NCBI GenBank assembly: GCA_002269645.1
Contig: NIVC01001260.1
Span: forward strand, 1 to 64,000
DNA from: Macrostomum lignano
Lineage: Eukaryota
Direction: 5' to 3'
DNA: 64,000 nt
The notes beneath the pieces are model-generated. The model did not search any database. It had not been told where the DNA came from and saw only the letters and a list, made by a program, of their open reading frames with translations. Position 1 is the stretch's first letter. Each line of letters starts with the position of its first letter. Below are positions 1 to 64,000 of the stretch, piece after piece. The translations under genes and the position numbers were made by a program.

Positions 1-1353
1 CAGCATTTGCCGTGCCATCACAGGTGCGTACCCGTCTACCCCTACGAGGGGCTGAAAACTATCCTTAACCTGCCTCCACTTCACCTATTTATTAGGGCGG
101 AGGCTATAAGTCTGCCTCCCGGCTTATCAGAGATAAAACGTTAAATAACGCACCCTCTGGCTTTATGCCAATGAAAACATTAATCCCGCATATGGACTTT
201 GTCCGCCGCGACCTTAACAACATCCACATGGACCTGGGCAATGTGGATAGTCGACCTCCCGCCCTCAACATCAGGAGGGGCTTCAAGACCGCCATCCCTG
301 GCCGAGACAATATTCCGCTGGATGTCGGTGTGAACCGGCGCAGCCAGGGCATTCACTGCTTCACCGATGGCTCACTGTTCAACGGCCACGCTGGAGCGGG
401 TATTGCCATTTTCCACGAGGGTAAGATGCTTTTCCAGGAAAGTCTGCACCTCGGTGAGAACACCTCAGTTTTCCAAGCTGAAATTTGCGCCATTGAGCAG
501 TGTGCCCAGCAACTGCTTCAGGCGAACATTAATAACTTTGACATTAATTTCTACACTGATAGCCAAGCTGCTATTAAGGCCTTAACCACTGAGAATATCT
601 CCGCTGCTACAGTATCTCAATGCCACCGCAGTGTGCAATGTCTCTCAGTCCTTAACAGGATTAGAATTATCTGGACACCTGGTCACAGCAACATCCTGGG
701 CAACGAGCTCGCGGACTCTCTCGCCAAGGAGGGCAGCAACCCAGACGGCAACCACCGTCTGATGAGGCTACCCACCCCCAGGTCGCAAGTCACCCGCCAT
801 ATCAACAGGTGGCTCCATCAGCAGCACCAGCTCCACTGGAACAGCTGCACCGAGTACAGACAGAGCCGCTCTGCCATGCCTAACCTGAACAGGAAAGTCT
901 CTGATTATCTGATTTCGCTTAACAGAACCGACCTCAGGGAGATGTGCATGGTCCTAACTGGCCATGGATTCCTCCAGATACATATATCGTTGCAAACTGG
1001 TTGCCCTCCCACCTGTCCTTTCTGTGGCATAGGAGAGGAGACCGCTGAGCATCACGTCACCTTCTGCCCTTACTTCAACAAGGCGCGGCACAAATACCTC
1101 GGCCACCCCCAGCAGATGGACGAGCTGACCACCTCGGACAATATCCGTGACCTGCGCGCTTTCGTCCGGGACTCCGGCCGGATGAGGGTCGCTGATGCCT
1201 CCACTGCGAACCTGCCGACTACTGGCGGGGACTGGGCGCACCCCCAGGGTTAATCCTCGTGCTCTTTTACCTTGGGGTTGCGATAGGGGCCTCGCGGCCT
1301 ATTCGCGGCGCCTGCGCCCCCCGTCAGTAGTAAGTAGTAAGTAGTAAGTAAGT
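1..1353 (+). mobile_element. 3' part of an R1/LOA-like non-LTR retrotransposon (RNase H, CCHC knuckle, 3' UTR, (TAAG/TAG)n tail); 5' part lies outside the window
   Basis: ORF 165-1253 has non-LTR RNase HI motifs ([43 protein letters not shown]) and CPFC...ETAEH...C. Tail TAGTAAGTAGTAAG at 1327-1353. Near-identical to the reverse complement of 22350-23700, but with two 1-bp deletions near positions 43 and 106. Confidence 0.95.
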
Positions 1354-2216
1354 GTATAAAAAGTTGGTGCTTCAAGATTTTATGAGTAGCATCTATTTAA
1401 CAGCGGGGTGTCATTTGTAATCGTCTTATACAAATTAAGCGGTAGCTCAACAGGAGCGGAAATGTCTGGAGAACAGCGTGGCATACGTCTGAGTTGCGGG
1501 AGTCCAGTTATAAGTAGACCTACTTATACTGTGGATACCAATTGATGCTACTGAATTGGTGATCTGCTGCGAGCTGGTGTACTCGCTGGCGAGGTCGGAC
1601 CTGCTGTACTCGGACACGACTCTGCATGGCGGCAGTCGACGCGTGAGCCAGACGTTTGAAAGATCGGGTCGCGCGCACGGACGGCGATGAATGAGACCAC
1701 CGACGGGGGCTTGCATTATATGCCGGCGCAATGGAACGACTCTGCATTATAAAGTTAAATTAAATGGCGATGGAAGCCAGTTTCTCCGAAATATACAGAG
1801 TTATATAAAGAAACAGTAATGTACATACACACTCGATCGTCTAGCTCTAACAGACAGCGACGGTTCGCCGACAATCATTGCCAGATTTTACGACTGTTCA
1901 CTAGTAATGTTAGCTGCGTCGATAGAATGTCATTCGTAGCATAGTCGTCATCCGGAATCAACTGGCTTTTGTTGATCGGCTGCTCGTAGATCGGATACAG
2001 AGTGAATGGTGTCTCATCTGATGCGCCGGCTCGCGCGGCGATGGCTTCGTCGTGCAGTTGCGTCCACGAAATTCCGACTGCGCTGGAAACTCTTACCTGA
2101 TTGTCTTCGCAATCCCGTGTGCCATCGGTAATATCCAACCGACTTGGCGTTGCAGATGTTGCTAGTGCGATAGACGATCGTCCAACGGTGACACCCTCCG
2201 AAAACAAGTGGCTGAC

Positions 2217-2402
2217 AAGATTACCGACACTCGTAGTCTGTAACGACTACTCTCTTGACTTGTTCGAGGATTTATTAACCCTCGACAAGATTACCGACAC
2301 TCGTAGTCTGTAACGACTACTCTCTTGACTTGTTCGAAGATTTATTAACCCTCGACAAGATTACCGACACTCGTAGTCTGTAACGACTACTCTCTTGACT
2401 TG
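2217..2402. repeat. Tandem repeat, ~69-70-bp unit, ~2.7 copies
   Basis: CAAGATTACCGACACTCGTAGTCTGTAACGACTACTCTCTTGAC recurs at 2217, 2286 and 2356. Confidence 0.9.
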
Positions 2403-2872
2403 ATCTGCTCACGGCTGGTGCAACTGCAAACGCCTTAGACAAACCAATGGAGCATGCACCGAAATAATTAGGATTAGCATATATCTTAATAGGAAAGCTG
2501 CTTTGCATACTGGGCCAGTTAGAGCTATTTGGAACTATGCCACAGTCTCAGTCTAGACACCCAGCTGTGCCAAAGAATATGGTTGGCTGACTCATGCTTC
2601 TAAGCGTCAAATACGACGATAGAATCATTCTGCCCGTTGACACACTAAGCAGCTGTGATAGACTACATGCCAGTGGTAGTCAAACCTCTCGCACACAATC
2701 AGGGCGCAACAATTTTTCAATTGTCACCTGTACGGAGGATGTGCACAGCCTCACATTACGGACGCTACAGTGCCTCCGAAAAGCAGATCAATTCACTTTG
2801 CAATTTCGAGGCTTTATTACCCCTCGGATTAAAGATTGACCTGCGTAGTCAAATAAAAGTGACTACTCTTAG

Positions 2873-3362
2873 TAGCTGCCTTAAGCCACAACAGAAGCGA
2901 GGATTGATTATCCATCGCAGGTCAGCTTATCAGCTGCCTTGAGTCCCAACAGACGCGAGGATTGATTATCCATCGCAGGTCAGCATAGCAGCTGCCTTGA
3001 GCCACAACAGAAGCGAGGATTGATTATCCATCGCAGGTCAGCATAGCAGCTGCCTTAGCCACAACAGAAGCGAGGATTGATTATCCATCGCAGGTCAGCA
3101 TAGCAGCTGCCTTGAGCCACAACAGAAGCGAGGATTGATTATCCATCGCAGGTCAGCATAGCAGCTGCCTTGAGCCACAACAGAAGCGAGGATTGATTAT
3201 CCATCGCAGGTCAGCATAGCAGCTGCCTTGAGCCACAACAGAAGCGAGGATTGATTATCCATCGCAGGTCAGCATAGCAGCTGCCTTGAGCCACAACAGA
3301 AGCGAGGATTGATTATCCATCGCAGGTCAGCATAGCAGCTGCCTTAAGCCACAACAGACGCG
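2873..3362. repeat. Minisatellite, 58-bp unit, ~8 copies
   Basis: Unit GCCACAACAGAAGCGAGGATTGATTATCCATCGCAGGTCAGCATAGCAGCTGCCTTGA. Confidence 0.95.
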
Positions 3363-5190
3363 AAGACCAGTCTTATCCGTAACTTCATCGAGATTCGGGT
3401 CAATGGGAGCTGATCCCTGTGGATTTTCCGGATCACTTGGTTCAGATCACTGAAGAATTCCGACTGAACTCCCAAAATCTCACCCAGAACATTTACATCC
3501 AGAAAATCTACTGAAATTAGGGTCTACACTCAGAATTTAGCTGTGTTCCAGGTGAAATTTTTTGGAAAATCCAGCCGGAACAGCTTTCTTTTTTCTCGAA
3601 CTTTGCAGGATCACATTTTCTGGAAAAAGGTACTATTCCGGGCCAAAAATGCTGATCCGGGCCTTTACTTGGAAATTAATTAATAAATCGGGCCCGGATC
3701 ACGAAATTTTAGAAATTCTGGGTGAAAAGTACAATGGGTTTTTATGGACCGGATAACACAAAGGTATCTTGATTGAAATCTTGTTCCATTATCTGATTTT
3801 CAAACAAGATTCGCGTCATGTTATCCTGTAAAATCCAGATAACTCACCAGATAACAGTCAAACAAGAAAACAAAAAAATTTCTGGTGGCGAATCTTGTCA
3901 TGTAATCTGATTTCAAAGCAAGATTTGGGCCATGTTATCTGGTGAAATTCAGATGACTCACCAGATAACAGGCAAACCAGATAACACTAAAATTACCTGG
4001 TGACGAATCTGGTGGTTTTTACCAGTTTCGCACCTCAAACAAGGAAATCGGTAGTGAATCTGACAAGATTCGCAAATTATCTTGTGGTGTTATCTGGTTT
4101 ATTTACCAGAGGGCTTAACGAAGAAGTCAAGAATTAAACAGCTGTTATAAATGTATAGTATAAGTACTTAATGCGATGCATACTACTCAGTACTCACATC
4201 ACAAACAAGTAGTGTAAGCAGCGCATATACCGTTGCAAAATTTCTATAAATAAATTAATTTTGAAACATGGTTTTTTCCGGCCTAAATGATATCCGCGCC
4301 CGACTAGAAGTTCAGAATTGGATTTCTTTCTGTTGATCGGCTTAATCGCTTCAGCTTATAGAGTATGATTCTTTTTACTACTAAAAGTAGTATCTTGAAT
4401 GAAACAAAAGAGAAAATTCTGTTCATAACTAATAAATATTTAGTCCGTGATTTACAAGCGCAGCAAAAAGCCAGCCGCAGGACGATAATAAATTTGTCTA
4501 AAATTGAATTATGAATTTATATTTTAACCGCTTAATCATTTCATCAGCTGGAAATCTGTGAAAAGAGTATAAACAGGATTAAAACAAAAATTGATTCAAA
4601 GCAGGAAAAACAAACAAGTTAAGGAGCTATTGCAAAATCTGACATTCGACGACAGCTTAAATAATAATAGAGGAACCGCGGGTAACTAAAATCGATTACA
4701 ATAATTCATAGGCAACATGAACTAGAGCTTAAAGTATAAATATTAATAATCAACTTTCACACTACTCTGCTGCTGCCAAAGCAAAACAAAAAGCTTTACA
4801 TAAACGAATGAAACATTATTAACCATCGTAATCAATAAGATATTTATTGCATTGCTAAACAAAGAGCAAGCTATTCTTGGATATGAATATATTTACACAA
4901 ATAAGCAACATTGATAGCATATGTAGCCACAAATAATTAAGATATCGTGTAAGCAAGCAATTAAAATACAAGATTAGCAAAACTCTACTCGTTCCTTTAC
5001 TAACATTGCCACTTTAAGTAGTCTAACAAGTACCGGCTGCTAATAATTAATGAATAAGCAATGCAAGAGTAAAATATAAACCTAAACCTTGTTTCAAATA
5101 CAAGCTTATAACGAACCGGGGCAGGATTATATTTGACAAGGAAGAAGTACACAGTGTCATCAGCACAGTTGCACGAAATAAAGTCCAGAG

Positions 5191-5716
5191 CAGGGGTCGG
5201 CAAACCCTGCCCGCTGGTCCTTGAAACTTCACAATAGCAATGCGGGCATCAGCTCAGCACTCTTCTCTTTTTCTCTTCTGTCTCATCTCATCTTTCTACC
5301 CTGGTCTCATCTCCCCTCCTCTCTCCTCTTCTCTCCCCTCTCCTATCCACTCTCCCCTTTTGCTCTCTGTCCTCTCTCCTTTCTACTTTATATTCCTCTC
5401 CCCTTTCCTCTCTTCTCCCCTCTCTTCTCTCCCCTTTCCTCTCTTCTCTCCCTTTCCTCTCTTCTCTCCCCTCTTCTCTCCCCTCTTCTCTCCCCTTTCC
5501 TCTCTTCTCCCCTCCTCTCCTCTCCCCTTTCCTTCTTCTCCCCCTCTCCTCCCCTCTCCTCTCCCCTCCCTTCTCTACTCTCCCCTCTCCTCTCCCCTCC
5601 CTTCTCTTCTCTCCACTCCCCTCTCCTATTTCCTCTCTTCTCTCTCCTCTCAGGCCCGCAGCCATGCGCTAGATTCTATATTCGGCACTTACGTTAAGAC
5701 GGTTTGCCGACCTCTG
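5191..5716. mobile_element. Non-autonomous hAT-type MITE with internal CT-rich low-complexity tract
   Basis: TIRs CAGGGGTCGGCAAAC (5191) and GTTTGCCGACCTCTG (ends 5716). Flanking 8-mers GTCCAGAG / GCCTAGAA (5/8 identical) resemble the hAT nTCTAGAn target. Subterminal GGCCCGC-like motifs. Confidence 0.8.
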
Positions 5717-5912
5717 GCCTAGAAAGATGTTAAGCTTGGAAAATATAAAAACTTCCACAGGTGAGGAGGCCCTTGGTTTTCGCTGCAAAATTCCATAACG
5801 AGATGGAAAACTTTCAATGTATTTTTAGCACTACTGTAAATCCTATAGACTTAAGCGAAATTTTCAAGTACAGATTTCTTCTAATACGATACTCGTCACT
5901 AATCTCGCGCAT

Positions 5913-8900
5913 TCAGACCAATTCCTGCAATACACTCTTAGCGAATGCCGCAGCATGCAGACTGGCATACGGCTGCCACACTGAGCCCTTCTGACCATCG
6001 TGATAATCCGAGCAGGCGCGCACAACCAGGAAGGAGTTGCACCGGTTGCCAAGGATGCTCTCCAGTACCTGAGCGGGAAATGGGATAAGTTAGGTTTTTA
6101 TTATTGTCTGAAGATGATTGCTCAGCAGACTGATTTACATCTAGCTGATATTGTATACTCTGAACCATTAGACTTACCAACTCAGACTCTATATCATAGA
6201 CTCAGCACTATCGACTTAGTATCCTAGACTCAGCACCATCGACTTAGTATCCTAGACTCAGCACCATCGACTTAGTATCCTAGACTCAGCACCATCGACT
6301 TAGTATCATAGACTCAGCACTATCGACTTAGTATCCTAGACTCAGCACCATCGATTTAGTATCCTAGACTCAGCACTATCGACTTAGTATCCTAGACTCA
6401 GCACCATCGACTTAGTATCCTAGACTCAGCACTATCGACTTAGTATCCTAGACTCAGCACCATCTACTTAGTATCCTAGACTCAGCACCATCGATTTAGT
6501 ATCCTAGACTCAGCACCATCTACTTAGTATCCTAGACTCAGCACCATCGATTTAGTATCCTAGACTCAGCACCATCGACTTAGTATCCTAGACTCAGCAC
6601 CATCGATTTAGTATCCTAGACTCAGCACCATCTACTTAGTATCCTAGACTCAGCACTATCGACTTAGTATCCTAGACTCAGCACCATCGATTTAGTATCC
6701 TAGACTCAGCACTATCGACTTAGTATCCTAGACTCAGCACCATAAACTCAACACCTCAGACTCAGCACCCTAGATACAGCAACTCAGACTCAGCACAGTA
6801 GACTCAGCAACACAGAGTCAGTACCATAGACCCAAAAGCCAGACTCGGCACCTGAACAAAAAAACTCAAAATCGGACACCTAAACTCAGCACTGCAGAAG
6901 CCGCACTAAAATTGAGAATCCCAAAAACTTGGAATTATTGAATCAGCACAGAACTTACCTGATCAAACTCCGTATCATAGCCAATAAGCCCCTTTTCAGT
7001 GGCAAACTCGGATCTCAGGTAGGCGTCAGAGACAATGGGTTTGCCGCTGCCCAGCGGTCCCATTCGAACAACTGGCAGGTCGCCGCTTCGGTCCAGAGTT
7101 GGCGGCGCCATTTCAATCATCTGACCGTCGCCCAGCTGCATTTGCACTTTGTCTTCCACGCCCTCGGGCTTGGCAAAGTCGGCCAGCTGATTGGCCACCT
7201 CAGCGCTTAGCTGCGTCCATGGCGCCTGACGGGGTTGGTGATTAAATACAGTGAGCGTCCGGTTTCATGGACGGGAGTGTCGAGGGCAATATATAAACAT
7301 GGACGGGACTGCCCGAACTAAAGACAAATTATGTACACTATATGGACGGGACTGTTCGAACCAAAGATAGAAATGATGGACACTATATGGACGGGAATGT
7401 CCGAACAAGACTCAAATGATGCACACTATATGGACGGGAATGTCCGAACCAAAGACTCAAATGATGCACACTATATAAACGGGAATGTCCGAACTAAAGA
7501 CACAAATGATGTACACTATATGGACGGGATGTCCGAACCAAAGACAAATTATGTACACTATATGGAGGGACTGTCCGAACCAAAGACAAATTATGTACAC
7601 TATATGGACGGGAATGTCCGAAACAAAGACACTGATTCGTCCCGTACATATCCCGTATCCCGTACATATGGACGGGAATGTCCGAACCAAAGACACAAAT
7701 TGTGTACACTATATAGTCGAGACTGTCCGAACCAAAGACACAAATTGTGTACACTACATGTACGGGACTGTCCGAACTAAAGACACAAATGATGTACACT
7801 ATATAAACGGGACTGTCCGAACCAGACAAAGTAAACTGTGGACACACGGGAGCAGCTCACCTGTTCAAAGCTGGGCCCATAGGCGGACACTAAATTAGCG
7901 GCCAACTGCGGCAGTTTAGCATCGGGCACAATCCACTGCTTGAGACTGAATTTCAGCTGGCCGGAGTCGTCCTCGTCAACGCTGTCGCAGTAGACGTAGG
8001 CGCTGTCCTGCTTGGGGCTTGGCGAGGCTACGATGATGTCGCCTAAGCGGCTACTCTGAGCCAAGTCGCTCAGATTGCACACGGAGCCGCATACGCCGAC
8101 AAGCAGAACGTGCTCGATGTCCTGAGAAAGTTATTGTTGGTTCGATAATGAAGAGTTTAGTTAGCTTTGTTAGGGCTTTCCCGTTCCGATATGTTGGGTT
8201 ACATGTAATAGCTTGATATAAATTTCATTGCCTGCATTTTAGGAATGTCGGAATTTCACTAACGTCGGAATCTTACGAACGTCGGAATTTCGATAATGTC
8301 GGAATCTTACTAATGTCGGAATCTTAGTAATGTCGGAATCTTACTAATGTCGGAATCTTACTAATGTCGGAATCTTACTAATGTCGGAATCTTACTAATG
8401 TCAGAATTTCACTAATGTCGGAACTTTACTAATGTCGGAATTTCACTAATGTCGGAATTTCACTAATGTCGGAATTTCACTAATGTCGGAACTTCACTAA
8501 TGTCGGAATTTCACTAACGTCGGAATCTTACGAACGTCGGAATTTCGATAATGTCGGAATCTTACTAATGTCGGAATCTTAGTAATGTCGGAATCTTAGT
8601 AATGTCGGAATCTTACTAATGTCGGAATCTTACTAATGTCGGAATCTTACTAATGTCGGAATCTTACTAATGTCAGAATTTCACTAATGTCGGAATTTCA
8701 CTAATGTCGGAATTTCACTAATGTCGGAATTTCACTAATGTCGGAACTTCACTAACGTCGGAATCTTACTAATGTCGGAATCTTACTGACGTCGGAATCT
8801 TACTAATGTCGGAATCTTACTGACGTCGGAATCTTACTAATGTCGGAACTTCCCTAACGTCGGATTCTTACTAATGTCGGAATTTCACTAACGTTGGATT

Positions 8901-11900
8901 CTTACTAATGTCGGAACTTCCCTAACGTCGGATTCTTACTAATGTCGGAATTTCACTAACGTTGGATTCTTACTAATGTCGGAATTTTACTAACGTCGGA
9001 TTCTTACTAACGTCGGAATTTCACTAACGTCGGAATTTTACTAACGTCGGAATTTCACTAATGTCAGAATTTCACGAATGTCGGAATTTTAATAACGTCG
9101 GAATCTTACTAACGTCGGAATTTCACAATTTTACTAACTTTGGAATCTTACTAACGTCGGAATTTCACAATTTTACTAACGTCGGAATCTTACTAATGTC
9201 GGAATTTCACAATTTTACTAACGTCGGAATCTTACTAACGTCGGAATCTTACTAATGTCGGAATTTCACAATTTCACTAACGTCGGAATCTTACTAATGT
9301 CGGAATTTCACTAACGTCGGAACTTAACTTCGAGCGCAAGGTCGGAATTTATAATTTTAAAGTAGGATCCCCATTTGACTGAAAAATATGCGACAAGAAT
9401 TCATACAAATTAGCATTACAGCTCATCTGAATAAGTGATAAACTGTGGCAGGAAGGCTGTGGGACCTTAAGCGACACCCTCCCACAACCAGCGCTGAGAA
9501 AATTCTGCCCATTTCGCAGTCTCCTGAGCAATTTTATACACACGCTCACACACGGTAAATGTGCAGAATCGAATCAGGGCCCCATGAGGCGGGAGATTCA
9601 GACGCGCTGATTCCGTTGAGCTCACCTGGAAGGTGCCCAACAGTCTAGTAGTAGTATTGCCGCTAGCAATCTTGGCTCGCCGGTCGCGACCAACGGCTGG
9701 CAGTTTAGTGCTCACGCACTTGTGCGCGCCAATATAGCCGATGGTGTACACGTGAGAGTCACCGCCTTTAGTCTCGTAGCGAACGTAGGTGGTTTTGTCT
9801 TGCATAACGGCGTCTACAGCGCGTTTCTCGCACATCAGATTAGTGATAATGGCCACGGTGGGTTTCTCCTTCATCTTAGTGATCACGTCCATATTTCCTT
9901 CGTTAATTTCTTCAACTTTGCCCATGCCCAGTTCCGCGTTGGTATCGTCTTGTCCCGTTTGCACCTGCAGCACGTAGGCGAACTTGCCCCGATTGCGGCC
10001 CTCCATGGCGACACGATGCAGCCTGCCTTCGGTTAGCAGCTGGTCTAGGATGCGCAGCACCAGCTTCTCGTCCTGTTGGACCACCCTGCAGTGCGGATTA
10101 TTCGTATGGTATTAACACCTGCTGATTCAACAACTTATTTGGTCCTAGCAACCGAATGATGTTGAAATAAACTACCCTAGCAACCAGATGAACATTGAAA
10201 TAAAATACCCTAGCAACCAGACGAATATTGAAATAAAATACCCTAGCAACCAGATGAATATTGAAATAAACTACCCTAGCAACCAGATGAATATTGAAAT
10301 AAAATACCCTAGCAACCAGATGAATATTGAAATAAAATACCCTAGCAACCAGATAAATATTGAAATAAAATACCCTAGCAACCAGATAAATATTGAAATA
10401 AACTACCCTAGCAACTAGATAAGGTTGAAAAACTAGTAACAAAAAACGGTTGAAATATACTACCCTAGCAACCAGAAAAGGTTGAAATAAACTACCCTAG
10501 CAACAAGAAAAGGTTGAAATAAACTACCCTGGCAACCCAATATCAGTGAAAAATTGAATATATCATAGTAACTACTCCAGTACCAAGTTGAATGTTTACC
10601 AACTAAAAAGTTTACAAGATTTTACAAAGCAATCTGTGTCAATAATAAGATTAAAAACTCAACACACTACTCACTTGGACAACTCTTCAGTAGTAAGCAC
10701 ATTAGGATAAGCCTCTTCAATAGTGCGCATCACTTGCTCTTGGACGCGCACTTCAACAGGCCGATCGTCTCGATCTAGAAATGATTGCAGACATGATTTT
10801 TCAGTAATTAAAATTGATTTAATATCTAATAAATCTAGACAAAGCTAACTATTATTCCCCGTCACCGATACTACAAGTAGTGTCTAAGACATATACAGCG
10901 AAAGAAAAAACGCTAATGAATAAAGAGTCAATGGGAGGCGTTCTGATTGCCTGTGATAATCTATCTATCAATATAAAAAATTTTACATAAAAAACACAAC
11001 AAAAATTAACCAGCCACTACTTAAAAAAACTAGTATTGTGCGTTTGGGACGCCATATTCAGCTGGTGCTTATCGTAAATAAGACTCAAATTTAAAGGTAA
11101 AAAATAACCAATTTATATGGAATAAAAACGACATACTAACTACATGCAATATAACAACAACATATGAAATGACTAGAAAACAGTGAGTAATCAATATCTA
11201 AAAAATCTCCGTTCTTACCGCCGACACCATTCACATCTGAAATCAGTCGATATTGCGCGATTATGGACAAATTGAATAGTAATATGCAAATGCCAGTAGT
11301 TCTACTAAGAGTAGATGATGCGCGTTTATATTTAATTAAAAATCAGGCTGAATAGGAATCTGCACACACAAGTATTAAGTTTACCTTCCAAGCCGTCAAT
11401 GCCGGCTTCCTTGATGTCCAGCGGCACAACATCCAGATGGATTCGAGAAATATTCTGATACTTGTCCAGCAGCATCAGGCGCATGACTCGCTTGATGAAA
11501 CTGGCGTAGTCCTTGGGCACGTGACCCGGCGTGATCAGGTCGTTAAAGAACATGAACGACGTCTGCACTAGGAAGCTGGTCACCTTCTTATGAATAGTGG
11601 ACACGAACCAGAACTTCAGCTTGCGGAGCTCCTGGTAAATTAAGAACAAAATCTTCTACAATTGACTAGAAACTCTAATTAACTTTAATTATAAATGCCT
11701 GACAGCTTAGCTTATCTTAGATAGCGTAAGTATCCGGATAGTGCGAAGGTCCGTCCTGACGCTTATCTATCAATAGGCTTAACTAACTTCATATATATCT
11801 ATCAATCTATGAATATCTATCTATCTGTCTATCTATCTATTTATATTGTCTGTCTATCTATCTATCTATATTGTCTGTCTATCTATCTATCTATCTATTT

Positions 11901-11939
11901 ATCTATCTATATATCTACTTATCTTTCTATTTATCTACT

Positions 11940-11992
<53 letters not shown>

Positions 11993-12087
11993 GTCTATCT
12001 ATCTGTCTATCTATATATCTATATATCTATTTATCTATCTATCTATCTATCTATCTATTTATCTATCTATCTATCTGTCTATCTATA

Positions 12088-12126
<39 letters not shown>

Positions 12127-12155
12127 TTATCTATCTATCTATCTGTCTATCTATA

Positions 12156-12208
<53 letters not shown>

Positions 12209-12323
12209 GTCTATCTATATATCTATATATCTATTTATCTATCTATCTATCTATCTATCTATTTATCTATCTATCTATCTGTCTATCTATATATCTATCT
12301 ATCTATCTATCTGTCTATCTATC

Positions 12324-12379
<56 letters not shown>

Positions 12380-15300
12380 CATCTATCTATCTATCTATTT
12401 ATCTATCTGTCTATCTATTTATCTATCTATCTATCTATCTATCTATCTGTCTGTCTGTCTGTCTGTCTTTCTGTCTGTCTGTCTATCTAAACACCCACCT
12501 CTGACTACAACTAATTCATCCATATAACAATCCAAAAGACTACAAACTACAGCAAGATCTTGAAGCGCACTGATTGCACATCTACATCTTAACACCAGCG
12601 AAAGGCAGTATTTTGGCTTAGTTAAGGCCTCAGACAAACAGCATGAACACCCTCTCTACATACCAAGATATTACATTAACAGTTGAGTTAATACGCAGCA
12701 TAACAATAAATCCGATTTGACGAGGATTTTGATTGATTACGTAACTTTTGCTGTATCCAGCTAGCTAGGACACACACTTACACACGTAGGCTAGAGCCCA
12801 AAGGCAGAGAAATTCAATGTGTGTGTGAATGATTAAATTTATAAAGGTGACTCACCGCTCTCATATCTCTGGAATCCTGATTCACTACAAAACACTTGTA
12901 GGTTATTTCCGACTCCGAATCGGTCAGCTGATCGTAGGTGCCATCTGACAAAGACAAAAATTGATTAAGCAAATATTCACTTATGAATTGTTAGTAGTAT
13001 CACTAGCATATTATTTTGTTTATTATATTGATTTATCGAAGTACAAATTACGAAGTACGAAGTACAAATTATGAAGATACTGTGTGTAAACTGGTGTTAG
13101 CATATCGCTAGAATGAAAGCTTTATGCTGCACACTAAATATATTTAAAGTGCACATATATTTATAATTCTGAAATCAGATCAGAAATGCGCAGAGCTTCA
13201 ACTGCGCAAATACTCTCTATATCAATCATTAATTATTAATTCTTCTCATTTTTGTCTACCAAAAACTATATAATATCTGGCGTATAACCATTTGTATTCG
13301 TTGCCTGTTCGAAAAAGTTTTATTTCGATACATATCGGCTAGAGATGAAAACTTGCTTGATTATAAAAGAAAGCGTCAAATAGACCTAATTTTAGGACAG
13401 TGTACCAAGCTAGCAATTTTGTAGCAAAACAGACCAAGTATATAGTCGAAAGCAACAATGTGAACTGAGGTGATGAGTCATGCAAACTGGTTTAATAAAC
13501 ATCCTTCAGATCTCCGGCACAAAAAATTCAAGGGCTAAATTGGATTCAGGACTGAGAAAATGAGTAATACAATTGCATGTTTCTGTTTTTTAGGAAAATC
13601 GAAACTTCTAATTACAGGACCAAGCCGACTGTTTCGATAATCCTAATGTGAGCGTCAGACTTCACCACAATGCACTATTAGAGTGGGAGATTTTCCCGCT
13701 TCTAGAAGCTTGTTAGCAAACTCGCTGCAGTCAGCTTCCAGTAGGAGTTACAGGAAACTCTGTAGCCTACGTCTCTGTAGCTGGCATCCCATCTGCAGAT
13801 GGCATCCCATCTGTAGCTGGCATCCCATCTGTAACTGGCACCCCATCTGTAGCCTACGCCTCTGCAGCTGGCATCCCATCTGTAGCTGGCATCCCATCTG
13901 TAGCTGGCATCCCATCTGTAACTGGCACCCCATCTGTAGCTGGCGCCTCTGTAGCTGGCATCCAATCTGTAGCTGGCATCCCATCTGTAACTGGCGCCTC
14001 TGTAGCTGGCATCCCCTCTGTAGCTGGCATCCATCTGTAGCTGGCGCCTCTGCAGCTGGCGCCCCCTCTGCAGCTGGCATCCCATCTGTAGCTGGCATCC
14101 TCTCTGTAGCTGGCATCCCCTCTGTAGTTGGCGCCCCATGTGTAACTGGCGCACCCTATCTGTAACTGGCGACCCTTTGTTGCTGGCGCCCTCTTTGTAG
14201 CTGGCGCCCCCTTTGTAGCTGGCGCCGCCTTTGTAGCTGGCGCCCTCTTTGCAGCTGGCGCCGCCTTTGTAGCTGGCGCCCTCTTTGTAGCTGGCATCCC
14301 ATCTGTAGCTGGCACCCCCTCTGCAGCTGGCATCCCATCTGTAGCTGGCATCCAATCTGCAGCTGGCATCCCATCTGTAGCTGGCGCCTCTGTAGCTGGC
14401 ATCCAATCTGTAGCTGGCATCCCATCTGTAACTGGCGCCTCTGTAGCTGGCATCCCCTCTGTAGCTGGCATCCATCTGTAGCTGGCGCCTCTGCAGCTGG
14501 CGCCCCCTCTGCAGCTGGCATCCCATCTGTAGCTGGCATCCTCTCTGTAGCTGGCATCCCCTCTGTAGTTGGCGCCCCATGTGTAACTGGCGCACCCTAT
14601 CTGTAACTGGCGACCCTTTGTTGCTGGCGCCCTCTTTGTAGCTGGCGCCCCCTTTGTAGCTGGCGCCGCCTTTGTAGCTGGCGCCCTCTTTGCAGCTGGC
14701 GCCGCCTTTGTAGCTGGCGCCCTCTTTGTAGCTGGTATCCCATCTGTAGCTGGCACCCCCTCTGCAGCTGGCATCCCATCTGCAGCTGGCATCCTATCTG
14801 TAACTGGCGCCTCTGTAGCTGGCATCCCATCTGTAGCTGGCATCCCCTCTGTAGCTGGCATCCCCTCTGTAGCTGGCGCCCCATGTGTAACTGGCGCGCC
14901 CCATCTGTAACTGGCGACCCTTTATTGCTGGCGCCCTCTTTGTAGCTGGCGCCGCCTTTGTAGCTGGCGCCCTCTTTGCAGCTGGCGCCGCCTTTGTAGC
15001 TGGCGCCCTCTTTGTAGCTGGTATCCCATCTGTAGCTGGCACCCCCTCTGCAGCTGGCATCCCATCTGCAGCTGGCATCCTATCTGTAACTGGCGCCTCT
15101 GTAGCTGGCATCCCATCTGTAGCTGGCATCCCCTCTGTAGCTGGCATCCCCTCTGTAGCTGGCGCCCCATGTGTAACTGGCGCGCCCCATCTGTAACTGG
15201 CGACCCTTTATTGCTGGCGCCCTCTTTGTAGCTGGCGCCGCCTTTGTAGCTGGCGCCCTCTTTGTAGCTGGCGCCGCCTTTGTAGCTAGCGCCCTCTTTG

Positions 15301-17084
15301 TAGCTGGTATCCCCTCTGTAGCTGGCGCCCTCTTTGTAGCTGGCGCCGCCTCTGTGGCTGGAGCCCCCTTTGTAGCTGGCGCCGCCTCTAACTGGCGCTA
15401 TACGAGTAGAAACTTTTGGTTAATCTGCGAAGTATTTTTTTCAACATAATCTCTGCATAGATCTAAATAAAAGTAATGCTCTCATGAGGAATCACCCTCG
15501 GGCCGGGATGCGCACTAAAGCCCCCCGTTCCTCTACAGTCATCAATTCTCCTAGCTGGGCAGCTGTTGGCTCACTGCCAACTGTATAACATTAAATTCAG
15601 ACATCGAATCGAATCCCTTACCCTTAGCCTGTACAGTGTACACCCACGCACATTTATAATAGAGCTAGTTGGCATGCAGATTACTGATTAGTAATAAGGA
15701 CTCATAAAAAATCCCATAAGTAATTTCTATATTCTGTAGATAATCATCTGATTTCTAATCTAAATTAATAAATATCTGGATTAAAGTTTACTAAAGTCAA
15801 TTGATGAAAAGAACATGGTAAATGCATACATGGAGTTAGCAAGACATACAATATACATGTATTTATGACCCTAATAACACACGCAAATTACAACCAAGCT
15901 CTAATCTGCCTCGGTGCCCCAGTCTAGAGAATAACGATGTTCCTCTTTCTCTTAACACACCAATAAACCAGCCGTCAAAGTGGCGCCTCTATTTCTTACC
16001 CTGAGCGCCAGAGTAATATAGAATGAGGATTTTATAGAGTAGGGTCTTTGGAGAGACAATGGAATCTTTCTAGTGAGATTGTTAGCTTGTAATACCACAA
16101 AAATATCTGAGCATAGCTGCTGATTGTACTCTAGCATAATAATAGAATATATTAGTAAAATATATTGAACTCGTAAAATTAAACTTAGCGAAAATTGAAA
16201 GCGATTCTCGAGGGAGAAGGCGACTTTAGGATGATATTAAGTGTGGTTTAGAAGACAAAACTCACTTCAGGGGTTGGTTAAGGGGACGAATCTCACTTCA
16301 GGGGTTGGTTAAGGGGACGAATCTCACTTCAGGGGTTGGTTAAGGGGACGAATCTCACTTCAGGGGTTGGTTAAGGGGATGAATCTCACTTCAGGGGTTG
16401 GTTAAGGGGACGAATCTCACACTTCAGGGGTTGGTTAAGGGGACGAATCTCACTTCAGGGGTTGGTTAAGGGGACGAATCTCACTTCAGGGGTTGGTTAA
16501 GGGGATGAATCTCACTTCAGGGGTTGGTTAAGGGGACGAATCTCACTTCAGGGGTTGGTTAAGGGGACGAATCTCACTTCAGGGGTTGGTTAAGGGGATG
16601 AATCTCACTTCAGGGCTTGGTTAAGGGGATGAATCTCACCTCTGAGTCTGAGTTTGGTTGAGTGGACGAATCTCACCTCTGAGGTTGGTTTAGAGGACGA
16701 ATCTCACCTCTGGGGTGGTTTAGGGGACGAATCTCCCCTTTAAGTCTGAGGTAATGAGGTTGGATCAAGGAACGAATATCAGGGGCTGTCTGGGATCTCA
16801 AAAGTGATTAGGGGACAAACTTTAGTGACAGCTTCTTGATGAAACTTGATCTTCAAAGTTGCAATGAATAATTAGCTATTAAACAATTCCAAAAAATAAT
16901 GCAACTACTTACTATCATCAACAATGGCCTTGTTGATAACAATTCCCTGATTAACTCCTGTAGCCATGTGGGCAACTTTCTTTTGATCAATATGCTCTTC
17001 AGAGGTACGCACACACTCTAGAGTAGTCATTTGGCCACGACGAATTGGCGTCATAACAATAACCCAAGTTGATGGTGCATCCAT
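5913..17084 (-). CDS. Nucleoside phosphorylase / MTA-SAH nucleosidase-fold (PNP_UDP_1-like) protein with a long N-terminal region (possibly winged helix), 8 exons, 583 aa
   Basis: Exons (minus): 17084-16913, 12944-12856, 11631-11385, 10774-10675, 10085-9626, 8121-7861, 7225-6959, 6068-5913. All introns are GT-AG and all seven junctions are phase-compatible; total 1752 nt. Motifs: VAIITNLMCEKRAVD, YTIGYIGAHKCV, GNTTTRLLGTFQDIEHVLLVGVCG, RLGDIIV, GPLGSGKPI, VRACSDYHDG, WQPYASLHAAAFAK. Confidence 0.88.
6170..6830. repeat. Minisatellite, 28-bp unit, ~20 copies (intron 7 of the nucleosidase-like gene)
   Basis: Unit TAGACTCAGCACCATCGACTTAGTATCC, degenerating at both ends. Confidence 0.95.
7265..7830. 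repeat. Minisatellite, ~44-45-bp unit (intron 6)
   Basis: Unit approx. ATGGACGGGAATGTCCGAACCAAAGACACAAATGATGTACACTAT; explains the overlapping repetitive ORFs at 7331-7898. Confidence 0.92.
8204..9350. repeat. Minisatellite, 17-bp unit (intron 5)
   Basis: Unit AATGTCGGAATCTTACT with variants such as AACGTCGGAATTTCACT. Confidence 0.95.
10143..10537. repeat. Minisatellite, 33-bp unit, ~12 copies (intron 4)
   Basis: Unit CCCTAGCAACCAGATGAATATTGAAATAAAATA. Confidence 0.95.
11800..12490. repeat. (TATC)n/(GATA)n microsatellite (intron 2)
   Basis: Direct reading; the YLSI-repeat ORFs are artefacts of it. Confidence 0.98.
13750..15400. repeat. GC-rich 15/18-bp minisatellite with higher-order blocks (intron 1)
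   Basis: Units GTAGCTGGCATCCCATCT and GTAGCTGGCGCCTCT. The ORF track shows block periodicities of 441 bp (14116/14557) and 286 bp (14861/15147). Confidence 0.93.
16258..16740. repeat. Minisatellite, 31-bp unit, ~14 copies (intron 1)
   Basis: Unit GGGGACGAATCTCACTTCAGGGGTTGGTTAA. Confidence 0.95.
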
Positions 17085-17248
17085 GTTTAGAATTGATTTA
17101 ATAATTTATTCTTTAGTGTAGATTGCTGAAATTTAGTTGGTATTATTAAATGAAATAATTCTTAAGCTATATGAAAAAATATAATTAATACTAAGTGAAT
17201 ACTAATTATACTAGCATACTCAGGATTTTTTCATTTGGGATTGCCCTC

Positions 17249-17851
17249 GGGGTGCTTTCACAAGGTCGAAATTTCACAACGTTGAAAAGTAAATTATTTC
17301 ACAAGGTCGAAACTTCACAAGATCGAGATTTCACAACACCCAAAACTCTAGCAAGAGATTTCATTAAGTCGAAATTTCACAAGGTCGAAATTTCATAACA
17401 TCGAAAAACTCAAATAGCAGCCACTTTCACAAGGTCGAAACTTCATAAGCTTGAAATTTCACAACGTCGAAAATTTAATATAACAAGAACCATACAGTAG
17501 TTTTCTACATTGTGAAATTTTGACCTTATGAAGTCCCTTGCTAAAGTTTTTGATGTTGTGAAATTTCAACCTTATGAAGTTTCGACCTTGTGAAAGTGGC
17601 TGCTATTTGAGTTTTCGATGTTATGAAATTTCGACCTTGTGAAATTTGGACCGTATGAAGTTTCAACCTTCTGAAAGTGGTTGCTATTTGAGTTTTCGAT
17701 GTTATGAAATTTTGACCTTGTGAAATTTCGACCGCATGAAGTTTCGACCTTGTGAAAGTGGTTGCTATTTGAGTTTTTGATGTTATGAAATTTTGATCTT
17801 GTGAAAGAAGGTGCTTTCAACGTTGTGAAATTTCGAGTTTATGAAACCCCC
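17249..17851. mobile_element. Foldback/MULE-like MITE built from internally repetitive inverted arms
   Basis: Left arm carries TTTCACAAGGTCGAAA repeats, right arm the reverse complement TTTCGACCTTGTGAAA. Both termini start with GGGG (reading inward). 9-bp flanks ATTGCCCTC (17240-17248) / TTTGCCCTC (17852-17860). Confidence 0.75.
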
Positions 17852-20805
17852 TTTGCCCTCTATTGAGAAGAGGGATAGTAATAATAATACTAGTACAACA
17901 TACTAAGTAGGGCCTTTAGACAATGATTGAGTTCATCAAGAGTAATATGAGAGAAGAAATAAGACAAGATAAGAATTCAGACTCAAAGTTGTTTAAACGT
18001 ACCTAGACAAGATAATAAAAGATAGAACAGAAAGTGGTGTATAGCTTAATGGCCACCATACAATAGATTTCAATCATTACCCCCCTAGGCAATTGGAGGG
18101 AAGGGAGGCTACACTAGCTCCACAAGCCCCTCCCTATATATAACACTAACAAATTAATAGATAATTTAAAATTATGATAAATATGAATTAAAAAGTTAAC
18201 ATTATATTATATTAGTTTTAGTTTTATAATTTATAATTTCTTAAATTTTTAAATATTTTTTTCACATATAGGCTTAACATTGCACTATACCCCCAAGGCC
18301 CCATACATGCGCAAAAGTTGGCCAAGTCGGCCAACCGATTTGGTGGCCAACCAAGATAAGTCACAAAAATATCCACCTGAATAAATACCCAAGTAGTACT
18401 AAATAGATAATGAGACATTTAGCCTTAAAAGGTGTTGAGAAAATAAGACTAAAAACTAAACTAAAGACTATTTAATTGGAGTTAAATTGATACTAAGAGA
18501 GAAGGAGCAGTAAGTGGGCACATGGCCCAAACTGATATATTTATAGAACATTAACTTGCAGGGGGGTTTGAATTGAAGATAATAAGGAGAGGGATATAGT
18601 GCACAACTAAAGAGAAAGGTGAAAATGGAGAGCCAATCAGAAGGCAGCAAGGGAGAGAGAGATAAGAATAACAAGATTGAGATAGAGAGAAAAAACAGAG
18701 TAAACAGAGACAAGTGAAGGTGAAATAAGAAATGAATCAGTTACTCCTGCCATTTACCCAAAGTTGCATTAATTTTGCTTTAGGGTTTCTTTTACATGTA
18801 AGTTGCATTTTTGGCCAAAAACTGTCACATTTTTTTGTTAAAACTAAGTTGCATAGCTGAGCAAATTTTGGAGGTTGCACATATATGCCCCCAGGGTCTA
18901 GATTGTGCAGTAGTGTACACAAGAACAAGAATCCTATATTAGCTAAATGTACATCAGTAGACCTATACTATATAGACACAATTGCCAACTCACCATGTCT
19001 ATAAGCTCTAATATTATAGACACAGCAGCCTAGCTATGTCTATCCATAGATAGGATCATGGCATGCCTACCCTAGAACAAATCCTATCAAAAAAGTTTGA
19101 TCCTGCCGTGCACTAGAATAAGTTTGCTAGTGCTATGTTGGAAATGTAAAAAAAAACACAAAAACCATATTTTCTGTTTAAAAATACCATAGAAACATGT
19201 ATTTAAATCTTTTTCATTGAAAATACAATATTAACATATATTAATTAAAAAAGCCATCAATACACTGCCAAAAAGTGCTAATAAAAAGAAACAACATGCA
19301 TTTTTTTGTCTAAGAAAATATTGTATTGTCAAAAGTTTTTGTATTGCACCAAATTGTGTTAATTTTTTGTTTTATGCCATACTGTGCCGGATTTTTTTCT
19401 TTTGCCTGCTATTGTGCCAGAATGTGCCAGCGCAGTGCACGTTTAACCCCCTTTTGTGATGGAATTTTCTGTGAAAAAGGCATTTTCCTAACTATGGATG
19501 TTTATAAGTATAGACTTAGGCATACACCTTGGCATATAAACAATTGGCACACCCTCCATGGCGTACACTGGAGGAGGCTATGCCACAGCCACTGCGAAAG
19601 ACAAAATCAAAGAACATAAAGTATGCAAAGCATGAAATTTTGCACAAAGTTTAACAATGATTTCACAAATATATTGTTACGACAATTGACAACTGTTGCT
19701 TCATTTAAAATATTCTCTAAATTATGTTTTATTTCTCCCTTTTATTCTTTATTTTTGAAATTAAAAACATAAATCTTCAAATCTTCAACTTTATAATCTT
19801 TACTTGCAATTACATGAAACGTTACAACTTACAATATATTGTGATTTTGTGTATATTGCGCATTTTTTTACATTAGGATTAGGATTTAGGACTGGCACAC
19901 CTGGCACACTTGTGCATTTTGCCTGGCATACCTGGCGCACACTGCAAAAAATTTTTGGGGTGGCTTCCAGCGCACACATAGCATGATCCTGACTATGGTT
20001 AGAGACAAAGTCTATAATATTAAAGCTTAATATAATATTAGAGCTGGCTGTGCCTATAAGTATAGACTTAGGCACTATTAAAGACATAGCGGCCATGTTT
20101 ATAATCCAAAAATTTGTAGAAATGGTAGCTGTGTCTCTAAGTATGATATAAAAAAATCAATTAATTGTATACCAAAAATTTCTCATAAAAAGTCTTTTGA
20201 TTTTCATGAGTTAAGATTACTAAATCAAAAAAGGTTTTGAAACAAAGGTCTTTAAAAATATCATTAATATTTTCATTGCTGTACAAATAGCTAATGTCAT
20301 TATTTTTCCGGCTGAGACAAATAAATACCTATTGTCATTATTTGTCGGGCTGAGTCATATATTTACATGTACATGTAGAAATAAAGACTTTGTAGTATTT
20401 TAGAAACTTTAATATTATTTTAAGACTCGATCTGGGTATAGATGTTTCAGATAAGTTGAATGAGTGATTGGCACTTTGAACCGACTTATGCAACTTGTGT
20501 ACTGGTTGACAATTGTAATGCCGAATTTGCGTAAGTTCTGCATATTCATAAATACATATATATGCTTGTATATTACCTAAATGTAAATATATCTGCACTA
20601 AAACGCCACATGCAGTTTTCATTCTTATTATCCTTTAAACATAAATATAAAAACATGAATGTAATTTCCTTTCGCCATTTTGCCAGATAATGATTTGAAA
20701 TTAGGAACTCTTTAAATTTCTGCATGGCACGCTTTGATTAAGCAGGTCACTAGTCTACTGGCACACTTTGAAGATGGAGGAACTGGAGATAGAGACAGGC
20801 ATAGA

Positions 20806-21027
20806 TAGTGGCATAACCAGGGGGGGGGGTGGGGAAGGCAGTCGCCCCCCCTTAGGCGGGGGACCAAAAAAATCAAAGGGGGGACCAAGCGAATTTTTGC
20901 CAAAAACAGAGCCACCTCTCTGCCGCCCCCCCCTCCCAGGACTTTACCCTCAGAATCTGCCCCCCCTCCCGGGACTTTACCCTCAGAATCCGCCCCCCCC
21001 CTTGAAAAATTTCTAGTTGCACTACTA
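20806..21027. mobile_element. Short degenerate hAT-like MITE (222 bp)
   Basis: Imperfect TIRs TAGTGGCATAACCAG / CTAGTTGCACTACTA (10/15), G/C-run interior, and 8-bp TSD GGCATAGA (20798-20805) / GGCGTAGA (21028-21035). Confidence 0.65.
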
Positions 21028-21339
21028 GGCGTAGAGCTGGAGAAGGAGAAAGAGAGAGGCTAAGCCAGACAAATAACAACAACAGCTATTTATCCGGCTC
21101 AGCCAGAAAAATAACAACATTAGCTATTTGTCCAGCCAGCCAGAAAAGAAACGAAAATGGCTATTTATATGGCTCAGCCAGACAAATAGACACTATGTCT
21201 ACATACTTAATAGGCCCTAGGGCCTATAATTTAGTTTTAAAATTTAGGACAATACAAATTACAAACCATTTTAGTATGGACTATATGAAATAGGACTAGA
21301 CTATGAAAATAAAAATCCTGTTTAGGCCTAGCCCTAGCC

Positions 21340-21723
21340 TAGCCTAGCCTAGCCTAGCCTAGCCTAGCCTAGTAGATCTAAGACTTGTACTAGGGCAGCC
21401 TAGGCTACCTACCTACCTAGGCTTGTGACACCATACTAGATTACTGACCTACTGACTAGTCTCATAGTCTAGAGTCCAATAGGCTTAGTAGTAGCTAATC
21501 TCCTAAATAAATTTGAAGGCTTATCTAACACAACAGCGTTAGCCATTAGGTCCTATGATAGCAGATAGGCCTAGGCCTACAATTACAGGATTACTGTTTT
21601 ATAGCTATTTGTTAGCGTAAGAAATATTTAGTATTAGATTTAGTATTATTTAGACTAAATAGACAAATAATTAGAAACCCGGCAGTGTTGACACTGCGAG
21701 TTCGCCCGCCTCCGGCTCCACCC

Positions 21724-21768
<45 letters not shown>
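21340..21768. repeat. Short microsatellites: (CCTAG)n at ~21340-21372 and (AGT)n at ~21724-21768
   Basis: Direct reading. Confidence 0.9.
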
Positions 21769-21769
<1 letters not shown>

Positions 21770-22354
21770 AATTTGGCTCAGGCTTAAGGAGCCTGTTATG
21801 CCAGTATGATCCGATTTATTTAGTGTTTATTCAAAAGGTTAAATTTTACACGGTCGCTGAAAACGAGTACTACACGATATTTGTATTAAGTAAGGTATTT
21901 GAAAGGGCGTCAAACCCACGCGTGACTTCGGTCAGATTTAAAAAACAGTCTTAGAACTCGATGACCAAATTTAAACTTCAAATCAAAGGGTTGACTAATG
22001 ATCTTATGTTAGCCCATAAAAGTTAAAAAAATTTCCTATAAGTTACATTTTCTACTGAATCTATTAAGGTCTATTAATTATTCTGACAAATATTAGGCTT
22101 TGTAAAAAAACTTTTGTTGTGTTGAAAGCGAAAATATAAGTAGCGATCAGTTTAAATATCCATTTGTAACTCGAAGAATAAGAAACTTCATGAGTAACAT
22201 AGATTGCTTAGCGTTTATAAATGCAGTAAAATCTAGATACTTTTTTTAAAAAGTGCAGCTTTATATCACATCTAGCGTATTATATGTCTAAAAAGCGGAA
22301 CCTGCGCATTTTTAAAAGCAATATACCTTTCCGTAATGTTGCAACAAATTACTA

Positions 22355-26852
<4,498 letters not shown>

Positions 26853-27278
26853 CAACAAATTACTAAGCAGAGCAGCTTACGTGTACATAGTACATGAACA
26901 TTTATTTGAATAAAACCTATCATTTTCCACGTCATCGTTTCTTCATATTTATTCATATATCAAAGTATCAAGTAAAGAATTCACCACTACATGCATGTAG
27001 GAGGTTCTAGTAACCTTATTCTGATGGCTAATTCTGATATGGCTAAGGTGATACAATAATTTGTCCGGCTTAAAAAACAATAATAAGAGAATCAAAAAGT
27101 TTCTGTACTGGTTGGTGCCGATGAAGTTTGAAGAATCAAAGCATACTAATACATTGAAATACAATAATATATAGTTACAGCATAATTAACTAGTAATCAC
27201 GAAAAAAATATTGACTTTCATTCCACTTGCTTAAACGGTTAGAATGCTATAGTGCAATATGGTCAAGTTAAAAGAAAC

Positions 27279-27557
27279 TTATTCTTCCTTTGAAGCAGCC
27301 TGGCTTGGCATGGGATCCAAGTACCTGCACTCTTTCACCTCTTTGGCGGCGGCTTGACGTTTCCTACGTAAGCGCCAGTTGAACTCGACCACCGTGAATA
27401 TGCCAACAATCACGCAGAGGACCACGTTACCGATTGGGAATATCCAATCGGTCCATGGTTTGGACTTTAGTTCGATTAATTCGGGCTGTAGCGCGCGCTT
27501 GCTGACGTACTCCAAGTCGAACTGTTCGGCTGTAGTTGGTTTGATGGTCGAAGACAT
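27279..27557 (-). CDS. Candidate small single-pass membrane protein, 92 aa
   Basis: GC-balanced ORF in AT-rich surroundings. Hydrophobic helix WIFPIGNVVLCVIVGIFTVVEFNW followed by basic RLRRKR. TATAAA ~60 nt upstream and AATAAA downstream (~26950, ~26900) on the minus strand. No homology recognised. Confidence 0.5.
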   Translation of the reverse strand: MSSTIKPTTAEQFDLEYVSKRALQPELIELKSKPWTDWIFPIGNVVLCVIVGIFTVVEFNWRLRRKRQAAAKEVKECRYLDPMPSQAASKEE

Positions 27558-27859
27558 AATGTACTTTTATTTTGCTTGTCAAATTTACTTTTGATCGTTG
27601 TGTTTCATTTAAAATTTTTATAAATCAGTAAACTCTACCCTATTTAAACTACGTCTGTAAATAAGCCATTAAAGATATCAACCATAGACGTGCAGACATG
27701 ATTGATAACAATACTGTTTACGATACTATAATAAATACATCCAGGAATTTCCCAATAATTACTCATACAACTGCGGACTAATTAATAATGCATTGCGACA
27801 ACTTTGTTATTAACATGTTCCCTTTAGAGTTTTCATTCTCTCAAATCACTCCAAACTTA

Positions 27860-30800
27860 CGAGGGCTGGGCAATAAGTTTCCGGATGTGCCCAGACAGAA
27901 ATAGTTAGAGAGAAAAAACACTTACATCTTTTCAAAGTACTCTTCAGCAGATTCGATGCAAATTTTCATGCGCCTAAATCACTTGCTGAAGCAGCTGGAC
28001 CAATCTGAAGCAGGCACCTCCTCCACATGCCGGGTGAAGGCCTCCACTGCAGCTTTGGTGATCCATAGCGGATTCCACGCATCCCGCACTTGATTTGTGG
28101 AAGCACAAAAAAGTCGCAGGGGCCAGGTCGGGGCTGTTGAGTGGATGACCGAGCTCTTGAATGCGCTCTCCGGCCAGGAACTCCGCCACCTGTCGAGCCT
28201 TGTGGGCCGGGGCGTTGCTGTTGATGGAGAAGGATGCCCCGAGCTCGAGTCCTTGGGCGACGCCTGGAGAGAGCGCTCAGCACTTCTGGCAGGCAAATGT
28301 TGGCGTACCAGTCACCGGTGACTGTGCGCTGCTGCACGAGTGGAATCGTGGCCAGATGACCGGTTTTTGCAACAAAAACGGCCACCATCTGCTTCGCCAC
28401 GCTGCGCTCTCGCCGAAGCTTGGATGGTGGGGTGCCACCAAATGGAGTCCACTGGGCCGACTGCTGCTTAGTCGCCGGGTCGAAACTATAGATCCAGGAC
28501 GCGTCACCACTGACGATATCCCAGACCGAGTTTGAGCTGCCTCCGTTGAATCTGTCGAGCATGGTGCGGCACCAGGTCACCCGAGCCTCCTTCTGCTCCG
28601 GAGCCAGCTGATGAGGCACCCAGCGTGCAGAAATCTTGCTCAGGTTGAGCTGTGAATGCAGGATCGTCCTGATGGATCCTGATGAGATGCCCAACTCTGC
28701 CTCTATCTGGGCCACAGTGACTGTGACCTCAACCATGGCCCGGACAGCAGCAACATTATACTTGGTCGTTGCGGAGACAGGCCGGCCGCTGCGCTCCTCA
28801 TCATCCAGACTCTGCCTGCCGCGTCGAAATTCGGCAAACCAGTCAAAAACGGTCGATCTAGAAGGTGCTTCATCCCCAAAAGCTCCTCGCAATTGCTCAA
28901 GACTTTCTTGCTGCCGCAGATAATAAATCATTGTGATGGGTTTTGACCTTTCGGCCCCCTTGTGGGGAAGCCTTCGGGCCTCAGGTCTCAGAAATAAATC
29001 AATTAGAGTCCTGGCCCCCCACTCCTGTCAGATGGTCAGCCCCATGGTAGCTTGATCGTGTGGCGAGCAGTCTAGGTCCTATAGCTAAGAGAGGGACAGC
29101 GAGAGACAAGCAGGGAGAATTTTGAAGGTAGAAATTAGTTAATCCGCAGATTAACTAACTCGCTGCCACCAGCCCGTGCGCCCTGGCTCACCACACCGGG
29201 ACTCTCGAAATCGGGCTTCCGACTAGAAGGGGCTTTGCACTTACCTGCCAACTAGTGTCTTTTTGCTGTCAATCTCGAAGTCATAGCCGATGTTAAGGGA
29301 CACTGCTGGGACTAGATCGCATTGGCCATGCAGGTACAGAGGGGACTTGTGCAGGGGATTCTTGCAGTGGTGAGACTATGGGGTAGCTACATGTACCATG
29401 GTACTATTACATTGCTAAATACGAAGAATTGTACTTTTGGCCTTCAACGCGCCAACTAGCCTCTCCTAGCGCGCGCTAATGATAGGCTAACTCGAACATC
29501 AGAGACCGCATGATTCATCACCCGAGCCGCTTGGCTAACCTAGAGTGCACAGAGTACACCTCTGGAGCCGATTCTGCACTATTGGCAATTTCGCTAACTG
29601 ATTTGATAGATTGATCGACTGAGAACTGCCTTGCCATTGGTCCACTGTGACCGGCGCCTACTAGCTTAGCTATTCATCTGAGCCATCGGCGAACAAAGAA
29701 ATAAAACCGATAAAAATAACTGTCAGATTTAACCTTCACCTTAGATCACTTCACACCTCAGATTGAATTGGAGTTTCAGACTACTAGCAGTATTATTGAA
29801 TGACTTCTGCCTCGATTACAGCACTACTGAACAAAGTGAGAAAAAGTGTGCGCCTAATCCAGCTACTGAAACAGGGGACAGATAAGGAATCACCCAATCA
29901 AGCAAGTCTAGGCAGCCTCTCACCCAACCAATCAGAAACTCAACAGCCGGAGACCAGGTAATCCACAGTGACCGAATCGGCTTAGTGCTTCGCAGCTGTA
30001 GGCCCGGGATGATGCTGATGTCACAATCTTCGCTGATAGCTAGCAGGTGATGCTCTTCACTTTGATGTTCACTGCTGATGACCGGGGGGATTCGTCCTTG
30101 ATGATGATGGGGGGGGAGTCGCAATCCGGGGATCAAGAAACGACGGTCGATTCCTGGCCAGTGGAGCCGGCACCCGGTCGCAAGAAGGTTTGCAGGGGTA
30201 GCACCCAGAAAGGTGGGGGGTAGCACCCGGAAAGGTGCCGTCCGAGCGGGCCAAAAACACCGGTTAAATAGCCGCCAACTGGACCGCAGTTTGTTATAAT
30301 GGAACACGTCGATTCTAATTGGCTGAGCCGATTTGTTAAAATGAGCGTCGAATTTTCTGATTGGCTAAGCTCGTTGCTACCCAGAATCACGTGACCGGGA
30401 GATCCTATCAGTTCCCTCGGGGTCGTAAAAAAATGACAGGTGCGGCCATAAATCAATCGAAATCGCAACAAAATGATTTATGACTTTTGGCGTAGAATTG
30501 ACAAAAATTAATGAAAAAAATATACATTAGAAAGCTCTTATTAAATAGAAAGTGAAGATAATGAGGAGAAATCGCTAATCGCTAATCCCAAAGTACTTTT
30601 AGGGGTAAAACGCATAGCTGTCAAAACTTTCACACGCTTGAGTGAACACGAACAATAGGCCCTGACCTCATAAATCTTGATGACCTGTCAAAATGATGAG
30701 AAAAAAGCTATCATTCGCATCCCCTCAGACCATCTGGCGCCCGCCTCAACACTGAGTGAGGCGCAGGTGGCTGTCAGACCAGCTTCAAAAGCGATTATTT

Positions 30801-31203
30801 ATGACCCAAAAAGCTGCGCCTATGTTATTATGACTATTAGTATGACCAAACATTATATCTAGTATGGATTCTCTGAAAATTCGCAGAAAAAGGATAAAAA
30901 TGCCCATTGCCTACTGTTGGTAGGCTAGTAAGTTTAGAGCCCATGTGCTAGCGCGGGATTTAGAAAACAGTGCGTCCTCATCAATTGCTCTAAAATGACT
31001 CCTATTGAGCGAGCTCCATTGTGAATTTGATAGATAGGGTGGGTATGCTAGCTTGGTTTGGGTGCTGCACTGGCTATATATGACCAGTGCGTCTGAAACT
31101 TTGCAAACTTTGTACTTATATAATGTACTTGACACCTATGGTGTCAGATTTTGTCAGCCGCCTCTCAACTATGCACATCCGGAAACTTATTGCTCAGCCC
31201 TCG
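27860..31203 (-). mobile_element. Mariner (DD34D-type) DNA transposon, ~1.29 kb once the insert is removed; transposase pseudogenised
   Basis: TIRs CGAGGGCTGGGCAATAAGTTTCCGGAT (27860) and ATCCGGAAACTTATTGCTCAGCCCTCG (ends 31203), each flanked by TA. Transposase motifs: FGDEAPS, SGRP, WVPHQL, VSGDASW, SPDLAP-CDFF. Frameshift at the HHDNA motif (~28220). The N-terminus LNRSHFRA lies at ~30985-31010, beyond the insert. Confidence 0.95.
28934..30983. mobile_element. LTR-like insertion (probable solo LTR, 2050 bp) inside the mariner transposase
   Basis: Termini TGATG...CATCA, with a 4-bp TSD ATTG (28930-28933 / 30984-30987). Removing it restores HFRA-MIYY in the mariner ORF. No gag/pol ORF inside. 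Confidence 0.8.
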
Positions 31204-31286
31204 TACTTAATTACCTTACTTTACAATTGGATACGTGTAGATTAGCTATCCAATATGCTCTTGAACTGGAGTTTGCAAAATAGTTA

Positions 31287-33240
31287 AACCACCGCCTGCC
31301 ACAGCCGAGCCCTCTGACGGTCGGCCAGTGCTTTGGACTGGAGGACGGCTCGGATCGAACGGAAGGCCACACAGACAAGTCCTCTGCGCCGCCGGAGGTC
31401 TTCCTCCACGTGGGACACCAGACCGCCGTAGGTGAACCACTGGCAGCGTGGGGGCGGGGTCGTCTATACGTTTGCGCCGCGGCACGTCAGGTCCGCTGGG
31501 ATGTTGGCCGGCACAGTCAGCACCTCGGTCTTCAGTGTGTTGACAACCAGACCGACGCTCGATGCCACCTCGACCAGCCTGTCGATCTGGCGCTGGGCGC
31601 CTTCAAAGGACGAGGACAGGAGGGCGAGGTCGTCGGCGTAGCCAAGCACGCTTAGGCGCTTTTCTCCGTGGCGGCAACCGATGCGTCTGCGCAGCAGAAA
31701 GCCGTCGTTAGCCAAGGGGAGTGCGGTCCGAAGCACCCAGTCCAGCAGCAGCACAAAGAGGAACGGTGCTAGCGTGTCGCCCTGCAGAACTCCTAATGAA
31801 GTATCGAACAGGTCAGACAGGCCGTCCGCCGTTACCACAGCAGCTCGAGTATCGCAATACAGGGTCGATTAGCTGCTGCGGGACCCGGTAGGCTCGAAGG
31901 TCGAAGGGAAGCGACGCTCTGAACACCGAGTCAAACGCCTTTCGAAAGTCAACGAAGACAATGATCAGCGTAGACTGGCGGATGCGCGCCTCCTCGATGA
32001 CACGGTGGAGTGCGAGGATCTGTGTCACTGTGCCGCGTTGCGGCCGGAATCCGTTCTGCTCGTACCGCAGGTACGGGTCCAGCACCGACTGCAGGCGATC
32101 GAGCAGCAGCCGGTTGAAGAGCTTCGCCGTACAGGACATCAGCGAGATCCGCGGTGGTCTTCTTTCCGCGTTGTCCCTGCCTTCTTCGGGATCAGCACGA
32201 TGTGTGCGACGGTCCACTCGGTGGGCGCAGGAGCGCCGGCGAGCACGCGGTTCATGACGCCTGTGACCTGGGAGGCCACACAGCGGAGCCGCAGGGCCTC
32301 GACCGGGACTTCGTCGGGGCCGAGCGCCTTGCCGCCTGGTGATTTCCTAGCGAACGGTACAATATCCTCCGTGGTGACTGGGCTGATGCAGAAGTCCTCC
32401 TCAGCTGGGAGCGGCATGTCCAGTGGGAGCGAAAAACTGGCGGGCAGCGGCGACGCGAGCGCGTTCACGATGCCGGCGAAGAAGTCGCGCAATTCATTCA
32501 TGCGCTCCTCTGATCCTCTGGGGTGTCACCGGCCAGGTTCAGCCCCACGCGCTTTTTGCGCTCCGTCAGAGTGCGTCAGATGGCCGTCCACACTGCGCGG
32601 CTCTTCACGTCTGGGCCGGCTGCAGTGATGGACCGGACAGTGTCGTCGACAGCGGCCTGCTGTCTAGAAGGCGCTCAAACGCGTCTTTAGCGTCGCCCGT
32701 GGGCCGCCGGTTCCTGCGGAGTCACTCGATGTTGAGTCGCGCTTGCCTGATGGTCGGATCGCTCTGCTAGACAGGCAGCAATTTCTGCGCTGGCCGCATC
32801 AGCGAGACCGTCTGCTCTACAGCGGCTCTAACGGCGGTGCTGATGTCGGAATACTTCGCCTCGCGCTGGGCTTCAAGCGCACCGACGAAGGCGCCCGCGA
32901 ATTGACGCTTCACGCGGGCGTTTAACAAGGGTGCCGTGACAGCTGCTTTGGCGGTCGATAAATCCGGTCGTGGAGCCGCAAGTCGCAGAGCAGGAGTTGG
33001 TGGTCTGACCGGAGAGCCAGTAGAGCCATGGTGTCGCAGTTGGTGATGCGGCGGCGCTCGCGAGTGCGAAACAGCGCATGATCGAGTTGCGCCAGTCTCC
33101 TCATGGACACTAGGTCCAGCCGGTCAAGCAGGTTCTCCAGCGCATCGGTGTTGGCGTTCTCGCGTCCCACGACAAAGGGCGAGCGCTTGGATCTCCGCGG
33201 AACTGCGTTCAGGTCTCCGAGCACTGCCAGCGTGTCGCGA
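31287..33240 (-). mobile_element. Degenerate RTE-like LINE fragment (end of APE + RT), truncated at both ends, multiple frameshifts
   Basis: Fragments LGDLNA (APE), WTVAHIVLIPKK, ISLMSCTAKLFNRLL, EQNGFRPQRG, FVDFRKAFDSV, GVLQGDTLAPFLF, GYADDLALL. Confidence 0.92.
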
Positions 33241-33299
33241 TGAAATCAATGCCCGAATCTCCAATTAACAGACCAACTCCTATGAAAAACTCCTGACGA

Positions 33300-33800
33300 G
33301 GGTCTCACAGCAGATCAGTGATGGCTTCCAGCATTTTAAATCTTCTGAACTGCACCAATACGTTCGACCTCGAACGCCTGCAGTCAGCCTTAACGGCACC
33401 CTTCAGCGACAGCGAGCCTCTGGCCTCCCGAAAGCTTCGGTCACCAGCCCTGCATCCTGGCCCATGTCCGCCTCATTGTGTACGCACACGACCTTTCTCT
33501 GTGCAGCCAGTACAGGTCTAGGACCAGGCCTCGACCTGGTGTTTTGCTTCAAGCGCATTAACCTCTTGTACCTCTGGCTCACCGTCTGCACCTTCGACAA
33601 GCTGGAGCGTTTGATGTCGATTCACTCGGAAAGACCTCGTTGAAAGAAAGAACAGCCCGCAGCACTCAGTCAAGCACCAGAACGAACAGGAAAGACGCTT
33701 GGAGCACCCCAAGGGATGTCTCGAAAAATTCCGATGGACCTTCCTGCGTCGAGTTCAGCGGATTTCGAGTCGCGGTACTACCTAATACTATTATCCACGT
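33300..33800 (-). mobile_element. Second, more decayed RTE-like RT fragment
   Basis: EGPSEFFETSLGVLQ..FLFVLVLD matches the RT segment of the adjacent element, with deletions. Confidence 0.6.
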
Positions 33801-34036
33801 TGGACAGGCAAATGCCCACACAGCAGCTACAGCAGATTTCAAACGCGGTAGTAGCAATCATAACTAAGTTTGTAACTCGGTGGTACGAGCTGCAGTTTTC
33901 GATTTCTATTATGAAGGTAGTACAGATTTCCCTCTGTGTATAAATATGCCGGAATTTTCAAAGAACATTAAAGGGCATTTTTTGCTCCTTTTTGCGTTTC
34001 AATATCATTTTTTGAGTTGAACTGTTTGCGGTCGCT

Positions 34037-34260
34037 ATGGTTGATCAGTATTCATCCGGTGATGACTGCTGCGATGACTGCTGCAGGTGTTGGCTCTTCC
34101 GGTAAGAGGTTACGGGGACAATTTTTGTCTACATGTAGATCAGCAATTTATCTTTTTGCTTGATTTTTTCAGGTTCCTGTGCTTCATATTCTGCTGCAAG
34201 TGCCTCTGCCCAGATGAGAGCCCGAGGTATCGAAGGCAAAGAGATTCTGATTGGGCTTAA
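34037..34260 (+). CDS. Cysteine-rich micropeptide A, 50 aa, two exons (34037-34101, 34173-34260)
   Basis: Spliced product MVDQYSSGDDCCDDCCRCWLFRFLCFIFCCKCLCPDESPRYRRQRDSDWA. 71-nt phase-2 intron GTAAGA...TTTTTTCAG; TATAAA at ~33939; paralogous to B and C. Confidence 0.75.
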
Positions 34261-34364
34261 TCCATCATCAACTGAAAAACGAACTTCTGAGATTCTAATA
34301 TAGAACCAATCTAAACTAATGACTCCGTAATGCTTATTAGGTTATCTAACATGATCATTTGAAG

Positions 34365-34610
34365 TATTTATCAGGATTAGTTCAATTGTCTAACATTGAT
34401 TAGTTCAGTTATCTAATAGGATTAAGTCAAGTAGTATCGAACAGGATTAGTTCGAGTATTTAACAGGATTAGTTCGAGTATCTAACAGGATTAGTTCGAG
34501 TATTTAACAGGATTAGTTCGAGTATCTAACAGGAATAGTTCGAGTATCTAACAGGAATAGTTCGAGTATCTAACAGGAATAGTTCGAGTATCTAACAGGA
34601 TTATTTCAAC
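34365..34610. repeat. Minisatellite, 22-bp unit
   Basis: Unit AACAGGATTAGTTCGAGTATCT. Confidence 0.9.
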
Positions 34611-35164
34611 TGTTTAATCCTTATATTTCAAGACTAGTCAAGCCAGTTTAGTTGTGAGAATAAAATTCTTTATTTTTCTTCACGTTTCTAAAAATAGTCA
34701 TGAGGTGTGGATTTGCCAAGACTGTACTACCCCGTTAACGCGCTTGTGTGCGTACAAATATTGTGCACTATACTTTTTTCTCATTCTATTTTTAAACTGT
34801 ATCGGTCACTGTGCAATTTTCAATTTACTTTTTTAGCTTTTCTAATTGAACGATAATAAAATGAATTTTGAAAGAGTGATGATCATTATAGCATCAAGTC
34901 GCTTTACACTAATGGTGGATGTCGATTTGGAAAAACACGAAATTAACAATTAGTACATATCATTGTGTACTGAACCGCATTGTTAGTGGTAGTACCTACT
35001 GACGAAATTTCCTGATATAGCCATGGGGAAGTACCTGCTTTCAAATACATCAGCCATTACGACATAAAACAATTATCCTCAGCATTGGAGCCCTTGGCCT
35101 GGGCACAGGATTATGGTCGCATGCTTATTTGTACACAAACTTGCATGCAATATTATGTTGTAGC

Positions 35165-35838
35165 ATCGGTAGACAAACCGGCAGGCAAACATCAGGCGGT
35201 CAAACGTCGTTTAGCAAATGTCGGTGGGTTAAACATCGTGAGACAATGTTGGTGGAACACGTTGGTAGACAAATATCGGAAGACAAATGTCGGTGGACAA
35301 ATGTCGACGGAACATGTTGGTAGACAAATGTCGGAAGACAAAAATCGGTGGACAAATGTCGGTGGACAAATGTCGGTGGACAAATGTCGATGGACAAATG
35401 TCGGTGGACAAATGTCGGTGGACAAATGTCGGTGGAACACGTTGGTAGACAAAAGTTGAAAGACAAATGTCGGTGGACAAATGTCGGTGGACAAAAATCG
35501 GTGGACAAATGTCGGTGGACAAATATCGGTGGACAAATGTCGGTGGACAAATATCGGTAGACAAACGTCGGTAGACAAATATCGGCAGACAAATTTCGGT
35601 GGATAAATATCGGTAGACAAATGTCGGTAGACAAATATCGGTAGACAAATGTCGGTAAATAAATGTCGGCACACAAAAGTCGGTACACGAATCTCGGTAG
35701 ACAAATGTCAGTATACAAATGTCAGTATACAAATGTCAGTAGACAAATTTCGGTAGACAAATGTCGGTGAACAAATGTCGGTAGGCAAATCTCGGTAGAC
35801 AAACTCGGTAGACAAATTTCGGTAGACAAATGTCGGTG
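35165..35838. repeat. Minisatellite, 14-bp unit
   Basis: Unit GACAAATGTCGGTG/A. Confidence 0.93.
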
Positions 35839-36073
35839 GGTTTGTGTTTTGAGGCGCTAAGAAATTCACAGTTCACATGAAAACGCACAAGAAAGTGTGG
35901 TAATGACGTCAAAATCAATTTTATCACCGGGTTCTACCTAGTAGTCTATTGCAGTCTACTGCATTTAACTGTAAAGGTTCAAGTGATCAGATTTACTAGT
36001 TACTATTCGGTTGAAATCTTCGGATTTGTTCTGCCAGCATACACGCGAGCTACGATCCTGCTGCTTCACAAAT

Positions 36074-36377
36074 ATGATGGATCAAACCGCTACGAACAAC
36101 GAAAATAAAAGGCACTGGTTCATCGAGTAAGTTTTCAACAATATCGCAAAGTATGAAGTCAAGTCCCGTAATATTTATTGATTACCCAACTACCTAATCG
36201 CCCTACTAACTAGATTAGCAATCCACTATTTACTCATCCCAGATAGAAAACTTGTTTATCTAATTATCTGATAACTATCCATGGTTTTTCAAATTTTGCA
36301 GCTGGCTCTGCAAAATCTTCTGTTGCGAATGCTTCTGCAAAAAACCTGATGAAGATAATAAGAATCGAAAGGCATGA
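36074..36377 (+). CDS. Cysteine-rich micropeptide B, 42 aa, two exons (36074-36126, 36302-36377)
   Basis: Spliced product MMDQTATNNENKRHWFIDWLCKIFCCECFCKKPDEDNKNRKA. 175-nt phase-2 intron GTAAGT...TTTTGCAG at the same aligned position as in A and C. Confidence 0.7.
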
Positions 36378-36827
36378 AATTCTGAACTGTAATACCGATT
36401 ACTGCTGCAATATTCTCAATATTTATCTACTACAGCTCCATTAGGATTCTCTCGTACTCCCGATTCTATTTTTAGCTCATTGGGGAATCCCAATGTATAG
36501 CTTATATACGTATGTACTCTATGATGATTACTCTAACAATAAAGCTATTATTCGAGACTATGCTCATTTGTTGATTATGATTAAAAGCGGAAAATGGAAA
36601 AAAATACGAAGAAGGAGTGGTACCAAGCAAACAGGCTCTAGGTACTACCTTTATGGAGGATTTCTCAAAATGGATCACCAGGTACTGATGTCATACAGTA
36701 GTACCTACTACAGTAACGCTATATATGTATACTTACGGGGCATATTGAGACACTCAACCGATCAAGTTGAGCAAACTTGCAAGTAGACTCTCAATTGGAA
36801 TCGTACGAAATCACCCGGAATCAAAGC

Positions 36828-37062
36828 ATGCCCAATCAGCAAGCAAACGACGGCTGCTGCGAACAGTACGAGTGCTGCAGGTGGTGCCTCTGCAGGTAAA
36901 CAAGCGCTTAATTTGAAATTGTTTTTAAATATCTGCAACTAAAACTAAGCTATCGAGTCACTCATATATAAATATTCAATTAAATATTGACTTTTCAGAT
37001 TCTTCTGTTACATCTTCAAGTGCAAGTGCTGCAGAGAACAATCTGGAACGCAGCACGTTTGA
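36828..37062 (+). CDS. Cysteine-rich micropeptide C, 43 aa, two exons (36828-36895, 36999-37062)
   Basis: Spliced product MPNQQANDGCCEQYECCRWCLCRFFCYIFKCKCCREQSGTQHV. 103-nt phase-2 intron GTAAAC...CTTTTCAG; AATAAA at ~37144 and ~37183. Confidence 0.75.
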
Positions 37063-37210
37063 AGAAAAGTTATTTCAACTGAAGTCATTAACACTATACT
37101 ATATATGTAAATCGGACTCCCGAGACTAAAGTAAAGTAACCAAATAAACAGTAGCTGCGATAATCTCGATATATTTGAAATCAATAAAATATGTGTTCGC
37201 GATTTTTTTC

Positions 37211-39830
37211 GGTAGATAACTGACTTCTATGGTAGATAACTGACTTCTATGGTAGACAACTGACTTCTATGGTAGCTAACTGACTTCTATGGTAGGTAAC
37301 TGACTTCTATGGTAGATAACTGACTTCTATGGTAGATAACTGACTTTGATGGTAGACAACAGTCTTCTATGGTAGACAACTGACTTCTATGGGGTAGGTA
37401 ACTGACTTCTATGGTAGCTAACTGACTTCTATGGGTAGCTAACTGACTTCTATGGTAGATAACTGGCTTTGATGGTAGACAACAGTCTTCTATGGTAGAC
37501 AACTGACTTCTATGGGGTAGATAACTGACTTCTATGGTAGATAACTGACTTCTATGGTAGATAACTGACTTCTATGGTAGATAACTGACTTCTATGGGGT
37601 AGATAACTGACTTCTATGGTAGATAACTGACTTCTATGGTAGATAACTGACTTCTATGGGGTAGATAACTGACTTCTATGGTAGATAACTGACTTCTATG
37701 GTAGATAACTGACTTCTATGGTAGACAACTGACTTCTATGGTAGATAACTGACTTCTATGGTAGATAACTGACTTCTATGGTAGATAACTGACTTCTATG
37801 GTAGATAACTGACTTCTATGGGGTAGGTAACTGACTTCTATGGTAGATAACTGACTTCTATGGTAGATAACTGACTTCTATGGTAGACAACTGACTTCTA
37901 TGGTAGACAACTGACTTCTATGGTAGACAACTGACTTCTATGGTAGATAACTGACTTCTATGGTAGATAACTGACTTCTATGGTAGACAACTGACTTCTA
38001 TGGTAGATAACTGACTTCTATGGTAGACAACTGACTTCTATGGGGTAGGTAACTGACTTCTATGGTAGATAACTGACTTCTATGGTAGATAACTGACTTC
38101 TATGGTAGATAACTGACTTCTATGGTAGATAACTGACTTCTATGGGTAGCTAACTGACTTCTATGGTAGATAACTGGCTTTGATGGTAGACAACAGTCTT
38201 CTATGGTAGACAACTGACTTCTATGGGGTAGGTAACTGACTTCTATGGTAGACAACTGACTTCTATGGTAGACAACAGTCTTCTATGGTAGACAACTGAC
38301 TTCTATGGGGTAGGTAACTGACTTCTATGGTAGATAACTGACTTCTATGGTAGACAACTGACTTCTATGGGGTAGATAACTGACTTCTATGGTAGATAAC
38401 TGACTTCTATGGTAGACAACAGTCTTCTATGGTAGACAACTGACTTCTATGGGGTAGGTAACTGACTTCTATGGTAGACAACTGACTTCTATGGTAGACA
38501 ACAGTCTTCTATGGTAGACAACTGACTTCTATGGGGTAGGTAACTGACTTCTATGGTAGACAACTGACTTCTATGGTAGACAACTGACTTCTATGGGGTA
38601 GGTAACTGACTTCTATGGTAGACAACTGACTTCTATGGTAGACAACTGACTTCTATGGGGTAGATAACTGACTTCTATGGTAGATAACTGACTTCTATGG
38701 TAGATAACTGACTTCTATGGTAGATAACTGACTTCTATGGGTAGCTAACTGACTTCTATGGTAGATAACTGGCTTTGAAGGTAGACAACAGTCTTCTATG
38801 GTAGACAACTGACTTCTATGGGGTAGGTAACTGACTTCTATGGTAGACAACTGACTTCTATGGTAGACAACAGTCTTCTATGGTAGACAACTGACTTCTA
38901 TGGGGTAGGTAACTGACTTCTATGGTAGACAACTGACTTCTATGGTAGACAACTGACTTCTATGGGGTAGGTAACTGACTTCTATGGTAGACAACTGACT
39001 TCTATGGTAGACAACTGACTTCTATGGGGTAGGTAACTGACTTCTATGGTAGATAACTGACTTCTATGGTAGATAACTGACTTCTATGGTAGATAACTGA
39101 CTTCTATGGTAGATAACTGACTTCTATGGTAGATAACTGACTTCTATGGTAGATAACTGACTTCTATGGTAGATAACTGACTTCTATGGTAGACAACTGA
39201 CTTCTATGGTAGATAACTGACTTCTATGGTAGATAACTGACTTCTATGGTAGATAACTGACTTCTATGGTAGATAACTGACTTCTATGGGGTAGGTAACT
39301 GACTTCTATGGTAGATAACTGACTTCTATGGTAGATAACTGACTTCTATGGTAGACAACTGACTTCTATGGTAGACAACTGACTTCTATGGTAGATAACT
39401 GACTTCTATGGTAGATAACTGACTTCTATGGTAGACAACTGACTTCTATGGTAGATAACTGACTTCTATGGTAGACAACTGACTTCTATGGGGTAGGTAA
39501 CTGACTTCTATGGTAGATAACTGACTTCTATGGTAGATAACTGACTTCTATGGTAGATAACTGACTTCTATGGTAGATAACTGACTTCTATGGGTAGCTA
39601 ACTGACTTCTATGGTAGATAACTGGCTTTGATGGTAGACAACAGTCTTCTATGGTAGACAACTGACTTCTATGGGGTAGGTAACTGACTTCTATGGTAGA
39701 CAACTGACTTCTATGGTAGATAACTGACTTCTATGGTAGATAACTGACTTCTATGGTAGATAACTGACTTCTATGGTAGATGACTGATTTATATGGTAGA
39801 TAATTTACTTTATTGGCAGATAATGACTTC
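37211..39830. repeat. Minisatellite, 20-bp unit, ~130 copies
   Basis: Unit GGTAGATAACTGACTTCTAT with recurrent variants (GGGGTAGGTAAC, AGACAACAGTC). Confidence 0.98.
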
Positions 39831-40473
39831 AATGTTAAACAATCATATGATAGATTTTAAAAAGAAGATGCTGGAATAACGTTTGCAAAAATTTCTACAA
39901 GAGTTTGCACCCGGAATTCCCAAAGCCTAATACTATCTGCTCTAGCCCGCTGCACCCCAAGTGCATATTGTGCACCCGTGGGCAGTGTAAACTCCAACAG
40001 GATTGTGCAGCCAACTGTACTTGCAGACAGCGGCTGCATTTTTGTTTCTGTCTAAAAATAGCGCTTACCAGTGCTGGCATGAGGTAGTGCCTGCTAAAAT
40101 TTGACAACCAACAAGCTATTCAATTTCTAAGTGTAGCTTTACTGTACTTTTTACTTACTAACCCAATACGTAAAGTTTTAATTTGCAGAAATAAAAAATT
40201 GATATACTGTTCCTGGATAAAAATTTAGATAGAAAAGTTAACTGTCTGTACTAGTATTGAATAAACAAATAATCCGCGGTAAATTGTTAAAATTAAAAAC
40301 GAAGTTCTAAGCAATCATTTAAATCAATATTTTTCTAAACTGTTTAGTCATGAAACTCTAGTTGCTCATTATTTCGCCTCTTCATCGCTTAGCGACCGCA
40401 ACCGCAACAGAAGATGTAACGCAGGCACCTGGAAGCAAAATTTTCGAGTGCACTCACAGTCTTGAGTGTACAG

Positions 40474-41436
<963 letters not shown>

Positions 41437-41926
41437 CTCACCGGACCAGCCAGCACCTGCTGCAGTCGCAGTCCTCGCAGCAGCAGTCACAGTCGCAATC
41501 CCCCTGGTCGGTCATAAGAAAAATTTTATTTGAGAAAGAGCCAAACTCTGCTAATCTGTTTTGCTTCGCCCGCCGCCATTGCAACTGTACTCAACGGTTT
41601 GCCAGCTTTATCATGAGAATGCTAATGCCTTGTATTAATTTTGGCCATTGCATCAAATTCAAAATTGTATGATAAATGCCGACTCAATTTTATAACTCAA
41701 ATTATGCCTAGTGCCTTGTACTGCAACTGCATCAAGCTCCTTTCAATCGAAATTATTATAACTTTTTTGTCTGCCTACGTAGAAGTAGTGTATGATGCGA
41801 TGAGCAATCTAGACTTGATCAGTGGCTTAATTTTTCTGGGCTGAGATTTTTCCAAATAAATTCTGAAACGAAATAGTCTACTTGTTTGAAGTAGTAAAGT
41901 AAGTAAAATATGGTCATACGCCAAAA

Positions 41927-43490
41927 AAGAGCCAGGTAGGCCATAGAAGAGACAGGTAGGCCATAGAAGAGACAGGTAGGCCATAGAAGAGCCAGGTAGG
42001 CCATAGAAGAGACAGGTAGGCCATAGAAGAGACAGGTAGGCCATAGAAGAGACAGGTAGGCCATAGAAGAGACAGGTAGGCCATAGAAGAGCCAGGTAGG
42101 CCATAGAAGAGACAGGTAGGCCATAGAAGAGCCAGGTAGGCCATAGAAGAGACAGGTAGGCCATAGAAGAGACAGGTAGGCCATAGAAGAGCCAGGTAGG
42201 CCATAGAAGAGACAGGTAGGCCATAGAAGAGCCAGGTAGGCCATAGAAGAGACAGGTAGGCCATAGAAGATACAGGTAGGCCATAGAAGAGACAGGTAGG
42301 CCATAGAAGAGACAGGTAGGCCATAGAAGAGACAGGTAGGCCATAGAAGAGACAGGTAGGCCATAGAAGAGACAGGTAGGCCATAGAAGAGACAGGTAGG
42401 CCATAGATGAGACAGGTAGGCCATAGAAGAGACAGGTAGGCCATAGAAGAGACAGGTAGGCCATAGAAGAGCCAGGTAGGCCATAGAAGACACAGGTAGG
42501 CCATAGAAGAGACAGGTAGGCCATAGAAGAGACAGTTGGCAATAGAAGAGACAGGTAGGCCATAGAAGAGACAGGTAGGCCATAGAAGAGACTGGTAGGC
42601 CATAAAAGAGACAGGTAGGCCATAGAAGAGACAGGTAGGCCATAGAAGAGACAGGTAGGCCATAGAAGAGACAGGTAGGCCATAGAAGAGCCAGGTAGGC
42701 CATAGAAGAGACAGGTAGCCCATAGAAGAGACAGGTAGGCCATAGAAGAGACAGGTAGCCCATAGAAGAGACAGTTGGCAATAGAAGAGCCAGGTAGGCC
42801 ATAGAAGAGACAGGTAGGCCATAGAAGAGACTGGTAGGCCATAGAAGAGACAGGTAGGCCATAGAAGAGCCAGGTAGGCCATGGAAGAGCCAGTTGGGCA
42901 ATAGAAGAGACAGGTAGCCCATAGAAGAGACAGGTAGGCCATAGAAGAGCCAGGTAGGCCATAGAAGAGCCAGTTGGGCAATAGAAGAGACAGGTAGCCC
43001 ATAGAAGAGACAGGTAGGCCATAGAAGAGACAGTTGGGCAATAGAAGAGACAGGTAGCCCATAGAAGAGACAGGTAGGCCATAGAAGAGACAGGTAGGCC
43101 ATAGAAGAGACAGGTAGGCCATAGAAGAGACAGGTAGGCCATAGAAGAGCCAGGTAGGCCATAGAAGACACAGGTAGGCCATAGAAGAGACAAGGTAGGC
43201 CATAGAAGAGACAGGTAGGCAATAGAAGAGCCAGGTAGGCCATAGAAGATACAGTTGGCAATAGAAGAGCCAGGTAGGCCATAGAAGAGACAGGTAGCCC
43301 ATAGAAGAGACAGGTAGGCCATAGAAGAGACAGGTAGCCCATAGAAGAGACAGGTAGCCCATAGAAGAGACAGGTAGGCCATAGAAGAGCCAGGTAGGCC
43401 ATGGAAGAGCCAGTTGGGCAATAGAAGAGACAGGTAGTCAGGTAGGTTACAAAAGAGCCAGGTAAGTTATAGAAGAGCCAGATAGGCCAA
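41927..43490. repeat. Minisatellite, 20-bp unit, ~75 copies
   Basis: Unit AGAGACAGGTAGGCCATAGA; the long LWPTCLFYG ORFs are artefacts of it. Confidence 0.98.
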
Positions 43491-43911
43491 AGAACAGTTA
43501 AACGACAGCAATGTCAAGGATCTACCATCTCCTATCTACGACAGCTTGCGCTTCTACCAATGCATAAAAACTTTCACATCAATCATCACTTTGCAAGCCA
43601 AATAAGCTGAAGTAATGCTCCATTAGGTCTCGGAAATGCAATAAAAAAGTAAGACTTGGTAACACTAAGTCAACATATCTGATGGACTAGCAGTGACGGC
43701 AGTGACTCGTTAATGTATTTTTCATCATTACTAATAGATCGCATCCATTCAGAAAAAAACAGATCCAGCAAAATCCAACTTTGCAAATTGTAAATGTTTC
43801 GACAAATACGCTCGTAGAACGATAAATTTTCCTGCTGGAAACTCGCACAATGTCCATTTGTAGCTCCACGTTTATCGCTTCTGACTTACACTTAAAAATA
43901 ACTTGTATATT

Positions 43912-45041
43912 CTAGGAAACGAGTAGTTCAAACTCCCTCATGGTGTAGTAATAGCCGAATGGCAAATACCAGTTAATACCAGAAGCAAAAGACGCTGTGC
44001 TCAGAGCCGAGGGCGGTGTGAAGTACAGGCCGTTTGGGTTGGTTTAGTGACAATTTGCGTACCACCAACCTCCTTTGTAGAGCATACTGCAACTCTGTTG
44101 AGACCTAAGGTCGTTGTCTGAATCGTATTCGTTGCACCAGGCCATGCAGTCTCTCAGACTCGGGTGGCTGCCATGTAAACCGGAGACACTCAAACGGAAC
44201 TTGTCGGTCTCGCTGGCCACGGAGAAGCTGGAGTAGTCGGCCCAGAACTCCGTGCCATTCCACAGCCTCATTCGCATGCGAAGTGCTCGACCAGACGGCC
44301 AGGTCAGAGAGTGCACAGCTCGCAGACCTGCAGTTGTCAAGCACAGCTCAATGCTGAGCAGCTCACAGCCACAGGAGGCCAGCGCTATCAAAAAGTGCAT
44401 CAATACCGTCATGACCGCACTGCACTGCACTCACCGAGCCAGTGGTTCGTGTGGGCTCCCTCTCCGAAGCCGGCTGCGTACTCGGTCCAGTTGCGATAGA
44501 AGTCTGTCGAGTTGTCCGCCCGACGCTGGATGCTGATCCAGCAGTCGCTGAGTGACGTCACAAACACCTGCAGTGAGGCATTGAGAGCTGCGGTCAGGCA
44601 AGTGCTGTCAGTTACCTGGCTGTCAGGTGAGTCAGTGCACGCTTGCTACTCACCCTGATGCAGCACGGAGACTGGTGAGTGTGAGGCGTCAGTCTGCGAC
44701 ACACAGCGCCACTTCGGCTTGCTGGAATGCGAATGAGCTCAGCTGGGTGAGCAGCTTCATCAGGTTTAAGGCATCGAGCATGCAGCCAGGACTCACTCAC
44801 CCACGATGCACTGGGGCTGCTGAGCACCGTCTCGAGGGATGAAGACCAGCAGCTGGTGAGCGAGCAGGTGCTTGGCAGCCTGTGCAGCGCACTGCAGCAC
44901 ATCGCTGGCTTGGTTGATGGAGGAGACGAAGAAGTGGCGGACTCGACCGCCCGACCAGCTGCTGCTGTGCACCTCATTTAGGATGACAGCAGCAGAAGTT
45001 GTTGTCAAGGCAACTGTTAGGAATGCCAGCAGTTGATTCAT
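43912..45041 (-). pseudogene. Secreted fibrinogen-related (FReD) gene copy 1; premature TAA at 44046-44044, probable pseudogene or truncated paralog
   Basis: Exons (minus): 45041-44801, 44742-44654, 44567-44435, 44327-43912. Signal peptide MNQLLAFLTVALTTTSA; WISIQRR...FYRNWTEYAAGFG...WLG; GGWWYANCH*TNPNGLY..., with the homologous frame continuing to a TAG at 43914-43912. It also lacks about five codons of the NGAMFST motif. Confidence 0.85.
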
Positions 45042-45870
45042 TGTTGGGAAGTTAAAATCGTGTAGCTGAATGGCGCGATTTTGTGCTGCAGCTGCAGTCT
45101 ACGCTCGAAGTCCTTGGAGTTCTGCAGCTCTTCGGAGCTTGCTGGAATCCCGTTTTTATCAGAATTTGCTGCCATTCATCCATCCTTGTGATTGGTCTGC
45201 AGCTCTTGGCCCTCTTCTTGTCATCAGTGTTGCACACTGTCTATACTCTATAGAATCTCTCTGGCATTGTTCTTCACTGAGCGTCAGTCAATGTGTCTAA
45301 AAGTAGCTTTCTTTGTTTAAGTTAGAACCCCTAAATTTTCTACTCTAGCAAATTTGAAGTATACTTGCATAGCCGCTTGAGATGAGAACTGAGCTTTACA
45401 TGTAGAGCTGTGCGGAGAGTTTGCTCAAAATTGTTGTTGGAAAATTGTTTTGTGTTAGGGGCAAGGGCGTTCACTGCTTAGTTTCTTACCCCATTTTTAC
45501 GCTGCTCAAATCTGTCGTTTAATTCGTCTTTGTTTACCCCATCTTACAATATCGATCTAACAAAAATGCAAGGTTTTCTAAATCTTTTTTCTAACGCGGA
45601 TGCACTCTTAATTTCTTTCCCGTTGTTAGGCATGTACACATGCCTACATTCTGAGCATCTAAGTAGTGCCGCAGTTTAGGATAGACATGGATAAAGCTGA
45701 TTAATCCATGTAGAGATGCACTCATGTTTCACTTTAGTTTCATTATAGAGCAGAGTAGAGTGATGTGTCCTTCAAGAGCAAAAGCTCGGGTCGTATATTA
45801 GTATTAAATAAATTATGCATTCATTCTGGCGTCGAAGGCACTATACCCACATTTCTCAAAGGACTTCGCA

Positions 45871-47021
45871 ATGCATAAAGCACTGCTCCATCTCATTCTT
45901 CTGCACGCGATTAGTGTTTCAGGGCAGATTTCGCTGCCCGAAGTGCACAGCAGCAGCTGGTCGGGCGGTCGAGTCCGCCACTTCTTCGTCTCCTCCATCA
46001 ACCAAGCCAGCGATGTGCTGCAGTGCGCTGCACAGGCTGCCAAGCACCTGCTCGCTCACCAGCTGCTGGTCTTCATCCCTCGAGACGGTGCTCAGCAGCC
46101 CCAGTGCATCGTGGGTGAGTGAGTCCTGGCTGCATGCTCGATGCCTTAAACCTGATGAAGCTGCTCACCCAGCTGAGCTCATTCGCATTCCAGCAAACCG
46201 AAGTGGCGCTGTGTGTCGCAGACTGACGCCTCACACTCACCAGTCTCCGTGCTGCATCAGGGTGAGTAGCAAGCGTGCACTGACTCACCTGACAGCCAGG
46301 TAACTGACAGCACTTGCCTGACCGCAGCTCTCAATGCCTCACTGCAGGTGTTTGTGACGTCACTCAGCGACTGCTGGATCAGCATCCAGCGTCGGGTGGA
46401 CAACTCGACAGACTTCTATCGCAACTGGACCGAGTACGCAGCCGGCTTCGGAGAGGGAGCTCACACGAACCACTGGCTCGGTGAGTGCAGTGCAGTGCGG
46501 TCATGACGGTATTGATGCACTTTTTGATAGCGCTGGCCTCCTGTGGCTGTGAGCTGCTCAGCATTGAGCTGTGCTTGACAACTGCAGGTCTGCGAGCTGT
46601 GCACTCTCTGACCTGGCCGTCTGGTCGAGCACTTCGCATGCGAATGAGGCTGTGGAATGGCACGGAGTTCTGGGCCGACTACTCCAGCTTCTCCGTGGCC
46701 AGCGAGACCGACAAGTTCCGTTTGAATGTCTCCGGTTTCCATGGCAGCCATCCCGCGATGTACGACAGCCTCGCTTCGCACAATGGAGCCATGTTCAGCA
46801 CCTTAGATTCTGACAACGATGGTAGTTCAGGTCACTGCAGCACCTACTACAAAGGAGGCTGGTGGTTTTCAAGCTGCTACATGTGCAGTCCTAATGGTTT
46901 GTACTACAACCCACCTGAGGCGCTGGAAACCGCCATTAACAATGGAATCGTTTGGAAATTTCCATTCGGTGCTGGCTACTCGATGCAGGAGTTCGAGATT
47001 CTTGTGTCCGCTAAAGCCTAA
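45871..47021 (+). CDS. Secreted fibrinogen-related (FReD; ficolin/angiopoietin-like domain) protein, copy 2, 299 aa, 4 exons
   Basis: Exons 45871-46114, 46173-46261, 46348-46480, 46588-47021, all phase-compatible (900 nt). Signal peptide MHKALLHLILLHAISVSG; IQRRVDNSTDFYRNWTEYAAGFG, HWLG, HNGAMFSTLDSDND, GGWWFSSC, NGLY. Confidence 0.9.
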
Positions 47022-50000
47022 AAGCCAGCTGCTGGGAACGTTATTGAAGGTTAAAACTAGACCTTTACGCCGAAATGATAAGTCTACTTCTTGGCTTCGA
47101 ATACTGACTGATTTAGGTAACTTTTAGTGACCATTGATAAGGCTGATCCTATCTAAGGCTCTGTTCGAGTTTTCGAACTGTGCAATTCGTTTAAACAATG
47201 ATTTTTTACAGAATACTACGAGCGTGGTTGTTAAGAAATGATTACAAATATGGATGGAAGATCTTGGACTTTGTTGCGGGAGCATTAAATTAAAAGCAAC
47301 TTTAAAATACACTTGATTTAGACTGGAATAGCGCGGGACAGAGCTGATATATGCAGTACAGCACCAAGGACGCCAGCACCAAGATGTGGTACGGGTATAG
47401 CGAAGAAACTCGCAAGACATGAAACTTAGACTTTGGTGTCTCAGGGATCACGGAAGTGAAAAATCCCTGTTGGGCAAATAATAAAGGAAAAGCGCGAGAT
47501 CTTCGATCTGCTTGCATAGAAGTTTTGATACTTTCGGAGAGGAATTGACGCTAATATTTGCGGATGATTTGTGTGGTATCTTGCTAACCAAACAAAGCTT
47601 CCAGACTTGATGCAATGATCGCATTCTTTGCATGGATATTCTTCTACATGTACATGTAGGCTTCGTATACATACATCAACCAATTTAATTGGATGTTGCT
47701 TTGAATTTAATTAAAAATTGTATTTTCAAGTAAATTTAATTTGGAACTATAGCATCCAATACATCTAAGAGTACATGTACGTACGTGCAGTCTAATGTTG
47801 CGTTGATGGAAGATCATCATCCGGAAGTGTATTGGCAGTTTTCAGGGTGACGTGCAGTGGTGCTAATTATTGTTGATTGTTGCATGTAATTTCTTGCCAA
47901 TTCATGAGTTACTACATGTAGGTACATACATATGTATTCGTACATGTATACTCATATATAACACTCGCTGCATGGTCTTAATCCCTATCCACATATACAT
48001 AGGACACAGCAGCCCCTAATTAGCTACTGTGCATCCAGCATGGATACTGTATATGATTGGGTCCTGCATGCATTGGCGCTGCTGCGACGTGAGCGTGAAA
48101 AGTTGCCATCAACTTTGCAAAAAGTAAGTTTATCCCAACTTACTTTTTGTATCCTCGTATGCGCGTATGGACGTTCATCTGAATTGTGTCGAGCGGAAAT
48201 GGATTCAAAAACTCATAAGTCAAGACTATATATATAGTAGCTGATCAAACGGCGTATACTAACGGCCTAACTGAAAGATACTAAAAACACAAAAATGTGT
48301 CAGCAAAAAGTGGTCACCTTTTTTCGCTGGATTTCAAGCATAGATGGACCGGTTTTGCCTCAGCTAATTATTGCTCCACTAGTAGGTTGATTAAAGTTAT
48401 GCAAATCGATGCAGAATGTGAGCATACTGTCGACATCTTTGACAAATAGCTGCTTTTACATTGCACTGACGTATGACATCGTTATCCGCGGATGCAATAT
48501 GTAAAAGCACATACTTTCATCGACGTCGATAGACGTTGGTAACGTAATGTAGCTGCCACCAAACAACGACTTCGTCTTCACTCTCTACTCTGAACTCTAA
48601 CAACCATGTCATGCAATTAAAAATGCGCTACAATACACAACCGTATTCAGGTGTTCTGAAGTGTATCGTTGAACACCATCGGACAAACTGATGCAGACTT
48701 CTGAATTGGATTCAGAAAAAAGCATGCAAGCAGCAATCGGGGAATGGAAAGGAAAATTTATCTTTGGATTCATCATGATCCCATCCACTGTTCCATCTGT
48801 TTTTGTTGATTGGTTTCTTTTCCTTTTTAGGGCATCCGTTATTACACATATTTTGCGTTCATTCCTCTTTCCAACGTCAGAAAAGTTTTTAGCGTATTTC
48901 ACTTTCAATAACAGATATGCATGTACTGCATATTCCCTGCATCGATTTGAGACATAACAGGCGTATAGCTTTTAAGCAGCCTAGTGAAGGATGTTGAGGC
49001 GAAACCGGCATTCTATGTGTGGAATCGAGCGAAATAGGTGACCACTTTTTATTTTGAGTTGACACACAGTGTTTTTAATAGATTTCTGTCACTCACGTAA
49101 CCGGCTTTAAACTTTTAATTACGCAATTGGTAAAACAATATTTAAAGTCCTGTTGTAATACAATATTAAACTGAAGCCTATAGTAAAACAATTTTTGTAC
49201 TGTTTAAAATTTAATTTTAAGTCCTGCAGCACAGCTTTTTTACGCGTAAACTCTTTTTCAGTTTTCCCCTTGGTTTGAAAATTGATATGTAATTTTATGC
49301 AATCTTTTATAATGCAATCCAACTCTATGCATCTTTTATCTTTATTTATCATTGTTTTATACAGTCTTTAAGCCTGACGTGGTGCCCTTCCTTTGATGTT
49401 TGTGATCGAAAGTAACATTTTTTTATAAATTGGTATTGCCCTTGCTTTTCCTTTTTGCTTTTCTAGCTAAGGAACCTGGCCTGGCCTGGGCTTGATGCAT
49501 GCATGCTATGATTATAGGCCTATCCCTATACCAAATGCATTGGGATAATTAGGTTAGAGACACTTTGGACTTTACATGAATTTTCATTTTTCCATAACAA
49601 TGGGCACCTTCCTGACTATGGCCTAGGCATACCTTTAGTTCACAATCATTTACATGTATTTCTGCTATTTTAATGATCATCATAAACTGAAGTAGATATA
49701 TAGGCCTAGGATCCTTATTATTGCCATGCTATAGCCATAGCATGGGAAAAATTATACTATAGGTTGACTTTTCCATTTAGTTTTTCTAGTAAAATGAATA
49801 AGCCTAGGCCCCTAGTTTAACAATGTTTGCTTTTTTCGAGCAAGCCATGATCACTTAAATTGAAAATTACATGGGGATTGTGTTGTGAACCAAAATTAAT
49901 GCATGTAAAATGATGGTATATAGAACAGAAGCCCAAAGGAAAGAATGAATGCCAAATTTTTTTCCATCTAGGGCTAGGCTATTATTTCCAGGATCCTAGG

Positions 50001-50519
50001 CCTATATATAGACTTCAGTTATGATCATTAAAATAGCAGAAATACATATAAATGATTATAAACTAAAGGTAGGCCTAGGGGGTTAGTAGTGATTTTATAT
50101 CCTAAATTATTTGATAAATAGGATCTTAAATAGCTATAGAATTATCTACTTTGCCTTTTGATTTACAAATAATCATTATTTAGGGCATATGGCTATATGT
50201 ATTTCTGATTTTTTGCCACTTAGATGATTATAAACCAAAGTAGATATATAGGGTCCTATTGAACAAACAGTTCTAAAATATAAAATGATAAAAAAACCTA
50301 GGCCTACTTAACTTTGGTTTACAATGAATCATTTATATATATTATTTATACTATTTAAATAAAGGCAGTTGTTATTAGTAAGACCTTTTCATGTATACTG
50401 ATTAATATTTTGTTGTATACTAGTAGACACTAGTGTAAATGTATAAGAAAAGCAGTGTATTCAATTTGGCATAATTTGGTATATAAGACAAACACTAGTA
50501 TAACAACATAATAATCAAG

Positions 50520-51039
50520 GCCAATCTGAGGCCCTGGACGACAGGCTCAAGGCTCGGCTGTTTCAGGCAGTCATCGAGACTGTCCTGTTGTACAACGCCA
50601 AGACTTGGACCCTGACGGACGCCTTGGAGAGGCAGCTGGACGCTGCATATGCAGCAATGCTGCGTGCAGCTTTCGGAGTGCGCAGCAGCCCAGGCAGCGA
50701 GACCAATGCCACACTCTACACTAGGGCGCGCCTGACGCGGCCTTCTGACCTGCTGCGCGGGCGGCAACTTCAACTGGCTGGCCACGTCATCTGGTCGGAG
50801 GCCCGCTGTCCTGAGCCGCTACACGATATGCTGCTGCTCAAGCTGCAGGGACTGCACAGGCGAGGCCAAGGGCGAACAGTGCAATACCCTGACCAACTTT
50901 TGAGTGACGCTGGTGCCCCGGACCAAGTAGGGGAATGCGACTTCCTGAGGGCAATGGCCCAGAGACGCGCTTTCTGACTGCTCCCCCCTTTCTGGCTACT
51001 GTGTGGCCGGCGGGAGCAGTACCTTGTTGTTGTTGTTGT
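50520..51039 (+). mobile_element. 5'-truncated RTE-like LINE (3' end) with (TTG)n tail
   Basis: RLFQAVIETVLLYNAKTWTLT...RQLQLAGHV is a typical RTE C-terminal region. Tail TTGTTGTTG at ~51024-51039; 12-bp TSD ATAATAATCAAG at 50508-50519 and 51040-51051. Confidence 0.92.
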
Positions 51040-54000
51040 ATAATAATCAAGAAACGAGTAAGAAGTCTTTGAAGTCTAGGATCACCGTTGTAGTTTCTAT
51101 AAAATAGATATTTTAGCATTATCAATTTAACCAGTCAAATAATAAAAAGCCTATTTGTCCGGTATTAACCAGATGAACGGGAAAGCATGGCCATTATCCA
51201 GTAACCAGACAAATAACCACATCGCTATTTGTCCAGTCACCGGACAAATAACAACTGCCTTAAATGAATATAAACCAATATAGATATATAATTATAATTA
51301 TACAATCTTCTTTGTCAAAAACTTGCACACATATAAACATTTTAACATTATTTTGTATTAGTTAAGTTGGCATTAGATCCTTTAATGACTAAAAAATAAA
51401 GAATATTGTATTGTAATGTTATAGTTTTCGATTGCTAGTTTATAATTAAAAACATGTTTTGTATTTTATATCTTTCTAATATGGATTGTTATCAATTCAA
51501 GGATTGTAAACTAAAAGAATGCCAAAAGTATGACTTTGTTTGTATACTAGGATTATAAATGTATCATTGACACAATGTTTCTGCTGTGTCATATATCAAG
51601 ATGTATACTAATATACGCTAAAAATGGCAAGTTATATATTGCTATATATTGTTATATATTGTTATATATTGGGATCCTGGCATATATGTTGCCTTCCAAA
51701 CCATGGAATGTAGCCAATAAGGTTTTTAAGATAAGGAGATTCTTTATGAAGATTGATTTTTATAGTTAATATTCAACTAAAGCATAGAGATGAGACTTTT
51801 TCAAGTTTTGGTAGGTCTATATAAACTTTTTAATCTTCAATCATTAGAACTACTTAGATAAAAAAGGTAGAAAATCAATTTGGTAAAAATAGGTTTTTTT
51901 TGCCAAAAGTGTTGTTTTATTAAACAAAAAAATAATAAGCAAATATATAACAATGTTTAGTTTTATGTACATTTATTTGTTTAATTGGCAGTTGCTCTAT
52001 AGTAATGCTTATTGCTATGTAGACACATGCTTTTGGCAGTGACATACAGCATTGATCCTTTGCTATTTAATAATAAAGCAGGGGTACTCTGAGTAAAGGT
52101 AGCTATTATTATTGTCAAGTTATAACATATTTTATAGTGGTTCAACCCCAATGTAATCACAAGTTTAACTACAATTTGGTGAATTCACAACCTTTTTTGC
52201 TTTAACCAGTTTGTAAGGTTGTGTATATTTCTTTGCCTTTTTCTCTTTTTTTTGTCACAGGCCTTTTGGCTCTCTATAAGAATCCTACTAAATGCCACCA
52301 AAAGCTGTCCCAGGGCTCTTATTTATTCCTTTGTCTAGCCTTACTTGCTGCCACCAAGCTTTTGCAGGGGTTATCCCTTCTTGTTAGTATTGCTGGTTCT
52401 TACTTACCCTTTACTCGTAGCGCATGTACTTCTATTGGTAGCGTATGTATTTTTATTGGTAGCGTATGTACTTTTATTGTACTTTCTGGCCTGAGCGGTC
52501 TATTAGCACTGTCTATTCTATTCCTATATTCCCCTAAAATATTATTCTCCCAGTCCTGGGCATTCCCTAGATCAGAGGGTCACAGCTTATGCTCTTTCTC
52601 TGCCCTGAGGCAGTCTTTCCCTCGCTCTGAGGCGGTTCTCCTGCCCTGAGGCGAATTTACTATTACTGCCCTGAGGTGATCTCTCGCTGTTAGCGATCTT
52701 CTCCCAATCTGGGGGTAATCCTTATAGAAATGAACAATCCAAATAAGAATTCTTTAAAGACTTCTTATTGAATGAACTTATTGCTTCAATATTATTTGAA
52801 CAAGCGAATGAAGCGAGCAAGTTGCTCTTCTTGGCCCCATCTGGGCTCCTATTTATACCATTTCGTATATATATTTAAAACAAACTTTGATTTTTTTACA
52901 ATATTATTTGCGCACACAACGTTAAAACAAAAATATTACTATTTGGCGGAAATTTGAATATGGTAATTTCTAAGAAAGCAATTGTTCGCGTAGACTAAAA
53001 ATAAAGCCATATTTCATACTGTAAAGCAGATATATTACACTGCCTCATTTTAACTTGTTTCATTACTTTCATTATTGATATTATACATCTCTACATCCAT
53101 TGCAAGTTTCATTAATAGTATAATTGCCATTGTTTACTTTTCATATCTTAGTAGTCATTGATAATAACTCAGAAAATAATAAAAGTATACTAATTGATTG
53201 CAAAATCAATAAGGCAATATGTTGTATGCATATTATAAAATGAAAGAAAGAGAAAATGTAGTGTTGACAATTTCCATTCCTGTAGTAGTATAGTTGTACT
53301 ATGTTTACTACATTTAAATATGCTGCAAATTGTCATTTTTTATAATCAATCATAAATCATGCCCAGACTAAAAATCAATATATTTCATGCCTAACTAAAT
53401 ATTTTACACTTGTTTAACCTCTAATATTTTAACTGCTTGCAGGTTTCTGCAGGTAAGAACACAAAAATAGTGCAGAGAAGAAACAGCCTACAGATGGCGC
53501 ATAGACAGCACATAGATGGCATACAGGCAGCATATGATCATCTATCAAAAATTGTTCCAGCACATTGCGCCACCTTTCTGACTATGGCTGAGGCATAAAA
53601 AACAAACTAGGGTACCAAAACATAGCCACTATAAAGAATAAAAACTTTTTTCTAAGTATATTATAAAAAAATTAACTTTAAATTTGGCATAATAAATCTA
53701 GAGCCAAGATGCTGAATTAGTAACCATATCTTTTTGAACCATATAGCTATAGATAAATTTATTGTCTTTTTTAAATCATATTTCATTATAGTTGAAAAAA
53801 TTCTTAGTAAATGAACATGCGTTTTATGTATTCTAAAAATATAATATAAACCTTGCCTAATAAGCCTAATATCTTAGTTTCGATCAAGTTTTGTTTTTTT
53901 GTTCCAACTAGGCCTACAATAAATATTAGAAATTTTATGTGCATATAATAAAATTACATAGCATAATATCTATCATATTTACATTGAGATGTTTATTTTA

Positions 54001-54253
54001 AGGTTATTATATCTTATAGAAAGTATATAATAATGTAAAAGTCTTGACTACCCAAGCACTTCAGATTTATTTATTTAACATTATGACTGGATATACCAAA
54101 TATTTCTTTGTCTGTATGTGAAAATAGAAGATTAATTACCTTACTGTTTGTTAATGTCTTTGCATGCAGCCCCAGGCCGCTATCACCAACATCACTGTTA
54201 AGAATCCTAATTTTTCATCAACTCAAAGCTAACACTCGCCTATCAAAGCAACC

Positions 54254-55487
54254 ATGGCTCCAATTGTTGTCACCCTGCCAGATGGCAGCAGCGATGCGAG
54301 GATTGCTGCTCAGACGGCTTCCATTGCCGAACTGAAAGTCTGGGCAGCCAGCCGTTGCGGCCTGTCTCCACTGCAGTTGGGCGTCTTTGCCGCTTCTGGT
54401 GCCGCGCTTGACGATGCCGACTCTTTGGTCGGTCTGGACTGTGCTGAACTGCAGGTTTGTCAGCTGAGCTTGTATTCGATTCACTATTTATAGATTTAGG
54501 AATTCCATGCAGGCTCATCTGAAAGATCAAAAATTTATCACGAGCACGAATTCACAACTGAAAGGTCGGGGGGATTCCCTACAGACCCACAACTGATGGA
54601 TCCAGGGGATTTCCCACAGACCCACATCTGTAGGATCGGAGGGGATTCCCCACAGACCCACATCTGTAGGATCAGAGGGGATTCCCCACAGACCCACAAC
54701 TGTAGGATCAGAGGGGATTCCCCACAGACCCACATCTGTAGGATCGGAGGGGATTCCCCACAGACCCACATCTGTAGGATCAGAGGGGATTCCCCACAGA
54801 CCCACAACTATAGGATCAGATGGGATTCCCCACAGACCTACAACTGTAGGATCGGAGGGGATTCCCCACAGACCCACAACTGTAGGATCGGAGGGGATTC
54901 CCCACAGACCCACAACTGTAGGATCGGAGGGGATTCCCCACAGACCCACAACTGTAGAATCGGAGGGGATTCCCCACAGACCCAACTACTGTAGGATCAG
55001 AGGGGATTCCTTACAGACCCAAAAATGAAGAATTGGCGGATTCCCACAGACCCACAACTGAAGGGGGGAATTCCTACAGACCCACAACTGAAAGATAAGG
55101 GGATTCCCCACAGACCCACAACTGAAAGATAAGGGGATTCCCCAGAGACGCACAACTGATGGCTCAGGGTTCCTATTGCATCTCAGTCCGGTCTACCGCG
55201 TAGTATATCAGGAAACAAAATTCTCACCAATACACGAATGCGGACTAATCTCACACATGCATCGCTAATCTCCCTGCCAGGTGCAGGCCCTGCTGCCCGG
55301 CGGCAAAGTGCACGGTTCGCTGGCTCGCGCCGGCAAAGTGCGCGGCCAGACGCCTAAAGTGGCCAAACAGGAGAAGAAGAAAAACAAAACCGGCCGGGCT
55401 AAGCGGCGAATCCAGTATAACAAACGGTTTGTTGCCACCGTCAACCTGCCTGGCGGTCGTCGCCGCGGTCCCAATGCCAACTCTTAA
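54254..55487 (+). CDS. FAU: Ubiquitin-like FUBI / 40S ribosomal protein S30 (eS30) fusion, 135 aa, two exons (54254-54454, 55281-55487)
   Basis: GG|[40 protein letters not shown] is the eS30 signature. Divergent Ub-like N-terminus; phase-0 GT-AG intron. Confidence 0.95.
54560..55160. repeat. Minisatellite, 36-bp unit (FAU intron)
   Basis: Unit TGTAGGATCGGAGGGGATTCCCCACAGACCCACAAC. Confidence 0.95.
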
Positions 55488-55719
55488 TTCTTAGAAATCA
55501 TGTTCAAGACTGATTTATTGCTTATTCAGCAAGTCAGCAATGTGAAACTATTAAACGAACTGATTAAAATTTTGTGACTCCAGTCTTTGGCAGTCTTTGG
55601 AGCGGCTTGGATTGAAAAAAAACAACGCGTGTCTGTGTTTGTGTCTTTGCCCTTTTGAATTTTTAGCAACAACTAGTAGTTAAGTAAGTGTCGAGGGTAT
55701 ATTTTCCTAATTAGGCGTA

Positions 55720-56710
55720 TCCTATTTATCATAATCAGGAAATTAGGTATTTTTCCAAATTAGGTATGTTTCCTAATCAGGTATGTTTTCTAACTAGGTA
55801 TGGTTCCAAATTAGTTATGGTTCCAAATTATGTATGGTTCCAAATTAGGTATGGTTCCAAATTATGTATGGTTCCAAATTAGGTATGGTTCCAAATTAGG
55901 TATGGTTCCTAATCAGGTTTGTTTCTAATTAGGTATGGTTCCAAATTAGGTATGGTTCCAAATTAGGTATGGTTCCAAATTAGGTATGGTTCCAAATTAG
56001 GTATGGTTCCAAATTAGGTATGGTTCCAAATTAGGTATGGTTCCAAATTAGGTATGGTTCCAAATTAGTTATGGTTCCAAATTAGGTGGGTTTCCAAATT
56101 AGGTATGGTTCCAAATTAGGTATGGTTCCAAATTAGGTGGGTTTCCAAATTAGGTATGGTTCCAAATTAGGTATGGTTCCAAATTAGGTGGGTTTCCAAA
56201 TTAGGTATGGTTCCTAATTAGGTATGGTTCCAAATTAGGTATGGTTCCTAATCAGGTTTGTTTCTAATTAGACATGGTTCTAAATTAGGTATGTTTCCTA
56301 ATCAGGTATGTTTTCTAACTAGATATGGTTCCAAATTAGGTATAGTTCCAAATTAGGTATAGTTCCAAATTAGTTATGGTTCCAAATTAGGTATGGTTCC
56401 AAATTAGGTATGGTTCCAAATTAGGTATTTTTCTAATTAGATATGGTTCCAAATTAGGTATTTTTCTAATTAGATATGGTTCCAAATTAGGTATTTTTCT
56501 AATTAGATATGGTTCCAAATTAGATATTTTTCTAATTAGATATGGTTCCAAATTAGGTATTTTTCTAATTAGATATGGTTCCAAATTAGATATTTTTCTA
56601 ATTAGATATGGTTCCAAATTAGGTATGTTTCCTAATTAGGTATGTTTCCTAATTTGGTGTGTTTCCTTATTTGGTATGTTTCCTAATTAGGTACTTTTCC
56701 AAATTAGGCA
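55720..56710. repeat. Minisatellite, 17-bp unit, with a 33-bp dimeric sub-array at ~56390-56620
   Basis: Unit TATGGTTCCAAATTAGG. Confidence 0.95.
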
Positions 56711-57264
56711 TATTTTGTTAATTAGGGTAATCTTTCGTTAGAAAAAGTGGTTATCCGCATGATAAAAAAATCCTGTTTTGTTTTTATAATTCTTTTAAAA
56801 TATTGTGTAAGTCATGTTTACGTATCAATAAAATTCCAATAAAACAGGTAAGAATTGTGTGATATGTTTTAGATGCATAAATCGACATCATTTAGTACAG
56901 ACAGACTGTTGGTGAAGCAATTCTCGGTAAGTACTTGATGTACTTTTCAGATTTTATTCGTCTTAATAGAGGCAGATTCTTTAATAATTACTGAGCTTGA
57001 ATGATCGCGCACAAAAATGATGAGAAACTTTCCCTCACAATGAAATTTAATTGACTGCTAGTGGTCATTATTCATTGATTATAAACTAATTTGTCTCTGA
57101 ATTGTGCGCGGCATTGAGATGGCTGAATCAGTTTGTGTTTCATTTATTTTCATCCTTTTTTATTGCCAATCTCACTTTCTGTCTATTTTGTTTACCATGC
57201 GGATAACCAATATATTATTTTAATTTTTAGCTGATAACTGAAGTCTCCATTTGCAGCAGTAGCG

Positions 57265-57800
57265 GCCATAGACAATAATGCCTTGCCTTTTCTAGTAGTA
57301 TAATGTTTCGTTAATAGTTTCTTAGACATCCATAGTCTATGGTCAGGCCATAGACAATAATGCCTTCCCTAGTAGTATAATGTTTCGTTAATAGTTTCTT
57401 AGACATCCATAGTCTATGGTCAGGCCATAGACAATAATGCCTTCCCTAGTAGTATAATGTTTCGTTAATAGTTTCTTAGACATCCATAGTCTATGGTCAG
57501 GCCATAGACAATAATGCCTTCCCTAGTAGTATAATGTTTCGTTAATAGTTTCTTAGACATCCATAGTCTATGGTCAGGCCATAGACAATAATGCCTTCCC
57601 TAGTAGTATGTTTCGTTAATAGTTTCTTAGACATCCATAGTCTATGGTCAGGCCATAGACAATAATGCCTTCCCTAGTAGTATGTTTCGTTAATAGTTTC
57701 TTAGACATCCATAGTCTATGGTCAGGTCATAGACAATAATGCCTTCCCTAGTAGTATAATGTTTCGTTAATAGTTTCTTAGACATCCATAGTCTATGGTC
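57265..57800. repeat. Minisatellite, 77-bp unit, ~7 copies, ending ~77 bp upstream of the PSMA4 ATG
   Basis: CCATAGACAATAATGCCTTCCCTAGTAGTATAATGTTTCG... recurs at 57348, 57425 and 57502. Each unit contains the palindrome CCATAG-T-CTATGG. Confidence 0.95.
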
Positions 57801-57877
57801 AAAAATAAAAACTATGCATGCTGAATCGGTTACGAGCGAAGAAGACACAAAAATATTATTAATAATAAACGACAACA

Positions 57878-58639
57878 ATGGCACGCCGGTACGATACTCG
57901 CACTACAACATTCTCGCCAGAGGGCCGCCTGTACCAGGTAGAATACGCCATGGAAGCTGTAGGACACGCTGGCACCTGTATGGGCATACTGGCTCGCGAT
58001 GGAATCGTACTGGCTGCTGAGAGGCGCAATATTAACAAACTGTTAGACGAGCCGGCCTTCTCTGAGAAAATCTACATTATTAATGACGATCTGTGCGTAG
58101 CAGTGGGCGGCATCACAGCCGATGCTAATGTGCTCATCGATGAGATGCGTTTAAGCGCTCAACGCTACCTGCTGCAGTACCAGGAGCCAATGCCTGTTGA
58201 GCAGCTGGTGTCCTCTATCTGCGATATCAAGCACGCCTACACAATGTTTGGCGGCAGGCGACCATTCGGTGTCAGCATGCTGTACTCTGGCTGGGATCTG
58301 AACTACGGCTTCCAGCTCTATCAGAGCGATCCCAGCGGCAACTTCAGCGGCTGGAAGGCCACCTGTATTGGCAGCAATGCAGCCGCTGCCAACAGCATGC
58401 TGGACCAGGAGTACACAGAAAATATGAGCATTGATGAGGCGCTCAGCCTCACTATTAAAGTGTTGAACAAATCCATGACAATGAGCAAGTTATCTGCCGA
58501 CAAGGTGGAGGTGGCCGTGTTCACTCGGAAAGAGGGTCACACCTATCTGAGCCTGCTGCCTCAGTCTAAAGTTGAGAAGCTCATCAAGGATCTGGAGGAG
58601 GCCGAACTAGCCAAGAAGGAGGCGGAGAAGAAAACCTAA
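57878..58639 (+). CDS. PSMA4: Proteasome subunit alpha type-4 (alpha3), 253 aa, intronless CDS
   Basis: [27 protein letters not shown]...[16 protein letters not shown]...[35 protein letters not shown]. Confidence 0.97.
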
Positions 58640-59278
58640 GCTGAATTGTTTTAAACTGTCATTGTTTAAAACGAATGTCGGATATATAATTATTCATTAA
58701 CTTCTTTCCCAGTGTGTTCACTTCGTCTACGCAAATTACGCAAAAAAACCTGCGCGCCAGAAATTTACTACTTAGTAAACGAGTAGGCTAATAGTCGTAT
58801 CATTAATAGTATTTATTTTAGGTTGAATAAGTGAACGCTTATCTGTATACCTGTTATCTGACCGAGGAAAAGTAATAAAAATGCAATGTCCCTAACTGGG
58901 TTTTTGTACCCAGTAGTAATTTTCTGTTCAAGTCTAGTATATTCAGGTGCCGATAATATTTAAGAAATAAATTGTTCAAACTTCAATGGCTCCTTTAAGC
59001 CCAGCGCAAGCACCAGATGAGTGCGTGTTGCTTACAATTTTTGCAGTTTTTTTCATAATCTAGCGCAAATTTTTATTGAATTTTATATGATTTTTATTAC
59101 TAAACGTTTTTAAAGGCAGTAATAGAACTCTATTCCATTAATTTATTTGCATGGATTTTGCTTCAGAACTAACCATATGCAGTGTAACTGCTTATTCAAT
59201 ATACTCGTAAAATTACTAAATTTAGGTATGGTATTTGAATGTTATGCTGCATGCTCTGAAATCCCATCAAAGTTGAGG

Positions 59279-60500
59279 CAGATTCAATGGCACATTAAAA
59301 AGCAGACTCAGAACAGCGGCAGATTCAATGGCAGATTCAGAACAGCGGCAGATTCGATCAATAGCAGATTCAGAACAGTGGCAGATTCAATAGCAGATTC
59401 AGAACAGTGGCAGATTCAATAGCAGATTCAGAACAGTGGCAGATTCAATAGCAGATTCAGAACAGTGGCAGATTCAATAGCAGATTCAGAACAGTGGCAG
59501 ATTCAATAGCAGATTCAGAACAGCGGCATATTCAATAGCAGATTCAGAACAGTGGCAGATTCAATAGCAGATTCAGAACAGTGGCAGATTCAATAGCAGA
59601 TTCAGAACAGTGGCAGATTCAATAGCAGATTCAGAACAGCGGCATATTCAATAGCAGATTCAGAACAGTGGCAGATTCAATAGCAGATTCAGAACAGTGG
59701 CAGATTCAATAGCAGATTCAGAACAGTGGCAGATTCAATAGCAGATTCAGAACAGTGGCAGATTCAATAGCAGATTCAGAACAGTGGCAGATTCAATAGC
59801 AGATTCAGAACAGTGGCAGATTCAATAGCAGATTCAGAACAGTGGCAGATTCAATAGCAGATTCAGAACAGTGGCAGATTCAATAGCAGATTCAGAACAG
59901 CGGCATATTCAATAGCAGATTCAGAACAGTGGCAGATTCAATAGCAGATTCAGAACAGTGGCAGATTCAATAGCAGATTCAGAACAGTGGCAGATTCAAT
60001 AGCAGATTCAGAACAGTGGCAGATTCAATAGCAGATTCAGAACAGCGGCAGATTCAATGGCAGAGTCAGAACAGCAGCACATTCAATAGCAGATTCAGAA
60101 CAGTGGCAGATTCAATAGCAGATTCAGAACAGTGGCAGATTCAATAGCAGATTCAGAACAGCGGCAGATTCAGAACAGCGGCAGATTCAATGGCAGATTC
60201 AGAACAGCAGCACATTCAATAGCAGATTCAGAACAGCGGCAGATTCAATAGCAGATTCAGAACAGCAGCACATTCAATAGCAGATTCTGAACAGCGGCAG
60301 ATTCAATGGCAGATTCAGAACAGCGGCACATTCAATAGCAGATTCAGAACAGCAGCACATTCAATAGCAGATTCAGAACAGCAGCACATTCAATAGCAGA
60401 TTCTGAACAGTGGCAGATTCAATGGCAGATTCAGAACAGCGGCACATTCAATAGCAGATTCAGAACAGCGGCAGATTCAATAGCAGATTCAGAACAGCGG
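59279..60500. repeat. Minisatellite, 29-bp unit, ~40 copies
   Basis: Unit AGATTCAATAGCAGATTCAGAACAGTGGC. Confidence 0.97.
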
Positions 60501-60666
60501 CTGGATTTAATGAGACTCAGTAGAAGCAGAAGCAGAGCATGGCTCCACGTGTTCACACTGTCATAGGTTTAAGAATGCAAGGAGACCACTTTATATTAAA
60601 ATTTAATTTTAAGCTAATATAAACTAAAGTTTGTATTGAAGCTCATATGCAATTAATCATAATCTG

Positions 60667-63000
60667 ATGCTGTCGCAGACTCTGCGCTCCATCGCACCTA
60701 ATCGCCGCGGCGTGTTGTTGGCTGCCGCAGCGGTCAAGTTGAGCACATCGTCGACTTTGCGGTTAAGTTCAAATTTGCCACCGCTAGCGTCCTCGCTTTA
60801 TCCTCCGATTAGTGCAGACGGTCGAAGTCTTAGTCGCGGTCCATACAGTCGCATTGAACCGGCAGATCTGCTTGTATTTGCTGATATTATCGGTCAGAAT
60901 CATGTGATCACAGATCAGTTTGAGGTTTTTGCGGCTAACACTGATTGGCCGAGAGACTGTCGAGGTCAGGGTGGTCACGTGCTGAGGCCGGGCTGCGCGG
61001 AGGAGGTGTCTGTGATATTGCGGCACTGCCAGAAGCGCAGGATTGCTGTTGTACCTCAGGGAGGCAACACCGGCCTGGCTGGAGGCGGCGTGCCCGTGTT
61101 TGACGAGCTGGTCCTGTCGCTTAGTAGAATGAATCGAGTGCTTGAGGTGTGCGGAGTTTTGTGATTCCTTCTTTTCAGAGAATCCTTGCATCCAGGACAG
61201 TGAACGTTCAAGAAATCAGTGTTCCTTTGTTGTCATTATTATTCATCCACACGTGTCTGGCCATTATTTTCACTCCTTCACTCTTCACATCTTACACTCC
61301 ATGTCTCCTTGGCTCCATTGTTCCACTCCGTGTCAGTTTGTCGCCATTATCTTCACTCCATGTCAATTTTTCGCCATTATCTAGCTTTACTCCATGTCAG
61401 TTTGTCACCACTATAATTTTTTTACTCTAAAACTATCTCAACTCAAATCGAACTCCAAGATTGACGCCGTGGCAGGCACAGTGGTTGCCGAGGCGGGCTG
61501 CGTCCTGGCCGATCTGGACTCTCACCTGTCTGAGCACGGTCTCACTGTGCCGCTAGATCTTGCCGCCAAAGGTAGCTGCCAGATTGGCGGCAATTTATCC
61601 ACTAACGCGGGCGGAATTTGTGTGCTACGCTACGGTTCGCTTCGCGGCTCAGTTCGTGGATTGGAAGTTGCGCTGGCTAACGGAGAGTTGATTGACTGCG
61701 GTAGAGTTAACGAGCACGAGAGTAGGCTGGTACAGCTGATGATTGGCAGCGAAGGCACGCTGGGCGTATTGACTAAAGTGACGTTGGCGTGTCCGCCTAG
61801 GCCTGCTAATGTCCGGCTGGTTCTGATTGGCTGCGATAGCTTTCAGGTTTGCCCATGGTTGTTCGTTATTTCTTAGAAAATATAATTCTGCGGGCACCCT
61901 GGCGCAACGCTTTCGGCGACATTGTCCTGCAACCAGCGCTGAGGCAATTCCGCTGACTCCTGAGTGCGCACATAGGGTGTACAGCGATTTAGACCATGGG
62001 TCGGCAAACTCCGGCCCGCGGAGCCTCTCTATCCAACCCCCTCAGGTTCTTTGAAATTTCACAATAGCAATCCGGCCCGCTCAATGTTTGTCTCTTCTCA
62101 GTTCTCTCCCTCTCTTTTCTCTCCTCTCCTCTCTCCTCTAATCTATTCTCTCGTCTCCACTCCTTTCATTTCTCCTCTCATCTTGTCACACTGGGCACTT
62201 AACTGTCTGTCAAGGTCAGAGGATGACATCAAGCAGTTCCCCTGAGCCGTGGGTCAGAAGTGAAAGCCACAGATAGTCAGTCGGTCCAGCAATCCTAAGA
62301 GTTGGGGGGCCGTAGCCCAGCGGTAGCGCAGCTGCTCTGGTGTGCCAGCGACCCAGGCTCGATTCCAAGTGCAGTCACATTAATTTGGGGCTGAATTGGA
62401 ATCTCGGCTTGGCTCTGCTCGTGCAATTAACGGCCTTGAGAGCCAACCCCCAAGGCGCAGTGAAGTGTACATGCCTAACGATAAAATAAAGTTAGGGCCG
62501 CTGTACACTCCTGTGTGAGTGTGTGCCTGCGTACGTATCCGCGCGCTTGTGTGCCTGCTCAGGGGAGTCGGCGGAATGGGCAGTAATGCCTCTCGCCGGT
62601 TGTGTGCCTATGTCGCTTAAAGTGCGCCAGGGTGCACACAACCCCCCTGCCTCTAATAAAAAAAAATCCTAAGAGTTGCCTTGAACTCCTGGGTTGCCAT
62701 TCCAGAATAGAGTTAGGGCTCAAGTTCCTCTGCATCATCCACCATGATCTTAATATCCGCAGTCGGTGCTTCATCTATTCTCGGCCGCTCGCAGTACCCT
62801 GGCCGAGACTCTGTCCGCATTTGAGATCATGGACGCCGCTACTATGTCGGCCGTGTCAGATAATCTCAAACTAAATTGTCCGCTTAGCGGCAGTAGCGAG
62901 TTCTTTGCCCTGGTTGAAACCGCCTCTTGCAATGCTAGCGGCTCGAATGATGCCGGCAAGTTGGATAGGTTTTTGGAATGCCTGGTCTCTCTCAACCATG
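60667..63000 (+). CDS. D2HGDH: D-2-hydroxyglutarate dehydrogenase-like FAD-linked oxidase, first three exons (60667-61146, 61460-61846, 62763-63000); continues beyond the window
   Basis: Mitochondrial-type leader; [69 protein letters not shown]. Phase-0 GT-AG junctions; donor GTGAGT at 63001. Confidence 0.88.
61230..61410. repeat. Degenerate ~30-bp tandem repeat (D2HGDH intron 1)
   Basis: CACTCC(A/G)TGTCAGTTTGTCGCCATTAT-like units. Confidence 0.6.
61995..62190 (+). mobile_element. Truncated second copy of the hAT-type MITE at 5191
   Basis: CATGGGTCGGCAAAC terminus, shared TTGAAA(C/T)TTCACAATAGCAAT segment and a following CT-rich tract. No right TIR found. Confidence 0.65.
62305..62664 (+). 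mobile_element. tRNA-derived SINE (~360 bp) in D2HGDH intron 2
   Basis: GGGGGCCGTAGCCCAGCGG (A box TAGCCCAGCGG), B box-like GGCTCGATTCC, A-rich tail, and a perfect 14-bp TSD AATCCTAAGAGTTG at 62291-62304 and 62665-62678. Confidence 0.85.
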
Positions 63001-63224
63001 GTGAGTAACCGTGTATAGGAGGGCACTTGATGAAGTTTATAGGGTTCGTATCTGAGAAGGATGTACGAACGTAGGATATAGATTTTAGACCAATCAATCT
63101 AGACATTTAGATAGAGATATATAGAAGATATCAGTCAAGTCCAAAGACATTGATTGATATCGGGAGAGGATTCTTATATAAAGTTAAGGGCTCTTATAAA
63201 TTTGAACTTATTTATAATGATCTA

Positions 63225-63735
63225 AAAAACTTGATTAGAAAGATCTAAAGAAATTATTAAAGAGATCTATAGAAATTGATTAGAGAGATCTAGATACATT
63301 TATTAGAAAGATCTAGAGCCTTTGGTCAGAGAGATCGAAAGACATTGATTAGAAAGATCTAGAACCTTTGGTCAGAGAGATCTAGAGACATTGATTAGAG
63401 AGATCTAGAGACATTGATTAGAGAGATCTAGAGACATTGATTAGAGAGATCTAGAGACATTGATTAGAAAGATCTAGAACCTTTGGTCAGAGAGATCTAG
63501 AGACATTGATTAGAAGATCTAGAGACATTGATTAGAAAGATCTAGAGACATGATTAGAGAGATCTAGAGACATTGATTAGAGAGATCTAGAGACATTGAT
63601 TAGAAAGATCTAGAGCCTTTGGTCAGAGAGATCTAAAGACATTGATTAGAAAGATCTAGAACCTTTGGTCAGAGAGATCTAGAGACATTGATTAGAGAGA
63701 TCTAGAGACATTGATTAGTGATATCTAGAGACTAT
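63225..63735. repeat. Minisatellite, ~23-bp unit (D2HGDH intron 3)
   Basis: Unit GACATTGATTAGAGAGATCTAGA. Confidence 0.92.
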
Positions 63736-64000
63736 CATTATCGATCTTCAGGTTTTATAATGAGCTACGAGCTATATGCCTCTCCAGAGACTTGATGCAT
63801 ATTCAAAAGCTTAAATAGCAATATAGAACCTTTTACATATATCTAGAGATTTTGTAGAGATCTATACAGATCGGTCATACATGTAGGATCAGAGGTTGAT
63901 AAAAAATGCACTTAAAGTATAACAAAAACTCGTCAGAAAGCGCCGGCTCCATCGACGCCGTTATATCAAACGATTCGCGCCAATTTGGCGTCATCTGGGC

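What the first reader, a model, noticed from the sequence alone, without database searches (positions are those of the whole stretch)
34037..37062. Hidden tandem family of three intron-split, cysteine-rich micropeptide genes (42-50 aa)
Seen in sequence: three co-oriented two-exon ORFs, each with a canonical phase-2 intron at the same aligned position, directly before a shared core [FW][LF]CxIF[CK]C[KE]C. A = MVDQYSSGDDCCDDCCRCWLF|R FLCFIFCCKCLCPDE... (10 Cys). C = ...NDGCCEQYECCRWCLC|R FFCYIFKCKCCREQ... (10 Cys). B = ...KRHWFI|D WLCKIFCCECFCKKP... (5 Cys). The introns and UTRs are not similar while the peptide pattern is, which argues for selection on the protein. All three fall below the 60-aa ORF cutoff and are split, so standard annotation would miss them. 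Inference: with no signal peptide and an aromatic/Cys hydrophobic core flanked by charged tails, they resemble CYSTM-type palmitoylated membrane peptides, or could be metal-binding or disulfide-crosslinked structural (e.g. sperm or cuticle) peptides. I do not recognise a named family.
Basis: partly seen in the sequence, partly recalled or inferred. Interest (0 to 1): 0.78.

Follow-up and report, generated by a model that had tools for sequence, protein, structure and literature searches.

The report
Three tandem cysteine-rich micropeptide genes
A 3-kb stretch of the flatworm Macrostomum lignano genome carries three small two-exon genes for 42-50-residue cysteine- and aromatic-rich peptides that match no known protein family; they look like real genes, but their expression and function are untested.

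Summary
The window is Macrostomum lignano contig NIVC01001260.1. On the + strand lie three two-exon ORFs:
- A: 34037-34101 + 34173-34260, 50 aa, 10 Cys.
- B: 36074-36126 + 36302-36377, 42 aa, 5 Cys.
- C: 36828-36895 + 36999-37062, 43 aa, 10 Cys.

Each has a GT..AG phase-2 intron in the codon just before the shared core [FW][LF]CxIF[CK]C[KE]C.

The core motif occurs 3 times in the window and 0 times in 200 shuffles. Exons are similar while flanks are not. Synonymous differences exceed non-synonymous ones for A-C and A-B. GC3 matches local genes, and the introns are AT-rich. I think these are most likely real paralogous coding genes (about 0.8).

No relative was found in Pfam, PDB sequences, 5.8 billion proteins (word-indexed search) or 1.84 billion cluster representatives.

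CYSTM membership fails on four counts: no HMM hit, hhalign probability 0.19%, no run of 3-4 cysteines, and the Cys-rich segment is not at the C-terminus. A true transmembrane helix is not supported.

Best functional guess, inferred only: cytosolic peptides held on membranes by multiple S-acylation, analogous to the palmitoylated CYSTM/CYSPD domain. A metal-thiolate role is the main rival.

I could reach neither transcript data nor the copy of the cluster on the duplicated contig.

The parts
34037..34101 (+). Gene A exon 1 (ATG to donor; encodes MVDQYSSGDDCCDDCCRCWLF plus 2 nt of an Arg codon). Contains a perfect 12-nt tandem duplication GATGACTGCTGC x2 (DDCC-DDCC) at 34058-34081.
34102..34172 (+). 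Gene A intron: 71 nt, GTAAGA...TTTTTTCAG, phase 2, GC 0.34.
34173..34260 (+). Gene A exon 2 coding part (R)FLCFIFCCKCLCPDESPRYRRQRDSDWA plus TAA stop.
33939..33944 (+). TATAAA 98 nt upstream of the gene A ATG (candidate TATA box).
   Evidence: consensus match only
34659..34664 (+). First AATAAA downstream of gene A. It implies a 3'UTR of roughly 400 nt that contains the 22-bp minisatellite at 34343-34607.
36074..36126 (+). Gene B exon 1 (MMDQTATNNENKRHWFI plus 2 nt of an Asp codon).
36127..36301 (+). Gene B intron: 175 nt, GTAAGT...TTTTGCAG, phase 2, GC 0.33.
36302..36377 (+). Gene B exon 2 coding part (D)WLCKIFCCECFCKKPDEDNKNRKA plus TGA stop.
36538..36543 (+). AATAAA about 160 nt downstream of the gene B stop codon.
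36720..36725 (+). TATATA 108 nt upstream of the gene C ATG (candidate TATA box).
   Evidence: consensus match only
36828..36895 (+). Gene C exon 1 (MPNQQANDGCCEQYECCRWCLC plus 2 nt of an Arg codon).
36896..36998 (+). Gene C intron: 103 nt, GTAAAC...CTTTTCAG, phase 2, GC 0.25.
36999..37062 (+). Gene C exon 2 coding part (R)FFCYIFKCKCCREQSGTQHV plus TGA stop.
37143..37188 (+). Two AATAAA signals (37143-37148 and 37183-37188), 81 and 121 nt downstream of the gene C stop codon.

Best explanation
These are three old tandem paralogues of a lineage-restricted micropeptide gene family in Macrostomum lignano. Each gene is its own small transcription unit with two coding exons and one phase-2 intron. 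Each encodes a 42-50-residue peptide with no signal peptide, so it would be made in the cytosol. The layout is a polar or acidic N-terminus starting MxDQ or MxNQ (A and C also carry two CC pairs), then an invariant Arg, then a Cys/aromatic core [FW][LF]CxIF[CK]C[KE]CxC, then a charged tail.

The most likely mechanism is inferred, not shown. The cysteine cluster would be multiply S-acylated by DHHC palmitoyltransferases. Together with the Phe/Trp/Ile residues, this would pin the peptide to the cytosolic face of a membrane and leave the charged ends free. That is how the CYSTM/CYSPD C-terminal cysteine domain works in yeast, but here there is no homology to it.

Shown: the gene structure, the paralogy, the signatures of coding constraint, and the lack of any known relative. 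Inferred: transcription, translation, S-acylation and membrane localisation.
For: Gene reality:
- The ATG-to-stop ORF stays intact across a canonical GT..AG intron in all three copies, with the same phase and the same alignment column.
- The exons keep nucleotide similarity (z up to 8.1) while most flanks do not.
- pS exceeds pN for A-C (p = 0.012) and A-B (p < 1e-4).
- Exon GC3 is 0.55-0.72 (0.57 without Cys codons), against 0.62 in 868 codons of neighbouring genes. Introns and flanks are GC 0.25-0.37.
- The N-terminus (MxDQ/MxNQ) begins exactly at the proposed ATG, and the upstream sequence is unrelated.
- TATA-like elements lie at -98 (A) and -108 (C), and AATAAA lies 81-398 nt downstream of each stop codon.

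Mechanism:
- There is no N-terminal hydrophobic region, so the peptides are cytosolic and the thiols reduced.
- The core has 5-7 Cys mixed with aromatic and basic residues. This is too short and too charged to be a transmembrane helix: the longest run free of charged and strongly polar residues (D, E, K, R, H, N, Q) is 8, 6 and 4 residues, and the 19-residue hydropathy mean is 1.62, 0.93 and 0.61.
- Yeast CYSTM proteins were shown experimentally to bind membranes through palmitoylation of just such a Cys-rich segment, not through a transmembrane helix (PMC10840359).
- From my own knowledge, not tested here: the palmitoylated juxtamembrane cysteine cluster of synaptotagmin-1 has similar composition.
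Against: - No expression evidence of any kind could be obtained. The collections appear to hold no M. lignano transcript assemblies: look-up of the proteasome gene returned only the two genome contigs.
- The cluster's copy on the duplicated contig could not be fetched, so the constraint test rests on about 40 aligned codons per pair. C-B shows no pS > pN.
- Cysteines are almost always TGC (22 of 25) and partly sit in TGCTGC repeats, so some similarity may be at the nucleotide level.
- B has only 5 Cys and carries D, K and E inside the core.
- The AlphaFold2 model has low confidence (pLDDT 54).
- Nothing links the peptides directly to S-acylation.
Confidence: 0.35

Rival explanations
1. Metal-thiolate peptides, similar in function to metallothioneins or to CDT1/PCR-type proteins. 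The CC, CxC and CxCxC motifs would bind Cu(I), Zn or Cd, and the tandem array would provide gene dosage, as in many metallothionein clusters.
For: - A and C are 20-23% Cys, with CC-x2/4-CC followed by CxxxxCCxCxC.
- The genes are tiny, tandemly duplicated and have TATA-like promoters.
- From my own memory only: the CCEQYECC in peptide C resembles the CCEQYCC of C. elegans mtl-2.
- CYSTM relatives such as CDT1 confer Cd/Cu tolerance (PMC2804304, PMC10840359).
Against: - Aromatic content is 12-16% F/W/Y, with an invariant Ile-Phe. Classical metallothioneins largely lack aromatic residues (established knowledge).
- B has only 12% Cys.
- No Pfam metallothionein family matches at E <= 10.
- There is no MRE core (TGCRCNC) within 600 bp upstream of any of the three genes, although the window averages 0.88 per kb. 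It is not known whether flatworms use MTF-1/MRE.
Confidence: 0.2
2. Structural peptides cross-linked by disulfides, analogous to keratin-associated or sperm-associated proteins. They would be laid down in an intracellular hardened structure of the worm, such as the stylet or sperm parts.
For: High Cys plus aromatic content, small size, no signal peptide, and a multi-copy tandem family.
Against: There is no tissue information. The peptides lack the Gly/Pro/Ser repeats usual in such proteins. No similarity to any such family appeared in Pfam or in the large protein searches.
Confidence: 0.1
3. These are not functional protein genes. The similarity would reflect a duplicated TGC/CTG-rich non-coding segment or lncRNA exons, and the ORFs are fortuitous or decaying.
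For: - There are no expression data.
- There is no homologue anywhere.
- The Cys codons lie in TGCTGC repeats, and one is a perfect 12-nt tandem duplication.
- C-B shows no excess of synonymous change.
- Frame-specific codon-usage likelihood does not favour the proposed frame for A and C.
Against: Three copies are diverged to saturation at synonymous sites and in their flanks. Yet all three keep the ATG, an open frame across the splice junction, the same intron phase and column, canonical splice sites, a stop codon and a downstream AATAAA. pS exceeds pN significantly in two of three pairs. The contrast in GC content between exons and introns is typical of coding exons here.
Confidence: 0.15
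4. The micro-ORFs are parts of larger transcription units. Possible forms are additional upstream coding exons that add, for example, a signal peptide; an SL-trans-spliced polycistron covering B and C; or upstream ORFs of another gene.
For: - B and C lie only 450 nt apart.
- In-frame sequence upstream of the ATGs of B and C is open for 29 and 19 codons.
- AG acceptor-like sites with pyrimidine tracts lie just upstream of the ATGs of A and B.
- M. lignano is known to use spliced-leader trans-splicing (my own knowledge).
Against: - Peptide similarity begins exactly at the ATG (MxDQ/MxNQ) and the upstream sequence is unrelated.
- Each unit has its own stop codon and AATAAA.
- No long ORF or known domain lies downstream, only minisatellites.
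Confidence: 0.1

Closest known systems
CYSTM / CYSPD proteins (Pfam PF12734; human CYSTM1, yeast Cpp1-3, plant PCC1 and CDT1)
   Same: Small, no signal peptide, polar N-terminal part. A segment with 5-6 cysteines among hydrophobic residues is followed closely by acidic residues. In yeast this segment anchors the protein by palmitoylation rather than as a transmembrane helix (PMC10840359), which is the mechanism I propose here.
   Different: - No sequence or profile similarity.
- No run of 3-4 consecutive cysteines; the maximum is CC.
- The Cys segment is followed by a polar tail of 9-16 residues instead of ending the protein.
- These peptides are 42-50 aa against 60-150 aa.
- There is no Pro/Gln-rich head.
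- Conserved charged positions lie inside the core.
Metallothioneins
   Same: Very small size, 20-23% Cys in A and C, CC/CxC/CxCxC motifs, tandem gene copies, and one or two short introns.
   Different: Rich in Phe/Trp/Tyr/Ile. B is Cys-poor. No Pfam metallothionein hit. No MRE-like promoter elements.
Palmitoylated juxtamembrane cysteine clusters (for example synaptotagmin-1 and cysteine-string protein); recalled from my own knowledge, not tested
   Same: Local composition: cysteines alternating with Phe/Ile/Leu and Lys.
   Different: Those clusters are segments of larger proteins that have their own transmembrane or J domains. Here the cluster is essentially the whole protein.
Hepcidin and other secreted Cys-rich peptides (toxins, defensins)
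   Same: Hepcidin has a superficial ...CIFCC.C... string, recalled from memory. Size and Cys density are similar.
   Different: No signal peptide or propeptide. No Pfam hit. A cytosolic peptide would not form the disulfide scaffold that defines those families.

Membership tests
CYSTM/CYSPD (PF12734) | Significant match to the family profile | tested here: not met
   hmmscan against Pfam-A at E <= 10 gave 0 families for all three peptides. hhalign of the three-peptide alignment against 21 vertebrate CYSTM1 proteins carrying PF12734 gave probability 0.19% with 1 aligned column.
CYSTM/CYSPD (PF12734) | Patch of 3-4 consecutive cysteines, the hallmark of the family (PMC2804304) | tested here: not met
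   The longest run is CC in all three peptides.
CYSTM/CYSPD (PF12734) | Module always at the extreme C-terminus (PMC2804304) | tested here: not met
   The last Cys is followed by 16 (A), 12 (B) and 9 (C) mostly charged or polar residues.
CYSTM/CYSPD (PF12734) | Helical hydrophobic segment of about 20 residues with 5-6 Cys, followed by an acidic residue | tested here: inconclusive
   There are 5-7 Cys, with an acidic residue 2-4 positions after the last Cys. But the best 19-residue Kyte-Doolittle mean is 1.62, 0.93 and 0.61 for A, C and B, and conserved R/K/D/E positions lie inside the segment. AlphaFold2 gives two short helices at pLDDT 54.
CYSTM/CYSPD (PF12734) | S-palmitoylation and membrane binding (PMC10840359) | not testable with these tools
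   Needs acyl-biotin exchange or click labelling, and localisation experiments.
Metallothionein | High Cys content in CC/CxC/CxxC motifs | tested here: inconclusive
   A is 20%, C is 23% and B only 12% Cys.
Metallothionein | Near absence of aromatic residues (classical criterion; my own knowledge) | tested here: not met
   8 of 50, 6 of 43 and 5 of 42 residues are F/W/Y, and Ile-Phe is invariant.
Metallothionein | Match to any Pfam metallothionein family | tested here: not met
   No Pfam family at E <= 10.
Secreted Cys-rich peptides (hepcidin, defensins, knottin toxins) | N-terminal signal peptide, with or without a propeptide | tested here: not met
   The N-termini MVDQYSSGDD, MMDQTATNNE and MPNQQANDGC are polar or acidic with no hydrophobic region. 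An unseen upstream exon cannot be fully excluded.

The most novel reading that the evidence does not exclude
A family restricted to Macrostomum or to flatworms, possibly grown from TGC-rich repeats, of free-standing cytosolic 'cysteine-cluster' micropeptides. They would act at membranes as lipid-anchored or metal/redox-active thiol modules. This would be a functional analogue of CYSTM/CYSPD that arose independently, and the genes are missing from the protein collections I searched (I could not check the community transcriptome annotation).
Probability: 0.3. Interest if true: 0.6.

Novelty: new variant of a known kind. Interest (0 to 1): 0.45.

Why it matters
If the genes are expressed, this is a clean example of an intron-split micropeptide family that ORF-length cutoffs hide, in a flatworm model that already has transgenesis and RNAi. 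It would offer a minimal, naturally occurring multi-cysteine module for studying S-acylation-driven membrane anchoring, or thiol-based metal or redox buffering. It would also be a case of a taxonomically restricted gene family that has been kept for a long time. It does not bear on a long-standing open question, and without expression data it remains a prediction.

Tried and rejected
1. CYSTM membership. Rejected by Pfam, by hhalign against a CYSTM1 alignment, and by the family's published defining features.

2. Any known family or relative. Nothing was found in any search:
- Pfam at E <= 10;
- profile search of PDB sequences at E <= 10;
- word-indexed search of 5.8 billion proteins with the three-peptide alignment;
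- full HMMER profile search of 1.84 billion cluster representatives, 0 hits at E <= 0.001.
Peptide B could only be submitted as its exon 2 part, because the junction codon is not contiguous in the DNA.

3. Fetching the cluster's copy on the duplicated contig NIVC01001998.1. The only indexed genes there are conserved housekeeping genes more than 10 kb away. Look-ups of the nearby ORFs 36493-36786, 46485-47021, 27966-28931 and 37008-37184(-), and of the UniRef fibrinogen-related protein P0001, all returned 'not on record'.

4. Transcript evidence. None is reachable. The collection returned no M. lignano transcript contig even for the proteasome gene.

5. Extra family members. None in the window or in the two flanking loci: the next-best six-frame hit scores 10 bits at E = 0.22.

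6. Shared promoter motif. Shared 6- to 8-mers in the three 250-nt upstream regions do not clearly exceed shuffles, and the GTAC-rich stretches are not shared by B.

7. MRE elements. None upstream.

8. Structure prediction. pLDDT was 54, too low for a fold search, so I ran none.

9. Frame-specific codon-usage likelihood. Uninformative for sequences this short and this Cys-rich.

10. Rfam and tRNA scans of the window. Nothing found.

11. Literature. I found no paper on Macrostomum micropeptides or on cytosolic Cys-rich peptides in this species.
Full report
**Source of the window.** An intronless proteasome alpha-subunit gene at 57878-58639 is found, with identical product and identical coordinates, on contig NIVC01001260.1 of assembly GCA_002269645.1. 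A second copy lies on NIVC01001998.1. Papers that cite this accession concern Macrostomum lignano. The neighbouring fibrinogen-related ORF is 99% identical to a UniRef protein of M. lignano. The window is therefore M. lignano Mlig_3_7 DNA. The two contigs are duplicated copies, 90-97% identical at the nucleotide level where I could compare them, which fits the neopolyploid genome described in PMC10733133.

**The observation.**
- A: 34037-34101 + 34173-34260, 50 aa, 10 Cys.
- B: 36074-36126 + 36302-36377, 42 aa, 5 Cys.
- C: 36828-36895 + 36999-37062, 43 aa, 10 Cys.

All three have GTAA donors and pyrimidine-rich CAG acceptors. Exon 1 lengths of 65, 53 and 68 nt make each intron phase 2. In the peptide alignment the split codon (R, D, R) is the same column, directly before [FW][LF]CxIF[CK]C[KE]C. 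Unspliced, each ORF ends at once at the TAA of the donor.

**Is it more than chance?**
All three are on the + strand, within 3 kb, and each lies directly after an acceptor. Neither occurred in 100 block shuffles or 100 third-order Markov simulations. This test is post hoc.
- As a less biased test, phmmer with peptide A alone recovers exon 2 of C and of B at E = 6e-4 and 8e-4 among 5,947 six-frame pieces. B recovers A at 7e-3.
- A profile of the three peptides finds only the six exons (24-43 bits). The next hit in about 85 kb of M. lignano DNA scores 10 bits.

**Are these coding genes?**
- Exon nucleotide similarity is well above shuffles: exon 1 A-C z = 8.1, and the 37-nt core z = 3.6-5.6. Five of six 200-nt flank comparisons are at z <= 1.5. 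Introns give z = 2.4-3.5, which their shared splice signals can explain. The duplications are therefore old.
- All three copies still keep an ATG, an open frame across the junction, the intron column and phase, and a stop codon.
- Nei-Gojobori counts give pS 0.62 against pN 0.31 for A-C, 0.87 against 0.35 for A-B, and 0.61 against 0.48 for C-B. Fisher p values are 0.012, below 1e-4 and 0.6.
- Third-codon-position GC is 0.62, 0.55 and 0.72, or 0.57 without Cys codons. That equals the 0.62 seen in 868 codons of neighbouring real genes. The introns (0.25-0.34) and flanks (0.34-0.37) are AT-rich.
- Similarity starts at the ATG (MxDQ/MxNQ). TATA-like hexamers lie at -98 (A) and -108 (C). AATAAA follows each stop codon at +398, +160 and +81/+121 nt.
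- Caveats: each pair has only about 40 aligned codons. 22 of 25 Cys codons are TGC and partly sit in TGCTGC repeats. Exon 1 of A contains a perfect 12-nt tandem duplication (DDCC-DDCC). I could obtain no transcript evidence at all.

I put the probability that these are real, constrained protein-coding genes at about 0.8.

**Surroundings.**
- To the left lie degraded reverse-transcriptase fragments (31464-32217, minus strand), a mariner-like remnant (27966-28931) and a young LINE (22444-26303).
- Between and to the right of the genes lie minisatellites: 34343-34607 inside the putative 3'UTR of A, then 35264-35837, 37211-39834, 40470-41436 and 41927-43437.
- Rfam and tRNA scans found nothing.
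- No long ORF on either strand overlaps the exons.
- The nearest ordinary genes are an inverted pair of fibrinogen-related genes at about 43.9-47.0 kb. The context gives no clue to function.

**Relatives.** None was found. Pfam at E <= 10 gave nothing, and PDB sequences at E <= 10 gave nothing. The word-indexed search of 5.8 billion proteins, which holds the UniProt M. lignano entries, gave nothing. A full HMMER profile search of 1.84 billion cluster representatives gave no hit at E <= 0.001. This absence is weak evidence about other flatworms. Peptides this short are rarely called as genes, and the collections seem to hold no Macrostomum transcript assemblies.

The family is defined as follows (PMC2804304): small tail-anchored proteins with a Pro/Gln-rich head, and a C-terminal helix carrying 5-6 Cys. 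Three or four of those Cys are consecutive, an acidic residue follows, and the module always sits at the extreme C-terminus. Here:
- there is no HMM hit;
- hhalign against 21 PF12734 proteins gives probability 0.19%;
- no Cys run is longer than CC;
- polar tails of 9-16 residues follow the Cys segment.

The best 19-residue hydropathy mean is 1.62 (A), 0.93 (C) and 0.61 (B). Conserved charged positions sit in the core, and the longest stretch free of charged and strongly polar residues (D, E, K, R, H, N, Q) is 8, 6 and 4 residues. Membership is rejected and a true transmembrane helix is unlikely. AlphaFold2 gave two short helices at pLDDT 54, too poor for a fold search.

**Mechanism.** The peptides have no signal peptide, so they should stay in the reducing cytosol, where a disulfide scaffold is unlikely. 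A short segment of cysteines mixed with Phe/Trp/Ile and basic residues is the typical substrate context for DHHC S-acyltransferases. For the yeast CYSTM proteins it was shown experimentally that such a Cys-rich segment binds the membrane through palmitoylation and is not a transmembrane domain (PMC10840359). I therefore propose that these are free-standing, multiply S-acylated, membrane-associated micropeptides. They would work like the CYSPD module without being members of that family. My confidence in the whole statement is about 0.35.

The main rival is a metal-thiolate role (0.2). It is favoured by the CC/CxC motifs and the tandem array. It is disfavoured by 12-16% aromatic residues, by the Cys-poor B, by the lack of any Pfam metallothionein hit, and by the absence of MRE cores upstream. 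Further rivals are a cross-linked structural role (0.1), non-functional ORFs (0.15) and membership in larger transcription units (0.1). These figures are separate judgements and are not scaled to sum to one; the larger-transcript reading partly overlaps the main model.

**What could not be done.** The copy of the cluster on NIVC01001998.1 would be the best computational test. The only indexed genes on that contig are conserved housekeeping genes more than 10 kb away, and five look-ups of nearer ORFs or proteins found nothing on record. RNA-seq junction support, orthologues in other Macrostomum species, and translation evidence remain the decisive missing data.

**Verdict.** In novelty it is a new, homology-free variant of the known kind 'small cytosolic cysteine-rich peptides'. 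Interest is moderate (0.45), because function and even expression are still predictions.

Noticed in passing
window 165-1253 (+) and 22444-26303 (-): Two nearly identical copies of the RNase H-bearing C-terminal ORF of a non-LTR retrotransposon. The second belongs to an almost complete element with ORF1, endonuclease and reverse-transcriptase ORFs. The copies are closer to each other than the two duplicated contigs are, so the element was probably active after the genome duplication.
   Followed up: partly
window 27966-28931 (-) and 31464-32217 (-): A mariner/Tc1-like transposase remnant, and degraded reverse-transcriptase fragments directly upstream of the micropeptide cluster.
   Followed up: partly
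window 43918-44567 (-) and 46348-47006 (+): A head-to-head pair of fibrinogen-related (FReD) genes. The + copy is 99% identical to UniRef M. lignano A0A1I8G6X4. The - copy is a paralogue at about 70% identity.
   Followed up: partly
window 34343-34607, 35264-35837, 37211-39834, 40470-41436, 41927-43437: Dense minisatellite and microsatellite arrays around and between the genes: 22 bp x12, 14 bp x41, 20 bp x129, (ACAG) x242 and 20 bp x76. The first lies inside the putative 3'UTR of gene A. ORF translations suggest further arrays at 5221-5722, 11809-12527, 13683-14861 and 54527-54985.
   Followed up: partly
window 54254-64000; loci L003 and L004: The block with FAU/ribosomal S30, intronless proteasome alpha and a D2HGDH-like FAD oxidase is duplicated on contig NIVC01001998.1 at 90-97% nucleotide identity, with differing repeat arrays. 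The FAD-oxidase gene call is 539 aa on one contig and 410 aa on the other.
   Followed up: partly
window 34058-34081: A perfect 12-nt tandem duplication, GATGACTGCTGC x2, inside exon 1 of gene A, encoding DDCC-DDCC. It hints that the N-terminal CC pairs grew by in-frame microduplication.
   Followed up: no
window about 35904-35911 and 36686-36693: A CRE-like palindrome TGACGTCA lies 170 nt upstream of the gene B ATG, and a near-match TGATGTCA lies 142 nt upstream of the gene C ATG. No equivalent was found upstream of gene A.
   Followed up: no
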